Source: a virus. From it: DNA of 64,000 nt. The notes below the pieces were generated by a model. That model made no database searches. It worked only from the letters and a program-made list of their open reading frames with translations, and was not told the origin of the DNA. The stretch lies in the IMG/VR virus record IMGVR_UViG_3300044699_000112, positions 10,234 through 74,233 of that record, one strand, 5' to 3'. The position numbers and the translations under genes were made by a program. The number at the start of each line of letters is the position of its first letter. The first letter of the stretch is position 1. Below are positions 1 through 64,000 of the stretch, in pieces.

Positions 1-2
1 AG

Positions 3-398
3 GAAAAGAACGAGGTGCTGCCGCGGATCCGCATTCACGACAAGTGCCCGATCCTGATTGAGACCTTCCCCAAACTCATCAGCGATTACCCCAACAATCC
101 CGAGGACGTGAAGAAGTTCGATAGCACCGAGACCACGATCGGTGACGATCCGGCGGACTCGCTCCGCTACGGCTGCATGGGCTTCAAAGACCATGAGTCG
201 AAGGTCCCGCGCGATGTCTACATCGGCGAGGAAATCGACCGCATTGCCGCGGCCAATCCGCAGGATCAGGACTTCAACATGAAAATCCTGATCGCTCAGC
301 AGGCGCAGCGAAGGTACGATAAACAAAATAATGAAAACGCGGAGTGCGTTCTGCTGCGTGACGCTATGCTAGCCAGGAAAGGTCAGATGAAACAATGA
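3..398 (+). CDS. Terminase large subunit, C-terminal nuclease end (5'-truncated by window)
   Basis: C..LIE.....…D.P.D.LRY (GDDPADSLRYG) is typical of the terminase RNase H-like C-terminus; lies upstream of the portal gene; frame is open from the window start. Confidence 0.75.
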   Translation, partial: EKNEVLPRIRIHDKCPILIETFPKLISDYPNNPEDVKKFDSTETTIGDDPADSLRYGCMGFKDHESKVPRDVYIGEEIDRIAAANPQDQDFNMKILIAQQAQRRYDKQNNENAECVLLRDAMLARKGQMKQ

Positions 399-757
399 GC
401 CCAACAATGGATCCCGAGTTAGGCGCACCGCCGCGCTCGCTGGAAGATGTTGCGCCGCCGCCGCCCCCGGCGCCTAAACGATCCGAGGCCACGGGCCCGG
501 TGAAGAAAGTCGGCGCCACCTCGCCGACTCACGAGTCCGTCAATTATACGAGTGCGGCCGAACGCTGCGAGACGTGCGAACACTTCAACGAGGAAGAAAT
601 GAAGTGCAACAAGCACAACTTTGAAGCTGAGCCCGAGGGCCACTGCGACGACTTCGAGTTGCTGGGCGCCGGTGAAGGCGGCGGCGAAGCGGTGGGCGAG
701 GTCCCGCTCGAGGAGGGCGGGGAAGAGGAAGAAGATCTCGAAGAAGAAGTGTACTGA
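395..757 (+). CDS. Acidic protein with a HiPIP-like four-cysteine motif
   Basis: VNY...RCETCEHF....KC.......EGHCDDF; overlaps terminase stop (ATGA); very acidic tail. Confidence 0.55.
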   Translation: MSPTMDPELGAPPRSLEDVAPPPPPAPKRSEATGPVKKVGATSPTHESVNYTSAAERCETCEHFNEEEMKCNKHNFEAEPEGHCDDFELLGAGEGGGEAVGEVPLEEGGEEEEDLEEEVY

Positions 758-759
758 CC

Positions 760-1161
760 ATGCGGCCCGGTTTCTGGACTTCCCTCATCCTGCTCATACC
801 GGGCGTGCGCCGCGCGTTCGACATCGCCGCGGAGAAGTCGCTTGAGGCGGCCCGATTCCAGGGCGAAATACTCGCCATGCGCTCACGCATCGACACCCTA
901 GAGACCGAGCGCGCCGACATGAGCCGGGAGAAAGACGCCGCCTACAAGCTGGTGATCAATGTTTTCTCACAATATGCGTGGGGGACCAAGCAGTTTGCTG
1001 AAGCGAGCGGGATGCCGCCGCAGTTCCATCCCCAGGGCGGGGCGATGCCCGCCGATTCCATCAACGCGAGCGCGCTGATCGAACGGGGCAATAAGCAGGC
1101 GATGGAAGACTTCCTCCGCGAAATGGACAATCGGGGATACCAGGAAGCCGGGAGCACTTAA
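760..1161 (+). CDS. Hypothetical protein (N-terminal hydrophobic segment, coiled coil)
   Basis: Tightly packed ORF in the packaging operon. Confidence 0.6.
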   Translation: MRPGFWTSLILLIPGVRRAFDIAAEKSLEAARFQGEILAMRSRIDTLETERADMSREKDAAYKLVINVFSQYAWGTKQFAEASGMPPQFHPQGGAMPADSINASALIERGNKQAMEDFLREMDNRGYQEAGST

Positions 1162-1557
1162 ATGGCTGAATATAACGGACGGCCGATCACGCGCTACGGT
1201 TCACCGGCCACCAAGTTCAACACCAAGCTCTCGTTCGACGAGGAGTTGCGGTTCCAGAAGCACAAGGCCGTCCACTCGCCGCAAGATTCGGGCGAGGACT
1301 ACGACGAGCGCGGCGCATGGCTCGCCGGGCAGAAGTCCGATCAGACCAAGGGCGAGCACGGCAACGACCTCTGGAAGAAGCCCAACCATCCGACGCAGTC
1401 GGACGAAAGCCTCTACGCCGGTCACGGCCCGGCTGGCAAATGGCTCCCCGAGGGCGGCTACGTGCCCCACGGCGGACTGCTCAAGGCCAAGCTCCAGGAT
1501 GAGATCAAGGCCGCGCGCCCCAAAGGCAACCGCACCCGGTACTGGGAACAGGAGTAA
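1162..1557 (+). CDS. Conserved phage protein of unknown function
   Basis: DYD.RGAW...H..D.WKKPNHPT.S.ES.Y motif resembles one seen in other phage proteins; operon packing. Confidence 0.6.
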   Translation: MAEYNGRPITRYGSPATKFNTKLSFDEELRFQKHKAVHSPQDSGEDYDERGAWLAGQKSDQTKGEHGNDLWKKPNHPTQSDESLYAGHGPAGKWLPEGGYVPHGGLLKAKLQDEIKAARPKGNRTRYWEQE

Positions 1558-1560
1558 ACG

Positions 1561-3849
1561 TTGATCGCCGATACCGATTCCAAAACAGTCGTAACGCCCG
1601 CGGACTTCGTCCAGGTGCACTCGCAGGCCCTCGGCAAGTGGATCATCGAGGATCTCGACCGACCGCTTTCGGCGGCCCGCTGCGCCCAACTTCTCCGGGC
1701 CAAGCGGGCCCTTTTCTACTGGGAGGGGAAGCAGTACGGCCACCTCAAGTGGGACTCGCATCTGGGCGCGTTCGATTGGGTTCCGATGGATTTTAAAGAG
1801 GAAACCCAGCGCGTTTTTGCGAACGTGTACAACATCATCTATAGCGACGGCCAGAAGTTCAACTCGCTCGTAGGCCAGCGGAGATTGAATCAAAAAGCGG
1901 TTCCTGACGACGCGAAGAATTACACCCAGTTGCAGGTGGCCTCGAAGGCCAACACGATGGCGCGGCATCTGCTCAGATATTGGAAGCTGCAGCGCCGGGC
2001 GCCGAACGAAATCGCCGAGGTCGTCTGGAATACCGGGCCGGTGTTCGGCTTCGTCGATCACGTGGTTGACGGAAGGAAGCACGGCTTCCATACCGAGCCG
2101 GTCTATGGCCTCGAAGAGGTCGAAGGCCCCGGTGAAATGGTCTGCGCAGTGTGCGGCGGCAAGAGCCCCGAGGGGAGCCCTGCGTGCGAGAACTGCGGCT
2201 CGCCGCTTGACCCGATGTCGTCCCCCACGGTCCCCGGCCCGCCGATCCAGCAGACGATCCAGATGGGCGAGATGGAATACGCCAAGGGCATGCCGGAATT
2301 GCAACTGCTCAGTTGCGTCCAGGTGATGGTCCCGTATGACGCCAAGTGGATCGATGACGATTGCGAGTGGCTCGACTACTCGTTCCCACTCACCAAGCTG
2401 AAAGCCAAGCTCGTGCTGCAGCGCCTCAACGCGGCGAAGAAAGACATGTCGCCGCTCGCCGATTGGGACACCGACGAGAACGTGGCCGAAGCCGCGCGCA
2501 TGCTCGAAGAGATTCAGAATCCCAACGACCGGACGATCGATCGCACCGCCGAAACGGTGAGCTACGGCCGACGCTGGCTGAACCCGAAGGCGTACGACGG
2601 GATGCCGCGCGAGATCCGCCGCGCCGCCGAGCGGCTCTACCCCGATGGCTGCCTCATTCATCGCATGGGCGGGCGCCCGGTAGCGGTGGATGCGGCGAAG
2701 ATGACCGAGCACTGGAGCGTCTGCAAAAGCGGGACCAATGCGTATATCAATGGGCCAGGGCTCGCGCACACCATCATCGGGCAGCAGGACAGCATCAACA
2801 ATTTTTGGAATATGGCTGATGAAACGGTGATGCGAGGGATCCCCAAGCACATTGTCGACAGTCAGATTCTCAATCCGGAGACGGTCAAGAAATCCGGCAC
2901 AGTGGGCGAGCTCCTGTTCACCAGGACCGGCGGCGTCGACTTGCAAAAAGCGTTTGTCACGATCCCCACCGCGGTCCTGCACAACGGGCTGATGCCGGTG
3001 GCCGAGGCGATGCGGCAGTACACGCGCGAGGCCGACAACATTCAGCCCGCGTTGTTCGGAGGCGGCGATCCGGCGCCGACGTGGCGCCAGGACCAGCAGC
3101 AGAAGGCAGGCGCCCTGCAGGGCCTGCAGCTTCCGTTTGAGGGCATGCAGAACTTTGTGTCGGACATGCTCGAGGACGGCGTGCGCCTGGGCGCCCGTCA
3201 CGGCATCGGCGAGGTGACAGTTCCCTCGACCGGCTTCGGCGAGGTGGGCGAATCCATCGATCTCGCCGAGCTCCAGGAAGAGGGCTGGCATATCGAGGCG
3301 GTCGACACCGCGCCGCAGTCCTTCACCGAAAAAGTGACCAAGCTCAGCGGACTCGCGCAGGAGGCGCCGCAGCTTGCTGCTTCCATCGGCCTGGGTCATC
3401 CGATCAACGCCGCGCAAACGAAGGCGTACTTTGGGGTCGATGATTTTTATGCGCCGGGCGAGTTCATGTTCTCGATGGTGATGGACCGGATCCAGAAGCT
3501 GCTCGGCGAGCCGACGATCCCGCCGCAGATGGATCCGATGACCGGCCAGCCCCTGGTCGACCCGATGAGCGGGATGCCTGCGGTCGAGACGAGCTCTGTC
3601 CCGGTCGATCCATTCCTCGACCAGGACCATACGACGATCGCGACGATCATCCGCGAGTGGTGCATGTCCCCGGCCGGTCAGCAGGCCGCTGCGGACCCGT
3701 CACAGTACTTCCAGAATGTGAAGCTTCACGGCCAGGAACAGGACGCCGCGGCGCAGGCCGCAATGATGGCGATGCAGCCCCCGCCCGCCGAAGGCGGCGA
3801 AGCACCGCCTGCAGGGCCTCCCGCAGAAACTGCTGCGCCACCACAATAA
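1561..3849 (+). CDS. Portal protein with an inserted double zinc ribbon
   Basis: 762 aa between terminase and scaffold/capsid; P22-like portal size; Q/P-rich tail; CAVC...CENC insertion. Confidence 0.75.
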   Translation: MIADTDSKTVVTPADFVQVHSQALGKWIIEDLDRPLSAARCAQLLRAKRALFYWEGKQYGHLKWDSHLGAFDWVPMDFKEETQRVFANVYNIIYSDGQKFNSLVGQRRLNQKAVPDDAKNYTQLQVASKANTMARHLLRYWKLQRRAPNEIAEVVWNTGPVFGFVDHVVDGRKHGFHTEPVYGLEEVEGPGEMVCAVCGGKSPEGSPACENCGSPLDPMSSPTVPGPPIQQTIQMGEMEYAKGMPELQLLSCVQVMVPYDAKWIDDDCEWLDYSFPLTKLKAKLVLQRLNAAKKDMSPLADWDTDENVAEAARMLEEIQNPNDRTIDRTAETVSYGRRWLNPKAYDGMPREIRRAAERLYPDGCLIHRMGGRPVAVDAAKMTEHWSVCKSGTNAYINGPGLAHTIIGQQDSINNFWNMADETVMRGIPKHIVDSQILNPETVKKSGTVGELLFTRTGGVDLQKAFVTIPTAVLHNGLMPVAEAMRQYTREADNIQPALFGGGDPAPTWRQDQQQKAGALQGLQLPFEGMQNFVSDMLEDGVRLGARHGIGEVTVPSTGFGEVGESIDLAELQEEGWHIEAVDTAPQSFTEKVTKLSGLAQEAPQLAASIGLGHPINAAQTKAYFGVDDFYAPGEFMFSMVMDRIQKLLGEPTIPPQMDPMTGQPLVDPMSGMPAVETSSVPVDPFLDQDHTTIATIIREWCMSPAGQQAAADPSQYFQNVKLHGQEQDAAAQAAMMAMQPPPAEGGEAPPAGPPAETAAPPQ

Positions 3850-3871
3850 ACTCGTGTTATAAATATCTCCA

Positions 3872-5281
3872 ATGGAAGATCCCGGAGTCGTTGCAGCCTC
3901 TTCGACGCCCGCTGCAACAACCGTTAGCGCCGAGCTCGACGCGATGTTCGAAGACGTTTCGAGCGAGGCGACCGAGACGGAAGCGGCTTCTCCCGAGACG
4001 GAAACGACCACAAGCGAGACGATTGCGCAGGACTCCACCGTCCAGCCGCGCTCGCCCGAAAGCGACGACGAACCTGCCATAGAAGCAGCCGACACCGACA
4101 CGACCACCACCGAGGTGGCCAAGGCCCCCCTTGAAGCGACGCCGGTCCCCGAAGATGAGCGCGGCGGCGAAGAGTACGAGGTCCGCGGCAAGAAGTGGAT
4201 CCGGTACCCCGAAGCCCGCGGCCGGGAAGTCTACGCCGGGTATCAGGCGGCCAAGAGCTTATCCAGGGAGCTCGGCCTGCAGGGCCCGGTGACTCCCGAA
4301 GCCGTCAAGGCGCTGGCTTCGGACAAGCAACTCCTCGACGCAATCGACTTCGACGTGATGTCGAGCGATCCGGTCGATCAGGCCAAGGCGTTCCGTTACC
4401 TGTTCACCACCGCCAAGAAGGCGCACGACGCCGGGCACACCGCGCACAACCCGCACGAGACGATGGCCGACGCCATGCTCCACGCGGCCGCGACCGCGGC
4501 GCCCGAGGTGATCCAGGGGATCGAGCAGCGCGTCAACTCCCACACCTTCGACAAGCTCTATCAGAAGGCCCTGGCGGCCGGGCTGGACACCGAAGCAGGC
4601 CGGGACCTGCTCGCCTCGGTGCAGCGCGCCGATCAGGCGCTGACCGGGACCTTCCGCAAGAAGGCCGAAGTGGCCGCGCAGCAGCAGGCGGCCGATCCGC
4701 TCGCCGTCCGAGCCCAGGAGCTCGACAAGCAAGAGAACAGAATCCGACAGTACGAGGCAGAGCAGGCCGAAGCGGCCCAGCGGCAATGGGACAAGGCGAC
4801 CAACGCCGCCATCGAGACGGGTGTCTCTGGGTCCATTGCCGCGACGATCAAGCCGGTCGTCGCCTCGTTGAAGAATTTTCCCCAGACGCAGAAGAACGTG
4901 GAAATACGCCTGCGCGAGGAGATTAAAACGGCGTTCCTGTCCGACCCGAAATTTAAGGTCGAGCGGGATCGCTATTTCAAGCAAGCTAACATTGCCGGAA
5001 CTGAACAGATTCGGGATGGGTGGCGAGCGCGCATCGTTCAGCTATACACCTCCAGGGCAGAGCAGGTGCTTCGAGAGAAGGCTCCTGCCATTCTGTCCGA
5101 GTCCGCGATGGCCATTAAAGCCAAAAGCGATAAGACTCACGAGAGGCTCAAAGGTACGCAGCAGCTACGCGGGACGCCCGCTGGGGGAAGTTCTCCCAAC
5201 GGCACGACGGGGCCACCATCCGGCAGCGAAAAGTTCGACAGCAAAAGCTGGGCGCGCGAAATCGACGCCGCATTCAACTAA
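3872..5281 (+). CDS. Capsid scaffolding protein
   Basis: Acidic disordered N-terminus, helical coiled coil, short C-terminal helix; directly upstream of the capsid gene. Confidence 0.65.
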   Translation: MEDPGVVAASSTPAATTVSAELDAMFEDVSSEATETEAASPETETTTSETIAQDSTVQPRSPESDDEPAIEAADTDTTTTEVAKAPLEATPVPEDERGGEEYEVRGKKWIRYPEARGREVYAGYQAAKSLSRELGLQGPVTPEAVKALASDKQLLDAIDFDVMSSDPVDQAKAFRYLFTTAKKAHDAGHTAHNPHETMADAMLHAAATAAPEVIQGIEQRVNSHTFDKLYQKALAAGLDTEAGRDLLASVQRADQALTGTFRKKAEVAAQQQAADPLAVRAQELDKQENRIRQYEAEQAEAAQRQWDKATNAAIETGVSGSIAATIKPVVASLKNFPQTQKNVEIRLREEIKTAFLSDPKFKVERDRYFKQANIAGTEQIRDGWRARIVQLYTSRAEQVLREKAPAILSESAMAIKAKSDKTHERLKGTQQLRGTPAGGSSPNGTTGPPSGSEKFDSKSWAREIDAAFN

Positions 5282-5326
5282 CCGTCACTCCAGGCGTGGC
5301 ATTGTTCTGACTCAATAGGGAGAACT

Positions 5327-6583
5327 ATGGCCACCGATCTCGTTTTTGCGCAGATGGAAAAAGTCGCGCCCAAGCTACCGGAATGGTTTGGGAAATTCGA
5401 CAACGTAGTAAACATGATCAACTCCAAAGCCGACGTGGAGAAGGTCTCAGAGCGCGATTTCCGCGCCACTTATTTGACGACCAATGGCGGAAGGGTTGGC
5501 ACGTACAATCCTGACGGCGGCGGGCTGGGACTGGGCTCGGCGCAGGAAGGCGGCGTGATGATCACGACTTACTTCCCTTTCTCGTTTCGTGGTCAGATCA
5601 CGCAACTGGCGTCCCGTGCTACTGCGGCTGCCGAGCAGAGTCGTTTGCAGGGCTTCAAGAAGCTCCTCAAAACGATGATCCCGGATTTCTCTGACTTCCT
5701 GGACCGCGCGTGGCACATGGGCGACGGCACCGCGGTGCTCGGCACTTCGCTCTCATTCTCGACCGTGGGCGGCAAGACCGTGTATGTGATGGACACCGCC
5801 AACGGCGTCCAGGGCTTTCGCAGGGGCGAATGGTATCAGGTCTACGACACGGCGCTGGCGGCTCCCAAGGCGGGCGGGCCGTTCAAGCTCCTGACCATCA
5901 ACTACGCGACTCGCGCGCTGACGTTCGCGGTGACGATCGCGGGCGCGGCCGCCGGAGACAAGATCTGCTTTGAAGGCACCAGCGGCGCCACGCCAGGGGG
6001 TCTGAAGGGTTTGCTCTATCACAACAACATCGCCACTTCGGGCACCACGCACGGTGTGAACCGCGCCAACGAGCCCGAGATCCTCGTCAACGTGCGCGAC
6101 GGCGGCAACTCCGTGCCAACCGTGCAGATGGGCATGCAGATCGCTCATCAGATCATCGAGCGGCGCAAAATTGACCAGGGCACTCCGGCCGGAATGCAGG
6201 CCCTGGTGAATCAAAAACAACAAGCGAATATTCGCCAAAACGTGTACGACATGGCCAACTACGATCTGACCAACGGCAAGGCGAATGCCGACATCGGCGT
6301 GAAGGTCGACATGAAGTTCATGTTCGCCGGAGTGCCCGCGCAAGTAGACCCGCATCAGGCCACCAACCGCATCGATTACATCACTCCGCAAGACTGGTCG
6401 ATCGCCGAGATCGACCCAGTCGGATGGTTTGAGATGAACGGCAACAAGCTGTTTCCGCTCTATGCAACAGACGGCTCTCCGGCCGCCACGGCGTGGTTCG
6501 CGTTGTATGTATTACGCGACTATTTGTGTCAAAATTTTGGCAACGCGGGGGTGATTTACAACCTCGCGCAACCGACCTACTAG
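5327..6583 (+). CDS. Major capsid protein (HK97 fold expected)
   Basis: 418 aa after scaffold; GGGAG RBS; MGDGTAVL and GLKGL..…HGVNR motifs typical of P22-coat-like capsids; followed by a hairpin. Confidence 0.75.
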   Translation: MATDLVFAQMEKVAPKLPEWFGKFDNVVNMINSKADVEKVSERDFRATYLTTNGGRVGTYNPDGGGLGLGSAQEGGVMITTYFPFSFRGQITQLASRATAAAEQSRLQGFKKLLKTMIPDFSDFLDRAWHMGDGTAVLGTSLSFSTVGGKTVYVMDTANGVQGFRRGEWYQVYDTALAAPKAGGPFKLLTINYATRALTFAVTIAGAAAGDKICFEGTSGATPGGLKGLLYHNNIATSGTTHGVNRANEPEILVNVRDGGNSVPTVQMGMQIAHQIIERRKIDQGTPAGMQALVNQKQQANIRQNVYDMANYDLTNGKANADIGVKVDMKFMFAGVPAQVDPHQATNRIDYITPQDWSIAEIDPVGWFEMNGNKLFPLYATDGSPAATAWFALYVLRDYLCQNFGNAGVIYNLAQPTY

Positions 6584-6594
6584 CAAGGTCAAAT

Positions 6595-6622
6595 CGGGGC
6601 CGGATATGCCAGCCCGGCCCCG
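6595..6622 (+). terminator. GC-rich hairpin after the capsid gene (terminator or mRNA stabiliser)
   Basis: CGGGGCCGG-N10-CCGGCCCCG; no strong U-tract. Confidence 0.4.
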
Positions 6623-7235
6623 AAAATTATCCACTTACATGGAACAAAAGCTACTTGCCGAGCTCAACGGGCGCCTCGCCACGGAGTTCGGGAGGAACCA
6701 TCTTGGCGAGAACAACTACAAGTGGAGCCTGACCCAGGACCTCTGGGGCTTCGAGCATAAGGGCCACTTAGTCCCCCGGCAGATCCTCACGCCGGGCGGT
6801 CCCTTGTGGGCGGTCGAGTCGCGCTACGAACGCTTCACAGTGGCGGACATCGTGGGCGCCAACCGCTGGGCCTTCAGCAAGTGGTCCCACATGCGGCGCG
6901 GCGAGTGGATGGCTATCTTCGGCGAGTCCTGGCCGTACCCGGCGCGCGGTGAATATCACCTAGTCGGCAGCCCGATGCCGGATGGCGAGGAGCCCTGCCA
7001 CAAGTCGACAGAGACGCTCATCTTCCATCTCCGGATCCATTTGGGGATGACTCTCGAGGATCACGAGCAGGATCTGCTGGTGAAGCTCGAGGAGAAGCGG
7101 CGCATCGAGACCGGCCCGGTGTCCGACGCGATCGACGACGCAATGTTCGCCTTCTCGCATCTGCCCGGCGCCAAGGATCACGTATCCCTTCCAACGAAAG
7201 AATTCCGAGAGAACCAGGAGACATCAGTTGAGTAA
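6606..7235 (+). CDS. Hypothetical protein (start may be ATG 6639)
   Basis: ORF in head operon with normal codon usage. Confidence 0.6.
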   Translation: MPARPRKLSTYMEQKLLAELNGRLATEFGRNHLGENNYKWSLTQDLWGFEHKGHLVPRQILTPGGPLWAVESRYERFTVADIVGANRWAFSKWSHMRRGEWMAIFGESWPYPARGEYHLVGSPMPDGEEPCHKSTETLIFHLRIHLGMTLEDHEQDLLVKLEEKRRIETGPVSDAIDDAMFAFSHLPGAKDHVSLPTKEFRENQETSVE

Positions 7236-7893
7236 GAGCATCATTTCGATCTGGCCGATGCAGGAGACCGCTTACCGTCCGCTGCACATGCCCAAGAATC
7301 CGGGCGAGTCGAATCTGTTCATCCTCCAGCCGGGATCGGTCGAGATCCCTTTCGTGCTGAGAGTCCCCGATTTCGACAATCACATTTACATGGGGAAGGG
7401 CGTTTCGCAGACCATTACCATTCCTTCCTACGAGACCGCCAACGATCTTGTGCGCCACTGGCGGGACGCCAAGAATTCGCCCGAGGACGGCGGCATTCCC
7501 GGCATCTGGCTCTCGCCGGTCGACAACCCGACGATGGAACAGGTGCTCTACTCCGAAGAGTTGGTCGACTACAGCGAGAAGCAGGTCATGTTCGCCTCAT
7601 CGAAGGTGCGCGAGGCCCGGCTCTTCGCCGCCCAGGGCGAGTGGCGGAACATCACCAAGCTGCATTTGTTTATGGGCAAGCTGCTCAATATCCAGGGCGA
7701 GCCGTGGCAGGACTTCGATGCCAAAGCCAAACTCGGGAAGGTGCGCTGCCCTTACTGCGATACGCCCATGCCGATCGGCGCCGCCATCTGCGGCACTTGC
7801 CGCGAGATCGTGGACATCGAGAAGTACAATCAGATTCGAGCGAGCCAGAATCTTCCTTTGAAGACCGTGGCCGCTGCTGCGAAGCCGAGCTAA
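7228..7893 (+). CDS. Hypothetical protein with C-terminal zinc ribbon
   Basis: CPYC...CGTC; GGAG RBS. Confidence 0.65.
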   Translation: MSKSIISIWPMQETAYRPLHMPKNPGESNLFILQPGSVEIPFVLRVPDFDNHIYMGKGVSQTITIPSYETANDLVRHWRDAKNSPEDGGIPGIWLSPVDNPTMEQVLYSEELVDYSEKQVMFASSKVREARLFAAQGEWRNITKLHLFMGKLLNIQGEPWQDFDAKAKLGKVRCPYCDTPMPIGAAICGTCREIVDIEKYNQIRASQNLPLKTVAAAAKPS

Positions 7894-7908
7894 GCGAGGT
7901 AACACGCT

Positions 7909-8607
7909 ATGGCCATCCCCACTGTTGAACAAGCGATCGAGGAGGCAGCATTCCACCTCGGAGACATCGCCAAGCGCCGGTTTACCATGCCGACGCTTCA
8001 GATGGCGGTGGGGCTGGCTTGGCGTGAAGTAATCGACGAGATGGTTAAGTGCCAGGACTCCCAGGTGGAGCTCCAGACCCTCTACGTGCTGCCTGCCGGT
8101 ACGTTGACGCTGACGCCGCAGACCGTGGGCATTACCAACTTCGGCCAACTCCTGCGGCTCGAGGAGCGGCCGAACGGTCAGCAGAACACGGCCTTTTTCC
8201 CCGTCGATTACACCGAGGTCATCCCGTTGCCTTGGAGCGCAACCGACAAGCTGGTCTACTACACGTGGCGCTCGGCAACCTTCACCTTCCCGCCCGCCAC
8301 GCGCGACATCGAGCTCCGGATCACCTTCTTGCATTCAGGTGACAATCCGGTGACGGGCACGCTGGGGATCGACAATTGCCTCACCGTCGTAGGCAAGCTG
8401 GCCGCGGCGCTGGCTGGCCCCACCAAGGGCCTCGCGGATATCCCCAAGCGGCTTCGCGACGAGGTGTACGTGTTTCCGAACCACATGCAGGCTTTGATCC
8501 AGCCCTCGCTGCGCATGCAGCAGGAGCGACGGATTCAACCTGCCGCGTACGCAGTCGGCAGTAACCGGCGCCGCCCCCGCGGCCAATATCCCTATTTTGG
8601 TCCGTAA
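7909..8607 (+). CDS. Head-tail adaptor / tail tubular protein A-like
   Basis: Size, helical N- and C-termini around a beta insert, and position before the tail-tube-B-like gene. Confidence 0.55.
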   Translation: MAIPTVEQAIEEAAFHLGDIAKRRFTMPTLQMAVGLAWREVIDEMVKCQDSQVELQTLYVLPAGTLTLTPQTVGITNFGQLLRLEERPNGQQNTAFFPVDYTEVIPLPWSATDKLVYYTWRSATFTFPPATRDIELRITFLHSGDNPVTGTLGIDNCLTVVGKLAAALAGPTKGLADIPKRLRDEVYVFPNHMQALIQPSLRMQQERRIQPAAYAVGSNRRRPRGQYPYFGP

Positions 8608-8643
8608 CGACATTTACCGTACTGGAGAAAATGGAACACCACC

Positions 8644-9059
8644 ATGTCCTTTGCAACTGAAAAGATTCCCGGCACTTACCTCTACAAATCCCGCACGCCG
8701 CAAGTGGCCAACGGGACGCTCACGCTCGCGCAGTTGAATGCGGGCCAGACTATCGTCGCGCCCGAAGGCCGACAAATTCAGATCACCGGCTTCCTGCTCC
8801 ACATGAACGGGACGTTTGGGGGCTTGACCGATATGCGCCTGCAGACCACCGAGACCGTGCCCACGCCGCTGGTGACCGTCGCGGCGGCCGGTATGGGCGA
8901 CACGATCATTCACACCGAGACGCTCGGCACGCATGTGATCGCTCCGCAGTACTGGACTCCCTGACCAAAGGCGCGGGCCTTGCGATCGCCAAGACCGGAG
9001 CCGCGGCGACCGGCGGCACCTCGATCGACTACACGGTTCACTACGTCAACGAGGGGTAA
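8644..9059 (+). CDS. Small beta-rich virion protein (frameshifted near 8960)
   Basis: ORF 8644-8964 continues in the shifted frame as LTKGAGLAIAKTGAAATGGTSIDYTVHYVNEG* after a CCC run. Confidence 0.55.
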
Positions 9060-9062
9060 GGG

Positions 9063-10995
9063 TTGAGCCTTTCTGAACTGAAGCAACGCTCAGTGGCGGA
9101 TCTGAGGGCTCGTGGGACGCGGGCCCGCACAGATATGCCAGTCGCCTCACGCGCCCAGAACACCTATCTCACCAACCGGGCATCGAACGCCATCAATGTC
9201 CGGTACGACGGGGGCCGGGTGATCGGCCGCGACGGGTTCCTGCCGGTCTGGCGGCCACCGGCAAGATGACCATGATGTACCAGTGGTTCGCCTACTCGAC
9301 CTCGGTGACGGGGCAGGCGCACCGCAGAACTTCCTGGTCACCTTTGAAAATGGCGCGATCCGCTACCGCAATCTCTACTTCACTACGAGACGACCGCCGA
9401 GGCGATTGCCGGAGCCTACGGCGCCACGGTCGTCGAAGCAGGCGACCGTCTCTACGTTGCGCTGTACTCGCCGGCCCGGTCGGCGCCACCGAGACGCGGA
9501 TCCTCTTCCCCTTCGCAGGCGAGGGCTTCGACAGTATCAGTAATGCGTTCATGGGCCCGATGTCGGAGGTCCCCACCTTCACTGAACCCTTCGCTGGCCT
9601 CGTGACCGCGGGCCTGCACAAGTGGGGCTACATCGTCACTTCGCGCTCCGGCTCGCAACTGAAGCCATCGCCCTACAGTGCGGCGATCTTCACGCCGCCT
9701 TCGTTCACCGCCGCCGTGATACGACGGTGCAGATGCAGGTCTCGGCGGTCTGGCCCGACGACGCAATGTTTGTCTCGCCGATCATGACCACCATCGAGAA
9801 CCTCGAGAAGTTCTTCATCGTTCCCGGCATGGAGCTCTCCGTCATTCCCGGCATGCTCTACCCGGTGCAGTTCCAGATCTCGATCACCGACGAGGTGCTC
9901 GAAGCCACGGCCACCGAGCTCACCGACAACTTCGGGTACATGACGCAGTACACCGATGGCACCGGCCCGTTCAAGCCATTCAACCTTGCGCAGCTTGGGC
10001 GGCGCATCGCTTACTTCGTCGAGAACAAGGTCTACATCTCGGACCAGGACGACTACGAGCGCGTGACCGAGGACCAGCATGTCCTCCAGCTTCCCGGCGA
10101 GCGGTACGTGGTGACCGCCTGCCAGATTCGCGGAGTGAACTATTTTTTCGGCCCCAAGTGGACGTATGCGGCGGTCGACAACGAGGACGTACCGGTTCTG
10201 TGGGCGGCGCCGTACGCGGTCTCGCTGGGGCAGGGCACGAGCGCCGTCCACGGCGTGGTGCGTCAACACGACCGGAGACATGGCCTGGGTAGCGAACGAA
10301 TACGGGCTCTGGGATTTCGGCGGCGGGTATGACGCCATCCCGGTCAGTGACATGAACGAGCCCGAGTGGGCGCCGCATCAACTGGGGGCAAGCGCAGACG
10401 ACCATGTGGATCGTGGACGATCCGATTGCACAGACGGTGATGGTCTTCGCGCCGCTCGACGGCGCCACCGAGAACACGCACCGGCTGACGTGGTCCTACT
10501 CGCGTGGCCGCGGTCCCACGCAGGTAGACTTCTCGCTCGACACGCTACCGGCCGCGAGTGCGTGCATGGTGCGCGAGCAGACCAGCCAACGATCGCGGCT
10601 CTGGCTGGGCCCGAACGCCTCGACGACGCCGATCCTCGTCGAGGACTCCGTCGCCTTCGACGACAACGGCATAGCCGATCGTGTCGATCTGGGAATCGGG
10701 CGAAGTGTTCAAGCGCCGACACGAGGCGTCGTCGATCGACATGAAGGTACATGCGGTCGAGGCCAAGGCCAAGGGAATCGGCATCCTGCGCACGCGCGTC
10801 TATGAGGCGAGCCGGAACCTCTTCGAAGATCTCGCGACGAATGATCTCAAGGAGCTCCCGCGCGACGCTATCGAGATGGGCTGCGACGTGATGTCGCACG
10901 ATGCCACGGTCGAGTTCAAGACTACCGGCCTCGGCGAACGCCTGGACCTCAACGACTTCACGGTCTTTTATATGCCCTGGCTCACGGGCCGTTGA
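9063..10995 (+). CDS. Tail tubular protein B / gp10-like nozzle, split by several indels
   Basis: Consecutive overlapping + ORFs (9063, 9283, 9622, 10166, 10404, 10681) with beta-propeller-like segments (GRRIAYFVENKVYISD, YFFGPKWTY); podovirus synteny. Confidence 0.55.
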
Positions 10996-11007
10996 TACTA
11001 TCCAGAA

Positions 11008-14000
11008 ATGGCTGACAAGCTGAAGCTGATTGTCACGTCGATTCGCCCCGACGTGAATTCGATCCGCACGGCTGGCACGTTCAAACTCGTGGCCGAGGCT
11101 CTCGACCGGCTCGACGGTAACGTGGGCAGGACCGCGGGATTCGTCAACGACCTGGAGGTGGGAGGGACCACCATCATCAATGAGCCCGGCGAGCCGCCGC
11201 CACCGGCCGAGCAAAACCGGGCAGATCTCCTACGAACCCTAATGGCCATCATCTATCCGGACTCCATCATTCGCGACCCCTGGGTCAAACACGGCGAGCG
11301 TGTTTCGGTGAAGGACTTCGGCGCCGTCTCGGACGGCGTGTCCGATTGCAGTGAGGCGTTCCAGGAAGCCTACGACTCTGTCGTTGGGAAGGGTGGCGGA
11401 AGCATCGACATCCCCGGCGTGGGCACGCCCGGCGAAAGCTACAAGCTCAACACGCCGATCGTGCTCGACTCCGACGTACCGATCTCCTGGCTCGGGCAGG
11501 GCCGGAGCTCAAAGATCACGCGCGGCGCCGCGCTTTCCGCAAACAAGGGCCTCTTCCATCTCGCCAGCCCCAAGAACCTCATCTTTCGCAATTTCCTGGT
11601 GGACGGAGCAGTCACGACCTCGACTGGGCTCCTCTACTCCGAGTTTGCCAGCAACCCGATGCATCCGCTGCTAACGTTGAACACGACCTTCTGGGCTGAG
11701 GGCGGAGAGGATCTCGAGTGGGACGGCGTGCATATCGAGCACACGGGCGGCTACGCGATCCTTCTCGATGCGCGTCTCGTCAACGTCAAGCGCGTGAAGA
11801 TCCACCGCGGCATGCTTCGCAACAACCGGCCGCACACGTTCGGCACCGCGGCCGCCGATATGATGGAGGCGACGCGGCGGGTCCGCGGCGTCAAGATCGA
11901 TTGGGAGCGCCACTTCCCCGAGCTCCTCGCGGGCAGCGCCTCGGTCTACGGATCCTGGACCGGCGGCATCCTCGCGCAGAACCAAGCGACCGGCGGCTCG
12001 TCGACCAAGGTGCAAGACCTCACCGTCGATCACAACCGCTTCGAGCGGAACACCGGCAACTGCGTGTGGCAGCACGGCTACGGCTTTGACTCGTTCCATC
12101 AGCAGATCCACATCGACTACAACTCGTTCCTCGACTGCGGCCTCGACGGCATCCTCTTTGGCAACGTGATCGGCGGCTCGGCGATCGGCAACTCGTTCCG
12201 CAGGATCGGCTACATCTGCTCGGACGACACCTCGCCCGGCATCCCCCGGTGGCTGCCGAATCTCAACGCGACGGGCCTCGACACCTCAGGCGTCGTCAAG
12301 CTGGTGAACTACGCGAACAACTCGTTCCTCAACGTGAACGGCGGCGCGATCAACGGGGACGGCTTCGCCTACGGCACGATCAACGGCAACTCGATCCGCG
12401 TCTCGCGCCCCGGTGAACCGGAGTTCAGCGAGGACTCAATCGGCTCCGGGTTCGGCCCCGGCGGCGCCGGGGCGAACTGGTCCCAAGGCATCGTGCTCGG
12501 TAACACCGCGGACAAGGAGGGCGGTCTCGGCGTCACCATCTCTGGCAACTTCTTCGACAACCTGGGCGGCACCGCGATCGGCCTCTACGCCGCACGCAAG
12601 TGCCAAGCGCAAAACAACCTGATCATCGCGCCCGACGCCCCCGGCCAGAACCCGATCATGATCGGCGGTCTGCTCACCGGCTCCAATCAGGTGGCGCGGG
12701 ACAACCTCGTCACCGAGAACAGTATTCACTTCAATCCGGCCCAACCGGCCCCGGCGATCTTTGAAGATCCCACTTACCGCCCGTTCACACCGGCAGATAT
12801 GAATCGCGTGGTGAAGAACGTCTGCCTCGGCGGCCCGAATGTTTTCGAGTTCAAGCGCGACCCCAACACCGACACCAAGTGCGCGATTCACTTCACCACC
12901 GAGGCAGTGGCGAGCTACTCTTCCGGCACGGGATCGCGCGCGAAGGGATCGGCGAAGGCTCCTCGCTCCGCTTCTACGCGCAGGACTCGGACCCGTGGGG
13001 CAACATTCACATGTCCCTGAACATGTACCGCGCGCAGGGCGCCCGCGGTCCCTTGCTGAACGTCTCCGAAACCGGCCCTGGCCCTCCTGAGGTGGAGGCC
13101 GAGGGCGGCTGCATCACCACCGGCAACGTCACGCAATTACCGTTCGGCAACGCGATGGCGACCAGTAAGCTCTCGGCGAGCGGGTTCCTCGCGCTCGGCG
13201 ATTCGACGTACTGGGAGGTCGAAGCCGATATGCTGCCGAGCACTCATCCCAATGGCTGGGCGCTCCTGCGCTGGGACGGCTTGCTCGCCAAGTGGCAACA
13301 GTCGGTCGAAGGCGGCGGCGCGGCGGGGCCCAGGATCTGGACCGACTTCTCCGCAGGCGGCGGCGGCTCGACGGCCAAACCGGCCGATCCAGTGGATTCG
13401 GTGCAGTTCAATCGCGCGGGCGCGTTCGGCGGCAGCGCCGATTTTCTCTACACGGAGAGCATCAGGCGCGTGACCGTGATCTGCGATGCCGCCACTCCCG
13501 GCATCAATGTGGCCGGTGGCTACATCTCCTCCGCGCAAGGGTTCGTGGCGATGCCCGCGACCGCCACCACCTACAACGCCATCCAGGCTTCCAACGGCGG
13601 CGTGTTCGCTCTGTCGGCGACCATCAAAAACTACGTAACCTGGGGCTCAAACGCCGCGCCGGTCCCCACGATCAACGACTCGTTCCTGGACAACGGAGTC
13701 ATTTACTACGACGACCCGAATAAGATCTTCAACTTTCGCACCGGCCAGTACAACCCTACGACGGAGTACACCGACCTCGTCGAGGTGAGTTGCTACGCGC
13801 TGGGCTTTGCGGCCTCGAGCCCCCAGGTCAATGCGGTTCACGCTCGCAACGGCGGCGTGCAGGCGCAGTGGCTCGTGGCCGAAGACTCACTGATCTTCAT
13901 CGGCCGCGGGCAGCCTCCGGTGTCCGGGCCTGGACAGGTGCGGATCTACGCAGCCCCGAGCGGGCAGATGTACGTCTCCTCGAATACCGCCCCGTATGGC

Positions 14001-15911
14001 CCGTTTGGGAATACGCCCCCCGGCGCCCCGGAGGGCAGCGTTCAGTACAACCGCGGCGGCCAGTTCGGCGGGAGTGCCAATCTCTTCTGGGACGAGGGGA
14101 CCAACCGGCTCTACGTCACTTGCGCGTCGACGGCCCCGGCGATCAACGTCGACGGCGGCTGGATTCAATCGCAGGGCGGGTTCCTTACTACCAGCGCCGG
14201 TCTGGCGGTCCAGGCTCTGAGCGGCGTGATCATCAGCCGGTATCTGGCAACCAACGAGTCGCTCATCTTCCAGGGACAGGCCACGCCTCCTGGCCTCTCT
14301 GACGCCTCCGGCGGGCCCCAGGTGCGCCTCTACGCCAGTTCGGGCGGCGTGATGTACATCTCGAGCAATGGGGCGGCGTGGGGACCGCTGATGGGTACCG
14401 GGACTCCTCCGGCTGGCGTAAGCGGTCAGATCCAGTTCAATCAGAACGGGGCCTTTGGTGCGCATCCTTACCTGCTCTGGGATTGGAACAGTTTCATCCT
14501 GAATATGTACGGGTACTTTCAGGTCAACAGCGTCAACAACCCGGTCATGTGGGTGATGAATCGCGCGTACGGCGCGAACCAGACTGTCTGGTATCAGGGC
14601 GTCGATGACTCGGCGCGGTTTTTTATCCAGGCGGCTTCGTTCGGCCCCGTGCTGCTCTACCTTACCCCAAGCGGGGACGGCGCCTTGTCGACCTTATCGA
14701 CTCCAGGAACAGTGCAGTCGCTCTATGTCAACGCGCTCGGCTCCAGTGCCGTCAGCATTCAGGCGGCCTATGGCGGCGTGACGGCCCGGTGGATCTGCCC
14801 TAACGAATCACTGATCTTCCTTGCAATAGGCCAGCCAGCCCTTTCAAGCCCTGGTCAGGTGCGAATGTACGCCTCGACGAGCGGAGTCCTGTACGTCTCA
14901 TCGAACGGTCAAGCCTACGGCCCAATCGGCGGCCAGCCCCCGGCGGGCACCAATCAGCAGGTACAGTTCAACAACAACGGTCAATTCGGAGCGTCTGCCA
15001 ACTTCGCTTGGGACAACGTCAACAATGTTCTGGGCATTAATGGCCCCAACGGCTACATGGCAACGACCACCTCGAATGACTGTCAGTGGTACATGCACCG
15101 CCCCAACGTTTATATCTACTGGGTTGGCATCAATGGTTCGGCGCAGTGGATCGTCAGAGGCATGGATGGCTTCACTCAGTTGGCCGTTTCCCCCAATGGC
15201 GCATCTGGCATGATCGTCTCTACTCCCGGCACGTTCCAGGGACTCTACGTGAACGCGCTCGGTGGAGCAGGCCAGTTCATCTATAACGCCATTCAAGCGG
15301 CGAGCGGCGGCGTGACCGGCCGATGGCTCGTGGCGAACGAATCGCTGATCCTGAAGCAGGGCGGCGAACCGGCACGCTCGAACGGCGGCGAGGTGCGGAT
15401 GTATGCCAATTACAACGGAGTGGTGTATATTTCGACCGCCGGTCAAGCCTATGGGCCCCTCGGCGGCGGCGTTCAGTCGACGACGCAGCCCCAGTGGACC
15501 GGCTCCAACAGCGGCTATAACTACACGTTCAACAACGCGAATAACTATTTCATCGTAAATGGCAACGGCGACGTTACTTCGAACGGCGTGATCAGCAGTG
15601 TCGGCGGCATCTACACGAGCAATCAGGCGCAGAACGCGATGCAGTCTGCGGGCGGGTTCAACGCCGGGTACGGCGGCAGCGGCAACGGCGTCTATCAAAT
15701 CTACGGAAACACCGTCATCAACAACTCCCGTCAGTTTGTTGGTTCTGGCGGTATCAATACGAGCGGCCACATGATCGCCAGCGGCAATTGCTCGGCGGCT
15801 TCCTACCAGATCACCACTGGTTACTATGGGCAGGATGCCATCAACGGAATAGCCGTTGGCAACGGCCATGTGCTTTATTTCAAAGGCGGCATTCTGTACG
15901 CCTGGAGTTAG
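11008..15911 (+). CDS. Tailspike/tail fibre: pectate-lyase-like beta-helix plus repeated fibre modules (indel near 12900 joins ORFs 11008-13020 and 12879-15911)
   Basis: VSVKDFGAVSDGVSDCSEAFQEA pectate_lyase_3-type start; Asn-rich beta-helix rungs; four (S/Q)(V/I)Q(F/Y)N..G.FG repeats and repeated GGV...WL...ESLIF...GQVR.YA modules. Confidence 0.75.
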
Positions 15912-15919
15912 GAGAACTT

Positions 15920-16342
15920 ATGCAAATTTCAATCCCGATGCGGGCGCGGCTCTATCTGCTCGCGCTGATCGGTCAGGACTCGGGCGGCTTGGAAGATGAG
16001 AAGCGCCTGCTCTCGTCCGACTTACTAGAAAAGCTCGAAGTCCCGCAGAGCGAACTTATGCTCTACGAAACGGCGATCCCGAGCGGCGGCGCCTACCTGC
16101 ACCTCGACCGCATCGCCCAGGCGCCGGTCCTCGAGGTGGACCTTTCACCAGCCGAGCTCCGGCGGGCCCAGTCGCTCATCACCGAGTGGAAGAACTACCG
16201 CCCCGGTGACGATCGGTTCATACGTCCACTCCTCAAAGACATTCGCGCCGCGCTCGATAGCGGGGAGACCGGCGGACAGGCCGATGCCCTCCTGCGGGTC
16301 ACCAATGGCGCACCAGTTCCGCGGCAGAAGGCCGCGAGATAG
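15920..16342 (+). CDS. Putative fibre assembly chaperone (paralogue of 36431-36784)
   Basis: GGAG RBS; immediately follows the fibre gene; visible similarity to the 36431 protein. Confidence 0.5.
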   Translation: MQISIPMRARLYLLALIGQDSGGLEDEKRLLSSDLLEKLEVPQSELMLYETAIPSGGAYLHLDRIAQAPVLEVDLSPAELRRAQSLITEWKNYRPGDDRFIRPLLKDIRAALDSGETGGQADALLRVTNGAPVPRQKAAR

Positions 16343-16354
16343 AAAGAAGGAACC

Positions 16355-16855
16355 ATGCCAACACCCATGCCACCACCTCCGGCTCCCGTGCCGGTACCTG
16401 CCGCTCCGAAGACAATTGATCTGTCGAAGGTCCTGGTCCGCGCCATGCCGGGCTACTTATACAGCCCGTTCACCAAGAAGCTCTACTACACGAACAACCG
16501 GCAGGAAGTCGGAGCCTCCACATACGAACGCCCGTGGAGCGTGAGCCCCGGCTACGGCTTTGAGACTCCCGTTTATCCGCTGAACCCGGTGGACTTTCCC
16601 ACGGCGGAGACGGCCAACAAGGTTCTCGAACAGGCCCGTGCGTGGTTCCCCACACTGTTGTTCGACGTGATGGCCCCCAAACCAACCGGGGGCGTCGTCA
16701 CTCAACTTCAATACTGGTTAATCTGCTGGAACGGCGCCGACCTCTATGAGATCTTCTCGTGCGGCTGGTGGGCCTTCGACTGCGACAAGGACGGCGAGAC
16801 CGCTGCGAAACAGCAGCGCACCGCCGAGCTCAAGAGCGCGGGATTCTCCGTATAG
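16355..16855 (+). CDS. Hypothetical protein, Pro-rich N-terminus
   Basis: AGAAGGA RBS; clean ORF. Confidence 0.6.
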   Translation: MPTPMPPPPAPVPVPAAPKTIDLSKVLVRAMPGYLYSPFTKKLYYTNNRQEVGASTYERPWSVSPGYGFETPVYPLNPVDFPTAETANKVLEQARAWFPTLLFDVMAPKPTGGVVTQLQYWLICWNGADLYEIFSCGWWAFDCDKDGETAAKQQRTAELKSAGFSV

Positions 16856-16967
16856 GGGAGTAAACTTGGTGCAACTTTGCTGGCTGTTTTCCCAATCTCC
16901 GTAACGCATAGCCAGCGAGGCAGGGCGGACGACCCGATGCGGCCGCCCTGTAAAAAAAGGAGTCCGT

Positions 16968-17162
16968 ATGCCAATCATTCAAGTGATCGTCCTGATCGTC
17001 GTTGTCGGCGTGATCCTCTATCTGGTCAACACGTACGTCCCGATGGCAGCGCCGATTAAGACGATCCTCAATATCGTGGTCATTCTCTTCCTGGTTCTCT
17101 GGCTGCTCTCAGTCTTCGGTCTACTCCCCGGTGGCACGGTTCCCCGGCTCCGAACTCCGTAG
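16968..17162 (+). CDS. Small two-TM membrane protein (Thivi_2564-like), holin candidate
   Basis: AAGGAG RBS; LIVVVGVILYLVNTYVPM..PIKTILNIVV..LWLL.VFG pattern. Confidence 0.65.
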   Translation: MPIIQVIVLIVVVGVILYLVNTYVPMAAPIKTILNIVVILFLVLWLLSVFGLLPGGTVPRLRTP

Positions 17163-17212
17163 GCGTTGACAACAAATCGCGGTGGTATTGTAAGCGAAAG
17201 GATCTGAGCCTC

Positions 17213-18781
17213 ATGGCGAGCAAGGCAGAACAATACAGTGCTGAAGACCGAGAGCTTGCCAAACGGCGTGGCGATCGTTTCAACATCGAGGCCGAGCAGC
17301 GCGCCACCAACGCGCAGAACCGCCAGAAGTGGGCGCAGGACTATCAGGCCGAACAGTACGACCCGATGCTCGCCGGGCGCGGCGGCTACAGCCCCGAGGA
17401 AGGCGCCGACATTCGAGGCGACTACGGTGGTCTCGCCGCTACGCCTGAGGAGCTCGAGGGCAACTACCGCACCCAGCAAGAGCAGAACGATATCGTTGGG
17501 AACCCGTGGGACCGCGCGGCCTACTTCAACCCGGAAGGCATGGAGGCGGCGGGTTATGGCGAGAGCGATCGCGTGCGCGGTGCGATGGGCGGTTACCGGA
17601 GCGATCTGAACGCCGCGCTCGATCCCTACGGTAAAAATCTGCGCGGCGCGATCGGCGATGAAACGGCCCAGTCGATAGATCCCGAGTACACCGCCTATCA
17701 AAAAGGGGTAGTCGGACGCACCGGCTCAGACCGGCGCGCGGCGGTCGATCCGTCTCTCCTGCGCGCCGATAAGGCGGCGCTCGACACGATCCGGATGAGC
17801 CCCGAGGAATACCAACAAACCCTCACCGGCGCCGGTAACGTGGTCGGCGAAAGCTACCGCGCGGCCGCCGATGACTCCGCTCGACGCGCCAGGGCTGCGG
17901 GCGCGAGCGCGCTCGGCGTAGGCGCCATGCGTGACCGGCTCGAGAGAGGCTCGGCCGTCGACAGGGCCGATGCGATGCTCAGAGCCAAGATTGCCGCGGG
18001 CGCGGCACGTGCAGGCCGGGCGGGGACCGCCGAGGAATTCCGGTTGCGAGGCGAAGAAGGAACCTCTGACCGTCTCGGCCGCGCGGCGATGGAAGCGGGC
18101 GACTTCGAGTTCGGTAACCGCTACCGCCTGGAAGACCAGCGCCTCGCCGCCGAGAAAGCCAAACAGGGCGCGCGGCTCCAGGTGGAGAGCGAGCTCGGCC
18201 GAGCGGGCATGGGCGCGGCTTCCGAGCTTGGCCGCGCGGGGATCGGCGTCGAAGAAGGAGCCGCGCAGCGCGCCGCGCAGCAGCGCCAATACAACGCGAG
18301 CCTCGGCACCGAGATGGCGACCGGGATCGAGCGCGACACGCAGGCTCGCAAGATGTCGAATACGACGGACCGGCAGGCGGTGCGGCGAGCCAACCAAGCG
18401 CAGCGTTTCGGCCAGGGCATGGATGTCCAACAGGCCAAGCGCCAGGGTGCTCAGCAGGTGGCCGATAAGCGGCTCGAGGCGCAGTACCGCGGACAGGATT
18501 ACCTGACCCGCGCGGAGGCCGGATCGACTGCCGACAAGAACCAGGAGCTCGAGCGGCAGATGAACGCTTGGCAGGCGCAGGCGGGTATGCAGCAGAACAC
18601 CACGCAGCAGCAGTATGCCAAGGAAGCGCAGCCGAAGACTTGGGAGAAGGTTGTGGGCGCCGCATCAGGAGCCGTGGGCGCCGCGGTCCCGATGATTGGC
18701 GCGGGCCAGAAAATCGCCAAAGTGGCAATGAAGCCCAACTACAACTACACAGATCCTTACGGCGCTTACGGCGGCGGGTAA
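17213..18781 (+). CDS. Internal virion / DNA ejection protein
   Basis: Ala/Gly/Gln/Arg-rich helical protein with C-terminal GAASGAVGAA segment; podovirus synteny. Confidence 0.55.
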   Translation: MASKAEQYSAEDRELAKRRGDRFNIEAEQRATNAQNRQKWAQDYQAEQYDPMLAGRGGYSPEEGADIRGDYGGLAATPEELEGNYRTQQEQNDIVGNPWDRAAYFNPEGMEAAGYGESDRVRGAMGGYRSDLNAALDPYGKNLRGAIGDETAQSIDPEYTAYQKGVVGRTGSDRRAAVDPSLLRADKAALDTIRMSPEEYQQTLTGAGNVVGESYRAAADDSARRARAAGASALGVGAMRDRLERGSAVDRADAMLRAKIAAGAARAGRAGTAEEFRLRGEEGTSDRLGRAAMEAGDFEFGNRYRLEDQRLAAEKAKQGARLQVESELGRAGMGAASELGRAGIGVEEGAAQRAAQQRQYNASLGTEMATGIERDTQARKMSNTTDRQAVRRANQAQRFGQGMDVQQAKRQGAQQVADKRLEAQYRGQDYLTRAEAGSTADKNQELERQMNAWQAQAGMQQNTTQQQYAKEAQPKTWEKVVGAASGAVGAAVPMIGAGQKIAKVAMKPNYNYTDPYGAYGGG

Positions 18782-18795
18782 GAAGGAGACCTTAG

Positions 18796-19809
18796 ATGCC
18801 AACTTATTGGGAGAACGATATGCAGCCCGCGGGGGGAGCTCCGGCTCCGGCCGCGGCCCCGAAGCCGCCAATGGCTGCCCAGCAACCAGCGATGGGCGCC
18901 GCGCCTCAGCAGGCCCGGCCGCGAGGGCAACAGCCCCCAGGCGCCCGCTGGTGGCAGAATCCTGGTAGCGCGGTGCGCCCCCCGATGGCGACACCACCGC
19001 CAGCACCGGGCGCTCCTCCTGCACCTTCGTCTCCTCCGGCAGGAGGAGCGCCCCCGGCCCCGTACAATGCCGGTGCTCGATTCAACCAGCCCCCTGCTGC
19101 GCCTCCAGCCGCCGCGCCAGCCGCGCCACCTCCGGCCGCGGCCGCTGCTCCGTACAATGCGGGCGCCCGCTTCGCGCAGCCACCTGCTGCGCCTCCTGCG
19201 CCAGCCCAGCAACCCGCACCGCCTCCCGGCGCAGTTCCGGCGGGCGGAGGCTACATCCAACCGATCGCCAGCGAGGGGAACGCCTCTAAGGTCTGGGCAG
19301 CCCAGCAGCAGCAGTACGGCGGCGCCGCTGATCGTGCCTCCGGTAGGGCCCGACTGGATCAGATGAGCCGGGAAGATGCTGCCAGGAATCCGAACGCCAG
19401 CATGTATGGGAATCCTGGTGGCGCCGACGTTCCTGGCGGGGAAAGTTATATCCGGGCGATGGATCCAGGAGAGGCCGGTGATGCGAGGAATCGCATGGCT
19501 CAGATGATGGAGGCGTCGAATTTCGACCGCCGGAGCAAAGCCTTTGGACCGCCACCGCCGACCGGCGTCGCCTCGTACGGAGTAGCTCCGGAGGGCGGCG
19601 AGAGCTCTATCCAGGCGATGGAAGATTCGCCCGAGGCCCGCACCAGGATGGAAGAGGCGATGGCCGCCGCGTCCGATCGCAGCCGCATGGCACCGGCGCC
19701 GCCAAGCAGCATTGACCCTGGCCGCGCTGCGATGGGTCTGGGGCGTGGCTTGCCCCCAGGCCGCATGGGCGGGCGATCACTCGGACGAGGCCGCGGGCCA
19801 GTCTACTAA
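18796..19809 (+). CDS. Pro/Ala-rich disordered protein, probable internal virion protein
   Basis: AAGGAG RBS; internal repeats APYNAGARF.QPPAAPPA (x2) and GGES.I.AM...EA..R (x2). Confidence 0.55.
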   Translation: MPTYWENDMQPAGGAPAPAAAPKPPMAAQQPAMGAAPQQARPRGQQPPGARWWQNPGSAVRPPMATPPPAPGAPPAPSSPPAGGAPPAPYNAGARFNQPPAAPPAAAPAAPPPAAAAAPYNAGARFAQPPAAPPAPAQQPAPPPGAVPAGGGYIQPIASEGNASKVWAAQQQQYGGAADRASGRARLDQMSREDAARNPNASMYGNPGGADVPGGESYIRAMDPGEAGDARNRMAQMMEASNFDRRSKAFGPPPPTGVASYGVAPEGGESSIQAMEDSPEARTRMEEAMAAASDRSRMAPAPPSSIDPGRAAMGLGRGLPPGRMGGRSLGRGRGPVY

Positions 19810-19812
19810 GCT

Positions 19813-21399
19813 ATGGCCACCTACCCCGGCCTGAGATACGGCACACCGCCATTCGTGGATCCACGGTACAACTGGGAAGACGAGGAAGACCCTCTCGCGC
19901 TTCCTGCGCGGGCGCAGTACGGCCCTGGCGCAGGAGCCGCTCCCCCTCCCGTAGATCTGCGTAACCCGGCGGTGGAGGATACCAATCCTTTCTCGTATGC
20001 AAGGCTGGCGGCCCGGAAGTCGGAGCCGTTCCAGATGGCCCCAAAGCCCCCGATGAAACCTCCCGTTGGCGGATGGTCGAGCGGGCCTCCCCAACTGGGT
20101 GCAGCCCTGGAGGGCGCCGGTCCCCTGCCCCAAGTGCCGCAAGGCCCGATTCAGACCATGACCGGCAAGCCGCCCTCGGTCGAGGAGGACTGGATCAACC
20201 CAGGCGCCGACCCGTTCCTCACGGACTGGAATTCAGCCGCCGCGCGGCGGGACGCCCACAAAAGAGAGAAGCCGCAACTGGGCTCCAAAGAGTACGACCT
20301 CCCCGCGTGGCAGAAGGCGCTAATGGTCGGCACCAATGCCGCAGCGGGCTACGTGAATGCCGCGGGCCGTACCCGCGTCGCTCCGATCGACCAGAAGACT
20401 CTGATGCACCGGCCCAAGTACGATCAGGCGATGGATGCCTGGGAGACGGAGGGCAGGGCACTCGACTCCGAGCTCGGCAGTCTCCAGCAGCAGTATGCGC
20501 TGAAGCGCCAGGGCGAACAGGACGAGCGCGCCAACAAGCTCTCCAAGCGTCAGAATATGATCGCCGACGCGCAGATCGAAGACCTCACCGCGCGGGCCGA
20601 GCAGCGGCGGAAGGCTGCGACGGCGCCTCCTACCAAGCGGACGAATATCTACGCTGCCGATCGCTGGGGCACAATCAACACCGAGACCGGCGAGTACGTG
20701 CAGCCGCCATCCTGGGCGCAGAAGCCGCCGCCGGAGAAGAAGGAGTTCAACCAGACGCTCGAAGACGCAGCCCTCGAAGGTCTGACCGGAGCGGATCGAG
20801 CCGCGGAGGCCAAGAGACTACTGGCCATGAAGCAGGCCAAGAAGGGCGGCGGTGGTGCTGGCGGCCTGACTCCGGCACAGAAAGCCGACGACGATCGCGC
20901 CGATGCCGCCCGTGCCGCGGCGCTCGACCACCAGAACCGCCAGGAAGTGGCCAAGCTCGAAGAGGAAGAAAACTACCGGATGGGCCAGGGCGCTGATAAG
21001 GGGATCCACGAGCGCCTGGGCGAGTTAGGGCCTCTCCTGACGCCGCCCACCGACAAGGACGAGCTCAAGAACTGGACGCGCGCCGACGCGAATGTGGCCG
21101 AGTTCATCCGGCTGAACAACCGGCTCAAGAGCATCTACGGGCGCAAGCTGGAACTGAATGCGCTGAAGGGCGGCCGGGCCGAGTACGAGGCCATGATCCA
21201 GGGGATCAACAAGAACTTGGCGCGGCTGACTCAGCGCGGCGGCACTGCCGCGGAGTCCGCGGGCGCGGGCCCGACAGCCTCCCAACTAGGCACCTCCCGC
21301 GGCGCCGGGCCGACCATTCCTCAGCAGGGAGCATCGAGAGTAACGCCCGGCAAGACGCAGCAAACCCGTCCACCAATCGGTTCAATCATCACAAGGTAG
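19813..21399 (+). CDS. Internal virion / ejection protein
   Basis: Coiled-coil composition; position before the giant internal protein. Confidence 0.55.
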   Translation: MATYPGLRYGTPPFVDPRYNWEDEEDPLALPARAQYGPGAGAAPPPVDLRNPAVEDTNPFSYARLAARKSEPFQMAPKPPMKPPVGGWSSGPPQLGAALEGAGPLPQVPQGPIQTMTGKPPSVEEDWINPGADPFLTDWNSAAARRDAHKREKPQLGSKEYDLPAWQKALMVGTNAAAGYVNAAGRTRVAPIDQKTLMHRPKYDQAMDAWETEGRALDSELGSLQQQYALKRQGEQDERANKLSKRQNMIADAQIEDLTARAEQRRKAATAPPTKRTNIYAADRWGTINTETGEYVQPPSWAQKPPPEKKEFNQTLEDAALEGLTGADRAAEAKRLLAMKQAKKGGGGAGGLTPAQKADDDRADAARAAALDHQNRQEVAKLEEEENYRMGQGADKGIHERLGELGPLLTPPTDKDELKNWTRADANVAEFIRLNNRLKSIYGRKLELNALKGGRAEYEAMIQGINKNLARLTQRGGTAAESAGAGPTASQLGTSRGAGPTIPQQGASRVTPGKTQQTRPPIGSIITR

Positions 21400-21408
21400 G
21401 AGCCCGGC

Positions 21409-24400
21409 TTGGCTATAAACGCGAACTCTATCGATCGAGCTCGGCAGGCCGGTTACAACGATGCCGAGATCATCGACCACATTGCCAGCCTGAAGGGCTA
21501 CAAGGGCGTGCCCGAAGCACGCTCCGCGGGCTACTCCGACATGGAGATCCTCGGCCACCTGCGGACACTCGAAGATCCCGTCAGTACGCCGACAGTGATA
21601 CCTGGAGCGGAGAAGACCGGCACGCCCGGCATTGCCCCCACAACCCTGCCGAAGGGCCTGGGCGGCGGACCGGCCGGTTACCAGCCTCCGACCGAGGAGC
21701 CCTCGCCCTATGCACTCCCCGGCGCGGGCCTGACCGGCCGCCCCGGCATTCCGGAGGTAGAGCTCCCGGTGGGCCTCGGCGGCACCAAAGCTCCGTTCTC
21801 CACCGCCTACGATCCCTACAAGCGAGTCGGCCGCGCGCTCCCCAATCAGGTGTTCGGGGCGCCGCTGAAGACCGACGTGGGCGAGCTCGCCAAGCTCAAG
21901 GCCAAGGTGGCGCCTGGGTACTTGCCCGACGACGACACCGTTCTGCAAGGGTTCATGGGAGAGCCGAAGCCGGAGCCCCTATCCGAAGACCCAGGCTACG
22001 TAGAACGGATCCAGCACGGGCTTCGCGTAGGCTCCGAAGGAGTCGTATCGAGTGCGCTCAGCGGGGGCGAGGCCCTGGCCCGCCGCGCCGCCGTAGCACT
22101 TCCCAAGAAGTTCAAGCCTATCGCCGAAAGGGCTGAGTGGGAGCTCGCGCAGGCCAATGCCGGTAGACCGGAAATGGAGCCAATGCCGGGCTCGAGCGTC
22201 CAGGAGCTCGCTGCGGACTCCGATCTCACTCTGAACAAAGTAGGCAAGTACGCTGTGGGATCTACGGCTCAGGCGATCCCGAGCATCGGGGCCACCGTGA
22301 TTGCGTCCATGCTGCCGGGCGGCAAGATTGCCGGGCCTGCGCTTTCCTACCTGATGAGCGTGGGCGAGCTCTACGAGAACAACGTCAACAAGGGAGTCCA
22401 CCCAGACGAAGCGGCCACGATCGCTGGACTAGGCGGCGGCCCGTCCGCCGCGCTGGACTACCTGGAGCCGTTCCGCATCAAGGCGGCCCTCACGGGCAAA
22501 ACAACAAAGGCCCTCATTGAGGAGACGTACAAGAAACTGGGCATCCTGCGGCGGGCCGGTAAGGCGACGGCCGAGGGCCTTGTCGAATCCGGCACCGAGA
22601 TGGGCCAGGAGCTCATTGCGATTCTCTCTGAGTGGTACGGGACCGGGAAAGCCCCAGGCCTCAACGAGTCGCTCTGGCGGCTCGGCGAGTCTGGCGCCGG
22701 AGCGTTTGGCGCGGGCGGCATCGGCGGCGGAGTGCAGCAGGTCAGCGAGGCAAGGCACAACGCCGGTGCGCGGGCGTGGCAGGACTACCTGGAAAAGGAG
22801 AAGGCGGCCAGGGCAGGCGTCGCGCCTATGGCCCCTGGCGGCCCAGTCCCTGCCCCCGGAGCTCCCGCAGAGGCAGCGCCAGCCGAGGGGGAAGTGCCGC
22901 CGCCTGGAGCCGCGCCACCAGGAGCAGCCGCTGCGGGCCCGGCAGCCGATACGGCGCCGCCCAGGCCGCTCTTCGATAGCCCGGAGGACCTCTACCAGGA
23001 CGCGACCCAGTTTGCCGGTGGCTTCCGCCAACTCGGCGTGACCGCGCTTTCCCAGAAGTACGGCATCACCAAGGACGAGGCACATGCGATCCTCGAGCGT
23101 TTTGTTGAGGATGGCCTTTTTGCCGCTAAGCCGCTGAAGGGCGGCGGTGTCAGTTACGTGAACCTCGCGTTACAGCGCGAAGCCCGCGAGATCGACCCGG
23201 CTACCGGCCAGCGTATCCGTTCGCCGATCACCAAGAAGGGGGCCCTCGAAGAAGCAGCCGGGCAGTTCATCCCTCCAGGCGAGGGCGCGATCGCCCCCGG
23301 CGAGGGCCCGGCCGTAGAGGACGAAGAGGCTCCCCTGGCGGCCGCGCCGGTCATCGAGCAGCCGCGGACCGAGCCGCCACCACTACCCACTCAACAAGCG
23401 CCTCCGCCCGCTCAGCAAGAGGCGCCGCCCCAGGAAGCCGGGCCGCAGCCTGACCAAGCCGACCTGGACATGATCTACAGCGCCCCTTTGACCCAGGAGC
23501 AACAGGCGTGGGCCGTCGAGTTGCTGGGCCAGGGCCACTCTGTCGAAGACGCGATGGAGATCGCGCACCGCGGCGAGGAAGCTCCGGCCGCGCCAGCACC
23601 AGTCCAAGCAAAGGAGGAGGCACCACAGAGACCAGAACCACTGCCGTCAGCATCGGAGCAGGCACCTCCGCCTGCTCCGGCGGCACCAGAGGTCCAGCAG
23701 GAACCCCTGGCAGCCGCCAAGCTACCCGAGGAGCAGCAGGCGCCTGCTGCCCAGGCTCCGGCGCCCGCGGTCCAAGAACCCTTAGAAGCAGCCAAGCCGC
23801 CCGAGCAGGCCGCGGCGCCGACAGGTACGCCATTCGACCAAGCGAAAGAGCACGCTAGGGGCAATAAAGCCATCAAGGCAGATGAGCTTATCCAAGGCTT
23901 CGGCCTCACGGCAGACGAGGCCCACAACGTCCTCTGGGATTTGTACCCGGCTCGTATGCGCAAGGAGAAGGCGAAGGCCATCGCCGCCGAGAGGCGCAGC
24001 GCCACCATCGAGGCCAGGAAGGCAAAGGCTGGCCAGCCGGAGCAGAAGCCAGGGCCGACCCCAGCGCCCTGGGAGATGACTCTGGAAGAGGTAAACCAGA
24101 CCGGGTACATCGCCCGCGACGTTAACGCCGGGAACATGCCAATCGTGCGGCCCGCCACGATAGATGCTGGAACCGCGGCGTCGAACGCTTCCGAGCATAA
24201 GCGCGTAGTGGCCGAGGCAGTCGCTCAGGGTAAGCCGGTCCCGGCGAAGGTCCTGGCCGAATACCCTGACTTAGTTGCCATCGATCCGGCAGTTAAGGCC
24301 GCCATCAAGAGGCGCGAACGGGAGCGCGCAAAGGCTGCCCAGGCCGCGGCGCCCAAGACTGAACAGCAGGAGCCCTTGGCGGCGGCTAAGCCGCCCGAGC

Positions 24401-27400
24401 AGCAGCAGGCGCCACCTCCCCCAACAACCCAGGTTGCGGCCCCGTCAACTCAGGTTGAGCAGCCATTGGCTGCCGCCAAACCGATCGAGAAGGAGGCACC
24501 AAGTGGCACAGAAGCCAAAGCCGAGGAAGATTTTGCCCTCCCCGCCGGGGATGAGTCGACAGGCGGTCAAGCACTTCAACGTGGCCCAACTGGCGGCCGA
24601 GAAGGCGCGCCTGGAGGGGAAAGACGAGAAGGAGGCGTTCAAGGCCGCACTGCGGAAGCAGTGGAAGGAAAAGGCGAACTAGACTTCAGCGACGTACCTC
24701 TGAAGGCGGTCGCCAAGCCGAGCAGGGAAGGCTTCCTCGAACGGCTGAAGGCGGGCGATGTCAGGGGTATGTCGGTCGAGGTAATGGGCGCCGTCGCCAG
24801 GGGCCTCGTTAAAGCGGAGGACGCCGCGGCTCACATGGTCAAGACCTACGGCGCCAAGGCGAAGGCTTACGCCAAAGACGTTGCCGCCCAGGTCCAGGAG
24901 TGGGAGCAGAACCCGGCGCGCCTCGAAGAGATGGAGGCGTCGACCGCCCTGCCGAAGGGCAAGAACAAGACGGTTGACCCGATCACCGGCCTCGCCGTTA
25001 CCGGCTACAACAACGCCATCAAGGACCCGAGCGCCTTTGCCAAGGCGATCGCCCTGATGAACAAGTATGTGAACTTCGCCGACATTAACGAGGCGACGCC
25101 CGAGGCGACGGCCGAGAAGATGATCCAGCGGATCGTCGACAATCTGCTGTTCCTCCACGACAAGTACAAGGAGCTCGGCTTCTCCGAGCGGGCACGTCTC
25201 TGGTACGACGGCGGGCGCAAGAAGGTCCTGGCGAACGCCGAAGAGTATGGCATCAACGAATTCCAGTCCGCCGCGGTGTTAGCCGTGTTCTCGCCGGAGA
25301 AGGACTGGTTCCAGAACGTCGACATGGCGCGGCGCATGCTCGAGTGGTGGAAGAACCGCAAGACGTTGAAGTGGACTCCGCAGATGGACGCCATCTACGT
25401 CAACAAGATCCTGCCAGCCAAGAGGAATCAGGACAAGAACACCGCCAAGAAGCGCGAGGCCAAGTACCTGAAGGACCGCGCCGAGTTCCCGGCCAAGGTG
25501 GCCGAGTGGCGCAAAGCCAATCGCGAGGCGAGGCTCGCCGGGACCGCGAGACCGAAGAGGCCGAAGAGGCCGGAGCGGAAGCCGTTCGAGCCCAGCACCA
25601 AGGTCACCGATGCGCTCGCCGCCATCCAGGGCAAGGGCGCCAGCGAAATCAAGAGCACCTACCAGCAGGCCGTCTGGTTCCGGCTCTGGGACGAAGCGCA
25701 TAACAGCCGGAACTACCAGATCATCAGCCCCGAGGGCGAGTACACCGGCCTCGCCATGACCGAGGCGAAAGAGGGCAAGGTCGGCAAGGGCGGCAAGATC
25801 GGCAAGGCGAAGGAAGCTAAGCCTGCCAAGGTGGCATGGTCGAGCTACAACCCGATGGTCAAGGCCCTGATGGTCCTCAAGGACGGCTCCTTTGAGAACA
25901 TCAGCAGGCAGGTCGGCCAGCGGCACAAGGTCCGGAACTTTTACAACAACCTCCTCGACCCTGAGAACCCCAACGGACACGTCACCTCCGACACACATGC
26001 CGTAGCGGCTGGCCTGATGCGGCCGCTGGGCGGCTCGGCGCTCGAGGTCGAGCACAATCTCGGCAAGGGCGTGGCCTCGGCCCGGACCGGCGAATCGGGC
26101 ACCTACTGGATGTTCGCCGAAGCCTACCGGCGCGCCGCGCGCGAGCGCCATCTCCTGCCGCGGGAGATGCAGTCGATCACCTGGGAAGCGGTGCGCGGGC
26201 TCTACAAAAATCTGAAGAGTAAGGCCAATAAAGATCGCGTTGTCGAGATCTGGAATGAAGTGAATAGTGGTAAAATTACTCCAGGTGAAGCACGTGAAAA
26301 GATCTATAAAGAGTTCAACGGAATCGACACGCCAGCCTGGGCCGGAAGCGGAACGGGACGAGGGCGGGATACTGCAGTTGATGAGGGAAGAGGGGGCGCC
26401 AAGGACGAGGAAGGAGTTCTTCGCTTACGCCTACCCGGACCTGGATCCGGAGGAGCCTCTGTCGGTGGAGGAGGAGGCGGATCTCCCCGAGGACTTGCAG
26501 CACGAGTCAATGAGGGAATCCGAAAAGTAGGCGATGCGCTCCGCGCGAGGCATCCGGCCAGTACGAATGCCGCTATCGGCGCTTCCCTGGCTGGCTCGGA
26601 TTACACGTTCAAGACCGGCCCCGGCCAGACCGGCACGGTGTACGCAAACCCGGCGGGCATCGAGTTCATCGGCCACCTCACCAACGATCCGCATATCGGC
26701 GGAATAAACCTACCGGGCAAATCAGTCGATAACGTTCTCACCTTCATCGACAGCTTCGTCAACGGCCCGAACCCGAACCGGGCCCAGCTTGCCAAGCTGC
26801 AGCCGCTCTACGAGGGGATGGAGAAGTGGCGGCAGGCGAACCCTGGAACAGATGTCTCGCTGAACTTCGCCGTCCTCGACAATAAGCGCCCCTTCGCCTG
26901 GACCCGCCAGACCGCACGCGAAGAGCTCATCCACGGCTTCCAGCGCCTCAAGCAGGTCACCCGTGCCGCCCGCGAGACCATCCTGAAGACGCCGGTGTTT
27001 GAGAAAGCCCGCCTGGATCTGATCCGGCAGGGGTACGGTGACGACGTTGAGATCCGGCCCGGCGACACCGCCGACGAGAAGGCCCAGAAGCACTTCATCG
27101 CCTGGATGGAGATCACCGCCAAGGTGCTCTCCGGGGACACGCTGGGGCTCACCATCTCCGAGCGCGAGGACGTGGCCTATGCGTACCGGGAGGCGCTGAT
27201 CGCCGAGCATGGTGATGACGCCGTTCTCGTTTTCCGCTACCTGAAAGCCGGGTCCGTGAAGGATGTTTTCCTCGGCAAGAAGCTGCCGGGAGAGGGACTG
27301 CAGCGGGCACAGGCTGACCTGCAAGAGGGAGAGGCTGAACTGCAGCGGCTGCTGAAAGAACTACAGCAGATACTGGATGAGGAGAAGGCGAAGGGGGGTC

Positions 27401-30400
27401 CGCTGGCCGACCTCGACTTCGCCGAAGTCGACCTGCCTCACCTGACTGAGCCGGAAGGAGCCCTGAGGGCCCGCCAGCCCCAGCAGCCCCCGCAGCAGCC
27501 ACAGACCACCCAGGCCCTGGCCACCACCACCCAGCAGCAGCAAGGCCAGCAGCAGAGCCAGCAGGGGCCGCAGCAGCCGCGAGGCGCCGGGCCCGGCGGC
27601 ACCGGCCCCACTGTCGCCCAACGCTTCGACCAGACCAACGCGGCGGCGGAGCACGCGCGCCAGTCTGACGAGAAGACGCGCATGGAAAAGTTCAAGGAGG
27701 GCATGAAGTTCATTGGCACGGCCTTCACGCGGCAGTTCCACCATATCCCCGCCGGTGCACTCTATGCCGAGTTCAAGCAGAAGCTGAACTTCGTTTCGAA
27801 GAGCCAGGGCAACGCGATCCACAAGGCGGCCCAGGCCATCATCGACCAGTTAGAGAAGCTCGACCCGGACGAGTACACTCAGTTCCTCCACGTGGTCCTC
27901 TACGACGATCTGGCCGCGCGCGTGATCCAGTCGATCAAAGAGAAAAAGCCGATACTCGCCAAGGACCTGCCGTTGGGCATCCAGGATGCCCGCGAGGTCA
28001 TCAACTTCAAGACCGAGGCCCGCAACCGCGTCCGCGGCAATCCCAAGATCGTCGAGGCGCTCCGGCAGCGCAAGGCCATGTGGGACAAGATCAAGCCCGA
28101 GTACGTCGCGGCCATGCGCAGGGCTGGCGTCGACGTGTCCAAGGCCGTGGCGCGCAAGGACTACTTCCGCCATCGCGTGATCAAGCACCAGAAGGCCAAG
28201 GAACTGATCGGCGGAGGCGGCACCGGCGCCGGTCAACGCTTCAAGCTGCCCACGGCGCGTAGCTGGATGAAGAAGGCCGAGGTCAACGCGAACACCTACT
28301 CGCTCGACTACATCCGCTCGGAGTTTGAAGTGCTCTCGGAGATGATGTACGACACCGAGCGCGCCAACTTCATCGGCTGGCTCAAGAACGACTCCGGGCA
28401 CAACATCTCTTCGCAACTGAAGCGGATGGCAGCGGCGCACAACAAGGCCGAAATCATGCCGACCTTCGCCCGCATGGCGCGCCACTACAACCAGAAGAAT
28501 CCCCGCGCCCCCAGGATGACCGCCGAGATGGCCTACCAGAAGGTCATGAAGATGCGGCCGCGGGATCCAAGCTGGCGCACGCGCGTCACCAAGCGGATGG
28601 CAGGCGCCGAGTACGTGGGGAGCCTCGAGGCGGCGTATAACAAACTGACGCTGCCCAACGGCAACAAGGCGCTCGATACCCACGCCCTCTATCAGGCCAA
28701 CGAGAAGGACCACTTCTTCCTGGCCGCGACCATCCCCGATTCGCTGGCGGCGGCGATCGAGGCCAACGGCCAGGGGCGGGTCACGGCCGACAAGATCCGG
28801 AAGATCAAAGCCAAGGGCGCCCGCCAGGGGCAGATGGTGCTGCCGCGCGAAGTCATCGAGACCATGAAGGAGTTCATGCAGCCCCCGAGCACCAAGTGGG
28901 GGCAGTTTGTCGACAAGTGGAGCCGCAAGCCGCTGGCGTGGTGGAAGCAGTCCAAGCTAATCCATCCGGTGGCGGTGATCAAGTACAACCTGCGGAACCT
29001 CTCAGGCGACCTCGAGCGCGTGCTGATCACCAACCCGTACGCCCTGAAGCACGTGGGGCGGTCGATGGATGAGATTCGCAAGTTCATGAAGACCGGCCAC
29101 CCGCCGAGCCCGGAGTTCGAGGCATGGTGGGAGCGCGGCGGCATGGACGCCAACCTCCAAGTGGCCGAGATCGGCGAGGTCAACCGGCTGCAGAAGCTCG
29201 TCCACCTCAAACTGAAGGATCCGAAACTGGGGCGGACCGAGAAGGGATTCGACAAGGCTGGTAAAGCCTGGGACGCCGTATGGAATACCACGAGGAAGAT
29301 GACCGACTTCCGCGAAGGGATCCTGCGCTACGCCACGTTCCTGGAATATCAGAAGCAGATCGCGGCCAGCGGGACCGGCAAGCCGAACAACTTCGGGGCC
29401 TCGATCCGCGAGGAAGTGATGGCGCTCCGGAACATGGACGACCGGGCGTACAAACTCTCGAACGACCTGATGCTCGCCTACGACGAGGTGAGCGTGGCCG
29501 GTCAGACGCTGCGCCGTCACTTCATCCCCTTCTGGTCGTTCCAGGAGAAGAACCTCGGGGCCTACAAGCGCATGGTGGTCAACTCCTACAAGGACGGGAG
29601 GACTTCGGCGGCGATCGGCTATGCCGCGCTCGGCGCCAGCGCCTCGGCCCTGCGCGTGGGCCTCTGGACCGCGGCGAAGATCGGCAAAACCCTGACCCTG
29701 GCGATGGCGCTCAAGGCACTCACCGAGATCTGGAACAACTATGTGATGGACGACGAGGAGGAGGATCTCCCCGAGGGCGTCAAGAAGTCGACCCACCTCA
29801 TCCTGGGCCGGGACTCCAACGGCAAGGTGATCGCGTTCACACGCCTGGGCACGGCCGACGACATCCTCGAATGGGGCGGCCTCGAAGCGGCGCCCTACTA
29901 CGTCAGGGAATTCCTCAACAACCGCATGACCTACGAGGATCTGGCCAAGGAGATCGCGCTCCGGCCGTTTGGCATCCCGCTGCCAATCAAACCGGCCATC
30001 AACAAGGTTGCGCAGAGCATCCATCCGGGGATCAAGACCACCGCCGAGTACGTCAGCGGCCGCGCTTGGTTCCCGAACGTCTTCGATCAGCGCGAGATTC
30101 GCGATCGCTACGAGTACATCGCCCGCGAGCTCGGCATGACCGCCGTCTACAAGGCAGCCGCCAGGAAGCCGCAGCCGAAGTTCTGGACGCCCGAGCGGGT
30201 CCTCGACCTGATGGTCTACCGCTACGATCCCAAGGAAACGCACTACAACTCCTTCAAGTACGACAAGGTGGCCAAGTGGGGCGCCGAGCATGGCGCCGAC
30301 CCAGGAGGGGGCCTCTCGCAGAAGAAGGCGGCCGCGGCGCTCTACGACCTCCGCATGGCCGTCCGGTACAACGATGACCGGGCGCGCGATGCGGCCCTCG

Positions 30401-30645
30401 TTGCGTACGGGGAGGCGGGCGGCACCCAGCAGAACCTGAAGAAGTCGATCGAGCGGCTCCATCCGCTCGGGACGTTGAAGAAGGCTCTGTGGAAGGACTT
30501 CGAGAAGTCGCTGAGCAAACCGGAAGCCGCTCAATTGAAAAAGGCTATACAGTTCTGGGAGGAAAACTTCCACTCCAAGGTGGCGCAGATTGAAGGCGCC
30601 GCTTCCCGGCAAGGTCTGCCGGAGAAAAGAAAGCGAGGAAAGTGA
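21409..30645 (+). CDS. Giant polyvalent internal virion (ejection) protein
   Basis: 3078 aa; N-terminal tandem AR.AGY.D.EI repeats; Gly/Ala-rich membrane segments; central enzyme-like domain; LPD38-like C-terminus (RRHFIPFWSFQ). Confidence 0.75.
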   Translation: MAINANSIDRARQAGYNDAEIIDHIASLKGYKGVPEARSAGYSDMEILGHLRTLEDPVSTPTVIPGAEKTGTPGIAPTTLPKGLGGGPAGYQPPTEEPSPYALPGAGLTGRPGIPEVELPVGLGGTKAPFSTAYDPYKRVGRALPNQVFGAPLKTDVGELAKLKAKVAPGYLPDDDTVLQGFMGEPKPEPLSEDPGYVERIQHGLRVGSEGVVSSALSGGEALARRAAVALPKKFKPIAERAEWELAQANAGRPEMEPMPGSSVQELAADSDLTLNKVGKYAVGSTAQAIPSIGATVIASMLPGGKIAGPALSYLMSVGELYENNVNKGVHPDEAATIAGLGGGPSAALDYLEPFRIKAALTGKTTKALIEETYKKLGILRRAGKATAEGLVESGTEMGQELIAILSEWYGTGKAPGLNESLWRLGESGAGAFGAGGIGGGVQQVSEARHNAGARAWQDYLEKEKAARAGVAPMAPGGPVPAPGAPAEAAPAEGEVPPPGAAPPGAAAAGPAADTAPPRPLFDSPEDLYQDATQFAGGFRQLGVTALSQKYGITKDEAHAILERFVEDGLFAAKPLKGGGVSYVNLALQREAREIDPATGQRIRSPITKKGALEEAAGQFIPPGEGAIAPGEGPAVEDEEAPLAAAPVIEQPRTEPPPLPTQQAPPPAQQEAPPQEAGPQPDQADLDMIYSAPLTQEQQAWAVELLGQGHSVEDAMEIAHRGEEAPAAPAPVQAKEEAPQRPEPLPSASEQAPPPAPAAPEVQQEPLAAAKLPEEQQAPAAQAPAPAVQEPLEAAKPPEQAAAPTGTPFDQAKEHARGNKAIKADELIQGFGLTADEAHNVLWDLYPARMRKEKAKAIAAERRSATIEARKAKAGQPEQKPGPTPAPWEMTLEEVNQTGYIARDVNAGNMPIVRPATIDAGTAASNASEHKRVVAEAVAQGKPVPAKVLAEYPDLVAIDPAVKAAIKRRERERAKAAQAAAPKTEQQEPLAAAKPPEQQQAPPPPTTQVAAPSTQVEQPLAAAKPIEKEAPSGTEAKAEEDFALPAGDESTGGQALQRGPTGGREGAPGGERREGGVQGRTAEAVEGKGELDFSDVPLKAVAKPSREGFLERLKAGDVRGMSVEVMGAVARGLVKAEDAAAHMVKTYGAKAKAYAKDVAAQVQEWEQNPARLEEMEASTALPKGKNKTVDPITGLAVTGYNNAIKDPSAFAKAIALMNKYVNFADINEATPEATAEKMIQRIVDNLLFLHDKYKELGFSERARLWYDGGRKKVLANAEEYGINEFQSAAVLAVFSPEKDWFQNVDMARRMLEWWKNRKTLKWTPQMDAIYVNKILPAKRNQDKNTAKKREAKYLKDRAEFPAKVAEWRKANREARLAGTARPKRPKRPERKPFEPSTKVTDALAAIQGKGASEIKSTYQQAVWFRLWDEAHNSRNYQIISPEGEYTGLAMTEAKEGKVGKGGKIGKAKEAKPAKVAWSSYNPMVKALMVLKDGSFENISRQVGQRHKVRNFYNNLLDPENPNGHVTSDTHAVAAGLMRPLGGSALEVEHNLGKGVASARTGESGTYWMFAEAYRRAARERHLLPREMQSITWEAVRGLYKNLKSKANKDRVVEIWNEVNSGKITPGEAREKIYKEFNGIDTPAWAGSGTGRGRDTAVDEGRGGAKDEEGVLRLRLPGPGSGGASVGGGGGGSPRGLAARVNEGIRKVGDALRARHPASTNAAIGASLAGSDYTFKTGPGQTGTVYANPAGIEFIGHLTNDPHIGGINLPGKSVDNVLTFIDSFVNGPNPNRAQLAKLQPLYEGMEKWRQANPGTDVSLNFAVLDNKRPFAWTRQTAREELIHGFQRLKQVTRAARETILKTPVFEKARLDLIRQGYGDDVEIRPGDTADEKAQKHFIAWMEITAKVLSGDTLGLTISEREDVAYAYREALIAEHGDDAVLVFRYLKAGSVKDVFLGKKLPGEGLQRAQADLQEGEAELQRLLKELQQILDEEKAKGGPLADLDFAEVDLPHLTEPEGALRARQPQQPPQQPQTTQALATTTQQQQGQQQSQQGPQQPRGAGPGGTGPTVAQRFDQTNAAAEHARQSDEKTRMEKFKEGMKFIGTAFTRQFHHIPAGALYAEFKQKLNFVSKSQGNAIHKAAQAIIDQLEKLDPDEYTQFLHVVLYDDLAARVIQSIKEKKPILAKDLPLGIQDAREVINFKTEARNRVRGNPKIVEALRQRKAMWDKIKPEYVAAMRRAGVDVSKAVARKDYFRHRVIKHQKAKELIGGGGTGAGQRFKLPTARSWMKKAEVNANTYSLDYIRSEFEVLSEMMYDTERANFIGWLKNDSGHNISSQLKRMAAAHNKAEIMPTFARMARHYNQKNPRAPRMTAEMAYQKVMKMRPRDPSWRTRVTKRMAGAEYVGSLEAAYNKLTLPNGNKALDTHALYQANEKDHFFLAATIPDSLAAAIEANGQGRVTADKIRKIKAKGARQGQMVLPREVIETMKEFMQPPSTKWGQFVDKWSRKPLAWWKQSKLIHPVAVIKYNLRNLSGDLERVLITNPYALKHVGRSMDEIRKFMKTGHPPSPEFEAWWERGGMDANLQVAEIGEVNRLQKLVHLKLKDPKLGRTEKGFDKAGKAWDAVWNTTRKMTDFREGILRYATFLEYQKQIAASGTGKPNNFGASIREEVMALRNMDDRAYKLSNDLMLAYDEVSVAGQTLRRHFIPFWSFQEKNLGAYKRMVVNSYKDGRTSAAIGYAALGASASALRVGLWTAAKIGKTLTLAMALKALTEIWNNYVMDDEEEDLPEGVKKSTHLILGRDSNGKVIAFTRLGTADDILEWGGLEAAPYYVREFLNNRMTYEDLAKEIALRPFGIPLPIKPAINKVAQSIHPGIKTTAEYVSGRAWFPNVFDQREIRDRYEYIARELGMTAVYKAAARKPQPKFWTPERVLDLMVYRYDPKETHYNSFKYDKVAKWGAEHGADPGGGLSQKKAAAALYDLRMAVRYNDDRARDAALVAYGEAGGTQQNLKKSIERLHPLGTLKKALWKDFEKSLSKPEAAQLKKAIQFWEENFHSKVAQIEGAASRQGLPEKRKRGK

Positions 30646-30648
30646 AAG

Positions 30649-30879
30649 ATGGTACAAGGTCCCTACAAGCGCGTAACGGTGATCACGCCGCATGACACCA
30701 ATCCGATCAATGTGCCCTGCGAGGCCCTGATCGCCGACACCGGGGGCACCGTGAACGTCGTCGACTGGGGCGGTGTTACCTCCACGATCACACTCGCCAC
30801 GGGCGTGCCGTTTGAGTTTGCGCCGCGCATCGTAAAAACCGGGGGAGCGGCCATCGGAATCAAGGCTTTGTGCAGGTAA
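30649..30879 (+). CDS. Head spike base protein (RcGTA rcc01079-like)
   Basis: ITPHD...CEAL...GGTVNV...G...T..LATG......RI..TG..A.GI.AL matches the family pattern as I recall it. Confidence 0.6.
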   Translation: MVQGPYKRVTVITPHDTNPINVPCEALIADTGGTVNVVDWGGVTSTITLATGVPFEFAPRIVKTGGAAIGIKALCR

Positions 30880-30887
30880 GATAAGCC

Positions 30888-31235
30888 ATGCCCATGCTCA
30901 GCGAGGACCTGGAAATCTACCAGGGCGACGATTACGTGGTGACTGTCACGGTCAAAAACGCAGACGGCACGGCCGCGAATCTGGCGGGCTACACCGCCAA
31001 GGCCGAGGTGCGCCGTACGCCCGCCGATAACGGTCCGGTGATGGCGGCGTTCACCGCCGTGATCCAGACGCCGAACCTCGTTGTGCTGACGCTTTCGAAT
31101 GCGCAGACGCTCCTCCTCGCGGGCACCTTCTTCTGGGACGTGCAGATCAAGAGCCCGGCCGGTGGAGTAACGACGCTCGCCAAGGGGCGGGTCCTGGCGA
31201 CGCCTGAGATCACGCGCGAGGTGGTGATGACGTGA
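30888..31235 (+). CDS. Ig-like fibre adaptor (BppU-N-like)
   Basis: DLEIYQGDD...[19 protein letters not shown]...LTLS..QT...WDVQI...L.KG.V. Confidence 0.6.
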
Positions 31236-34200
31236 CAAGGATCATCGAGCTCGAGGCGACGATCCAAAAGCCGAACCTGATCGTCACTCTCGCCCCGGCG
31301 AACGGGTACACGGTTTCGCTCGCCGCGGGTACGCCGATTCCAGGCCCTCCCGGTCCCCAGGGCCCGCAAGGGATACCCGGTCCGGTCGGTCCAAAAGGTG
31401 ATACCGGCGATACCGGTTCGACAGGTCCACCCGGTCCGACCGGAAGTACCGGAGCCACCGGGAGTGTCGGTCCCCAGGGCCCGAAAGGCGATACCGGGAG
31501 CACCGGAGCGACCGGCGCCACTGGTAGTACCGGAGCTCAAGGTGTCCCCGGTCCCCCTGGCAGTCAGGGCCCTGCCGGAAGTGCCGGTCCACAAGGTATC
31601 CCCGGTGTTCCAGGTGAGGTCGGTCCAGTCGGCCCGGCCGGAGCGACCGGAGCCCAGGGCCTCAAAGGTGATCAAGGCGATCAAGGTATCCCAGGGACTC
31701 CTGGTATCACCGGCCCGCAGGGCCCGATCGGAGCCACCGGCGCGACCGGCGCGACCGGCGCCACGGGCAGTCCCGGCGCCCCCGGTGCGATCTCGATCGT
31801 GCAGGACGAGGGCGTGGCCCTCGCGGTCCAGAACACGCTGAACTTTGTCGGAGCAGGCGTTGTGGCCGCCGACGATTCGGCGAACGGCAGAACCACGATT
31901 ACCATCTCCGGCGGCAGCGCCGGTCACGTCATCCAGGAGGAAGGTACACCTCTCATCGCCAGGGCTGCCCTGAACTTCACCGGCCCCGGCGTCATTGCCA
32001 CCGACGACGTAGCCAATAGCCGCACCAATGTCACCATCACGGGCGTCCCTCAGACGCCGTGGCTCCAGAACATCAACGCCGCGGGCTTCACTCTCGGCCG
32101 TGTCGCGGCGATCGGTGTCGGCCCCTCTGCCGACGCTATAGCGAGCATCGGCATCTTCATCGACGGCACTGGTTTCTTCGACGGTCTCAAACAAATCAAC
32201 TCCAGCCCCACCGGCTGGGCGGGCTGCCAGTTACAGAACGACGCCGGGTCCACTATCACCATGCGCGTCTACGGGACTGGCCGGTCACCGTCGAACCTCG
32301 CGCGCATCGAAACGAGCGGGCCGCTTTCCTTCACTGTCCAAAGCGTCGAGGTGGTGCGCCTGTCGCTCGATGGCAAAGTAGGCATCCGCAAAGCGCCGAC
32401 CACTTACTCGCTGGAGGTCTCCGGGGACTGCGATATTACAGGCGTCTACAGGGTTAACGGTGTCCCATTCACCTCTGGTCAACCCCAAACGCCTTGGGCG
32501 CAGCATGTCAGCGCCGCCAACTTCAACCTTACTAACCTCGCCTCCCTGATGATGGATCACCCTACCAATCAGGTGTACATGGACATCCGCACCAACGGCG
32601 TAACCGGCTTCACGTTTGCGCGGTACACCGGAATCGCTGGTGTCAACGGCGATACCGAGATGATCCACTGGGGGACCGGGGTACTCACACTCGAAACCGC
32701 TGATGCCGCTTCCAAGCTGAAACTCAGGTCCAATACTGTCCAGGTCATTGGCACCGCTGCCACCACCGACCTCGTTATCGACACCACCACCGCTGGCACA
32801 CCTTACCTCAACTTTAAATCGGCTGGTTTCGTCAAAGGGCAAATCATGGCTACCAACGGCGGGTCCATGAACCATATCACCGACGTTGGCGTCATCGCCA
32901 TCACCATCGTGTCTGACGGCAGGGTAGGGATAGGCAAGACCCCTGCCTCGTTCAAGCTGGACGTGAATGGCAGCGTGAATGTCCCAACGGGCAGCACCTA
33001 TAACATTAACGGCGTGCCACTCACCAGCGGCCAACCGCAGACACCGTGGGCGCAGAACATCGACGCCGCCACCTTCACCCTGTCCAACGTTGGCGCTATC
33101 GGCGTAGGAACCGGGGCTGGCCCAGCAGCGTCCTATAACTCCGTCAGTGCCACTGTTAGCGATGGGTTCCGCCATACCTGCACTGCCGCTGCCGCATTCT
33201 CTGGCGTCAGGCTCCTCAACGACATTGGCACCACTCTCCAAGTGCGAATGTATGGGTCTACGCAGGGGCTTTTTCCCGACATTGCCGTGATCAACAGCGA
33301 TAAGATCCTGGTCCTGGCAACAGCGAATACTGATCGTCTGCGGATCACTGCGGATGGCAACGTGGGCATCGGCAACACCGGTGTACCACCACATAGCGCC
33401 GCAGGGTTTCAGCACCTCATATTTGGTCCCGCCTCACCCGTATCCACCGTCTCCCCAATGCTCACCATCGCCGGTGATGGGGCTACCCTCGCCTTTGCCA
33501 ACTACAAGATCACCGCCACCGAGAAGCGTATAACGCAGATTGTGTGCTCTGCCAGTGGAGTCAACGGTGACAGCGGCAGCTTTGTCTTCTACACATGGAA
33601 TGCCGGGGCCGCTGTCGGTGGGATGACCATCGACCCGTCTGGCAAAGTTCAGGTAGGCCCAGGCGCGACAGCCACGTACCCACTCAACGTTGCGGGGGAT
33701 TGCAACGTGACCGGCGTATACCGGATCAACGGTGTCCCACTTAGTACGGGCGGCGGCTCGCAGACGCCGTGGCTCACTGACATCGACGGCGGTGGCAAAT
33801 CCCTGACGAATTGCTCTTCGATCACACTCGTGGGTGGCGTTGCTCTAACTCTCTTCGGGCCGACTTCGGTGGGTGTGGCGCAAATAGAACTTCAAAACCA
33901 AGGCGCAGCCAGATGGGCATTTGGGCGCGGCCCAGGCGATGGGTCAGACAACTTCAATTTCTATAGCTATGTCACCAGCGGCATCATTATGCGGATTTCG
34001 CCGACCGCCGCCGCCAACCGATTGAACATAACAGGCAACAATGTCGGCATTGGTACAGCCACTCCCCCATTGCCTCTGAGCGTGATGGGAGGGTATGCCG
34101 ATCCCGTCCTGGGTACAGGATACAAGGGTACTCTGGCCGTCCTCCCGAGCGACACCACCTGGGGGATGCTCTTCGGCGCCCGCGCTGATGGGACCGGCTG

Positions 34201-35598
34201 GATTCAAATGCAGCGCACAGATGCCACCGCTGCCTCTTACCCACTGGCGCTGAACCCGCTGGGCGGCAGCCCGGTCGGCATTGGCTGCATTGCCCCCAAT
34301 CTCTACACGGGCGCTGGGTTGGTTGTCGTCAGCGGAACTGCGGGTAAGCAAATTCAAGTCATAGAACCGGGCGGCAATGCTCAATACCGCCTGGAAGTGG
34401 GTTACGCCGTCCTTGCCGGGAACTGGGCCGGCCGCATCCAGGCCCTAGTGACGGAGACGCCCTACCAACTGCACTTGAACCCGCTGGGCGGTGGCGTGAG
34501 CATTGGTCCCTCTACTACTATTCCAGCCGTTGGGTTACAACTTGTGGGGACTGGGCAAGCAACTACTACGCCGACTTTTCCAGGGGGGGCTCATGGATGC
34601 ACTCTATTAATAGCTGATACTAACCCGCCGGGGGCTGCGGGTGGGATGCTGGCCTTTGGAGGCCGCGGTTCGGATGGCAGCGCCTTCGCCGCAATCAAGG
34701 GCTACTACAGTAATGGCGGGGGCAACACTGCCGGGTGGCTGATGTTCCTCACTCGCCGTAGTGTCGATTCCGCAACCCTCACTCCTGCGATGACGATTGT
34801 AGAGAACGGCTCAGTCGGCATCGATTGTCTGCCGGGATGTACTCTCTCAACTGGCAGTACTCTTGCTACCTGTAAGATCGCCACCTACGAACTGTCAAAT
34901 GGGTTCTTCGGCATCGGTGTTCAGAACGGCGTCCTGACCTTCGCGCTGGCATCGTTGGGGTCGATGCCGCGGCCACGATGAACCTGTCCTCGGCCGGTAA
35001 GTTGGCAATCGGCAACGGCAATACTGCTAGCCCTGCCTGTACCATCCATGTTGCATCTGGAGGAATATATGCTGGGCCATCAGGTCTCTTTATAGAAGGT
35101 GCAGATATGACCAGCCTTGTCAATGGCGCACCTTACTATGGAGTTGGGAGAAACAATGCCACTGGTGGGACGCAGGTAGCTGGGTATAACTATGTTCATC
35201 TTCAGACTAGTGGGTTTCAAACGATCCAATATGGTAACAGGATGCATTTTGTCCCAACTGCTGTGGTGAACACCTTCGCGCAAGCATCCCAGCACCTTAA
35301 GATCTGTGAGCCGTCCAATGCCGCTGGCTATGGCATGACTCTTGGGTATGGGATTCCAAGTGCCAGATACGGCGGCATGATCCAGGCATGGGACAACGGT
35401 GCGCCGGGAACATTGTACCTGAATCCTGGCGGCGGCAATATCGTCATGGCGAATTCGGCAGCCTGGGGAGCAGACACCGCGAATATGCCGCTTGGGACGA
35501 TGATGATCTACTACAATCATACGGACGGTCGATTGTACTTCTACGTTAAGAGAACTGATTCCCAAACAATAAGACAGACTAACTTGTTATTGTCATAG
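31232..35598 (+). CDS. Collagen-like fibre protein with repeated beta modules (indel near 34950 joins ORFs 31232-34981 and 34978-35598)
   Basis: 50 consecutive Gly-X-Y triplets; four QTPW....A/G repeats; recurrent G.VGIG fibre motifs continue into the second ORF. Confidence 0.75.
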
Positions 35599-35613
35599 AG
35601 AAAAGAGGTTCCA

Positions 35614-35901
35614 ATGACTTACACAGAGAGCGCCGCGCTGATGAGCGACCAGACGTTCAGAGGGCGCGTCCAGGTGGCCGTCCTGAAGTACGCTGACTCG
35701 ATCATGATCGAGGCTTCGAGCGTGCCAGCGCATAACACGCGCGAGCGGTGGGCGCTGCAAGCGATGCAGAACCCGTCGATGGTGGCCTCGCAGATTCAGC
35801 CGCCCACGGTGATGGACCCAGCAGTGCAAGCGGCGGGCGCTGCCGTCGAAGATCTCGCGTTGCAGGGGGCCGTTGAGTCGGTTGTGAATAAGCTCCTTTG
35901 A
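35614..35901 (+). CDS. Small fibre-associated phage protein
   Basis: GAGG RBS; AALM.D..FR.RV.VA pattern common downstream of fibres. Confidence 0.55.
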   Translation: MTYTESAALMSDQTFRGRVQVAVLKYADSIMIEASSVPAHNTRERWALQAMQNPSMVASQIQPPTVMDPAVQAAGAAVEDLALQGAVESVVNKLL

Positions 35902-35902
35902 C

Positions 35903-36349
35903 CTATGAGGCTTTCTTTCGATGCAAATAGGCAAGCGTACGCTGGCGTCCACATTCCCGGCAGAAATATCCCTTTTTGCCGATGTAGGTGTTGGCGGCAT
36001 CGTAGGGGTGGCCATGAATGCAGTGGGTCCGTTTCTGGTAATAGCTCTTGCCACGGCGCATATTCTCCGCATGTGTAACCGGTTCCAAGTGAGCGGGGTT
36101 GACGCAGTGCCGCGTTCTGCACAGGTGGTCGATTTCCAAGCCCTTGGGGATAGCGCCGATGAGATGCTCATAAATCAACCGGTGGGCCAAATAGCGTTTA
36201 TACTGCCAGCCACAAAGGCCATAACCATTTGGCATGATCGTTCCAGTCCAGAGCCAACATTGGCCCGGTTGTCTGTCTGGGATACGTTTATCCAGCAGTT
36301 CCTCAATCGTCTTAAACTTGGGGCGGCGGATAGAATTGATTCGTGGCAT
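35903..36349 (-). CDS. HNH homing endonuclease
   Basis: CWLWTG, NGYG, AHR, DHLCR...CVNPAHLEPVT..EN, C-terminal THC..GH...CREC; opposite strand and lower GC than its neighbours. Confidence 0.92.
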   Translation of the reverse strand: MPRINSIRRPKFKTIEELLDKRIPDRQPGQCWLWTGTIMPNGYGLCGWQYKRYLAHRLIYEHLIGAIPKGLEIDHLCRTRHCVNPAHLEPVTHAENMRRGKSYYQKRTHCIHGHPYDAANTYIGKKGYFCRECGRQRTLAYLHRKKAS

Positions 36350-36430
36350 TCGGGAAACCTCAACTTTCCTGGTGTCGGGCGGGGGACGTTACTAGCGTCT
36401 ACCCGCCCACTCATTTAACCATAGGAAAGT

Positions 36431-36784
36431 GTGATGCAAAGTCTGACCTTACCCTTCTACCAACGAATCCTCCTTTGGAATATCGTTGGTAATCACGCCG
36501 CCCCCAACCTCAAGGAGGCCAGCGTGGGTCTGCGCGTCATCGAGAAGCTCAGGCTCACCGACGAGGAGCAGTTGGAAAGCGAGTTCTCCGTCAACGGCCA
36601 GCAGTACGGCTGGAAGCTGCCAGACCCAGACTACGGGACCAAGACCGTGGACCTGGAGACGGACGAGGGAAAGTCGCTGGCGGCGGCGATTGAGGCCGCG
36701 CCGACGCGCGTGATGGACGCCGTCTGGCTGCAACCGATCGTCGACAAGCTGACCGCTTCCCCGAACGGCGCCAAGCCCTCCTAA
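36431..36784 (+). CDS. Putative fibre assembly chaperone (paralogue of 15920-16342)
   Basis: AGGA RBS; last gene of the second fibre module. Confidence 0.5.
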   Translation: MMQSLTLPFYQRILLWNIVGNHAAPNLKEASVGLRVIEKLRLTDEEQLESEFSVNGQQYGWKLPDPDYGTKTVDLETDEGKSLAAAIEAAPTRVMDAVWLQPIVDKLTASPNGAKPS

Positions 36785-36862
36785 TCCTCCGGGTCCAAGC
36801 CAGGGGTAAGGGCGTACTCGTAGACGCTGGCTTCTTTTCACTGGAGCGCCGCCCGGAATACC

Positions 36863-36900
36863 TTGCGCAAAGAGTCAACTTGCCTCATACTTGACTCTGC
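36863..36900 (+). promoter_or_regulatory. Sigma70-like promoter with overlapping operator palindrome
   Basis: TTGCGC-17-CATACT; inverted repeat AGAGTCAA-N12-TTGACTCT spans the -10. Confidence 0.55.
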
Positions 36901-36907
36901 GTTAAGT

Positions 36908-37120
36908 ATGGACACCATCAATGGCTTCGGCTCCGATTCCGAGCGTGCCGCATTCCTCAAGACTCACCGCGGCATTCTGAGCCGCATCGCCGAGCGGCTC
37001 CACATGTCGACGGCGGCCGTCTCGAGGACGTATCACGGCATCACCAGGGAGACCAATCCCCACATTGTCGAAGCCATCGCTGAAGCCATCGCTGAAACGC
37101 GGAAAGCAAAGAAGAGGTGA
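36908..37120 (+). CDS. Small Cro-like HTH regulator
   Basis: LSRIAERLHMSTAAVSRTYHG HTH; first gene of the replication operon. Confidence 0.65.
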   Translation: MDTINGFGSDSERAAFLKTHRGILSRIAERLHMSTAAVSRTYHGITRETNPHIVEAIAEAIAETRKAKKR

Positions 37121-37126
37121 GGTTGA

Positions 37127-38383
37127 ATGGCTGATCAAGAACAAGCCCTGGTGCGCTCCGGCGGAGACGTGACGCGCAACCAGATGGGGGAAGTGACCCA
37201 GCGTACCGCGGTGGACGTTGCGGCCGCGACCCAGGTGGCGCATGCCCAGGCGGTGGTGCAGGCCCGGTACGTGATGGCGATCCAGCGGCCGCGCAACGAG
37301 GCGCAGTTCCGCTCGAAGCTGATGGAGGCCGTGGCCGATCCCGAGTTTGCGGCGCTCTGTGAGTACCGCAGACCCGTGGGGAAAGAGAAGAACGCGCAGG
37401 GCAAGTGGGTGGATAAGATTGCCACGGGGCCCACGATCCACCTGCTGCGGTGCGCGTTGAGATTGTTCGGCAACAACTCCAGCGAGCCCGCGATCATCAC
37501 CGAGACGCCCGACCTGCGGATCGGCGCCGTCACGATCTCCGACTATGAGACGAATTTTCACGTGGTGAGGACGTACTCGATCGAGAAGCGGATCGAGAAG
37601 CGCGGCTACGAGAACCGGCAGACCCACAAGCTCGAGCCGCCCGCGGGCCGCGAGATCCTGGGTACGCGCCTGAACACCGAGGGCGAGGAAGTCTACGTCG
37701 TCCGCATGACGCTCGACGAGCTCAGGAAAGAAGAGCTCCGGCAGACGGCCCTGGCCAAGCGCGCCGCGGCCGAGGAGTTCCTGCCCAGGCATACCATCCG
37801 GGCGGCCCTGCTGCGGGCGGTGCAGATCACCAAGGAAGCCGACGCCAAGGACCCGCAGGGCGCCAAGAACAAACTGATCGACGCCTTTGCCGAGCTCCGC
37901 ATCATGGCGCTCGACCTCGAACAGTACCTGGGGCATACCCTCGACCGGCTCTCCACCGAGGAGCTCGGCGACCTCCGCGGCGTCTGGACGCGCCTCAGCA
38001 ATGAGGAGGCGACCTGGGAGGAGTGCCTCCGCGAGCGCAATCCCACCGGCACCAGCGAGGACGCTGAGAAGGTGAAGGCCGAGAAGCTCGCCGCACTGCG
38101 CGCCGGGACGCCGGAGAAGCCTGAGCCGAAGTCGGCCGAGCAGGCGGCGACCGGAACGGTAGTTGCGCCGGTGGACGCCCCCGCTGGCGATCCCCGCTTC
38201 ATCACCGTCGATCAGGCGCAGGAGTTCGCCCAGATCATCCACGCTAACAACCTCGACGACGAGCAGATCCAGAAGCTCGTGAAGGCCGGGGGCGCCGATC
38301 GCTACGACCGGATGAAGCCGGAGCTCTACCCGGCCGTGCTGCTCATGGCCAAGGGCACCAAGGGCAAAGGGGGGAAGAAATGA
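37127..38383 (+). CDS. Putative recombination (single-strand annealing-like) protein
   Basis: VQARYVMAIQRPRNE...Y.RP.G...I.GPTI pattern; GAGGT RBS; adjacent to the SbcC-like ATPase; function inferred from context. Confidence 0.4.
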   Translation: MADQEQALVRSGGDVTRNQMGEVTQRTAVDVAAATQVAHAQAVVQARYVMAIQRPRNEAQFRSKLMEAVADPEFAALCEYRRPVGKEKNAQGKWVDKIATGPTIHLLRCALRLFGNNSSEPAIITETPDLRIGAVTISDYETNFHVVRTYSIEKRIEKRGYENRQTHKLEPPAGREILGTRLNTEGEEVYVVRMTLDELRKEELRQTALAKRAAAEEFLPRHTIRAALLRAVQITKEADAKDPQGAKNKLIDAFAELRIMALDLEQYLGHTLDRLSTEELGDLRGVWTRLSNEEATWEECLRERNPTGTSEDAEKVKAEKLAALRAGTPEKPEPKSAEQAATGTVVAPVDAPAGDPRFITVDQAQEFAQIIHANNLDDEQIQKLVKAGGADRYDRMKPELYPAVLLMAKGTKGKGGKK

Positions 38384-39720
38384 CCCGGCGCCTGAAGAGT
38401 GTTCAAATCAAGAACATCAAGGGCATCGAATCGCTCGCCTTTGAGACCGGCGCTGTTACCATCCTGCGGGGGAGGAATGGCGCCGGGAAAACCTCTGTGG
38501 TCGATGCGCTCCTGGCCGTGTTCGAAGGGGGCCACGACCCGGACCTGATCCGCCGCGGAACCAAGGAGGGCTCAGTCCTCCTCTCTTTGGACGACGGCGT
38601 GACGATCAAGAAGACAATCAAGCCCGAACGGTCTACACTTGAAGTCCGCACGGCTGATTCCGGCAAAGTCAACGCGGAAGCGACCTACGTCAAAAAACTC
38701 ACCAGCGGCCTCCGCTTCAACCCGGCCGCGTTCATCTCAATGTCAGGGCGGGAGCGGGCCGCAGAGCTCGCCAAGGCCATGCCAGTCCAGTTCCAGGGGA
38801 CCGAGGTGAACGCGGCCGCGAACGAGGCCATCCTGGCCGACCAGGAGGTGATCGACCAGCGGCGCCTCGACGAGATCCGCAACGGGCGCTACGCCTCCAG
38901 GACCGACGTACGGCGCGAGCAGGACGCCGCCGAGGGATTCATTATCGAGACCGAGCGGAACCTGCCCACGGGCACGCCAGCGTCCTGGGCGGGCGTCGTA
39001 GAGATGCTCCGGGTCCAGGTGGGCGATGCCAAGGCCGCCCTGGAGAAGGAGCTCGCCGAGGTGGAGCGCAAGGCAATCGGTGTCGTCAACGGGATGCGCG
39101 ACACCCTGGACGAGAACCTCGCCGTGCTGAAGAAGCAGTACGACGAGGCGGTCGCCACGCTCAACTGGAACTACAACTCCGGCCAAGCAGAAGTGGTCAA
39201 GAGCATGGAGGCCGAGAAGCACGATCTCCGGGCCTCCGCCGCTGCCCAACTCGAGGACCTGACCCAGAGCTTGGGCCAAGCCGAGGCTTCCCTGGCCGAG
39301 CAGAACCGGGTCGAAGGCCAGCGCGCCCAACTCGAGAAAATGCGTGTCTCGGCTCAGAAGCTAAACAAACGCTGGAACCAACTCGACACCGCGGTCAAGG
39401 GCCTGGACCGCCTGAAGTCCGAGAAGCTCGCGACACTTCCCATTCCTGGCATCGAAGTGCGGCTGGACGAAAAGAACATGCCCGAGGTCTACATCGATAA
39501 CGTGCCCTGGCCGCATGTGAATAAATCCATGCAGTGCAAAGTCGCGATCACGATCGCCGCGCAGGCCCTCGGCGAGCTCCCGCTCATGGTGTTAGATGAG
39601 TCCGAGGTGCTCGACGCCGAGAATATGATGTTACTAACAGCCTCGGCGAAGGATCTGGGCATGCAGATCATCCTGGCGCGCGTAGAAAGCGGCGCTGAGT
39701 TACAGGCGGTGGAGGCTTGA
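38380..39720 (+). CDS. SMC/SbcC-like coiled-coil ABC ATPase
   Basis: IKNIKGI, Walker A GRNGAGKTS, long coiled coil, Walker B MVLDE. Confidence 0.85.
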   Translation: MTRRLKSVQIKNIKGIESLAFETGAVTILRGRNGAGKTSVVDALLAVFEGGHDPDLIRRGTKEGSVLLSLDDGVTIKKTIKPERSTLEVRTADSGKVNAEATYVKKLTSGLRFNPAAFISMSGRERAAELAKAMPVQFQGTEVNAAANEAILADQEVIDQRRLDEIRNGRYASRTDVRREQDAAEGFIIETERNLPTGTPASWAGVVEMLRVQVGDAKAALEKELAEVERKAIGVVNGMRDTLDENLAVLKKQYDEAVATLNWNYNSGQAEVVKSMEAEKHDLRASAAAQLEDLTQSLGQAEASLAEQNRVEGQRAQLEKMRVSAQKLNKRWNQLDTAVKGLDRLKSEKLATLPIPGIEVRLDEKNMPEVYIDNVPWPHVNKSMQCKVAITIAAQALGELPLMVLDESEVLDAENMMLLTASAKDLGMQIILARVESGAELQAVEA

Positions 39721-40154
39721 AAGCTATAACTTTGCATCAGCCTTTTGCGACCCTAGTTAGTATAGGTGCGAAGAAATACGAAACCCGCACGTGGGCCCCC
39801 GAGGACTATCGGGGGCCGCTCGCCATCCACGCCGGAAAGAAGACCGACGAGCTCCCGCTGTTCTGGGATGAGTCGTTCTGCGAGGTGCTCCAACCGGCAG
39901 GCTACGAGGGTCCGGAGACGCTGCCGCTCGGCGCCGTCGTCTGCATCGCCACGCTCGCCGAGTGCATCTCCACCAATCACACTCAATTCCCCGAGGACTC
40001 GCCGAAAGACTGGCTGGCCTTCGGGGACTTCGGGCCTGACCGCTGGGCCTGGAAACTTACCAACATCAAGCGCCTGGATCCGCCAATCCCGGCGCGCGGC
40101 TATCAGAACTTATGGGACTGGGATGCGCCGCCGGAGGTGCTGGCGCTTCTGTAA
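39717..40154 (+). CDS. ASCH domain protein
   Basis: KAITLHQPFATLV..GAKKYETRTW...YRGPLAIHAGK...GYQNLW. Confidence 0.9.
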   Translation: MKAITLHQPFATLVSIGAKKYETRTWAPEDYRGPLAIHAGKKTDELPLFWDESFCEVLQPAGYEGPETLPLGAVVCIATLAECISTNHTQFPEDSPKDWLAFGDFGPDRWAWKLTNIKRLDPPIPARGYQNLWDWDAPPEVLALL

Positions 40155-40171
40155 CCACGGGGGTTCAACCG

Positions 40172-40519
40172 ATGGCGATCAACCGGAAACGATTCCAGGA
40201 GTTAGATGCCCTGATCCGGGGCGGCTACGGTGACATGAAGCAGGACGACATTCCGGACGAGGTGCTCGATGCCGTCGAGGCCGGTGAGGAAGTCCCCTTC
40301 CGCGGGCCTAACCGGGACACAAATTTCTGGCGCCCGATCGACGCGGCGCCGGTCCGTCCCCCGCCCAAGCGGCGCTCCCATGAGAAAAAAAAACGAGTGA
40401 TCACCCAGTCCCAGCGCGACCGGATTAACGCCCGCGCCAGGGCCCGGTGGAACTACCGACCGCCCCGAAAGATAGAAAGGAACCCAGAACAATGCCCGTC
40501 CTTACCGTGCTCGGAGTAA
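40172..40519 (+). CDS. Hypothetical protein, basic C-terminus
   Basis: ORF in operon. Confidence 0.45.
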   Translation: MAINRKRFQELDALIRGGYGDMKQDDIPDEVLDAVEAGEEVPFRGPNRDTNFWRPIDAAPVRPPPKRRSHEKKKRVITQSQRDRINARARARWNYRPPRKIERNPEQCPSLPCSE

Positions 40520-41010
40520 CTCCCGAGACACTTACTCTCAGAGGCAAGAAGAACGCCTTCATGCTGACAATGACGGCCAGCGGAGACATCTCCGCCAAGC
40601 TCGCCGAGATCATGGGTTGGGAGAGCCTGCTCTATGACGACGGCACGCTCCGCGAGAACTGGGATTCGATCGAGCTCGAAAGCTCGGTCGGCTCCGGAGA
40701 GATGGTACTTACTCCCAACGGCAGGGACGGCAAGAGCCGCGCACTTACTATCAACATCAGCGGCGCCGAGAACTTTAAGGCCGTCCGCAAGGGTGGTGAT
40801 AACGGCGATCAAACGCGGCTCACCTTAAGATCAAGACCGCGGTCGAGAACGGCGAGGCCGTCCTGGGCGCCTTCTGGCGGGAGAATCAGAACGTCGTTTG
40901 CCGGATGCGGATCTCTTACGCCGTCCAGGCCTAAGTTATTCGAGCCGCCGACAGACGAAGAAGGCCAGTCGGCAGATGAAGATACCGGGGACCGAGGAGG
41001 AGTAAGTTGA
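40492..41010 (+). CDS. Hypothetical protein (internal indels likely)
   Basis: AAAGGA RBS; protein-like N-terminal two thirds. Confidence 0.5.
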   Translation: MPVLTVLGVTPETLTLRGKKNAFMLTMTASGDISAKLAEIMGWESLLYDDGTLRENWDSIELESSVGSGEMVLTPNGRDGKSRALTINISGAENFKAVRKGGDNGDQTRLTLRSRPRSRTARPSWAPSGGRIRTSFAGCGSLTPSRPKLFEPPTDEEGQSADEDTGDRGGVS

Positions 41011-41225
41011 ACTCCTGGAAGGTCGAAGTAATCGCCGACGACAGTGATGTCTGGTGCACGAATGCCATGCGCTACGCTACCGAGGTGTCCGCCCTCGCGG
41101 CGGGCACGAGTCTGGCGAACCGCTGGACGCTCGTCAGGGCGTGGCGCGTGGTCGAGAGCGAGGACATGCCCAATGAGGTGGATCCTCTGGCTGCTGCTGC
41201 TGAAGCTGACGTGCCGACTGAATAA
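41007..41225 (+). CDS. Conserved small phage protein
   Basis: GAGGAG RBS; SWK.EVIAD.S..W..NA.R.AT...RW..V...RVVES.D..N pattern. Confidence 0.6.
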   Translation: MNSWKVEVIADDSDVWCTNAMRYATEVSALAAGTSLANRWTLVRAWRVVESEDMPNEVDPLAAAAEADVPTE

Positions 41226-41244
41226 GAGGCTACAAGGAAAATAA

Positions 41245-41447
41245 ATGGAACCAATCATGCAGTTCTTCGCCTACGAGCACTTACCCGCTGCCCTTCAGGA
41301 GGTAAGTGCTCCCTTCGGCAAGCTCGCCGAGGCGATCCGTTATAACCTTGCCGCGGAACCCGGAGCGCACCGTGGCCCTGCGTAAGTTGCTCGAGAGTAA
41401 GGGACGCGGCTGTTCGTGCCAAACTCTACCAAGATCCCCAAGGCTAA
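41245..41447 (+). CDS. Small helical-hairpin protein, Acb2/Tad1-like (two 1-nt insertions; absent from the ORF track)
   Basis: Corrected reading MEPIMQFFAYEHLPAALQEVSAPFGKLAEAIVITLPRNPERTVALRKLLESKDAAVRAKLYQDPQG; AAGGA RBS. Confidence 0.55.
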
Positions 41448-41809
41448 GTCCGAGCCCGAGGAAAGGTTCAATATCGCTTGGCGATCGCTTGGCGGCCCGA
41501 AGCCCGAGCGGGAGTACCGATTCTGCGAGCGTAAGTGGCGCTTTGACTTCGCGTGGCCGGAGGTGCGGATCGCGGTGGAGATCGAGGGCGGGATCAACGA
41601 AGGGAAGCGCCGCGGCTACCACATGCGCAAGGAAGGGTTCCTCAAGGACCGCCGCCAAGTACAACCGCGCAAGCATCCTGGGCTGGAGGGTATTTCGATT
41701 GGCGCCTTCCCAGATCCAACCGGCGGCGCTCGAGGAAATCATTACCGAGGTGAGGCGTTCCCGTGCCGCAGGCTCACCGGCCGCGTGGTGGGCCGAAAAG
41801 ACGCCCTGA
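41416..41809 (+). CDS. Vsr/DUF559-like PD-(D/E)XK endonuclease (indel near 41650)
   Basis: EREYRF..RKWRFDFAWP..RIAVEIEGG...H....F.KD then KYN.A..LGWRVFR in the shifted frame. Confidence 0.8.
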
Positions 41810-41827
41810 CAACGACAGGTTGACACT

Positions 41828-42034
41828 ATGGTATTCCCAAGAATCGTGACCGATCCAACGACCTCCTCGAACAAGCTCTACTTCATGCCGCAAGACGTGG
41901 CGGCGGCGCTGGGCCGACTCTACCTTAAGCTGTACTGGGGCGAGATCACCCAGAGCGAATACGATGAGAAGGCCCAGATCATCGTCGACGGCGCCAGAAC
42001 CCGGATCGGTGTGATCCGGAACATAGGTGGATGA
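41828..42034 (+). CDS. Hypothetical protein
   Basis: Short ORF with overlapping stop/start. Confidence 0.45.
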   Translation: MVFPRIVTDPTTSSNKLYFMPQDVAAALGRLYLKLYWGEITQSEYDEKAQIIVDGARTRIGVIRNIGG

Positions 42035-42249
42035 TGGAAGACAAAGAGATACTTGAGCGGGTCCGCGAGGCCATCGCCTGCCTGGACGAGGCCGCCTGGG
42101 CCACCCAGATGAACACGCGCGAGCAGCGCAAGCTGCACACCCGCATCCAGGACGCTGGCGACCGGCTGGTCGAGGTGCGCGAAGAGCTCCAGGTGCGGAT
42201 CCAGGCCAGGGAAGACCTCCTCCGTGTGCTTGATCGTAAATCGCCGTAA
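42031..42249 (+). CDS. Hypothetical coiled-coil protein
   Basis: AGGT RBS; helical composition. Confidence 0.5.
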   Translation: MMEDKEILERVREAIACLDEAAWATQMNTREQRKLHTRIQDAGDRLVEVREELQVRIQAREDLLRVLDRKSP

Positions 42250-42402
42250 ACCTCTTGCGCAACGTTGAGCTAAGATGGTAGTGTAGATCGTCGACTCAAG
42301 CGGCTCGGACTGATCCCCAAGCCGTGTCGATGGAATTAGCCGGGGTTCCACGGCGGTGCTGCCCTTAACAGCGCCGCCCCCGGTGAGCCTTAAGGGGGCA
42401 CT

Positions 42403-43155
42403 ATGAAAGCATCGAACGGCGCGTCGTCTGACGGGCCAACCATCAAACCAATCGAGACCGTCTACCGCGGGCACAGAATGCGCTCGCGCCTGGAGGCCCG
42501 CTGGGCCGTCTTCATGGACTGCCTCGGCATCGAGTGGGAGTACGAGAAAGAGGGCTATGACCTCGATGGCGTCTGGTATCTGCCCGACTTCTGGCTCCCG
42601 AAGCAGGGCATGTGGATGGAGGTCAAAGGTTCCGAGACTGGCGACTGGAAAAACAAAGCTGAGAGGTTGTCTTTACTAAGTGGGCATCCTGTAGCGGTGT
42701 TCATAGGTGACTGCGCTCCAGTTAGTCATGCTTCTCCAGGGTTCAGGAATACGGCTAGGATCGCGCGGGATGGCGTGTGGCAACACCACGCGGGCTGCTG
42801 GGTGATGTGCGAAAACTGCAGCCACTGCGAGATCAACGGGCACCGTGATGGCGCATGCCCAGGGCAATTCTGCTCTGGGAATATAACTTACTTCTTCTCT
42901 TTCGATGGACACTCCCCCAGGATACTAACCGCGTTTGCTATAGCGAAGCATGTTAGATTGGACGACCGTGAATTCATGGAGAAACTAAGTCCAGCGGCAC
43001 TTACAGACTACACGGCGAGCGCCGCCGCGAACAAGATGATAGAGATTCTCTCATCCGACTTCGCCAGGGCGAAGTTCTCCTCCTGCGCAGAGTCCCTCTA
43101 TGAGGACGTGAACGAGGAAGGGCCGAATTCATTTAACCCAGCCATAGCAGATTAG
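42403..43155 (+). CDS. PD-(D/E)XK nuclease (TnsA-N-like)
   Basis: YRG..MRSRLEARWAVF.D.LGIEWEYE.EG...YLPDFWLP....MEVKG. Confidence 0.8.
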   Translation: MKASNGASSDGPTIKPIETVYRGHRMRSRLEARWAVFMDCLGIEWEYEKEGYDLDGVWYLPDFWLPKQGMWMEVKGSETGDWKNKAERLSLLSGHPVAVFIGDCAPVSHASPGFRNTARIARDGVWQHHAGCWVMCENCSHCEINGHRDGACPGQFCSGNITYFFSFDGHSPRILTAFAIAKHVRLDDREFMEKLSPAALTDYTASAAANKMIEILSSDFARAKFSSCAESLYEDVNEEGPNSFNPAIAD

Positions 43156-43164
43156 GCCACCGAA

Positions 43165-44070
43165 GTGAACGAAGACAATCTGTCTCGCGGCTACGTCGCT
43201 CTGTACCGGAGCGTCATCGACAACCCGTTCTACACCCAACTCCCAGGCGATTACTTCAAAGTCTTCATCTTCTGCCTCGTCCGGGCCGCCTATAAGCCGC
43301 GCCAATACTGGAACGGCCACGCTATGGCGGACCTCCCGATCGGGGCGTTTGTCGCCACGGTAGGCGAAATAGCGGCGAAAACTGGGGTTTCACAATCGAC
43401 AGTCAGGAGGGCACTCCAGGCGCTTGAAAACAGCCAGATGGTCGTCACCAAATCGACAAACAAATTTTCCCTGTATACCGTTGTGAACTTTGAGGCTTAC
43501 CAGAACGGCAGTCTCATGACCGACAAACAAACGGCAAACAACTGGGCAGACAAACGGCAAACAAGTGAGCAAACAACTGAGCAGTCCACCGACAAACCAC
43601 CGACAAACCACCGACAAACATCTGTAATAAGGGAAGAAGGGAAGAAGAAGCTACAGCCGGTTCCTGCGGACCCGGCGGCAGTTGAGGCGGAGCCCTCCCT
43701 TCCCAAGTTCGATAGCGACAAGTTCTTCATGGAGCAGTGGTGGCCGATCGTCTGGTCGAAAGCAAATGCCAAGAAAGCGGCAAGGAAGGCTTGGAACCGG
43801 ATCGTCAAGGACGAAGCCAAGGCCAACTTCCTCACCGAAAGGGCCAAGCTGCTAGGCCCCCGTTACCTCGCGACTGCCGAAAAAACCGGAAGTACACCGC
43901 TATACCCGAGCACATGGCTTAACGACGAGCGGTTCGAAGACGAGCCCTTGCTGCCGGGGTTCGACCCGCCCCCCGATCCGGCCGAGGAAGCCGCCAAGCA
44001 GAAGCGAATCCTGGCCGCGATCAATCGTGACCTCGAAGAGCGCGGACTCCCCCCGCAAGAAAGTTTATGA
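43165..44070 (+). CDS. Replication initiator (N-terminal wHTH, DnaD-C-like)
   Basis: GYVALYRS, HTH EIAAKTGVSQSTVRRALQAL, KK.A.KAW and YPSTWLN.ERFEDE motifs; upstream of dnaB. Confidence 0.8.
   Translation: MNEDNLSRGYVALYRSVIDNPFYTQLPGDYFKVFIFCLVRAAYKPRQYWNGHAMADLPIGAFVATVGEIAAKTGVSQSTVRRALQALENSQMVVTKSTNKFSLYTVVNFEAYQNGSLMTDKQTANNWADKRQTSEQTTEQSTDKPPTNHRQTSVIREEGKKKLQPVPADPAAVEAEPSLPKFDSDKFFMEQWWPIVWSKANAKKAARKAWNRIVKDEAKANFLTERAKLLGPRYLATAEKTGSTPLYPSTWLNDERFEDEPLLPGFDPPPDPAEEAAKQKRILAAINRDLEERGLPPQESL
43520..43620 (+). repeat. Iteron-like repeats inside the initiator gene (likely origin)
   Basis: (C)GACAAAC / GGCAAAC repeated, including CCACCGACAAA x3 in tandem; A-rich. Confidence 0.6.
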
Positions 44071-45404
44071 CAGAGCAAACCCTCCGAACCCTAAACCAAC
44101 TGCTTCCCAATTTGCCCGAGGCCGTTGAAACCGAGAAGCTGGTACTTGGAGTCCTCCTGGACGATCCGGACGCCACCAGCGCCATCCTGGCGCTAGAGCG
44201 GGACGATCTATACCTCGAGCAGCACAAGCGAATCCTCGATGCCGCCCGCTGGTGCGCCGACAACGGCCAAGAGGTCTCGCTCACCTCGGTCAGCCAGCGG
44301 CTCAGCGACATGCGCCACCTCGAAAGCGTGGGCGGCCTCTCCTACCTGAGCGGGCTGGTGATCGTGCCGAAGGTACTCGACCTCGAAAGCTACCTCGGCC
44401 ACCTGCGGCTCAAGTCCACGCTCCGGCGGGCCGCGATCGCCCATGCCAAGTTCGCCGAGGAGTGTTGCATGCCGGGCGCCGGTGCGGAAGTCCTGGCCTC
44501 GGCCGAGGTGTTTATGAGGGATCTCGGCTCTCGCGCCAGGACAAGGCCCGGCCCGCGCGGGTTTGAAGAGCTCCTCGACGCTGAGTATGGCGGCAGTTTT
44601 GCAAAATTCCTGGAGGCTCCCAAGCGTGCAGCCGTGCCGACTCCCTGGAAAAGTCTCAACAAGTTGCTGACCGGCGGCGGGTTCATGCCCGGCCAGTTGG
44701 TGGTGATCGGGGCCCTGCCGGGCCTGGGCAAGAGCGCCGCGGCGGCAATGATCGCCCGCTTCGCCGCCAGCCAGGGCGTGATCATCTTCTCGCTCGAGAT
44801 GGACGCTCGGGACATCTGGCTCCGCATGATTGCCTCGCACGCCGAAGTCCCCTTGCAACCGCTCAGCGAGGGCGTGAAATTCGAGGACGAGGCCGCCCGG
44901 CGCCGGATCGCGGCGGCCGGGAGCGAACTGTCCAAGTTCCCCCTGCGGATCGACGACTGGAGCGGATCGAACGTGGCGGCGATCATCGCGGCGGTCAAGC
45001 GGGTCAAGGAGGTCAAGCTCGTCATCGTCGACTACCTGCAACTCCTCAAGCCGCTGCACAAGGTGAGCAACCGCGTCGAAGCCGTGGGCGAGCTCAGCCG
45101 CGGCCTGAAGCTGGCCGCCAACGAGTTGAAGCTCCCGTTCGTGGTCCTCTCCCAACTCAACCGGGAGACCGCCAAGAACGACCGGCCACCGGAGCTCTAC
45201 GACCTGCGCGAATCTGGCTCCATCGAGCAGGACGCCAATACCGTGATGTTCCTGCACGCCAACCAGAAGGAGTTGCGTGCGGCGATCGACAACCACCGGC
45301 CCAACGAGATAGACCTGATTGTCCGCAAGCAGCGCAATGGCAGGACGGGGACCGTGAAACTTGTGTTCACGCCGTCCACGATGCGGATTGTAGAGGGGGC
45401 GTAG
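44067..45404 (+). CDS. dnaB: Replicative DNA helicase
   Basis: E..VLG, GALPGLGKS, FSLEM, VIVDYLQL, LSQLNR, DLRESGSIEQDA, KQRNG.TG. Confidence 0.95.
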   Translation: MTEQTLRTLNQLLPNLPEAVETEKLVLGVLLDDPDATSAILALERDDLYLEQHKRILDAARWCADNGQEVSLTSVSQRLSDMRHLESVGGLSYLSGLVIVPKVLDLESYLGHLRLKSTLRRAAIAHAKFAEECCMPGAGAEVLASAEVFMRDLGSRARTRPGPRGFEELLDAEYGGSFAKFLEAPKRAAVPTPWKSLNKLLTGGGFMPGQLVVIGALPGLGKSAAAAMIARFAASQGVIIFSLEMDARDIWLRMIASHAEVPLQPLSEGVKFEDEAARRRIAAAGSELSKFPLRIDDWSGSNVAAIIAAVKRVKEVKLVIVDYLQLLKPLHKVSNRVEAVGELSRGLKLAANELKLPFVVLSQLNRETAKNDRPPELYDLRESGSIEQDANTVMFLHANQKELRAAIDNHRPNEIDLIVRKQRNGRTGTVKLVFTPSTMRIVEGA

Positions 45405-45417
45405 GCCCCCATTTTTG
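45395..45417 (+). terminator. Rho-independent terminator candidate after dnaB
   Basis: GGGGGC-GTAG-GCCCCC followed by ATTTTT. Confidence 0.5.
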
Positions 45418-45439
45418 ATGGAAAAAGAAAGGAACCAAA

Positions 45440-45814
45440 ATGAGCAAGAGTTTTCCGAACTTGAATGAACTGTGGGAGAGGACGTACGAGGCGGAGCCGC
45501 CGACGCAATGGGCGTTCGATGGCGGATTCTGGAAGGTCTCCCCGGACGGGGAGGCCCTTATGCTGTACCTCCAGAAGACGGCGGAGAGCGAGCCGTACGA
45601 GATGTACGACATCGAGCTCAGCCGCTGCCAGACGGTCGCCGGGCTACTGGACGCGGTCGTCCAGCTACACAACAAAACCTGGATTGCAGAAGACAACCTG
45701 AGCGCCTTCCTGCGGGCAGTCGCTTACGTGGTGGTCAACCAGCAGCGGACGATGGTCAGCTTCGCCGAGCCGCGGCCGGGCAAGATAAACCGGATGCTCG
45801 CGAACACGCGGTAA
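45440..45814 (+). CDS. Hypothetical protein
   Basis: AAAGGA RBS; Y.I.L.RC.T...LLD...QL..K.W pattern. Confidence 0.6.
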   Translation: MSKSFPNLNELWERTYEAEPPTQWAFDGGFWKVSPDGEALMLYLQKTAESEPYEMYDIELSRCQTVAGLLDAVVQLHNKTWIAEDNLSAFLRAVAYVVVNQQRTMVSFAEPRPGKINRMLANTR

Positions 45815-45819
45815 GGACC

Positions 45820-46068
45820 ATGAGCAGGCCGCTGGAGGTTAAACTCATCCGCTTCGAGAAGAACGTGATGGCGGCGCTGATCGGCCTTGCTATCAGCAAC
45901 GTTCTGCCTCCGGCCAACATGACCGCCGAGCAGGTACTGGAGATGATCGGTCCCGAGGGCAGCACTCGCTGCCTTCGGGCCGCCGAGGCGGTCAAGAAGT
46001 ACGTCTTCGCAGTGCTGAACGAGGAGTTCGGGGACCTGACGGCGATGATCAAGCCGGAGGTCCACTAG
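45820..46068 (+). CDS. Hypothetical protein
   Basis: AAGGA RBS before ATG 45820. Confidence 0.5.
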   Translation: MSRPLEVKLIRFEKNVMAALIGLAISNVLPPANMTAEQVLEMIGPEGSTRCLRAAEAVKKYVFAVLNEEFGDLTAMIKPEVH

Positions 46069-46169
46069 GTTCAGGGGAGGCGGGCCACTGGCAGGTCATT
46101 TTTGATGAGGTCCGCCATCGATGGTGCGGCCGCCTCCCCCCGCTCACAAATCTACCGCAGGGAGGGAAG

Positions 46170-46553
46170 ATGCACGACCTGGGCGACGGCGAAGAGATGG
46201 AGCAGTACTCCTTCGACTGGGACGCACTGGACGCTCCCGAGCCTCCCGATCCGGAGTCTCCGGCCCTGGGCCGCGGGTCGATCCAGCAAGCCTTCCTCGA
46301 CTTCGACGAGGCGCATCCGGAGGTCTACGAGTACCTGATGCAGTTGACCCGCGAGGTGCAGCAGCGCGGGTTCCGCCACTACGGGATCGGCGCCATGTGG
46401 GAGCGCATGCGCTGGCACTTTCAGATTGAGAAGGGGATGGACGAGGAGTTCAAGCTGAACAACAATTTCCGCAGCCGCTACGCCAGGAAGATCATGAAGG
46501 CGCATCCGGATCTTGAGGACTTCTTTGAACTCCGCATCCTGCGTGCCGACTAG
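46170..46553 (+). CDS. Conserved phage protein
   Basis: F..F...HPEVY...YGI.A.WE..RW...FKLNNNF...YAR.....P.L..FFE.R pattern; GGAGG RBS. Confidence 0.65.
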   Translation: MHDLGDGEEMEQYSFDWDALDAPEPPDPESPALGRGSIQQAFLDFDEAHPEVYEYLMQLTREVQQRGFRHYGIGAMWERMRWHFQIEKGMDEEFKLNNNFRSRYARKIMKAHPDLEDFFELRILRAD

Positions 46554-46828
46554 GGCTTGGCTTTGCGCGGCGGCGGCTTGGGTTTCGGGCTGATGCAGAT
46601 CTCCGTGCCGTACTCCCCGATGTCCGACTCCTCGGTCACGAACCAGACCGCCCGCCCGTCGTCTAGCGTCAGCGTGGGCTGATGAATCCACCGCTTCCGC
46701 GTGTCGTCCCAGTGGGCCTCGCCTTCCACTGCCGTGATGGTGCGCCCGACGAGATCCCGCCTTTTGGCGGCGAGAGGGCTGGCGCTCACACGGGACCGCG
46801 GAATGGGTTTTGCCTCTTCGCTTTTCAT
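46550..46828 (-). CDS. Hypothetical protein
   Basis: LVGRTITAV...LTLDDG pattern; end of leftward operon. Confidence 0.5.
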   Translation of the reverse strand: MKSEEAKPIPRSRVSASPLAAKRRDLVGRTITAVEGEAHWDDTRKRWIHQPTLTLDDGRAVWFVTEESDIGEYGTEICISPKPKPPPRKAKP

Positions 46829-47166
46829 GGTTTCCGCCAATACTCCTGGGCGTGATACTGGCAGAGCAGGAAGACGCAGTTGTTCTCGCCATCCCAGTCG
46901 ACTCCCCGCAGCCCGCCTACGCAGTCCTTGTTGCGGTGCTGGCAACCGGCCGCGCCCACCGGCTGGCGCGGCTCGGTCAGCTTGAGCTTCTCGAAGAGCT
47001 CGAGGTTGTACTCCTCGCACCCGTTCAGCGACTCGCGGATGTAGGTCTCGACCTCGGCGGGCGTGAGTTTGGTCTGCTCAACGATCTCGGCGATCGTCCT
47101 CCCGGCCCGGAAGTGGCGGAGGGCGAAGCGGCGGGTGAGATCCTGCGTGTTAGGGCCCCGTGTCAT
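46825..47166 (-). CDS. HTH plus Cys/His domain protein
   Basis: GRTIAEIVEQTKLTPAEVETYIR HTH; C...C...C..H tail. Confidence 0.5.
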   Translation of the reverse strand: MTRGPNTQDLTRRFALRHFRAGRTIAEIVEQTKLTPAEVETYIRESLNGCEEYNLELFEKLKLTEPRQPVGAAGCQHRNKDCVGGLRGVDWDGENNCVFLLCQYHAQEYWRKP

Positions 47167-47435
47167 GAGGGAGCCCCCGCCTTCTCGGCCCGGTCGAGCA
47201 TGATCAGTCCATCGCACCGGCCGTCATGCTCCACGACTTGCGCCTCAACGAGCATCTCGTCAGCCTCGGCGGGAGTCATCCCGATGCCCGCCATTTCGAA
47301 CCCGCAGGTCTGGCACGTCCAGACGAACCGCAGCGGCTCGCCCGGTGCGGCCCCGGCATCGGCCCGCAGCGCGTCGAGGAACTTGCGCTCGATGGCGTCG
47401 AGCTTGTTCTGCACTTCCTTGGGCAGGATCGTCAT
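47163..47435 (-). CDS. Small zinc-binding protein
   Basis: WTCQTCG...H...C. Confidence 0.5.
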   Translation of the reverse strand: MTILPKEVQNKLDAIERKFLDALRADAGAAPGEPLRFVWTCQTCGFEMAGIGMTPAEADEMLVEAQVVEHDGRCDGLIMLDRAEKAGAPS

Positions 47436-48070
47436 AGCGGCAGCCACTTCTCGAACCGCTTCACGGCCTTGTGCAGCGCCTCCAGCCCTCCCGCTTCGGT
47501 CCTCGCCACGGCTTCCAAAATGGGAAGTCCACTATCGATCGATGCCTGGACCTCGGCCCTGGTAGCCTCCCGTCCCTCGCAGATCCAGTCCACCGAAGAG
47601 GGCTCGCCCATCTGGATCAGCGGCCCCGTCTCCGTTTTGAAGACCTCGTACTCGCGGGTCAGCCAGAGCATGGCCACACCGGGGTTGCGGGCGATGACCA
47701 TACCGGCCGTGCCCTCGCGCAGCGTGTCGTTGTTGATCCGCTCGTCCTCGCGGCGCACCATCTTCGGGTTCGACAGGAACGGGCAGTTCTTCGCGCTCCA
47801 GGTGGCGCACTCGTAGTGCGAGGGCGGCTCGGACGAGGTGCGGTTGACGCCGCACATCGGCCCGGCCACGAAGACCTTCCAGATGCCCAGGCGCTCGCCG
47901 CAGACCCAGCAGAGCTTCTGCTTGATCGCGGCGACGAGCTTGTAGGGGTCCATCCCCCGGAACTCTGGTTTGCCGTCGAGATAGGGGACGAACCAGGGAA
48001 TGGGCAGCCCCGAGTCGGTGAGCTTGAGCGAGCGCATGCGCGCCGGTAGCGTTTCCATGTTGACGGTCAT
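47432..48070 (-). CDS. Conserved Cys-rich phage protein
   Basis: GLPIPWFV...LCWVCGERLG..FVAGP...EPPSHYECA.WS...CPFL. Confidence 0.65.
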   Translation of the reverse strand: MTVNMETLPARMRSLKLTDSGLPIPWFVPYLDGKPEFRGMDPYKLVAAIKQKLCWVCGERLGIWKVFVAGPMCGVNRTSSEPPSHYECATWSAKNCPFLSNPKMVRREDERINNDTLREGTAGMVIARNPGVAMLWLTREYEVFKTETGPLIQMGEPSSVDWICEGREATRAEVQASIDSGLPILEAVARTEAGGLEALHKAVKRFEKWLPL

Positions 48071-48879
48071 AACTTGATGTAGTCTCCTGCCGGATCCATC
48101 AGCAGGTCCACTGCCGACAGGTACCGGGACGTGGTCTGAATGCTGGCGTGTCCCAGGAACGCCTGGATGCCCTGGAGCTTGGCGCCGCCCTTGTGCGAGA
48201 GCGCGGCAGCCGTCCGCCGCAAGTCATGCGGAGCGAGCCGTGGCACGCCGATCCGCGCTCCCGCTGCCTTCACGATGGCATGCACGTGGTCAGCCGACAA
48301 TGCCTCCTCCATGACGTGGCCCCGGTAGGTGCGGCGCCAGACGGGCCCGGTGCGGATCGCGCCCGCGGCGAGCCACTCCTCGAGGAGCCCGGCCGTCCAT
48401 GAGTTGAGCGCGAGCGACCGCAGGCGGCGCCCTTTGCCCGTCAGGTCGGTGATGCAGAGGCGCCCTTCGAGCGTCTGCAGGTGCGAGCAGTCGAGCGAGA
48501 CGAGCTCGGCCCGGCGGAGCGCGGCGCCGCAGAGCATCCCGAGCAGCGCGCGGTTGCGCAGGCCCACCAGCGGCTCGCCGGGCTGGCGTTCGACGAGGGC
48601 CGACACCTGGGCCGCCGAGAGCCACGTGCCCAGACGCACGCCGCGGATCGGCATCGACTTGAGCTCCTGGATCTTCGGGTCGGCCTCCTCTGCCCTGGCC
48701 TTGAACTTCAACGCGCTGAGCTTGACGTTGCACGTGCTCGGAGCGGCGCCGTTGTCCCTGTAGTTGGCGATGTAGGCCCGCACGCCCTCGGCGGTCAGCG
48801 GGCCGTCGAAGTCGCGATAGACGGCCGCGTAGCGCGCCCGCGAGTGCGGACTGTTGAGGCTATCGAGATTTGCGTACAC
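48067..48879 (-). CDS. Tyrosine recombinase (XerC-like)
   Basis: Catalytic residues R (LRRAEL), K (GKG), HDLRR, LGH, and Y (TSRYL). Confidence 0.92.
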   Translation of the reverse strand: MYANLDSLNSPHSRARYAAVYRDFDGPLTAEGVRAYIANYRDNGAAPSTCNVKLSALKFKARAEEADPKIQELKSMPIRGVRLGTWLSAAQVSALVERQPGEPLVGLRNRALLGMLCGAALRRAELVSLDCSHLQTLEGRLCITDLTGKGRRLRSLALNSWTAGLLEEWLAAGAIRTGPVWRRTYRGHVMEEALSADHVHAIVKAAGARIGVPRLAPHDLRRTAAALSHKGGAKLQGIQAFLGHASIQTTSRYLSAVDLLMDPAGDYIKL

Positions 48880-50338
48880 GTTTCACCTTCGGTTCCTTGG
48901 GCCCGCATTCGCTGGTGAAGAGGCCAGCCTCGGCCTCGGAGATCTCGTCGAGGTCGGCGGCGGCATGGCGCAAGCCGATATAGCTGTTCACGCCGAGCGG
49001 GTTCCGGCGCTTTACCTCGGCCCAGATCTGTTTGGTAAGGACGGCCATCTCGGCATACGTCATGGTTTCAAGGCTTGAGGAAGGCATCGGTATACTCCTT
49101 CTGCGCCACGCGCAGCGCAAGCTGGGCCTGCGCCCAGGTGGGTCCAATGTCCTGGCACTTGAACTCCTTGATGTCAAACAAGTTCCAGGCGCTCGACATT
49201 TCGAGGATCTCGGGATGATCCGGGATGAGCGCCTTGATGCGATCGACCAGTGTGTCGGCGGTCTGCTGGTAATTCTCGGAGGGCGTCATGCCGCCCTCCT
49301 GCGCTTGCGCATCACGTGCACCTCGGCTGGTTTCTTGAGCCCGTAGGCGGTCTCGTCGAAGTAGGCCGTCAGCGGCAGCAACGGGTTCTTCCTGGCGATG
49401 TCGGTGTGCATGAAGATCTCGTACGCATCGCGGCCCGCCTCGGTGATCTTGAAGCCGCGGCCCGGCCTGTAGTTGATCCACTTGCGGATCAACATACTGC
49501 GGAACGGGCGCTGGTCGTAATGCTTGGCCGTCTCGATCGACAGGTACTCGCCGCCGATGAAGAGCTCCAGCATGGGAAGCTGGCGGTTCGATAGGCGGAT
49601 CATGCTGCCACCGCCTTTGCCTCAGCCCGCCGCCTCTTCGCCGCTACCCGCATCCGGCGCCGCATCTCCTGGCTGCGCGCTTCCGGGTCATCGGGCCAGC
49701 CCCGGTTCTGGCTCTTCGGCTCGCCGGGAGCCTTCGGCGGACGCCCCAGCTTCTTGCGTCCCTGGAGCCCGGCCAGTTGCTCGCGTAACCCTTCGACCTC
49801 GCGCTGCACGATATCGAGTATGTGCACCATGCCTGGGAGTAGGGCTGCCATACCCATCTGCGTATACGTTGACTCGTTCGTCTTCATTTGCCCTTCACCT
49901 CTTTCTCCTCGTCCGCGCGCCGTACGCTGCGGATCGTGATCTCCTTGTGGAATTCTTTAAGCTCAAGCGCGGCCGCGGCGCGATCCTCAGCGGTGTCCTG
50001 CAACGCTTGGTGCGAGCGGGCGCCTGCCATGAACGTCAGCCGCAGCAGTTCCAGGCCGAAGCCGTCCTCGAAGTGCGGGGGCATCTTGCCGTGGAAGACG
50101 CTCTCCAGGTAGCCCCGGAAGTACTGGTGGAGTGGTCCTCTCATCGGCGCTTGGCCGCCATCCGGATTGCTAGGCTCATCGCGATGCGCGCGAGGATCTG
50201 TTCCGGCCTCGACAGTTCCTCGGTCAGGATCACGGGAACGCCGTAGCGGCCTTTCTGAATCGCAATCGAACCGTCCTCCTGGAGTGCTGCCTCCAGCGAT
50301 GGCATGCGGGTCTCTTCTGGAATGGTCAAGATAACCAT
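48860..50338 (-). other. Leftward operon of six small hypothetical genes (48860-49063, 49068-49289, 49286-49603, 49600-49887, 49884-50144, 50141-50338)
   Basis: Overlapping ATGA junctions and RBSs; 49286-49603 is wHTH-like (ITEAGR); 49600-49887 has a basic GRPPK segment. Confidence 0.55.
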
Positions 50339-50376
50339 GTGGCGTTCACCTCAAAGCAATTTTACGACTAATCGTT

Positions 50377-50407
50377 ATTGTGCCGCAATACAATATTGCA
50401 TTATAAT
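50377..50407 (+). promoter_or_regulatory. Promoter with spacer palindrome in an AT-rich divergent intergenic region
   Basis: TTGTGC-18-TATAAT; GCAATA-CAA-TATTGC in the spacer. Confidence 0.6.
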
Positions 50408-50413
50408 GGGGTT

Positions 50414-50650
50414 ATGCCCCAAGTGGTTATGAAGTTGAGCGACGAAGAACTCGAGCAGCTACGCGACAAAGCCCAGGAGATTGCTCTATCGATGAGTGAC
50501 TTCCTGCGCAAGAGGTCCGGATTCCGCCCGCTCCACCGCGGAGTCGGCAGGCCAGCCTTCCAGGTCACCTGCCCCGTCCCCGGCTGCAAGGCCGTGGTCG
50601 GCGCCTCGGCCTATGCCAAGCACGTGCGGAACAACCATCCCAATGGGTGA
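50414..50650 (+). CDS. Ribbon-helix-helix regulator fused to a C2H2 zinc finger
   Basis: VVMKLSDEELEQLRDKA...SMSDFLR (RHH); CPVPGC...Y.KHVRNNH. Confidence 0.65.
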   Translation: MPQVVMKLSDEELEQLRDKAQEIALSMSDFLRKRSGFRPLHRGVGRPAFQVTCPVPGCKAVVGASAYAKHVRNNHPNG

Positions 50651-50783
50651 GCACAGCATCCGCACGCGCCGCGGGCAGTACGTCCGCTCGGATGAGTACT
50701 GCAAGCCGGAGTGCCGCGGCTCTTCGTTCAGCCACTGCGACATCTGCCTCAACACCGGATTTATTTACGTACGAAAGGACCTC

Positions 50784-51101
50784 ATGGACACCAGCATCCT
50801 CAAGAGCCTCGACACCTCGCGCTTCAACCTCGACGAGGTGATCGAGCTCTCCTGCGCAGCCAGCGTGCTCACCGCCCACTATGCCGCGCACGAGATCGAG
50901 CCGCCCGTCTGGCTCGCCGCCGCCAATGACAAACTCGCCGCGGCCATCAGCGAAAAGTACAAGCTGCGGCTGATCGAGAAGGCGCGCCAGATGCAGGCCG
51001 AGATCGACGAGCTCATGCCGCGGGACGAGAAGCGCAACAGGCTCAAGAAGGATCTGGCGAAGCTGAAGACGAAGGTCGGCAATGGAACAGCAGCCGCCTG
51101 A
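50784..51101 (+). CDS. Hypothetical coiled-coil protein
   Basis: AAAGGA RBS. Confidence 0.55.
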   Translation: MDTSILKSLDTSRFNLDEVIELSCAASVLTAHYAAHEIEPPVWLAAANDKLAAAISEKYKLRLIEKARQMQAEIDELMPRDEKRNRLKKDLAKLKTKVGNGTAAA

Positions 51102-51465
51102 AACCGAGCAGATCACGCCGCAGCACGAAGCCTTCGACGCAATCTGGACGACGGTCTGCGCGATTGCCATGAAGGTCGGCGCCGCTCCGCTCAACCAGTG
51201 GCCGGGCCTCTGGCGGTTCGACGTGGACGAGCACTGGAAGATCGCGGTGAACGCGCACGACGAAGAGATCGAGGGCATCCCGAAGTTCCGCCTGTACGCC
51301 GAGTGGAACGGCTGGCCCGCGGGCATGCTCTCGCCGACCGGCGGAGAGATCGCGGCCGGTACGCTGGCGAACATCTTCACGCTGCGCGAGGCGCTCGATC
51401 GGAAGCTGATTGCGATAGCAGTCTTCACGCTGGATGCTGAAAATATCGACCCTAGCCACGTCTAG
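51082..51465 (+). CDS. Hypothetical protein
   Basis: W.IAVN...WNGWPAG.L.P.GG pattern. Confidence 0.55.
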   Translation: MEQQPPETEQITPQHEAFDAIWTTVCAIAMKVGAAPLNQWPGLWRFDVDEHWKIAVNAHDEEIEGIPKFRLYAEWNGWPAGMLSPTGGEIAAGTLANIFTLREALDRKLIAIAVFTLDAENIDPSHV

Positions 51466-52246
51466 CGCCGGGAACTGCTCGTTCGTCAGCGATGGCACAA
51501 CGCGCATCCTGATCGATGCGGGCCTCTGCCTCGCCGAAACCTTCCAGCGCCTGCGCTCGATCAACGAGGACCCGGACACGATCGACGCGGTGCTCCTCAC
51601 GCATCCGCATGGCGATCACTCCGATGGCCTCGCGGTCATGCTGCGCTACTGGCGCCGCGCCGGTGGCGTTGTGCCGGTCTACTGCTCCCAGGCCACCTAC
51701 GACGCGCTGCCAAATGCCATTCCGCCGCCCTGGTTCCGGCCCGTGGGCCAGTTGTCCTACTGGAGTGTGGGTTGTCTTGAATGCGAGACGTTTGCCGTTG
51801 AGCACGACACCGGCGAGCCGCTCGGCTTCACCGTGACCTCGGGTTCGTACCGGGCCTCGTTTGCGCTCGACCTGGGCACCATCCCTCCGGCGCTGGGCCA
51901 GCATCTGGCTGGCTCGGACTTCCTCCTGCTCGAAGCCAATCACGATCCGGATATGCTGCGCGCCGGGCCTTACTCGCACAAGCTCAAGGAGCGGATCGCG
52001 CGCACGCACCTGTCGAACGAAGCCGCCTGCCGGTGGATCGAAGAGTATATGAATGCGAGGACGAAACACCTCTGGCTCGGCCATCTGTCGATGACAACGA
52101 ACGATCACGAGATCGTGCGCCTGATGGCAGCCCAGGCAATCGCGCACCGCAAGCTCGAGCCGGAGCTCGAGGTTATTTGGCCTGCGGCGCTGCAGCCTTC
52201 GCGAGTGGTGCTTGAGCCTTCGCGGGATCCGGACAAGGAGTTGTAG
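51434..52246 (+). CDS. Metallo-beta-lactamase-fold hydrolase, YycJ/WalJ-like
   Basis: SSAGNC, LIDAG, THPHGDH, EHD, LEANHD..ML..GPY...LK.RI..HLSN, LGHLS. Confidence 0.9.
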   Translation: MLKISTLATSSAGNCSFVSDGTTRILIDAGLCLAETFQRLRSINEDPDTIDAVLLTHPHGDHSDGLAVMLRYWRRAGGVVPVYCSQATYDALPNAIPPPWFRPVGQLSYWSVGCLECETFAVEHDTGEPLGFTVTSGSYRASFALDLGTIPPALGQHLAGSDFLLLEANHDPDMLRAGPYSHKLKERIARTHLSNEAACRWIEEYMNARTKHLWLGHLSMTTNDHEIVRLMAAQAIAHRKLEPELEVIWPAALQPSRVVLEPSRDPDKEL

Positions 52247-52626
52247 ACGTGCCGCCGGGCGCTGCACCGTCGACCACCGTCGCGGTGTAGTAATTGCCCA
52301 TCACGAACGTGTCGGAGGCGATCGGGAGCGTGACCGAAAGGGACGAGCGCGGCTGTATGCCAAGGGCCGCCACTTCCTGGAGGTTGACCGAGACGCCGTC
52401 CGTCGCGGGCGTTTCGCCGGTGGCGGGGATCGTCGCGAGGTTCTTGTTCTGACACCGGAAGTTGATCGTGAGACTCGTGGCCATGCCGTCTATCGTACAT
52501 GCCAGCCGCCCGTGACCCAGAAGATAATTGCGAGCGAGATGATGTAGTAGACCGCCACTGCCAGCCAGATGAACAGCTTCCTGGCCGTCTGGGCTCTCTC
52601 AGGGGTGTAGGTCCACCACGGCAGCT

Positions 52627-53013
52627 TCATCGATTGCACTCGCAGTCATCCTTGCGCCGGGCGCACACCGGGCAGAAAATCTCCCAGGCCGAGCCCAGGT
52701 GCTCGGTCGGCCCAACGTAGACAATCACCGGCAACGGCTTCGGCGCCTCGTTAGCCGTCTGTACGTCAGCCGTCCGTTCGGCGTCCCTGTCGTCAGCAGC
52801 TTCCTGCTCCTCGATGGCCTCGAAGGTTCGCCCCTCGGCGAACCTCTCGAATGGATCGTCAGCCGTCTGTGGGTCAGCCGTCTGTAGGTGCAGCGGCGGC
52901 TCCGGCGCCCGAGCCGCCCCGGCGGCGGCCGCGGCCGCCGCCTTCCTGGCCGCCGCCGCCTTCCTGGCGTTAGCCGCCTGCCGCTCGAGAGCCGCGCGCT
53001 GCGCGTCCGTCAT
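52627..53013 (-). CDS. Hypothetical protein with QTAD repeats and Cys-rich tip
   Basis: GGGG RBS; CPVC...CEC. Confidence 0.5.
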   Translation of the reverse strand: MTDAQRAALERQAANARKAAAARKAAAAAAAGAARAPEPPLHLQTADPQTADDPFERFAEGRTFEAIEEQEAADDRDAERTADVQTANEAPKPLPVIVYVGPTEHLGSAWEIFCPVCARRKDDCECNR

Positions 53014-53198
53014 CGCTTGCCCCCCTTCTTTTTGGGACGCCGCGGGCACTTCATCCAGTGCTCGCGGAGGATCCCGTGGTAGACCGTGGCGCCGCAGCCC
53101 CACCAGCACGGGACCGTCAGCTTCGGCTTCGACCCGCCCCTGTTCTTCACGGGCAGGTCCGGGTCAGCCGTCTGTCCTGGCAGTTCAAGCGTCGTCAT
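53010..53198 (-). CDS. Small C2HC zinc-finger basic protein
   Basis: CWWGC...LREH..KCP; GAGGAG RBS. Confidence 0.55.
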   Translation of the reverse strand: MTTLELPGQTADPDLPVKNRGGSKPKLTVPCWWGCGATVYHGILREHWMKCPRRPKKKGGKR

Positions 53199-54000
53199 CG
53201 TTCTCCTCCTCTTCCGCAGCCTCGCGCCGCTTCTCAATCTCGTCCCGGTACTGGCCCTCGGTGAACTCGACCGAGTGCAGTCCCTGCTCGCCGGTCTCGG
53301 GGTTCTGCGCCCAAGTGTCGATCACCTTGCCGCAGCCGCACTTCATGCACACCTCGTGCATGCGCACTCCGCAGCCATGCCCTTCGACGCCAGGGCTCTC
53401 TTCGCAGCCGCCTACAATCTCAATGGGGTCGTCCCACTCGTGATGCTCTTCGCCTTTGAGGCAGGCGGGTTCGATCGCCTCGATCGTCACCGTGTGCGCC
53501 TCGCGATCGACATGCACGATATCGCCATCCGCATCGATCCCGTAGAGCCAAGTCCAAACCGTGACCCAGCCGGTCTCGTTGCGCTCGCCCCACTCGCCCC
53601 CTTCGACGTACTCTTCCGCCGCTTCCTGGGCGGAGTCGGCTTCGATCTCAATCTCGGCGTTGCCATCATCCGCGGCCCAGGTGCTGGGTTTCTCTACCAA
53701 GCAGTCGTCGATGATATGCCAGCCAGTCCGCACCGCCGCGGTGTAGATCGTCTCCTGACCGCGGGCAATCGCCTCGGCGACGTCGCCGAGAGTGTGCTTC
53801 CCTGTCGCGAGCGTGCGCAGGTAGCTCCAGGCATCGTTATCGGGGGTGACGGCGTCCCCGTTGGTCTCGATGAGCTCTTCGCCGCCCGGCAGAGCCCACA
53901 GTGTCACGCGGTTATCGCCTTCGCCCTGGTGGCCGCGGTAGACGGGCGCACCGCCCTGGCGCGCCGCCAAGCCTTTAATCGTTTCACTCTTACAAGTCAA
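53185..54000 (-). CDS. Acidic accessory protein (cassette after element A1)
   Basis: GAGGTGAGG RBS before TTG; Cys/His motifs C...H.W...CMKCG. Confidence 0.6.
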   Translation of the reverse strand: MTCKSETIKGLAARQGGAPVYRGHQGEGDNRVTLWALPGGEELIETNGDAVTPDNDAWSYLRTLATGKHTLGDVAEAIARGQETIYTAAVRTGWHIIDDCLVEKPSTWAADDGNAEIEIEADSAQEAAEEYVEGGEWGERNETGWVTVWTWLYGIDADGDIVHVDREAHTVTIEAIEPACLKGEEHHEWDDPIEIVGGCEESPGVEGHGCGVRMHEVCMKCGCGKVIDTWAQNPETGEQGLHSVEFTEGQYRDEIEKRREAAEEEENDDDA

Positions 54001-54006
54001 TTTGCC

Positions 54007-54067
54007 TCACCTCATTGGGAAATATCCCAGGAGTGGCGCTCTCGCGAACGCCCTCCCTGCGATGCTT
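54007..54067 (-). repeat. Structured intergenic element type A, copy 1
   Basis: Sense: AAGCATCGCAGGGAG-GGCG..CGCC-ACTCCTGGGATATTTCCC-AATGAGGTGA. Confidence 0.9.
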
Positions 54068-54920
54068 ACCGCCCAAACGGCTCGACGAAAATGGCGTACT
54101 CGCGCCCCTTGCCGATGCCTTCGATTGTGACCGTCTCGGGCGCGCCGTCCATCGCGAAGGCGTGCCACAAAAGGCCGGTCATCTCCTGGTTCCTGGCGAG
54201 CTCGACCAGGACGGAGGGGTCATCCCGATCCGGCTCGACGCGGTGGTACTTGCCGTCGCTGGTGGTGAACCACTCGAACAGGTAGGCGTTGACGTGGAAC
54301 TCGGCCGTGCCGATCTGCATCTTGGAGTAGAGCGACAACGGCGCGCCGTCCGTCCCTTCGACCGGCTCCAGGTTGACGCGCCACTCAAAGTCGTTCGCCT
54401 TGATGCGCACCAAGTCGTCCTCGTCGAACTCGCCAGCCGCCCGTCGAGGCTCGTTGTCTCCCTCCGGCGCCTGCGGATCGCAGATCGGGCAGATCCCGTC
54501 CTCGCCGCACTCACCGGCCTCGTGCGCGGCCTTCTGCTCGGCCTCCCCGATCCCCTTTTCGAGCTCCTTCCACGGACCGGCCTCGCTCCAGTAGTCCGAC
54601 ACGCGATCCGCAGCGGCCATCAACGGCTCCAGGTTCGTGTGATAGTCGCTGATCACGTCGTACCCATCGTTGCCATACACGAGCACCACCTCGCCGCGCA
54701 CGCCGAGCACCTCATCGAGGGGCCCGCGCCGGGCGCCCAGGTAGAGGCGGTCCATGTCCGTCGTCATCAGGGCGCCCATGATGGCCGCCTTGTCCTTGCT
54801 GTTCCAGAGCGTGACTTCCTCGCCGTCGTTCACGCTGATGTCATGGCCCGCCTGCAGGGCCGAATCCAGGAAGGCGCCAATCACTTGGCGCTCCACATAC
54901 TGCCGCATTCTCACATTCAT
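54066..54920 (-). CDS. Conserved accessory phage protein
   Basis: ISVNDGEE...VLVYGNDGYDVISDY motif; GAGGTGA RBS. Confidence 0.65.
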   Translation of the reverse strand: MNVRMRQYVERQVIGAFLDSALQAGHDISVNDGEEVTLWNSKDKAAIMGALMTTDMDRLYLGARRGPLDEVLGVRGEVVLVYGNDGYDVISDYHTNLEPLMAAADRVSDYWSEAGPWKELEKGIGEAEQKAAHEAGECGEDGICPICDPQAPEGDNEPRRAAGEFDEDDLVRIKANDFEWRVNLEPVEGTDGAPLSLYSKMQIGTAEFHVNAYLFEWFTTSDGKYHRVEPDRDDPSVLVELARNQEMTGLLWHAFAMDGAPETVTIEGIGKGREYAIFVEPFGR

Positions 54921-54924
54921 CGCT

Positions 54925-54996
54925 TCACCTCGTTCCTTTCGGGAAAATCTCCCACCGGCTGGCTCTGCTGCGACAGAGCCACCGGCGCGACGCTTT
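54925..54996 (-). repeat. Structured intergenic element type A, copy 2 (divergent)
   Basis: AAAGCGTCGC-GCCGG-TGGCTCTG..CAGAGCCA-G-CCGGT-GGGAGATTTTCCC. Confidence 0.8.
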
Positions 54997-55006
54997 CCTC
55001 TCGCTC

Positions 55007-55336
55007 TTACCGCCGCCAGAAGCAGGGCACCTTGCCCTGCGCGCACTTCGCCTGAAACTCGGCGTAGGCCCGCGCCTCGCGGCGCACGTCCTCGATCGCC
55101 TCGCTCGCCGCGGCCTCGGCCGCTTCGCACTCGGAGTCCGTCGCGCAGTCAGACCAGCAGGCCGCGCCGGAGCCCGCCCCCGGCCGCGGGAGCCTCACCT
55201 CCGTCTGGGCCTTCGCCCTGGCCGCCTGAGAGGCTGCAGGACGCCCGCGCACCGCGCCAGCCCCCACGGCCCCTACAGCCACCAGCAGGAGCCCCACGGC
55301 CCCCACGATCGCTCCCTCGGCCCAGCGGCGCCTCAC
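55007..55336 (-). CDS. Membrane-anchored small protein with CxTDSECE motif
   Basis: TM segment AIVGAVGLLLVAVGAVGA; WSDCATDSECEA. Confidence 0.55.
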   Translation of the reverse strand: MRRRWAEGAIVGAVGLLLVAVGAVGAGAVRGRPAASQAARAKAQTEVRLPRPGAGSGAACWSDCATDSECEAAEAAASEAIEDVRREARAYAEFQAKCAQGKVPCFWRR

Positions 55337-55632
55337 CGGCGCACCTCGGCCTTGTTTGGCCACGTCGCCTTGCCATAATGCGGCAGGCTCGCGGCCTCGG
55401 CCTCCGCCATCCGGTCGAGCACCTCCGATCGGGCGATGAGGCGCTGCGCCTCGCCGGTGTGGCGCTCATCGTGCGCCATCAGGAACCAGCCAGCCGCTTC
55501 GAGCAGCCCCTCGTGGCGCTGCGCGAGCTCGCGCCTGCGGCCGACTCTCGTCTCGGCCTTGATCTGGGCTTGCAGCCCGTTCACAACCCGGCTCAACTGC
55601 GCGAGCGGGTCGATATTCACGTACGTAATCAC
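55333..55632 (-). CDS. Hypothetical helical protein
   Basis: GTG start after GAGGTGA of element A3. Confidence 0.55.
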   Translation of the reverse strand: MITYVNIDPLAQLSRVVNGLQAQIKAETRVGRRRELAQRHEGLLEAAGWFLMAHDERHTGEAQRLIARSEVLDRMAEAEAASLPHYGKATWPNKAEVRR

Positions 55633-55634
55633 GT

Positions 55635-55706
55635 TCACCTCGTCATGGGAAATGTCCCAGGAGGAGCACGAGCTCGCAAGCTCGCGCCCTCCCTGCGATG
55701 CTTCCC
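55635..55706 (-). repeat. Structured intergenic element type A, copy 3
   Basis: GGGAAGCATCGCAGGGAGG-GCGCGAGCT..AGCTCGTGC-TCCTCCTGGGACATTTCCC. Confidence 0.9.
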
Positions 55707-55709
55707 GCA

Positions 55710-56024
55710 TCAGAACGGCAGGTCGTCGTCCGTCACCAGGGGTACCAGCGACTCCGGCGGCAGCTTGTCACCCGGCAGCGCGCCGTCCACGCCCGGCTTG
55801 AAGGGCGGGAACTCCAGGTCCCAGATGTTGTCGCCCTGGTCGTCGCCCTGATCGTCGTCCGGATGCCGCTGGCCCGGCACGTAGTGATCCGGGCACTTGT
55901 GGAGCGTGTCCACGTCGCTCAGGATCCAGCCCCCGCCGTGGCAGCGGCAGTCCTCGGCCGCGAGCCCTTCCGGCGTCGCCAGCCGGGCGCTGAACGCCTC
56001 GTAGTACTGCACCAATTCGCTCAT
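55710..56024 (-). CDS. Small Cys/His protein ending in an SSB-like DDDLPF tail
   Basis: CRCHGGGW.LSD.D..HKCP.H; C-terminus TDDDLPF. Confidence 0.65.
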   Translation of the reverse strand: MSELVQYYEAFSARLATPEGLAAEDCRCHGGGWILSDVDTLHKCPDHYVPGQRHPDDDQGDDQGDNIWDLEFPPFKPGVDGALPGDKLPPESLVPLVTDDDLPF

Positions 56025-56792
56025 CTCGTCCTCCATGCCGCCTCGTACGCGGCCCGCTCGTCATCGTCCATCGCCTCCAGCCGGGCGAGCTCGCGATCGC
56101 GCTCGCCAATCATCCGGCCCACCTCGGCCAGCAGCGTCACCGGGCCGGTCTCGGCCGTCGCGGCCTCCTCCCAGGGAGGCTCGCACCACTCGCAGTGGCA
56201 GTGGATGCTATGCCCGTCTCTCATCGCTTCACCTCCTCGCCGCTCGCGCACACGGCGAGCAATGGCAGTTCGTCCAGACCATCATTTCGGCCATCGCGTG
56301 CCACATGCACGCGCCCGTCGCCTGGATGCGGCCGCTGATGGCGAGGATCTCCGGCCGGGTCCAGTTGCCCGTCCCATCCGGCGCCACCGGCCACTGCTCC
56401 AGGTTGCCCCAGAACCGGGCGATAATCTCGCCCAGCGGCTGCCCCTTCAATCCCGTGCCCGCCGTCACCGGCCGCTTGAACGCCTTCGGGTCAGGTAGCG
56501 TCATCGCACGTCCCCTTCGTAGCTGCCACAGCAACCGCAGCAGGGCGCATCCTCGCATGTCCCCCTTGGCGTTGCGGTAGATCTCCGCGCCGGAGTTCAG
56601 CCGCACGTAGAAGCCGGTCCCCGCGGGCCGTCGACGGCCGCGCCGGGCGCCCACCATCGCGCGGGCCTCGGCCGCCTTCTCGGCAGGCACACGCCAGCCA
56701 CCGGCGCCGCGGTCCCACTCGCCACCCATAGCCCGGAGCTCGCGCTTCCAGGGGTAGGTGTTGCCAACCACCAACTCAGTCGTCATCCTCAC
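56021..56792 (-). other. Three small hypothetical genes (56021-56224; 56229-56504; ~56501-56792 with a frameshifted CEDAPCCGCC tip)
   Basis: GNTYPWKREL..MGG.WD....W (DUF5710-like) N-terminus; CHCEWC; RBSs present. Confidence 0.5.
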
Positions 56793-56865
56793 TCACCTCG
56801 TTCTCGCGATTGATTCGCGCCCGGTCCGCGGAGGCCCTCCCCCGCGGCCCGATGCGAGCCCTCAC
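56793..56865 (-). repeat. Structured intergenic element type B, copy 1 (divergent)
   Basis: CCGCGG..CCGCGG hairpin then CGCGAATCAATCGCGAGAACGAGGTGA. Confidence 0.7.
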
Positions 56866-56867
56866 TT

Positions 56868-57513
56868 TCAGTCCCTCGCCCTCGCCTTCGCCCGGTCCTC
56901 GGCCCGCCCTCTTTCGAGGCGCTGACGCGACTCCCAGGCCCGGTGCATGTCATGCAGCACCGTGCCCACGCCGAGCACGCTGAAGAAAATCAGCGGAATC
57001 CAGAACAGGTCCCAGCCGCTCATCGCTGGCCCCCCTTCTTCGCCTTCTTCGCGGCCAGCCGCTCTTCCCGCTCGGAGCGCGCCAGCAGCTTCGCCGCGAG
57101 ATCATACACGGCCTCGTAGGCCACCAGCAGCCGCCGCCGCGTGCCCTTGCGCCGGAGCTCAATGTGCCGCGGATGGAGCTCAATGAGCACCGTCCGGGCC
57201 CGTCCGCCGTCCCGCACCGAGACATCCGTCTCGCGCCGCACCGGACGATCGAGGCGCGTCATGCGCGCCACCCGTACGGGTCGTTCGCGTCGACGGCCCC
57301 GATCGCCTCCAGAGTCTTCTGGATCGGCCGCAGCCGCGCCAGCAGCGTGTGGCCCTCCAGGAACAGCGCGGCCGCATACGCATCGCCCGCCGTCTCGCGC
57401 ACCGTGCCCACGTAGAACCGTCCCTTGGGGCCCTTGCCGCTGCGCAGGAACTGCGCCCACTTCCCGGCGTGCGGGCCCTCGCCCACCTGCCGGATCGACT
57501 TCTTCGAAATCAT
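56868..57513 (-). other. Three small genes (56868-57023 single TM; 57020-57262 basic; 57259-57513)
   Basis: ATGA-coupled ORFs between elements B1 and B2. Confidence 0.55.
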
Positions 57514-57516
57514 CGT

Positions 57517-57587
57517 CCACCTCGTCTCGCGATAGATTCGCGTCAGGCGCCCGCGGCCTTGGCCGCAGGCCCTGCTCGTACCTCCCG
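57517..57587 (-). repeat. Structured intergenic element type B, copy 2
   Basis: GGAGGTACGAGCAGG-GCCTGCGGCC..GGCCGCGGGC-GCCTGACGCGAATCTATCGCGAGACGAGGTG. Confidence 0.85.
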
Positions 57588-57773
57588 CTACTCGTCCTCG
57601 TCGATCGGCTCATCCGACCAGTACTGCGAGTCCGTGAAGATGTCAGGCCGATACTTGGCCTTCGTCTTCGCCTCGCAGTCGTCGCAGACGTAGCCGCAGG
57701 GGATGCTGCGGGCGTCGTACAGGATCCAGCGCGGCTTGCCGGAGCCGCACCGGCACTCTTTGCCCTCGCTCAT
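57588..57773 (-). CDS. Small zinc-binding conserved phage protein
   Basis: CRCGSG...LYDARSI...VCDDC...YRPDIF. Confidence 0.65.
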   Translation of the reverse strand: MSEGKECRCGSGKPRWILYDARSIPCGYVCDDCEAKTKAKYRPDIFTDSQYWSDEPIDEDE

Positions 57774-58358
57774 CGCGCCCCCTCCGCCCGGAGAATCTCG
57801 ACCTCTTGCCGAGCCTCGTCCTCATCGTCGAAGCTCTGGGCGTCGTACTCGCCCGTGGCGTCCTCGACGATCCACTCGCGCTCGATGCCGTCGCCGTCCT
57901 CGATCCCGTGGATCGTGAACCGCTCGGCCTCCGGCTTGATCACCGGCCCGCGCCCGTTGATCCGGATCCCCTGCGGAGCGCCAAGCTCCCGCTCAGGCTC
58001 CGGCTTGGGCCCGTGCTCGCCGATCCGGATCACAAACTCGAGTCCCGGATACACCGACTCCATCTCCGCCCGCGCCTGCGTCAGCGCCCAGGCCGCGTGC
58101 TGCTCGGCCCGCCGGCGAGCTCCCAGGCCTCGACGTCCCCCAGGACGCCGCAGACCACAATCTCGACCTTGCCGAGGACGCTCATATCGTCACCCCGGCG
58201 TCGTCGAAGCGCATCTCGATCTGCTCCAGCAGATGCTCGGCCGCCCGCTGCTGCCGCAGGAAGTCCCCGGCCAGCCGCTGCCATGTCCCGGTCTCATCCA
58301 CCGGCCTGCCCTCGGGCGGCGTCAGGCACGTCTTGGCGTGCTTGGCGTTAATCGTCAT
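57770..58358 (-). other. Three small hypothetical genes (57770-58063, ~58060-58184, 58181-58358)
   Basis: Coupled ORFs; the first has a GAGGTGA RBS. Confidence 0.5.
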
Positions 58359-58373
58359 CGTTTCACCTCGTCT

Positions 58374-58537
58374 CGTTGAGTGGAGTGGACGAGCGCCGGT
58401 CAGGGAGCGGACCGCACCATTCCCAGGCGCGGCAGCGACTCATCTTGGCCTGATCTCGGGTTCGCTTTTCACCCTATCCGGCCCCCTGCGGTTTCTGCCG
58501 GAGCGTTACCTCCCCGGCGCTCGTCCACCCACTCACG
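58374..58537 (-). ncRNA. Candidate structured ncRNA / leader (multibranch, two pseudoknots)
   Basis: ~22-bp closing stem, three inner hairpins, loop complementarities ACCGCA/TGCGGT and AGCGA/TCGCT; no credible ORF. Confidence 0.6.
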
Positions 58538-58600
58538 TTCTCGCGATAGATTCGCGTCAGGAGCCTGCCATCGTGGGCAGGCCCTGCGTGTACCTTCCGC
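58538..58600 (-). repeat. Structured intergenic element type B, copy 3
   Basis: GGAAGGTACACGCAGG-GCCTGCC..GGCAGGC-TCCTGACGCGAATCTATCGCGAGAA. Confidence 0.85.
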
Positions 58601-58602
58601 CT

Positions 58603-59567
58603 TCAGCCGGTCACCTTCATCGCCCAGTGGGCCGCCAGCCGCGCCAGCCGCCGCGCTTGCCCGGCGTCCACGTCCTTGACCCAGTACACCGCCGCGCTGC
58701 CGTAGGCCCCGGCCTCGGCCAGGGCGTGCAGCGTGTACTCCGGCCGCGTCATCGTGGAGCGGCGGCTCGGAATCACCGCGAGCCGCATCTTGCGGCCGCC
58801 GCGCTCGATCACCACCGTCTCGGCCCGCTTCACCGGGCCACCACCGGCGCCGCCGCCAGGGCCTTCTCCAGCGTCCGGATCGCCCGGTCCACCTTCGCCA
58901 GGGCCCGCTCGGCCGCCGCCTGCGAATCCCCCGGCCCGTACCCGTCGCCCATCAGCGACGCCACGTTGTGCCCCCCGGGCCGCCTCGTCCACGAAACGAC
59001 GCGCCGCCAGCAGCGCGTTCAACATCTCCCGCTCCATCGCTACACCTCCTGCCATGACAGCATCGCTGCCAGCTTGTCCGACATCACCGCGGGCCGCACG
59101 CTCGAAAGCTCGACCCAGACGCGGCCGTCCCCGGCCACCGGCCGCACCAGCAGCCTGTTCTTCCCCCACGAGTTCTTCACGTCCTCGACTACGCAGTCGG
59201 ATCCAGAGCTCACCTCCGGATCCGGCCCGCAACTGCACCAGGGCGCCCACTGCCGGGCTCATCTCGACCGCCGTGTAGCGGGCCGCTCATGCGCCCACCA
59301 CCTTCGGACCGGCGTGCAGCTTGGCGGCAGGCCAGGATCATCTGCGCCGCCCGGTACATCGCCGCCGCGCTCGGCCTCTCGCCGCCCAGCGCCTCGATCG
59401 CGGCCACGAGGTTTGCCATACTCCAGGCGCATCAGTGCGCTTTCGAGTTGCTCGCCCTGGCCCTCGGCCTTGAGGCCAGTAAGTAAAGCCCCGGCCCGCT
59501 CGGCCTTGGCGGTCAGCAGTAGAGCTCGTCCCGCCTGCAAGTCCGCTTCCACCGTCTTCTTCGTCAT
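58603..59567 (-). other. About five small hypothetical genes, boundaries blurred by indels
   Basis: Starts at 59567, 59419, 59290, 59038 and ~58832, with coupled stop/start junctions. Confidence 0.4.
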
Positions 59568-59572
59568 GTCTT

Positions 59573-59637
59573 TCACCTCAGGGGAAATGTCCAGGAGTGG
59601 CATGCCTGCCCCGGCATGCCCTCCCTGCGATGCTTCC
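59573..59637 (-). repeat. Structured intergenic element type A, copy 4
   Basis: GGAAGCATCGCAGGGAG-GGCATGCC..GGCATGCC-ACTCCTGGACATTTCCCCTGAGGTGA. Confidence 0.9.
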
Positions 59638-59642
59638 GCCTC

Positions 59643-59969
59643 TTACGGCGTCATCGCTCCTCTTCGACCATCGGCACCTCCCGGCCGTACCAGTCGACCT
59701 CGGCCGGTGTGTAACCGGCCGTCCCGCTCAGCGCGCCAGGAGATCCAAACCGCCCCCGGCCCCGGCCGTCGCGCAGCCGTCCACCACGTTGCCAGCACAG
59801 CCGCGGCGCGCCCTGGTTCCCGCCCACCACGAACACCGCCGCGTTGCCGCCCGAGAGCAGCAGCACCGCCCTGGCGAAGTCCACCGCCTCGGCCGCCTTT
59901 CTTCTGCGAGGCGCCCTCGTAGGCCGTGTAGTACTGGCCGGGCGCGTTCACTGTCACACGAAATGTCAT
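59643..59969 (-). CDS. Single-gene cassette, hypothetical (indels)
   Basis: ATG after GAGGTGA of A5; stop abuts A4. Confidence 0.5.
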   Translation of the reverse strand: MTFRVTVNAPGQYYTAYEGASQKKGGRGGGLRQGGAAALGRQRGGVRGGREPGRAAAVLATWWTAARRPGPGAVWISWRAERDGRLHTGRGRLVRPGGADGRRGAMTP

Positions 59970-59973
59970 CGAA

Positions 59974-60030
59974 TCACCTCAGGGAAATGTCCCGCCAGGG
60001 GCTCGACAGAGCCCTCAGCGCGATGCTTCC
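59974..60030 (-). repeat. Structured intergenic element type A, copy 5
   Basis: GGAAGCATCGC-GCTG-AGGGCTC..GAGCCCC-TGGC-GGGACATTTCCCTGAGGTGA. Confidence 0.9.
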
Positions 60031-60315
60031 CTACGCCATCTCCTCGGGATCGACGAAGGCGCACAGTGCGCCATCGAAGTACCGGCGCCGCTCCTCGGGC
60101 GTCTGATCGTGCCAGCCGCTGGCCGCCCTTTGCGCTGGATGCTCCATCGCGTAAGGCCGCCTCGCACTCCAGCGAGTAGAGGCCCGTCCAGGACCACTCG
60201 CGCTTGAACTCCGGCCCACGCCCGCAGCGTCGCCATCGCGGCCTGTGACCGCCGCCACTGCTCGGGAGGCATCGCCTCCATCACCTTGCGCCAAATCGCC
60301 CGTTTCCATTGCCAT
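60031..60315 (-). CDS. Single-gene cassette, hypothetical (indels)
   Basis: ATG after A6; stop abuts A5. Confidence 0.5.
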   Translation of the reverse strand: MAMETGDLAQGDGGDASRAVAAVTGRDGDAAGVGRSSSASGPGRASTRWSARRPYAMEHPAQRAASGWHDQTPEERRRYFDGALCAFVDPEEMA

Positions 60316-60319
60316 ACCT

Positions 60320-60382
60320 TCACCTCGTGGGAAATGTCCCAGGGCGTGCTCTGCCTCCAGAGCACGGCCCGCGATGCTTCCC
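60320..60382 (-). repeat. Structured intergenic element type A, copy 6
   Basis: GGGAAGCATCGCGGGC-CGTGCTCTG..CAGAGCACG-CCCTGGGACATTTCCCACGAGGTGA. Confidence 0.9.
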
Positions 60383-60384
60383 GC

Positions 60385-60712
60385 CTACGCCAGCCGCCGA
60401 TACTTCGAGCTCGGCCGCCTCTACCGCCCGCCGCGCCGCAAATCACCTGGCGGTTAGTGCCCCACCTTCAACGCGAGGTCTCTCGGCGGTGTCCTCGGTG
60501 GTCACCACCTGATACCATGCGTATCCCGTGGGCTTGGCCTGCCCTTCCCGGTGCTCTACCTCAGTACGGCTCGCCGGGTGGATTGCACGGGTCGCACACC
60601 CACCAGAACGGCGTGAACGCCGCCCCCCACCACCGGCTCGTCGCCCCTGGTTCACCACCAGCCGGTATCCGCCTTCGGCTGCCCATGAGCCGTCGCAGAT
60701 CGTGTATGCCAT
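60385..60712 (-). CDS. Single-gene cassette, hypothetical (indels)
   Basis: ATG after A7; TAG at 60385-60387 abuts A6. Confidence 0.45.
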
Positions 60713-60722
60713 GTCTTCTCTC

Positions 60723-60782
60723 TCACCTCGTGGGAAATGTCCCAGGAGAAGGGCTCAGCGGAGCCCCTCCCTGCGATGCTTC
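60723..60782 (-). repeat. Structured intergenic element type A, copy 7
   Basis: GAAGCATCGCAGGGAG-GGGCTC..GAGCCC-TTCTCCTGGGACATTTCCCACGAGGTGA. Confidence 0.9.
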
Positions 60783-61418
60783 TACGCCTTCGCCCTGGCA
60801 GATCTCCGCCGGTCGATCGCGTCTCTCCATCCGATCGAGCTCCACCGCCGCCCCAGGCCTCCCTCGACCGCGGCATCCACCACCACCGGCTTCGTCCGTC
60901 ACCCGGCGTCGCCCAGGAGCGCCCGCACGTCCCGGGTCAAGCTCGGCGTTGCGCAGCCAACTCGGCCGCTTGGCCCGCTCTTTCACCAGCCTGCGCGCCG
61001 TGCTTGATGCCCGCCGCCTTCGCCCTTCGCCGTCCCAGTCCTTCACGTCCAGGCTGATCTCGGCCCAGTACTCGTGGCAGTCCGATCCCCGCCCGCTGCC
61101 AGCCGAGCGTCCCAGGGCTCGTCACCTGCTGCTTGCGCAGATCTCCGGCGGGTTCAACGAACGTGTCATCACGCCCAGAAACCCGTGCGCCTCGAAGTAC
61201 CCATCACGATCGCCTTGCCGATCGAGTTCTATCTCGATCACGGATCGCCTCGCCTACCGCGGGACCCGGGAACAGCGCGCTCCACAAGAGCTCCTCGCCG
61301 CCGCTCGTTCCGGTACCTGCGGAACGTCTGGCCCTCGATCCGTACCGTGCCATCAGCCACCGGCACGCGGTAATAAAGAACCGCTCACGGCATGTTCTTT
61401 CGTCGTTGTCTCAGTCAT
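60782..61418 (-). CDS. Cassette gene, hypothetical (multiple indels)
   Basis: ATG 61418 after A8; TAG at 60782-60784 abuts A7. Confidence 0.4.
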
Positions 61419-61423
61419 GTCTT

Positions 61424-61483
61424 TCACCTCGGGAATATGTCCCAGCGAAGGCACTCCAAACGAGTGCCCACGCCGCGCATGCT
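61424..61483 (-). repeat. Structured intergenic element type A, copy 8 (divergent)
   Basis: AGCATGCGCGGCG-TG-GGCACTC..GAGTGCC-TT-CGCTGGGACATATTCCCGAGGTGA. Confidence 0.8.
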
Positions 61484-61794
61484 GTGCCCACTCCCTAGCA
61501 GGTCTCGCCGTTCCGCCATCCGGGGCTCCCGGCCAGGGGTCGACCTCGCCCGCCGCCGCCGGGCAGCAGGCTGGCGAACGCCCCCGCCGCGCTTCCACCG
61601 CCCGGTCGACCACCTCGGCCAGATCGTCCGCCGTGATGTAGTCAATCCCGTCGCCCAGCACGTCCAGCGATCCACTGCGCCCGTCCACCGCCCGCACACC
61701 GCCGCTCGACGTCAATCTCCCAGCCCGTCCCCTGGCGCTCACTACGGACGTAGCCGCCCTCGATACTCACTCACTTGCCTCATGGCCATCAACC

Positions 61795-61860
61795 TCACCT
61801 CAGGGAAATGTCCCAGGAGTCGCTCAGGCCGCAGCCTGAGCCCTCCCTGCGATGCTTCCC
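61795..61860 (-). repeat. Structured intergenic element type A, copy 9
   Basis: GGGAAGCATCGCAGGGAGG-GCTCAGGC..GCCTGAGC-GACTCCTGGGACATTTCCCTGAGGTGA. Confidence 0.9.
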
Positions 61861-62161
61861 GCTTACTCCGCCTCCTCCAGCCCGCCGCCGCCGCACCTCG
61901 GCCGCGTGCCAGTTGTACCCGCCGCCCGCGCCTCCGCCACCGCGTCCGCCTCCACCCACTCGGCCCCGATCACACTCGGGTAACCACTCGCCTACCCACT
62001 CGGCCCCGTCCAGCCGCACCGTCACACGCCCCGTCGACCCGGCGTGCCGCGGCTCCTGCCAGCCGAGCAGCGCCCCAATCTCGCCGCGGAACGTCTCAAC
62101 CCGCCTGCCCGATCACCAGCGGCACGCCCCGATGTACTCACCAGCACCATCTTCGCCATGA

Positions 62162-62450
62162 CTACTTCCCTCCCTTCGCGCCGCCAGCGGCCGTCTTTCT
62201 TCGCCAGGCGCCCGTTGCCCTTGGCAGCCGTCACGCCCTCGCACTCCGAGTCCGTTCCGCACTGCTTCCAGCACCGCAGACATTCCCGCAAACCGTGCTT
62301 CACCGCCTCGGCCCGCTCCGCACTCAGCTTGTGGCCCGCCCTGCTGCTGCAGGTAGCCGTCTTGTGGAACACCTTCGAGCTCTGCCCAAAGTGCACCGTC
62401 TCCGCCATCATCGCCGCCGCCATCAGCAGCCCTGCCATCAACGTCTTCAT
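62162..62450 (-). CDS. Exported small protein with Ada-like zinc motif and CxTDSECE motif
   Basis: Signal peptide MKTLMAGLLMAAAMMA; FH...C...EA..HGLRECLRC; CGTDSECE; end reconstructed across an indel. Confidence 0.6.
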
Positions 62451-62472
62451 CGTCCTTTCACCTCGTCTCGTG

Positions 62473-62720
62473 TCTTCACTCGAACGCCGGGCAACCTCCT
62501 GCCACCTCACCGCTGCGGTTGTGGGTGATACACCCTCCGCCTCGGCTTCCTTGCCCGCGCTCTCAGTGGGGATTGTCTATCCCAACAGTGCAGGCCTCCT
62601 CGAAAGAGAAGGCCCCCCGCTGTGATATCCGGGCAGCCGTCTAATCGGGCCGCCCAGCTATCCCCTTGTCTCGTTTTCCCGCTCGGCCTTACACCCAGGC
62701 TCGTGATCACCAAGTGCCGT
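62473..62720 (-). ncRNA. Candidate structured 5' leader of the cassette operon
   Basis: Several nested hairpins; ends at the same ACGAGACGAGGTGAAA string as the 58.4 kb structure. Confidence 0.4.
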
Positions 62721-63037
62721 GGTCTCGCCTCGCATTCAGATTGTCAATCCGGTCCGGGCCGCCCTTGCAGTTCCCTTCCGGCTTCCCCGGCGCCTTTTTG
62801 CCCGCCGCCGCTTTCTGAGCGGTAAGTGGTACAGATGGCAACCGAGGCCGCTTGGTTACAGCAATTTTCAATTTAATTGAAAAGAATTTTAAGTGGTAAT
62901 CGTGTCAGATACTTGGCGCAAAGACTTTGTGACGCAAAGCGTTCCGCTGGGACTCGTAAATCGTTTTGCCCAAGAACCGCTCCGGCCCGCCGAGCTCGCC
63001 TGGCGCCGCCCCCCGCCGCTGCGCTACCCTCAGCCCA

Positions 63038-63890
63038 ATGGCTTCATCAGCTTTCCACCGGCCCCGGCCCCGGCCTCCCTCCTCGATCCCCAGGCCCCCG
63101 CTGCCTCTCCTGCTCCATCCGGACCGCGACCGCCTCGACGCCCTTGTCGTCGCCGCGCGAGCGTACCTTCGACTCACTCAGCGAAGAATTCGGAATCGCT
63201 GCCTCTTCGATTCATCGACATGCCAAAGTCTGCCTTCCCGTAAGACTCGTTCAAACCCCAGGGCAGCCCCCCTCGATGAGGGCTCAGAGAGCTCCTCATC
63301 ACGGCGTCAGCGAACCGCCTGCGGCGCATCCAGGCCAGGCGATTCAGCTTGAGGAGGTCCGCTCCGATCGGGCCGCGGCAGCGGACCCGGCGGTCCCCGG
63401 CGATCGCACCGGGCTGCTGGTGAAGCGGTACCGCTCGATCAGGACAGGGCCGAAGGAGTGGCGCGAGGTGATCGATGCGGAGCTCGACACCGGCTGCTGG
63501 CGGAAGGAGCGAGCCCTGGAGGAGGCCGCGGCGAAGGAGACCGGTGAGTGGCTCGCGCAAACACGGTAGAGGTGCCTTCGGAGTGGACGGCAGCAGCGGC
63601 CGGGGGCCGCTGGTGGTGGTGCTGAGCTCCGGGCTGCAGCCGCTGCCGGGCCCGGCCCGGGCGCCGCCCGCCACCGATCACCGATCCGCGGCGCCTCCGG
63701 CCCGCCACGGCGGCCGAGGCGGAGGCAGCGGGGGCAATCCCCCTCTCCCTGGTCGACGTGGAGCAACAACCGGACTACGTCGTTGCTGTGGAGGATACCC
63801 GAGAAACGAGCATTGTCAGGTGTGGTGGAGGGCCTCGACCTCGACGAGGTCGCTGACCTCGACGACGTCGACGCCTCATCCTAGGCTCGA
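63038..63890 (+). CDS. Terminase small subunit-like HTH protein (heavily frameshifted)
   Basis: C..C.HPDR..LD...SLSEEFGIAASSIHRH..C and TGLLV...DT...ER.LE..AA.E.GEW segments in different frames; boundaries approximate. Confidence 0.45.
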
Positions 63891-64000
63891 GCCAGGGCTC
63901 GAGCCGTTAGCCCTCGTCTACGTCTGCGACGTAGCCTCGTGGCATGGGGTACCCCTACCCATGCCACGCTTCGCGCGGGTCCCCCGCCTGTCCGCCCGAG

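Follow-up and report, generated by a model that had tools for sequence, protein, structure and literature searches.

This uncultured soil phage carries an array of 12 elements (nine of type A and three of type B) on the minus (sense) strand at 54.0-61.9 kb, absent elsewhere in its 74-kb genome, each of which folds as RNA into one long interrupted hairpin between two genes. Most likely, they mark sites of cutting, protection or re-reading along a long early message. The reading that we tentatively favour, with a little less than even confidence, is that they serve as mRNA punctuation, as RNase III-type cutting or stabilising signals like those of the T7 early transcript. This kind of signal is familiar from T7, while the sequence family is new and uncatalogued. 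The original prediction, which called the elements undescribed, thus stands for the sequence family, without a match in Rfam, and falls for the kind of signal.

The array and its relatives

Coordinates refer to the window, i.e., the whole 64,000-nt stretch of DNA analysed. All 12 elements were re-found at their predicted places and in the single predicted orientation (Table 1). A covariance model (CM) built from the nine type-A copies and run over the whole 74-kb genome recovered precisely these nine (E 2e-18 to 2.5e-13), with no other match at E<=1.

Table 1. Elements of the array and the AT-rich block at the head of the operon
Feature	Position	Re-found place	Strand	CM score (bits)	Energy (kcal/mol)	z	Remarks
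A1 (type A)	54007-54070	54007-54067	-	73.9	-27.9	-3.7	extends from GG-TAA-G (stop codon within helix base) to GAGGTGA
A2 (type A)	54925-54998	54925-54995	-	55.5	-38.3	-6.5	spacer to Shine-Dalgarno 9 nt
A3 (type A)	55635-55706	55635-55703	-	69.7	-39.5	-5.6	orthologue of the G002 element at sense 7048
B1 (type B)	56793-56867		-		-36.3	-3.2	small inverted repeat 56805-56819; Shine-Dalgarno 56793-56799
B2 (type B)	57517-57587		-		-35.0	-3.8	small inverted repeat 57528-57542; Shine-Dalgarno GAGGTGG 57517-57523
B3 (type B)	58542-58602		-		-33.2	-4.6	small inverted repeat 58542-58556
A4 (type A)	59573-59638	59573-59635	-	61.1		-3.5	
A5 (type A)	59974-60031	59974-60028	-	67		-4.0	shortest apical stem
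A6 (type A)	60320-60382	60320-60379	-	70.9	-35.5	-5.2	
A7 (type A)	60723-60784	60723-60781	-	66.6		-3.1	
A8 (type A)	61424-61487	61424-61484	-	60.2			
A9 (type A)	61795-61860	61795-61857	-	71	-37	-5.3	first element in the sense direction
AT-rich promoter-like block	62855-62871		-				operon head; alignment of three leaders; unique in window

In all 12 cases the element takes up the entire intergenic space, reaching from one gene's stop codon to 0-14 nt short of the next gene's Shine-Dalgarno sequence (SD). As had been claimed, each element starts close to a stop codon, the nearest one upstream, which lies 0-11 nt away or overlaps the first bases of the element, and in many copies it overlaps the base of the helix (GG-TAA-G). 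Likewise, 11 of the 12 end in the ribosome-binding site GAGGTG(A/G), while B3 continues into a structure at 58.4 kb: it lacks an SD of its own and is followed by a structured insert of ~165 nt and then by the usual CGAGACGAGGTGA tail at ~58361-58375. No homologue of this adjoining structure was present in those loci of relatives that were compared.

In the basal half of the element, which is conserved, 5' GGNAAGYRYCGC faces GGGANNYTTNCC; the G.G mismatch between them is fixed, and this phage has a tandem C.A/A.C mismatch in addition. The conserved 3' block, GGGANNYTTCCC, is followed 0-14 nt later by the separate GAGGTGA. These blocks are short, and the spacing between them and to the SD varies. 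Types A and B share the architecture and the motif of the 5' strand (GCAYCG, or GGTACNNGCAGGG), so that the original division into two types needs the correction that their sequences are partly alike; the two differ in the basal 3' block and may represent two recognition or timing classes.

The window contains ~100 spurious 1-base insertions between 58.4 and 63 kb, because of which the open reading frames of this part look broken. At A8, the contigs of all four other soil metagenomes carry 61434 A>G and 61436 T>A, which restores the consensus GGGAAATGTCCC; the two deviant letters are most likely errors of the window. The 3' block of A4, which sits in the error-rich stretch, reads GGACATTTCCCC, possibly through a homopolymer error.

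The family comprises at least 34 distinct copies, spread over soil metagenome contigs and four or more sister phages, and the phage group was detected in soil metagenomes from ten or more studies. In four sister phages the elements occur in the small-gene early region, only between stop codon and SD and in one orientation. The capsid-like protein of these phages is 90-94% identical, and their early genes are 50-60% identical or unrelated. Some apical sequences are shared: that of A2 recurs in L051 and in a G001 copy, and A5, which follows a homologue of the G001 gene preceding the copy at L046:4603, partly shares the apical sequence of that copy. The claim that the elements belong to no known RNA family was borne out by Rfam, which gave no match at the gathering score in the window and none at E<=1 in 53.5-64 kb. 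Furthermore, the full element pattern had no instance in the genomes of 185,579 bacterial species representatives, and a loose pattern scan of IMG/VR returned mostly chance single matches, with G005, G006, G007 and G008 as the only real relatives. GenBank phages gave neither a nucleotide match nor a structural-protein match to this phage; its DnaB is at most ~34% identical to those of Microbacterium and Listeria phages, which does not point to a host.

Fold and covariation

In all 12 copies the long interrupted hairpin is both the minimum free energy (MFE) and the centroid structure, with z values from -3.1 to -6.5, and 0-1 of 200 shuffles per copy folded equally well. It comprises about 19-23 bp over 22-27 positions, or roughly two helical turns. 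The same hairpin is the MFE structure of all relatives' copies excised whole, a count outside which stand at least six further copies incompletely excised.

The apical half differs in sequence in every copy and keeps its pairing, with two-sided changes in eight of nine pairs. Double changes occur in 53 cells, versus 16.6+-3.6 in shuffles, and none of 500 shuffles reached this number, in accord with the prediction of a central hairpin that varies, pairs and covaries. In A7, strain variants in the stem at 60749-60763 also preserve the pairing. The sense strand is the more stable in 31 of 34 copies (-21.3 vs -18.4 kcal/mol, Wilcoxon p 4e-6), and in this comparison the 34 copies show 47 G.U pairs versus five A.C appositions; this bias towards the sense strand indicates that the structure acts in the mRNA. 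The earlier idea of a single-stranded fold thereby gains support, as both covariation and relative stability point to selection on the sense-strand fold.

The conserved flanks prolong the stem with fixed mismatches, as foreseen. In this basal helix only 79% of cells are paired, and most copies have mismatches at positions 4 and 5; where this phage has mismatches, divergent copies have pairs (GAGAGUC/GAUUCUU, GAGUGUC/GAUACUU and GGAAGUA/UACUUCC). Cognate 5' and 3' strands outpair shuffled 5' strands in nine of ten classes, type B included. Three pairings, each excluding the other two, are open to the 3' block, i.e., with the 5' strand, with itself (GGGA/UCCC, 97% of cells paired) and with the SD GAGGUG (possible in 90.9% of cells), so that conformers other than the long hairpin may be the active ones. 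In both types the 3' blocks are inverted repeats with a loop of variable length and only G.U-compatible changes.

Reading of the elements within the early operon

An ideal substrate of RNase III has 22 bp, and internal loops lead to single-strand cleavage by this enzyme and to 3' stabiliser hairpins (PMC3867540). By the punctuation reading, the elements would be cis-acting structures within a long sense-strand early transcript, whose helix would be recognised by a host double-strand-specific endonuclease (RNase III or an equivalent) with cutting limited by the internal mismatches. The upstream message would be left with a protective 3' hairpin, and the downstream message would begin just before its own ribosome-binding site. 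Against this reading, the conservation of CGC, UGGGA and UUCCC exceeds the needs of a double-helix reader like RNase III, which hints at a sequence-specific partner; the incomplete pairing of the basal helix and the alternative conformers of the 3' block also count against it. The phage itself encodes no RNase III that could be found.

A single transcript across the array is suggested by two observations, i.e., the lack of promoter-like sites inside it and a single AT-rich block heading the operon. Among RNA runs, none was listed as containing this phage. No element contains a sigma-70-like site (-35/-10), the only one in 53.5-64 kb lying outside the elements at 63819-63792. The AT-rich block, partly conserved in G001 and present in similar form in G002, is a candidate for the single early promoter. 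Intrinsic terminators were considered and rejected: no U-tract follows the hairpins, UGGGA standing there in every copy, and the array has no sense-strand terminator-like site, such sites not exceeding chance anywhere scanned in the window. Hairpin promoters of the N4 type, served by a virion RNA polymerase, were also discarded. The giant virion protein of 3078 aa has no PDB or Pfam match, and in a protein atlas it falls with the polyvalent-protein families LPD38, DUF7178 and ART-PolyVal; it looks like a polyvalent protein rather than a polymerase. As for the functions of the cassette genes, 20 proteins taken from this phage and one sister phage gave nothing informative with Pfam and PHROGs.

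The same observations bear on a quite improbable account, in which the elements would be DNA units similar to the PeSLs of T4-type phages, combining a terminator-like stem-loop with a promoter read by the polymerase of the host or of a phage and making each cassette its own transcription unit. The layout is indeed shared, with a stem-loop, a conserved block and a ribosome-binding site before ORFan genes in a hyperplastic region (PMC4122927, PMC2839356), and the 3' block fits TGnGAnnnT, which loosely resembles an extended -10. However, besides the missing -35/-10 matches and U-tracts, a start from this putative -10 would land inside or at the SD in spacer-free copies, and the conserved blocks are short and variably spaced. 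The inverted-repeat 3' blocks, with their variable loop and G.U-compatible changes, behave as RNA would. Nor was a phage sigma factor (sigma-70 region 2) found, and the giant virion protein does not resemble a polymerase; a search for a T7-like RNA polymerase with the Pfam families gave no match, but its control was silent as well, which makes it uninformative.

Another explanation, unlikely but deserving some weight, is translational coupling or a switch, whereby a change of fold would hide or expose the downstream SD and couple a gene's translation to that of the preceding gene. A terminating ribosome would melt the 5' strand, given that the stop codon lies in or at the helix base in many copies, and the three competing partners of the 3' block would suit such refolding. 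Both flanks hold anti-SD-like strings (5' YRYC, 3' YAYUUY), that of the 3' block pairing as described above, while pairing between positions 4-7 of the 5' flank and the SD's GGUG is possible in 96.5% of cells. The 13 variant 5'-flank cells that keep this pairing are all transitions, but with a realistic transition bias this excess does not reach significance, nor can the copies be counted as independent; two-sided covariation with the SD is impossible because the SD is invariant, which also counts against the idea. Ensemble folding gave pairing probabilities of only 0.11 (SD with 5' flank) and 0.17 (SD with 3' block), and SD accessibility was 0.53 with the natural flank, 0.50 when the flank was shuffled and 0.56 after its removal, with no significant difference. 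An anti-SD closing helix, which would create a three-way junction, was rejected on the same grounds: the geometry allows it, and the ensemble shows neither SD masking nor an effect of the 5' flank. A bolder and improbable combination would be a stop-codon-anchored three-state RNA switch, in which the terminating ribosome sets whether the 3' block pairs with the 5' strand, itself or the SD. Cutting or initiation at an early gene would then depend on translation of the one before it, and types A and B, each recognised by a factor of its own that might be phage-encoded, would make up two timing classes in one operon.

The elements were also proposed to delimit a mobile cassette system. Whether as attC-like substrates of the conserved tyrosine recombinase or as hot spots of homologous exchange that shuffle cassettes, recombination sites are a very unlikely explanation. 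Among close relatives of the sister phage G002, three razor-sharp mosaic junctions coincide with element edges (L053 and L052 at the 5' edge, L055 directly after GAGGTGAA), one orthologous junction holds type B in this phage and type A in contig L054, and the recombinase, encoded ~5 kb downstream of the array, is conserved at 53-62% identity in all three complete sister phages. However, the other 10 of 13 homology breakpoints fall at plain gene junctions or inside genes, and as about one-quarter of junctions carry elements, three of 13 is no enrichment in this small sample. Genes are inserted or deleted within "cassettes", single genes being gained or lost without an element and turning over at plain junctions equally often, and contigs of four soil metagenomes, drawn from four studies, all show an unchanged array order. 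The flanks are not R/L core boxes of the attC type. The cassette excision that was also envisaged left no convincing excision or deletion joint in the contigs of four soil metagenomes; two listed joints are of low depth with short sides and probably derive from relatives' elements. Under the punctuation reading, the ~60-nt repeat units could also act as homology patches for occasional recombination, as a by-product.

Significance and comparison with known systems

Hairpin punctuation of early phage operons is already familiar from T7. If confirmed, the elements would form a clean structured-RNA family worth cataloguing, with its many distinct copies, real covariation and two types, and would show how a high-GC soil phage organises the expression of fast-evolving host-takeover genes. 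They would also provide a second, independent case alongside the still-unexplained SAS/ESAS of mycobacteriophages, and the conserved G.G-containing base of the helix could indicate a specific RNA-binding partner.

The original view that the elements are not sequence members of the T7 sites, PeSLs, SAS/ESAS or attC was upheld. The ~7-kb early precursor of T7 contains five RNase III signals (R0.3, R0.5, R1, R1.1 and R1.3), which are likewise several related hairpins of one orientation between early genes, each about two helical turns long and interrupted by internal loops or mismatches, placed directly after a stop codon and directly before the next ribosome-binding site, and the expected 3' stabiliser hairpin on the upstream piece is common to both (PMC3867540). 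In contrast, sequence similarity is lacking, there are 12 copies in 8 kb rather than five in 7 kb, and in the phage elements the basal sequence, with its fixed G.G mismatch, is strongly conserved, two types co-exist and the stop codon is often within the helix. The Bs-RNase III sites of the SP82/SPO1 early RNAs are a further comparable case.

The SAS/ESAS of Cluster K mycobacteriophages, whose function was still untested in 2025 (PMC12699233), number 11-19 copies per genome in one orientation immediately before start codons (PMC3203893, PMC12699233). They resemble the elements in their many copies of one orientation in the non-structural half only, in a conserved block bracketed by GGG...CCC and in an inverted repeat upstream of about half of the copies (PMC3203893, PMC12699233). 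The SAS is a 13-mer, GGGATAGGAGCCC, at the position of the ribosome-binding site, 3-7 bp before the start codon (PMC3203893), and it includes the SD, whereas the conserved block here precedes a separate one. The arms of the ESAS are conserved 17-mers with a spacer of 4-13 bp, whereas here the apical stem is hypervariable and only the base is conserved.

The PeSL (promoter-early stem-loop) cassettes of T4-type phages also have repeated stem-loops before ORFan genes in a hyperplastic region, with some mosaic junctions exactly at the units; unlike the elements, a PeSL carries a sigma-70 early promoter (TTGACA-N17-TATAAT or variants), and breakpoints here are not enriched at the units in the small sample available. 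Integron attC sites share with the elements an imperfect hairpin with a variable centre and a conserved, mismatch-bearing base, a position downstream of promoterless genes in one orientation, and a tyrosine recombinase nearby. They differ in their R''/L''-L'/R' core boxes (RYYYAAC ... GTTRRRY), in place of which the elements have the basal flanks given above; here, moreover, the sense strand folds better, the four metagenomes yielded no convincing excision joints, and genes turn over independently of the elements.

Position and fold of the elements

The elements are a repeated RNA structure of two types, selected on the sense strand, which fills all 12 stop-to-RBS gaps of the array and is conserved across the phage group. 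Nine type-A (A1-A9) and three type-B (B1-B3) elements lie where the original prediction had placed them, read on the minus strand, which also carries the genes of 46-64 kb. As predicted, every element starts at a stop codon, either 0-11 nt past it or overlapping it, and 11 of the 12 terminate in GAGGTG(A/G), the Shine-Dalgarno (SD) sequence, which is followed 3-11 nt later by a start codon. A covariance model made from the nine type-A copies was searched against the whole genome, and its matches were exactly these nine (E 2e-18 to 2.5e-13), with no other match at E ≤ 1. The elements had been proposed as undescribed, and a search of Rfam matched no family at the gathering score, nor any at E ≤ 1 over 53.5-64 kb.

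When the segment from 4 nt upstream of AAG through the CCC run was folded, all 12 elements gave a single long interrupted hairpin as both the MFE and the centroid structure, with energies of -27.9 to -39.5 kcal/mol and z-scores of -3.1 to -6.5; only 0-1 of 200 shuffles per element folded equally well. Each strand of the hairpin spans 22-27 positions, with 19-23 pairs formed, and the hairpin consists of an apical part of 11-15 bp, which differs in sequence in each copy, and a conserved basal part, in which 5' GGNAAGYRYCGC stands opposite GGGANNYTTNCC. The basal pairs are, in order, GGG/CCC, AA/UU, G.U or G-C, a tandem C.A/A.C mismatch, UC/GA, a G.G mismatch and C-G; the G.G mismatch is fixed, and the tandem mismatch is the form found in this phage. 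The N of the basal strand frequently coincides with the first base of a TAA stop, so that the stop codon then lies within the base of the helix. Type B has the same fold, with GCGG.AGGU paired with AUCU.UCGC, and shares with type A the motif of the 5' strand (GCAYCG, or GGTACNNGCAGGG). It is chiefly the 3' block that sets the types apart: GGGA-CAUU-UCCC in type A and CGCGA-AUCNA-UCGCG in type B.

Other structures were seen inside and outside the array (see the table). A direct repeat, GAGA(A)CG, borders the one inside B3, which is insertion-like; a 190-nt stretch containing it folds at -95.5 kcal/mol, and no homologue was present in the loci fetched from relatives. The short hairpin past the array may be a decayed element copy or a terminator. 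The hairpin at the DnaB gene is the sole convincing intrinsic-terminator-like site seen, and is dissimilar to the array hairpins.

Coordinates of the elements, genes and structures discussed (window positions)
Feature	Positions	Strand	Observation
Capsid-like protein	5327-6583	plus	
3078-aa virion protein	21409-30645	plus	Residues 1481-1599 matched by one PHROG of unknown function
Canonical GC hairpin and T-run	45395-45410	plus	Directly at the DnaB gene end
Tyrosine recombinase	48067-48879	minus	~5 kb downstream of the array
Short hairpin, then GGGAGATTTTCT	52674-52699	minus	~1.3 kb past the array; like the A2 3' block
284-aa gene	54066-54920	minus	N-terminal part matches gene 21 of G002, C-terminal part gene 27
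Element B1	56793-56867	minus	Upstream of the gene-18 homologue
Very stable structure, ~165 nt	58376-58541	minus	Inside B3, separating CGCGAGAACG from the usual CGAGACGAGGTGA tail
AT-rich promoter-like block TTGAAAATTGCTGTAAC	62855-62871	minus	Operon head; first conserved early gene lies ~300 nt downstream

Relatives, covariation and alternative pairings

Family members were located by pattern scans and the covariance model. The sister phages G001 (73.2 kb) and G002 (73.8 kb) carry at least eight and at least seven type-A elements, respectively, and one type B each; the family also occurs in the related phages G005, G006, G007 and G008, as one copy in G003, and in the soil metagenome contigs L051-L058. 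In total, 34 distinct type-A copies were aligned. In this alignment the covariation proposed for the apical stem is borne out, as eight of the nine scored pairs changed on both sides, giving 53 two-sided-change cells against 16.6 ± 3.6 after shuffling, a value that none of 500 shuffles reached. Furthermore, apical pairing fell from 94% to 43-66% when the partner columns were slid. In 31 of the 34 copies, the sense strand is the more stable folder (mean -21.3 kcal/mol vs -18.4 kcal/mol for the antisense strand; Wilcoxon p 4e-6), and 47 G.U pairs stand against 5 A.C appositions, which indicates that the selected structure is that of the mRNA strand. Support for the basal helix is weaker than for the apical stem, with 79% of cells paired and positions 4 and 5 mostly mismatched. 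These two positions are paired in divergent copies via two-sided changes (GAGAGUC/GAUUCUU, GAGUGUC/GAUACUU and GGAAGUA/UACUUCC), and cognate strands outpair shuffled 5' strands in nine of ten classes.

At the orthologous junction upstream of the gene-18 homologue, the metagenome contig L054 has a type-A element (1192-1253) where this phage has the type-B element B1; in G001 and G002 the element is absent from this junction.

The conserved flanks also permit other pairings. The 3' block can form a self-hairpin, GGGA/UCCC (97% of cells paired, with G.U-compatible changes only), its YAYUUY can pair with the SD GAGGUG (91%), and the 5' YRYC can pair with the SD GGUG (96.5%). A switch that masks the SD is conceivable on paper, but is not supported by thermodynamic modelling of pairing probabilities and SD accessibility, because the mean probability of SD pairing is low (0.11 with the 5' flank, 0.17 with the 3' block) and accessibility does not differ significantly between the natural flank (0.53), a shuffled flank (0.50) and a removed one (0.56).

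Gene turnover and the array in soil metagenomes

Four sister phages share 90-94% identity in the capsid-like protein, as opposed to the early regions, which have only 50-60% protein identity, are reordered or are unrelated; the array is thus located in a hyperplastic region. The tyrosine recombinase is only 53-62% identical among sister phages, and evolutionary rates are sharply unequal along the genome.

The elements had also been proposed as recombination sites at whose boundaries gene content would change. Homology breakpoints were scored in three metagenome contigs, close relatives (~90-97% identical) of G002. Three fell exactly at element edges (L053 and L052 at the 5' edge, L055 right after GAGGTGAA), and ten others, by our count, fell at plain gene junctions or within genes, among them an insertion of 820 nt and clean indels of single genes. 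Because 3 of 13 is close to the share of junctions that bear elements (8 of ~30), this small sample shows no enrichment. Genes have been gained or lost inside the "cassettes" between this phage and G002, and array order is identical in four independent soil populations. The only joints listed from the four soil metagenomes were of low depth with short sides, and do not bear out an excision of cassettes. The tyrosine recombinase gene near the array is conserved in sister phages, which permits a site-specific role and does not indicate one. The cassette genes are ORFans. The 284-aa gene looks chimeric, the two G002 genes that its parts match being 3 kb apart in that phage.

The IMG/VR record is 74,233 bp long (the window being its positions 10234-74233), and its first 764 bases recur at its end with no mismatches and 11 indels; the record therefore represents a circular assembly overlap, in which indel-type errors exceed 1%. 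The stretch 53.5-63 kb is covered contiguously by contigs of four soil metagenomes, each from a different study. These contigs are concordant with the window over 53.5-58.35 kb (no other letters, four gaps). Over 58.4-63 kb, ~100 single window bases are missing from these same contigs (one of them shows 91 gaps in 3.5 kb), so the broken or frameshifted look of the ORFs there is an artefact. Each of the four runs has other letters at the odd positions of A8 (61434 A>G, 61436 T>A), and these restore the consensus block. At least ten studies have soil runs that contain near-identical sequence.

Transcription, processing and known systems

If each element were the promoter of its own unit, promoter signals would be expected within the array. 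This explanation is not supported, as no sigma-70-like site lies within any element, the conserved blocks are short and variably spaced, in spacer-less copies the 3' block would place the transcription start inside the SD, and no sigma-70 region 2 was found in the phage genome. Nor was an RNase III gene found there. The AT-rich block at the operon head, which has a similar form in G001 and a looser one in G002, is a candidate early promoter that would be followed by a long structured leader; a single block in this position would be compatible with one long early transcript. The large virion protein has protein-atlas features like those of the polyvalent proteins LPD38, DUF7178 and ART-PolyVal; as a lead only, it may be polyvalent-like and not a (virion RNA) polymerase.

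By analogy, we infer that the elements may act as mRNA punctuation. RNase III-type enzymes cut a two-turn helix with internal mismatches on one strand, so that a 3' stabiliser hairpin remains, and the T7 early precursor of ~7 kb has five RNase III signals (PMC3867540). An enzyme of this type would likewise cut one strand of the element helix and leave a 3' stabiliser hairpin behind, as at the T7 early signals. The invariant CGC, UGGGA and UUCCC, together with the G.G mismatch, suggest that an additional sequence-specific reader may recognise the elements.

By their defining features, the elements belong neither to the SAS/ESAS nor to the PeSLs, and they are not sequence members of the T7 RNase III signals. 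PeSLs occur in a like context but carry a promoter (PMC4122927). The SAS/ESAS of Cluster K mycobacteriophages, whose function is still untested, are alike in genomic behaviour and unlike in sequence and layout (PMC3203893, PMC12699233). The T7 RNase III signals have no homology to the elements, but their logic is alike.

Follow-up and report, generated by a model that had tools for sequence, protein, structure and literature searches.

An element of 159 nt with complementary ends lies between two small ORFan genes of a soil phage, and the question it raises is whether it acts as a folded RNA, belongs to the intergenic hairpins of its operon, serves as a DNA site, or arrived as a mobile insertion. 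The window analysed here is a stretch of 64,000 nucleotides (bases 10234-74233 of an IMG/VR virus record of 74,233 bp, rated complete by CheckV). In the first-pass annotation of this window, the locus was described as a functional ncRNA (ribozyme, aptamer, decoy, or antiterminator), closed by a long stem and folded further by dense tertiary pairing that included two pseudoknots, and a MITE-like insertion was named as an alternative. The anatomy of the element proved to be that of an insertion, which a transposase presumably put in place.

The phage is a novel 74-kb soil phage whose group, made up of ~73-kb soil phages, is uncultured. For its structural proteins neither PHROG nor Pfam has a family, and cultured phages offer no match; a 469-aa structural protein is common to twelve IMG/VR contigs at 60-65% identity. 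The phage encodes a tyrosine recombinase (Xer-like, with matches to general phage integrase families) about 10 kb from the element, and it also encodes DnaB and a DnaD/O-like initiator. No transposase of the rve or DDE_Tnp_1 families is encoded in the phage. Searches for a host were made from two of its proteins: a structural protein had no prophage relative in 301 Myxococcota genomes, and the Atlas neighbours of the DnaB helicase yielded no usable taxon.

The GC content of the phage is 64% overall and 68-70% across the 54-62 kb region. From about 54 kb to 62.4 kb, small ORFan genes are arranged in series on the minus strand as an early operon, with an AT-richer regulatory stretch and a leader of ~290 nt upstream of the operon genes. 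The element lies inside this polycistronic operon and is therefore presumably co-transcribed with it. The 58-aa ORFan downstream of the element has no Pfam or PHROG family, and the two small proteins downstream have no relatives in IMG/VR. In front of almost every gene of the operon stands a repeated intergenic element, either type A or type B, whose end falls just before a GAGGTG(A) SD.

The eight type-A elements (Table 1) align as a hairpin of ~60 nt with a GGGAAG/UUUCCC base, an internal loop, a CAGGGAG/CUCCUG helix, and a variable top stem, and each ends 2-6 nt before its SD. Five pairs of the hairpin show compensatory changes, and conserved G-U pairs occur on the sense strand only, indicating selection on RNA structure. 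Type-B elements carry a conserved core that, at B1 and B2, ends in ATCGCGAGA and is directly contiguous with (A)CGAGGTG-N-ATG; the sense strand reads ...ATCGCGAGA-ACGAGGTGAGTGAGG-ATG at B1 and ...ATCGCGAGA-CGAGGTGGACG-ATG at B2. A reading of element B as a T7-type promoter was dropped when no single-subunit T7-type RNAP was found in the phage, though the control for that search was silent too.

Element B3 has a different arrangement. Its sense order is core, ACG, the element (TGAGTGGG...CCACTCA), a second ACG, and AGACGAGGTGAAACG-ATG, with AGACGAGGTGAAACGATG as the sequence that follows the right-hand ACG. The element thus occupies the position directly after B3 where other elements carry the RBS, and it has ACG at both ends on the sense strand, both as first annotated. 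The B3 core and the complete RBS unit ACGAGACGAGGTGAAA are intact on its two sides. This 16-mer is identical before the first operon gene (62456-62471) and before the 58-aa gene (58361-58376). When the element is removed in silico together with one copy of the flanking repeat, a B2-like or B1-like junction of core and RBS results. As a separate observation, CGAGACGAGGTG is present after B2 too.

Table 1. Features of the element, its flanks, and the native intergenic elements of the operon (window coordinates).
Feature	Coordinates	Strand	Length	Description
Element proper	58377..58535	-	159 nt	Non-coding; 67% GC; TG start and CA end on either strand
Sense 5' arm (terminal inverted repeat)	58514..58535	-	22 nt	CCGGCGCTCGTCCACCCACTCA; all pairs Watson-Crick
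Sense 3' arm (terminal inverted repeat)	58377..58399	-	23 nt	TGAGTGGAGTGGACGAGCGCCGG; one extra base, A58384 on the plus strand
Unique core	58400..58513	-	114 nt	Small GC-rich hairpins and two proposed loop complementarities, none beyond chance
Left flanking direct repeat	58536..58543	-		Sense CGAGAACG; last three bases ACG (58536-58538) adjoin the element
Right flanking direct repeat	58369..58376	-		ACG (58374-58376) adjoins the element; sense CGAGACG at 58369-58375
Intergenic element B3	58539..58600	-		Variable hairpin 58558-58586 and conserved core CTGACGCGAATCTATCGCGAGA
Small hairpin in B3 core	58542-58556			CGCGA-N5-TCGCG
RBS unit	58361..58376	-		ACGAGACGAGGTGAAA; SD GAGGTGA at 58363-58369
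Downstream 58-aa ORFan gene	58182..58358	-		ATG 58356-58358; GC3 0.90
Upstream ORFan gene, 3' end	58603..58752	-		Stop codon 58603-58605; GC3 0.98
Type-A elements	54013-54072, 55643-55708, 59578-59642, 59978-60037, 60325-60388, 60728-60793, 61428-61490, 61799-61862	-		Hairpins before operon genes

The arms lie where the first-pass annotation had placed them (Table 1), and the stem they form is real and beyond chance. It consists of 15+6+3 Watson-Crick pairs (~24) with two single-base bulges. G-U pairs and internal loops are both absent from it, and either strand forms it equally well. Beyond the 22- and 23-nt arms the complementarity breaks off at once, and the likeness of the inner halves of the element is at shuffle level (p 0.68), for which reason a palindrome of the whole length (ERIC-like) was rejected.

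Evidence that the sequence is real comes from Logan short-read contigs of four other soil studies, which were aligned to 57000-60000. Soil runs X2 and X3 contain the same phage, with flanks identical over kilobases, and pieces of the element at 58319-58412, 58383-58603, 58420-58536, and 58421-58571 have zero differences in independent contigs. No single short-read contig covers the whole element, the breaks falling at 58383-58412. An assembly artefact was rejected because the independent contigs agree on the element. Protein coding was rejected as well. GC by codon phase is 0.73/0.64/0.65 in the element, with stops in all three sense frames, and is 0.88-0.98 (GC3) and 0.42-0.55 (GC2) in the neighbouring genes; with no codon-phase signal there is no hidden ORF. 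A conserved ORF appearing after sequence correction, which would have undone the first description of the locus, is likewise absent, the element being identical in independent contigs.

The same comparison showed how the locus varies. Element 31-mers are present in soil metagenomes of 12 studies, and no RNA dataset with these 31-mers was found among the runs listed. In the four soil runs compared, the element is always beside this phage's kind of flank, and no unrelated context was seen. In other soil runs the assembly graphs fork at the left arm (58383-58412), where a second left context appears. In X3, a 519-nt contig of lower depth matches the window only over 58359-58412 (the RBS-like flank and an arm) and differs beyond, and an X4 contig (249 nt) has a copy of the element, ~5% diverged, joined to a B core and unlike the window past 58557. 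These variant contigs may be homologous loci of related phages with swapped neighbour genes, or further insertions at similar targets. No contig joining the two flanks in an empty-site form was listed in the soil runs compared, but since contigs drop rare variants this speaks neither for nor against such an allele.

Prokaryotic MITEs are defined by a size of 50-800 bp, TIR of at least 10-15 bp, and a TSD of 2-10 bp (PMC11602168). The size of the element (159 nt, non-coding) and its TIR (22/23-nt arms, ~24 bp Watson-Crick with two bulges) lie within this definition (PMC11602168), as would the length of a putative TSD, which is ambiguous at 3 to 8 bp. This putative TSD may be read as ACG/ACG or as the longer, imperfect CGAGAACG/CGAGACG; CGAGA(A)CG is also the canonical motif of the B-core/RBS junction, and since CG is self-complementary, ACG...ACG can be read as an extension of the stem as well. 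Like prokaryotic MITEs in general (PMC11602168; reviewed in PMC10969869), the element is small, non-coding, and intergenic, with TIR of at least 15 bp, a short direct repeat, and no transposase, and like phage-borne MITEs it is in a virus genome. MITEs in phage genomes are rare, occurring in about 0.2% of viruses screened (PMC11602168). The element differs from MITEs in being single-copy, with no sibling or parent IS in the collections searched (phages, plasmids, IMG/VR, species genomes, and metagenome contigs).

The phage itself has no second copy. With blastn, INPHARED phages gave only one 24-nt chance match, and PLSDB plasmids gave no match to the element. Scans of IMG/VR for paired arms, for the left arm with an inner 26-mer, and for the B core gave nothing, or chance matches in unrelated low-GC contigs. 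An 11+11 pattern of the TIR cores had 51 matches in one genome each of 185,579 species, none with further similarity, and 12+12 TIR cores had 11 matches in JGI metagenome contigs, all by chance. Five genomes (Corallococcus, Polyangiaceae, Myxococcaceae, a delta-proteobacterium, and Streptomyces) returned only noise at E>0.2. In four complete ~73-kb relatives and eight partial ones, the element was absent both by BLAST and by a covariance model (sequence plus structure), which was built from the single sequence and, across 394 kb of DNA from related phages, recovers nothing but that sequence. One related 73-kb phage has a hairpin of its own at 66670-66835 (~150 nt, with 19-bp arms), in an AT-richer regulatory stretch beside a region that contains TTGACG; this hairpin resembles the element neither in sequence nor by the covariance model.

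On balance, the best explanation is that the element is an orphan, non-autonomous MITE-like DNA insertion, co-transcribed with the operon, whose dsRNA stem ends 8 nt before a free SD and is possibly cut by RNase III; we give this reading about half of our belief. The first-pass annotation had it as the alternative, and the anatomy fits it better than it fits an ncRNA, but no second copy was found that would prove it. The insertion would have entered the B3/RBS junction of the 58-aa early gene and duplicated ACG (3 bp) or up to 7-8 bp of CGAGA(A)CG. In the mRNA the arms would pair as a dsRNA stem of ~24 bp that ends 8 nt before an accessible SD. A perfect dsRNA helix of ~24 bp is a textbook RNase III substrate, and the predicted stem of the element compares with a criterion for this enzyme class of about 20 bp or more of continuous dsRNA. 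The effect would range from neutral to modulatory, with the element serving as an extra processing or stability hairpin, for example as a substrate of host RNase III. For the downstream cistrons, a similarly neutral-to-modulatory change in processing, stability, or translation would be expected. Catalysis, ligand binding, or antitermination by the element found no support.

Members of the IS3 family have 5'-TG...CA-3' termini, inverted repeats of 20-40 bp, and a target duplication of 3-5 bp, and IS1397, which belongs to this family, targets intergenic palindromic units. By analogy, the TG...CA ends, inverted repeats, and short duplication of the element, and its place beside a small intergenic palindrome, are reminiscent of this family. 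Unlike IS3, no transposase or related IS was found for the element.

Correia elements of Neisseria form a co-transcribed hairpin that RNase III can bind and cut, which can change how the adjacent gene is expressed (PMC2649163). Correia CREE/NEMIS elements are roughly 100-160 bp long, have ~25-bp inverted repeats, and lie next to genes (PMC2649163), and by analogy they may be the best model for the action of the present element. An actual Correia element, which would have the conserved 26-bp Correia inverted repeat and a TA duplication, was rejected: the flanks are ACG rather than TA, the arms begin TGAGTGG, and the sequence comes from a soil phage of 64% GC. The element is unrelated in sequence to Correia elements, the host and phage are unrelated to Neisseria, and Correia elements have hundreds of copies per genome compared to one for this element.

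Phages can also carry long hairpins of their own in early mRNA. T7 early RNase III sites and the lambda N-leader are long hairpins in early polycistronic mRNA, immediately upstream of RBSs, built of ~20-bp helices with internal loops and conserved as parts of the phage. The type-A elements resemble these T7 sites or PeSL-type cassette boundaries, and type-A and type-B elements alike look like T7 early sites; the stem of the present element is instead a perfect palindrome around 114 nt of unique sequence. In T4-type phages, PeSL cassettes (PMC2839356, PMC4122927) are structured intergenic repeats that border small ORFan genes within a plastic region, where genes are shuffled through them. The context of the element is PeSL-like, but PeSLs combine a promoter with a stem-loop and have many copies, whereas the element is a unique add-on to such a motif.

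With these T7 and lambda hairpins as models, there is a second explanation, one that we hold only tentatively and rank well behind a MITE-like insertion: the element may be a cis-acting RNA hairpin that arose within the phage, adding an oversized third type to the operon's intergenic elements. An RBS-like stretch could have given rise to it through inverted duplication or template switching, or it could be what remains of a lost cassette, and it could have been kept because its ~24-bp stem, just upstream of the SD, helps to process or stabilise the mRNA or to translate the 58-aa gene. Its position relative to the SD is the same as that of eleven other intergenic hairpins, and these other hairpins act demonstrably at the RNA level (compensatory changes, sense-only G-U). 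When the whole intergenic region is folded, the B3 hairpins and the long stem are predicted to lie side by side, with the SD unpaired and the base of the stem 8 nt before it; a free SD suits a resident hairpin, as does the retention of the element beside a B core or RBS in variants from other soil metagenomes. The lack of a sibling copy in the collections searched also favours an origin in place.

The main reason that an origin within the operon keeps this much probability is the likeness of the arm to native RBS sequences. The sense 5' arm resembles native RBS/start sequences that follow B elements: GTGAGTG-GGTGGACGA compares with GTGAGTGAGGATGACGA after B1 (empirical p 0.01), and GGTGGACGA matches 9/9 after B2 (empirical p 0.03). 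These p values are empirical, against random genome windows, and other RBS windows score equally high against the arm. The likeness could be due to chance among purine-rich RBS-like strings, to a preference of the insertion for its own ends, or to inverted duplication in place. Other features count against a resident hairpin. The stem is perfectly Watson-Crick, with neither G-U pairs nor internal loops, unlike the native elements; compared to type A, this points to a DNA-level and fairly recent origin. The complementarity ends abruptly around a random-like core, the intact B3 core and full RBS unit with a direct repeat look as they would after insertion, and the element is absent at B1, at B2, and in four of the four complete relatives.

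The reading first given to the locus, a compact ncRNA acting in trans or in cis (ribozyme, aptamer, decoy, or antiterminator) that needs three inner hairpins and two pseudoknots and might be freed from the early transcript by processing, now appears very unlikely. Its parts do exist. ACCGCA (58411-58416) and TGCGGT (58487-58492), AGCGA (58434-58438) and TCGCT (58462-58466), and the pairs GGAG/CTCC, CAGGC/GCCTG, GGGT/ACCC, and TCCGGC/GCCGGA are all where they had been reported. A long helix closing both ends is a common frame for stable ncRNAs, and the slot is non-coding and presumably transcribed. Folded over 164 nt, the locus reaches -93.4 kcal/mol on the minus strand (z -5.97) and -88.5 kcal/mol on the plus strand (z -6.47), and no shuffle folds as well on either strand. 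On its own, the interior (58400-58513) folds no better than its composition predicts (z -1.05 minus, -0.54 plus), so the signal of the whole fold comes entirely from the closing stem. Complementary 5-mers in the interior number 10, compared to 6.9 +/- 3.1 in dinucleotide shuffles (p 0.19), and complementary 6-mers number 3, compared to 1.8 +/- 1.6 (p 0.27). At this level both pseudoknots and the inner hairpins are what chance provides in sequence of 65% GC, and the claim of dense tertiary pairing does not survive.

Comparison with known RNAs agrees with this. Rfam had zero matches at the gathering score over the whole window, and even at E<=10 it offered no family, the element drawing only a plant miRNA-precursor hairpin model and snoRNA models (E 2-9). 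No structural homologue was found in the related phages. ARAGORN found no tRNA or tmRNA gene in the window, and a retron msr-msd ncRNA was excluded because no RVT_1 match (reverse transcriptase) occurs anywhere in the phage record. An intrinsic terminator or sigma-70 promoter was also rejected, with no consensus at or near the element; the three terminator-like matches between 56.5 and 63.5 kb do not rise above shuffle level, and they lie on the plus strand, >800 nt from the element. Among variants listed from another soil run, 58450 C>T disrupts one pair of the CAGGC/GCCTG hairpin, leaving a C-A mismatch on the sense strand (G-U on the antisense only), which speaks against a folded ncRNA, and 58509 C>G would add a pair beside GGAG/CUCC; taken together, these two listed substitutions do not really decide whether the inner structure exists. 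Barring experiments to the contrary, a catalytic or ligand-binding RNA with pseudoknots should no longer be claimed here.

We consider it similarly improbable that the element acts as a DNA-level cruciform site, for recombination, replication (single-strand initiation), or protein binding, or as a hot spot of cassette exchange. The arms are perfectly symmetrical and equal on both strands, and the branching of assembly graphs at the left arm would suit such a site. One candidate user is the phage's Xer-like tyrosine recombinase, and the presence of DnaB and a DnaD/O-like initiator also counts in favour. The recombinase gene is ~10 kb distant, however, the genome has a single site of this kind, and 22-bp arms 114 bp apart are unlike the core sites of tyrosine recombinases. 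An integron attC was rejected on several grounds. The ends, GTTGAGT...ACTCACG, are GTTRRRY...RYYYAAC-like, whereas attC sites have R'' (RYYYAAC) before R' (GTTRRRY); apart from two bulges the stem is continuous, without the unpaired central spacer that attC sites have along with extrahelical bases; and the phage's only recombinase matches general phage integrase families, where attC calls for an IntI-type integrase.

Equally slim is the chance of a lineage-specific RNA module, in which RNase III would release a stable RNA of ~115-160 nt to act in trans as a decoy, sponge, or anti-defence RNA, with loops such as ACCGCA/UGCGGU mediating intra- or intermolecular contacts, as a new class of phage ncRNA with no Rfam relative.

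If the element is a MITE-like insertion, it would be a rare transposon-type insertion fixed in a phage, and in a soil phage that is found in several studies. Siblings in a bacterial genome would then name a host for the ~73-kb high-GC soil phages, which have no cultured relative. The locus would also be a natural experiment, in which a 24-bp dsRNA stem was placed 8 nt upstream of an SD in an operon with structured intergenic RNAs. In practice it may serve to tag the host, and it offers a structured phage operon that nature has perturbed. If the hairpin arose within the operon instead, the operon's element system gains a third type.

Some observations on the rest of the window are of use to others working with it. 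A 3078-aa ORF at 21409-30645 on the plus strand has DUF7178 (residues 1482-1597) as its sole family match and no PDB relative by sequence; an N4-like virion RNAP was considered for this protein and dropped on these results. Compared to contigs of two other soil studies, the window has at least 42 single-base insertions, at 58977-59898 and elsewhere, none of them inside the element. These insertions produce frameshifted ORF calls at 58977-59898, such as the composite 219-aa ORF at 58603-59262, and any finding on the window that depends on reading frames needs to take such errors into account. The gene after the 58-aa ORF seemingly starts at an overlapping ATGA (about 58186) and runs into a 97-aa ORF. 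On the minus strand, the ORFs at 58081-58186 and 57770-58063 meet at an apparent one-indel junction near 58100-58130; short-read contigs over 57213-58384 have one gap, so the split gene is probably a single gene interrupted by an error in the window.
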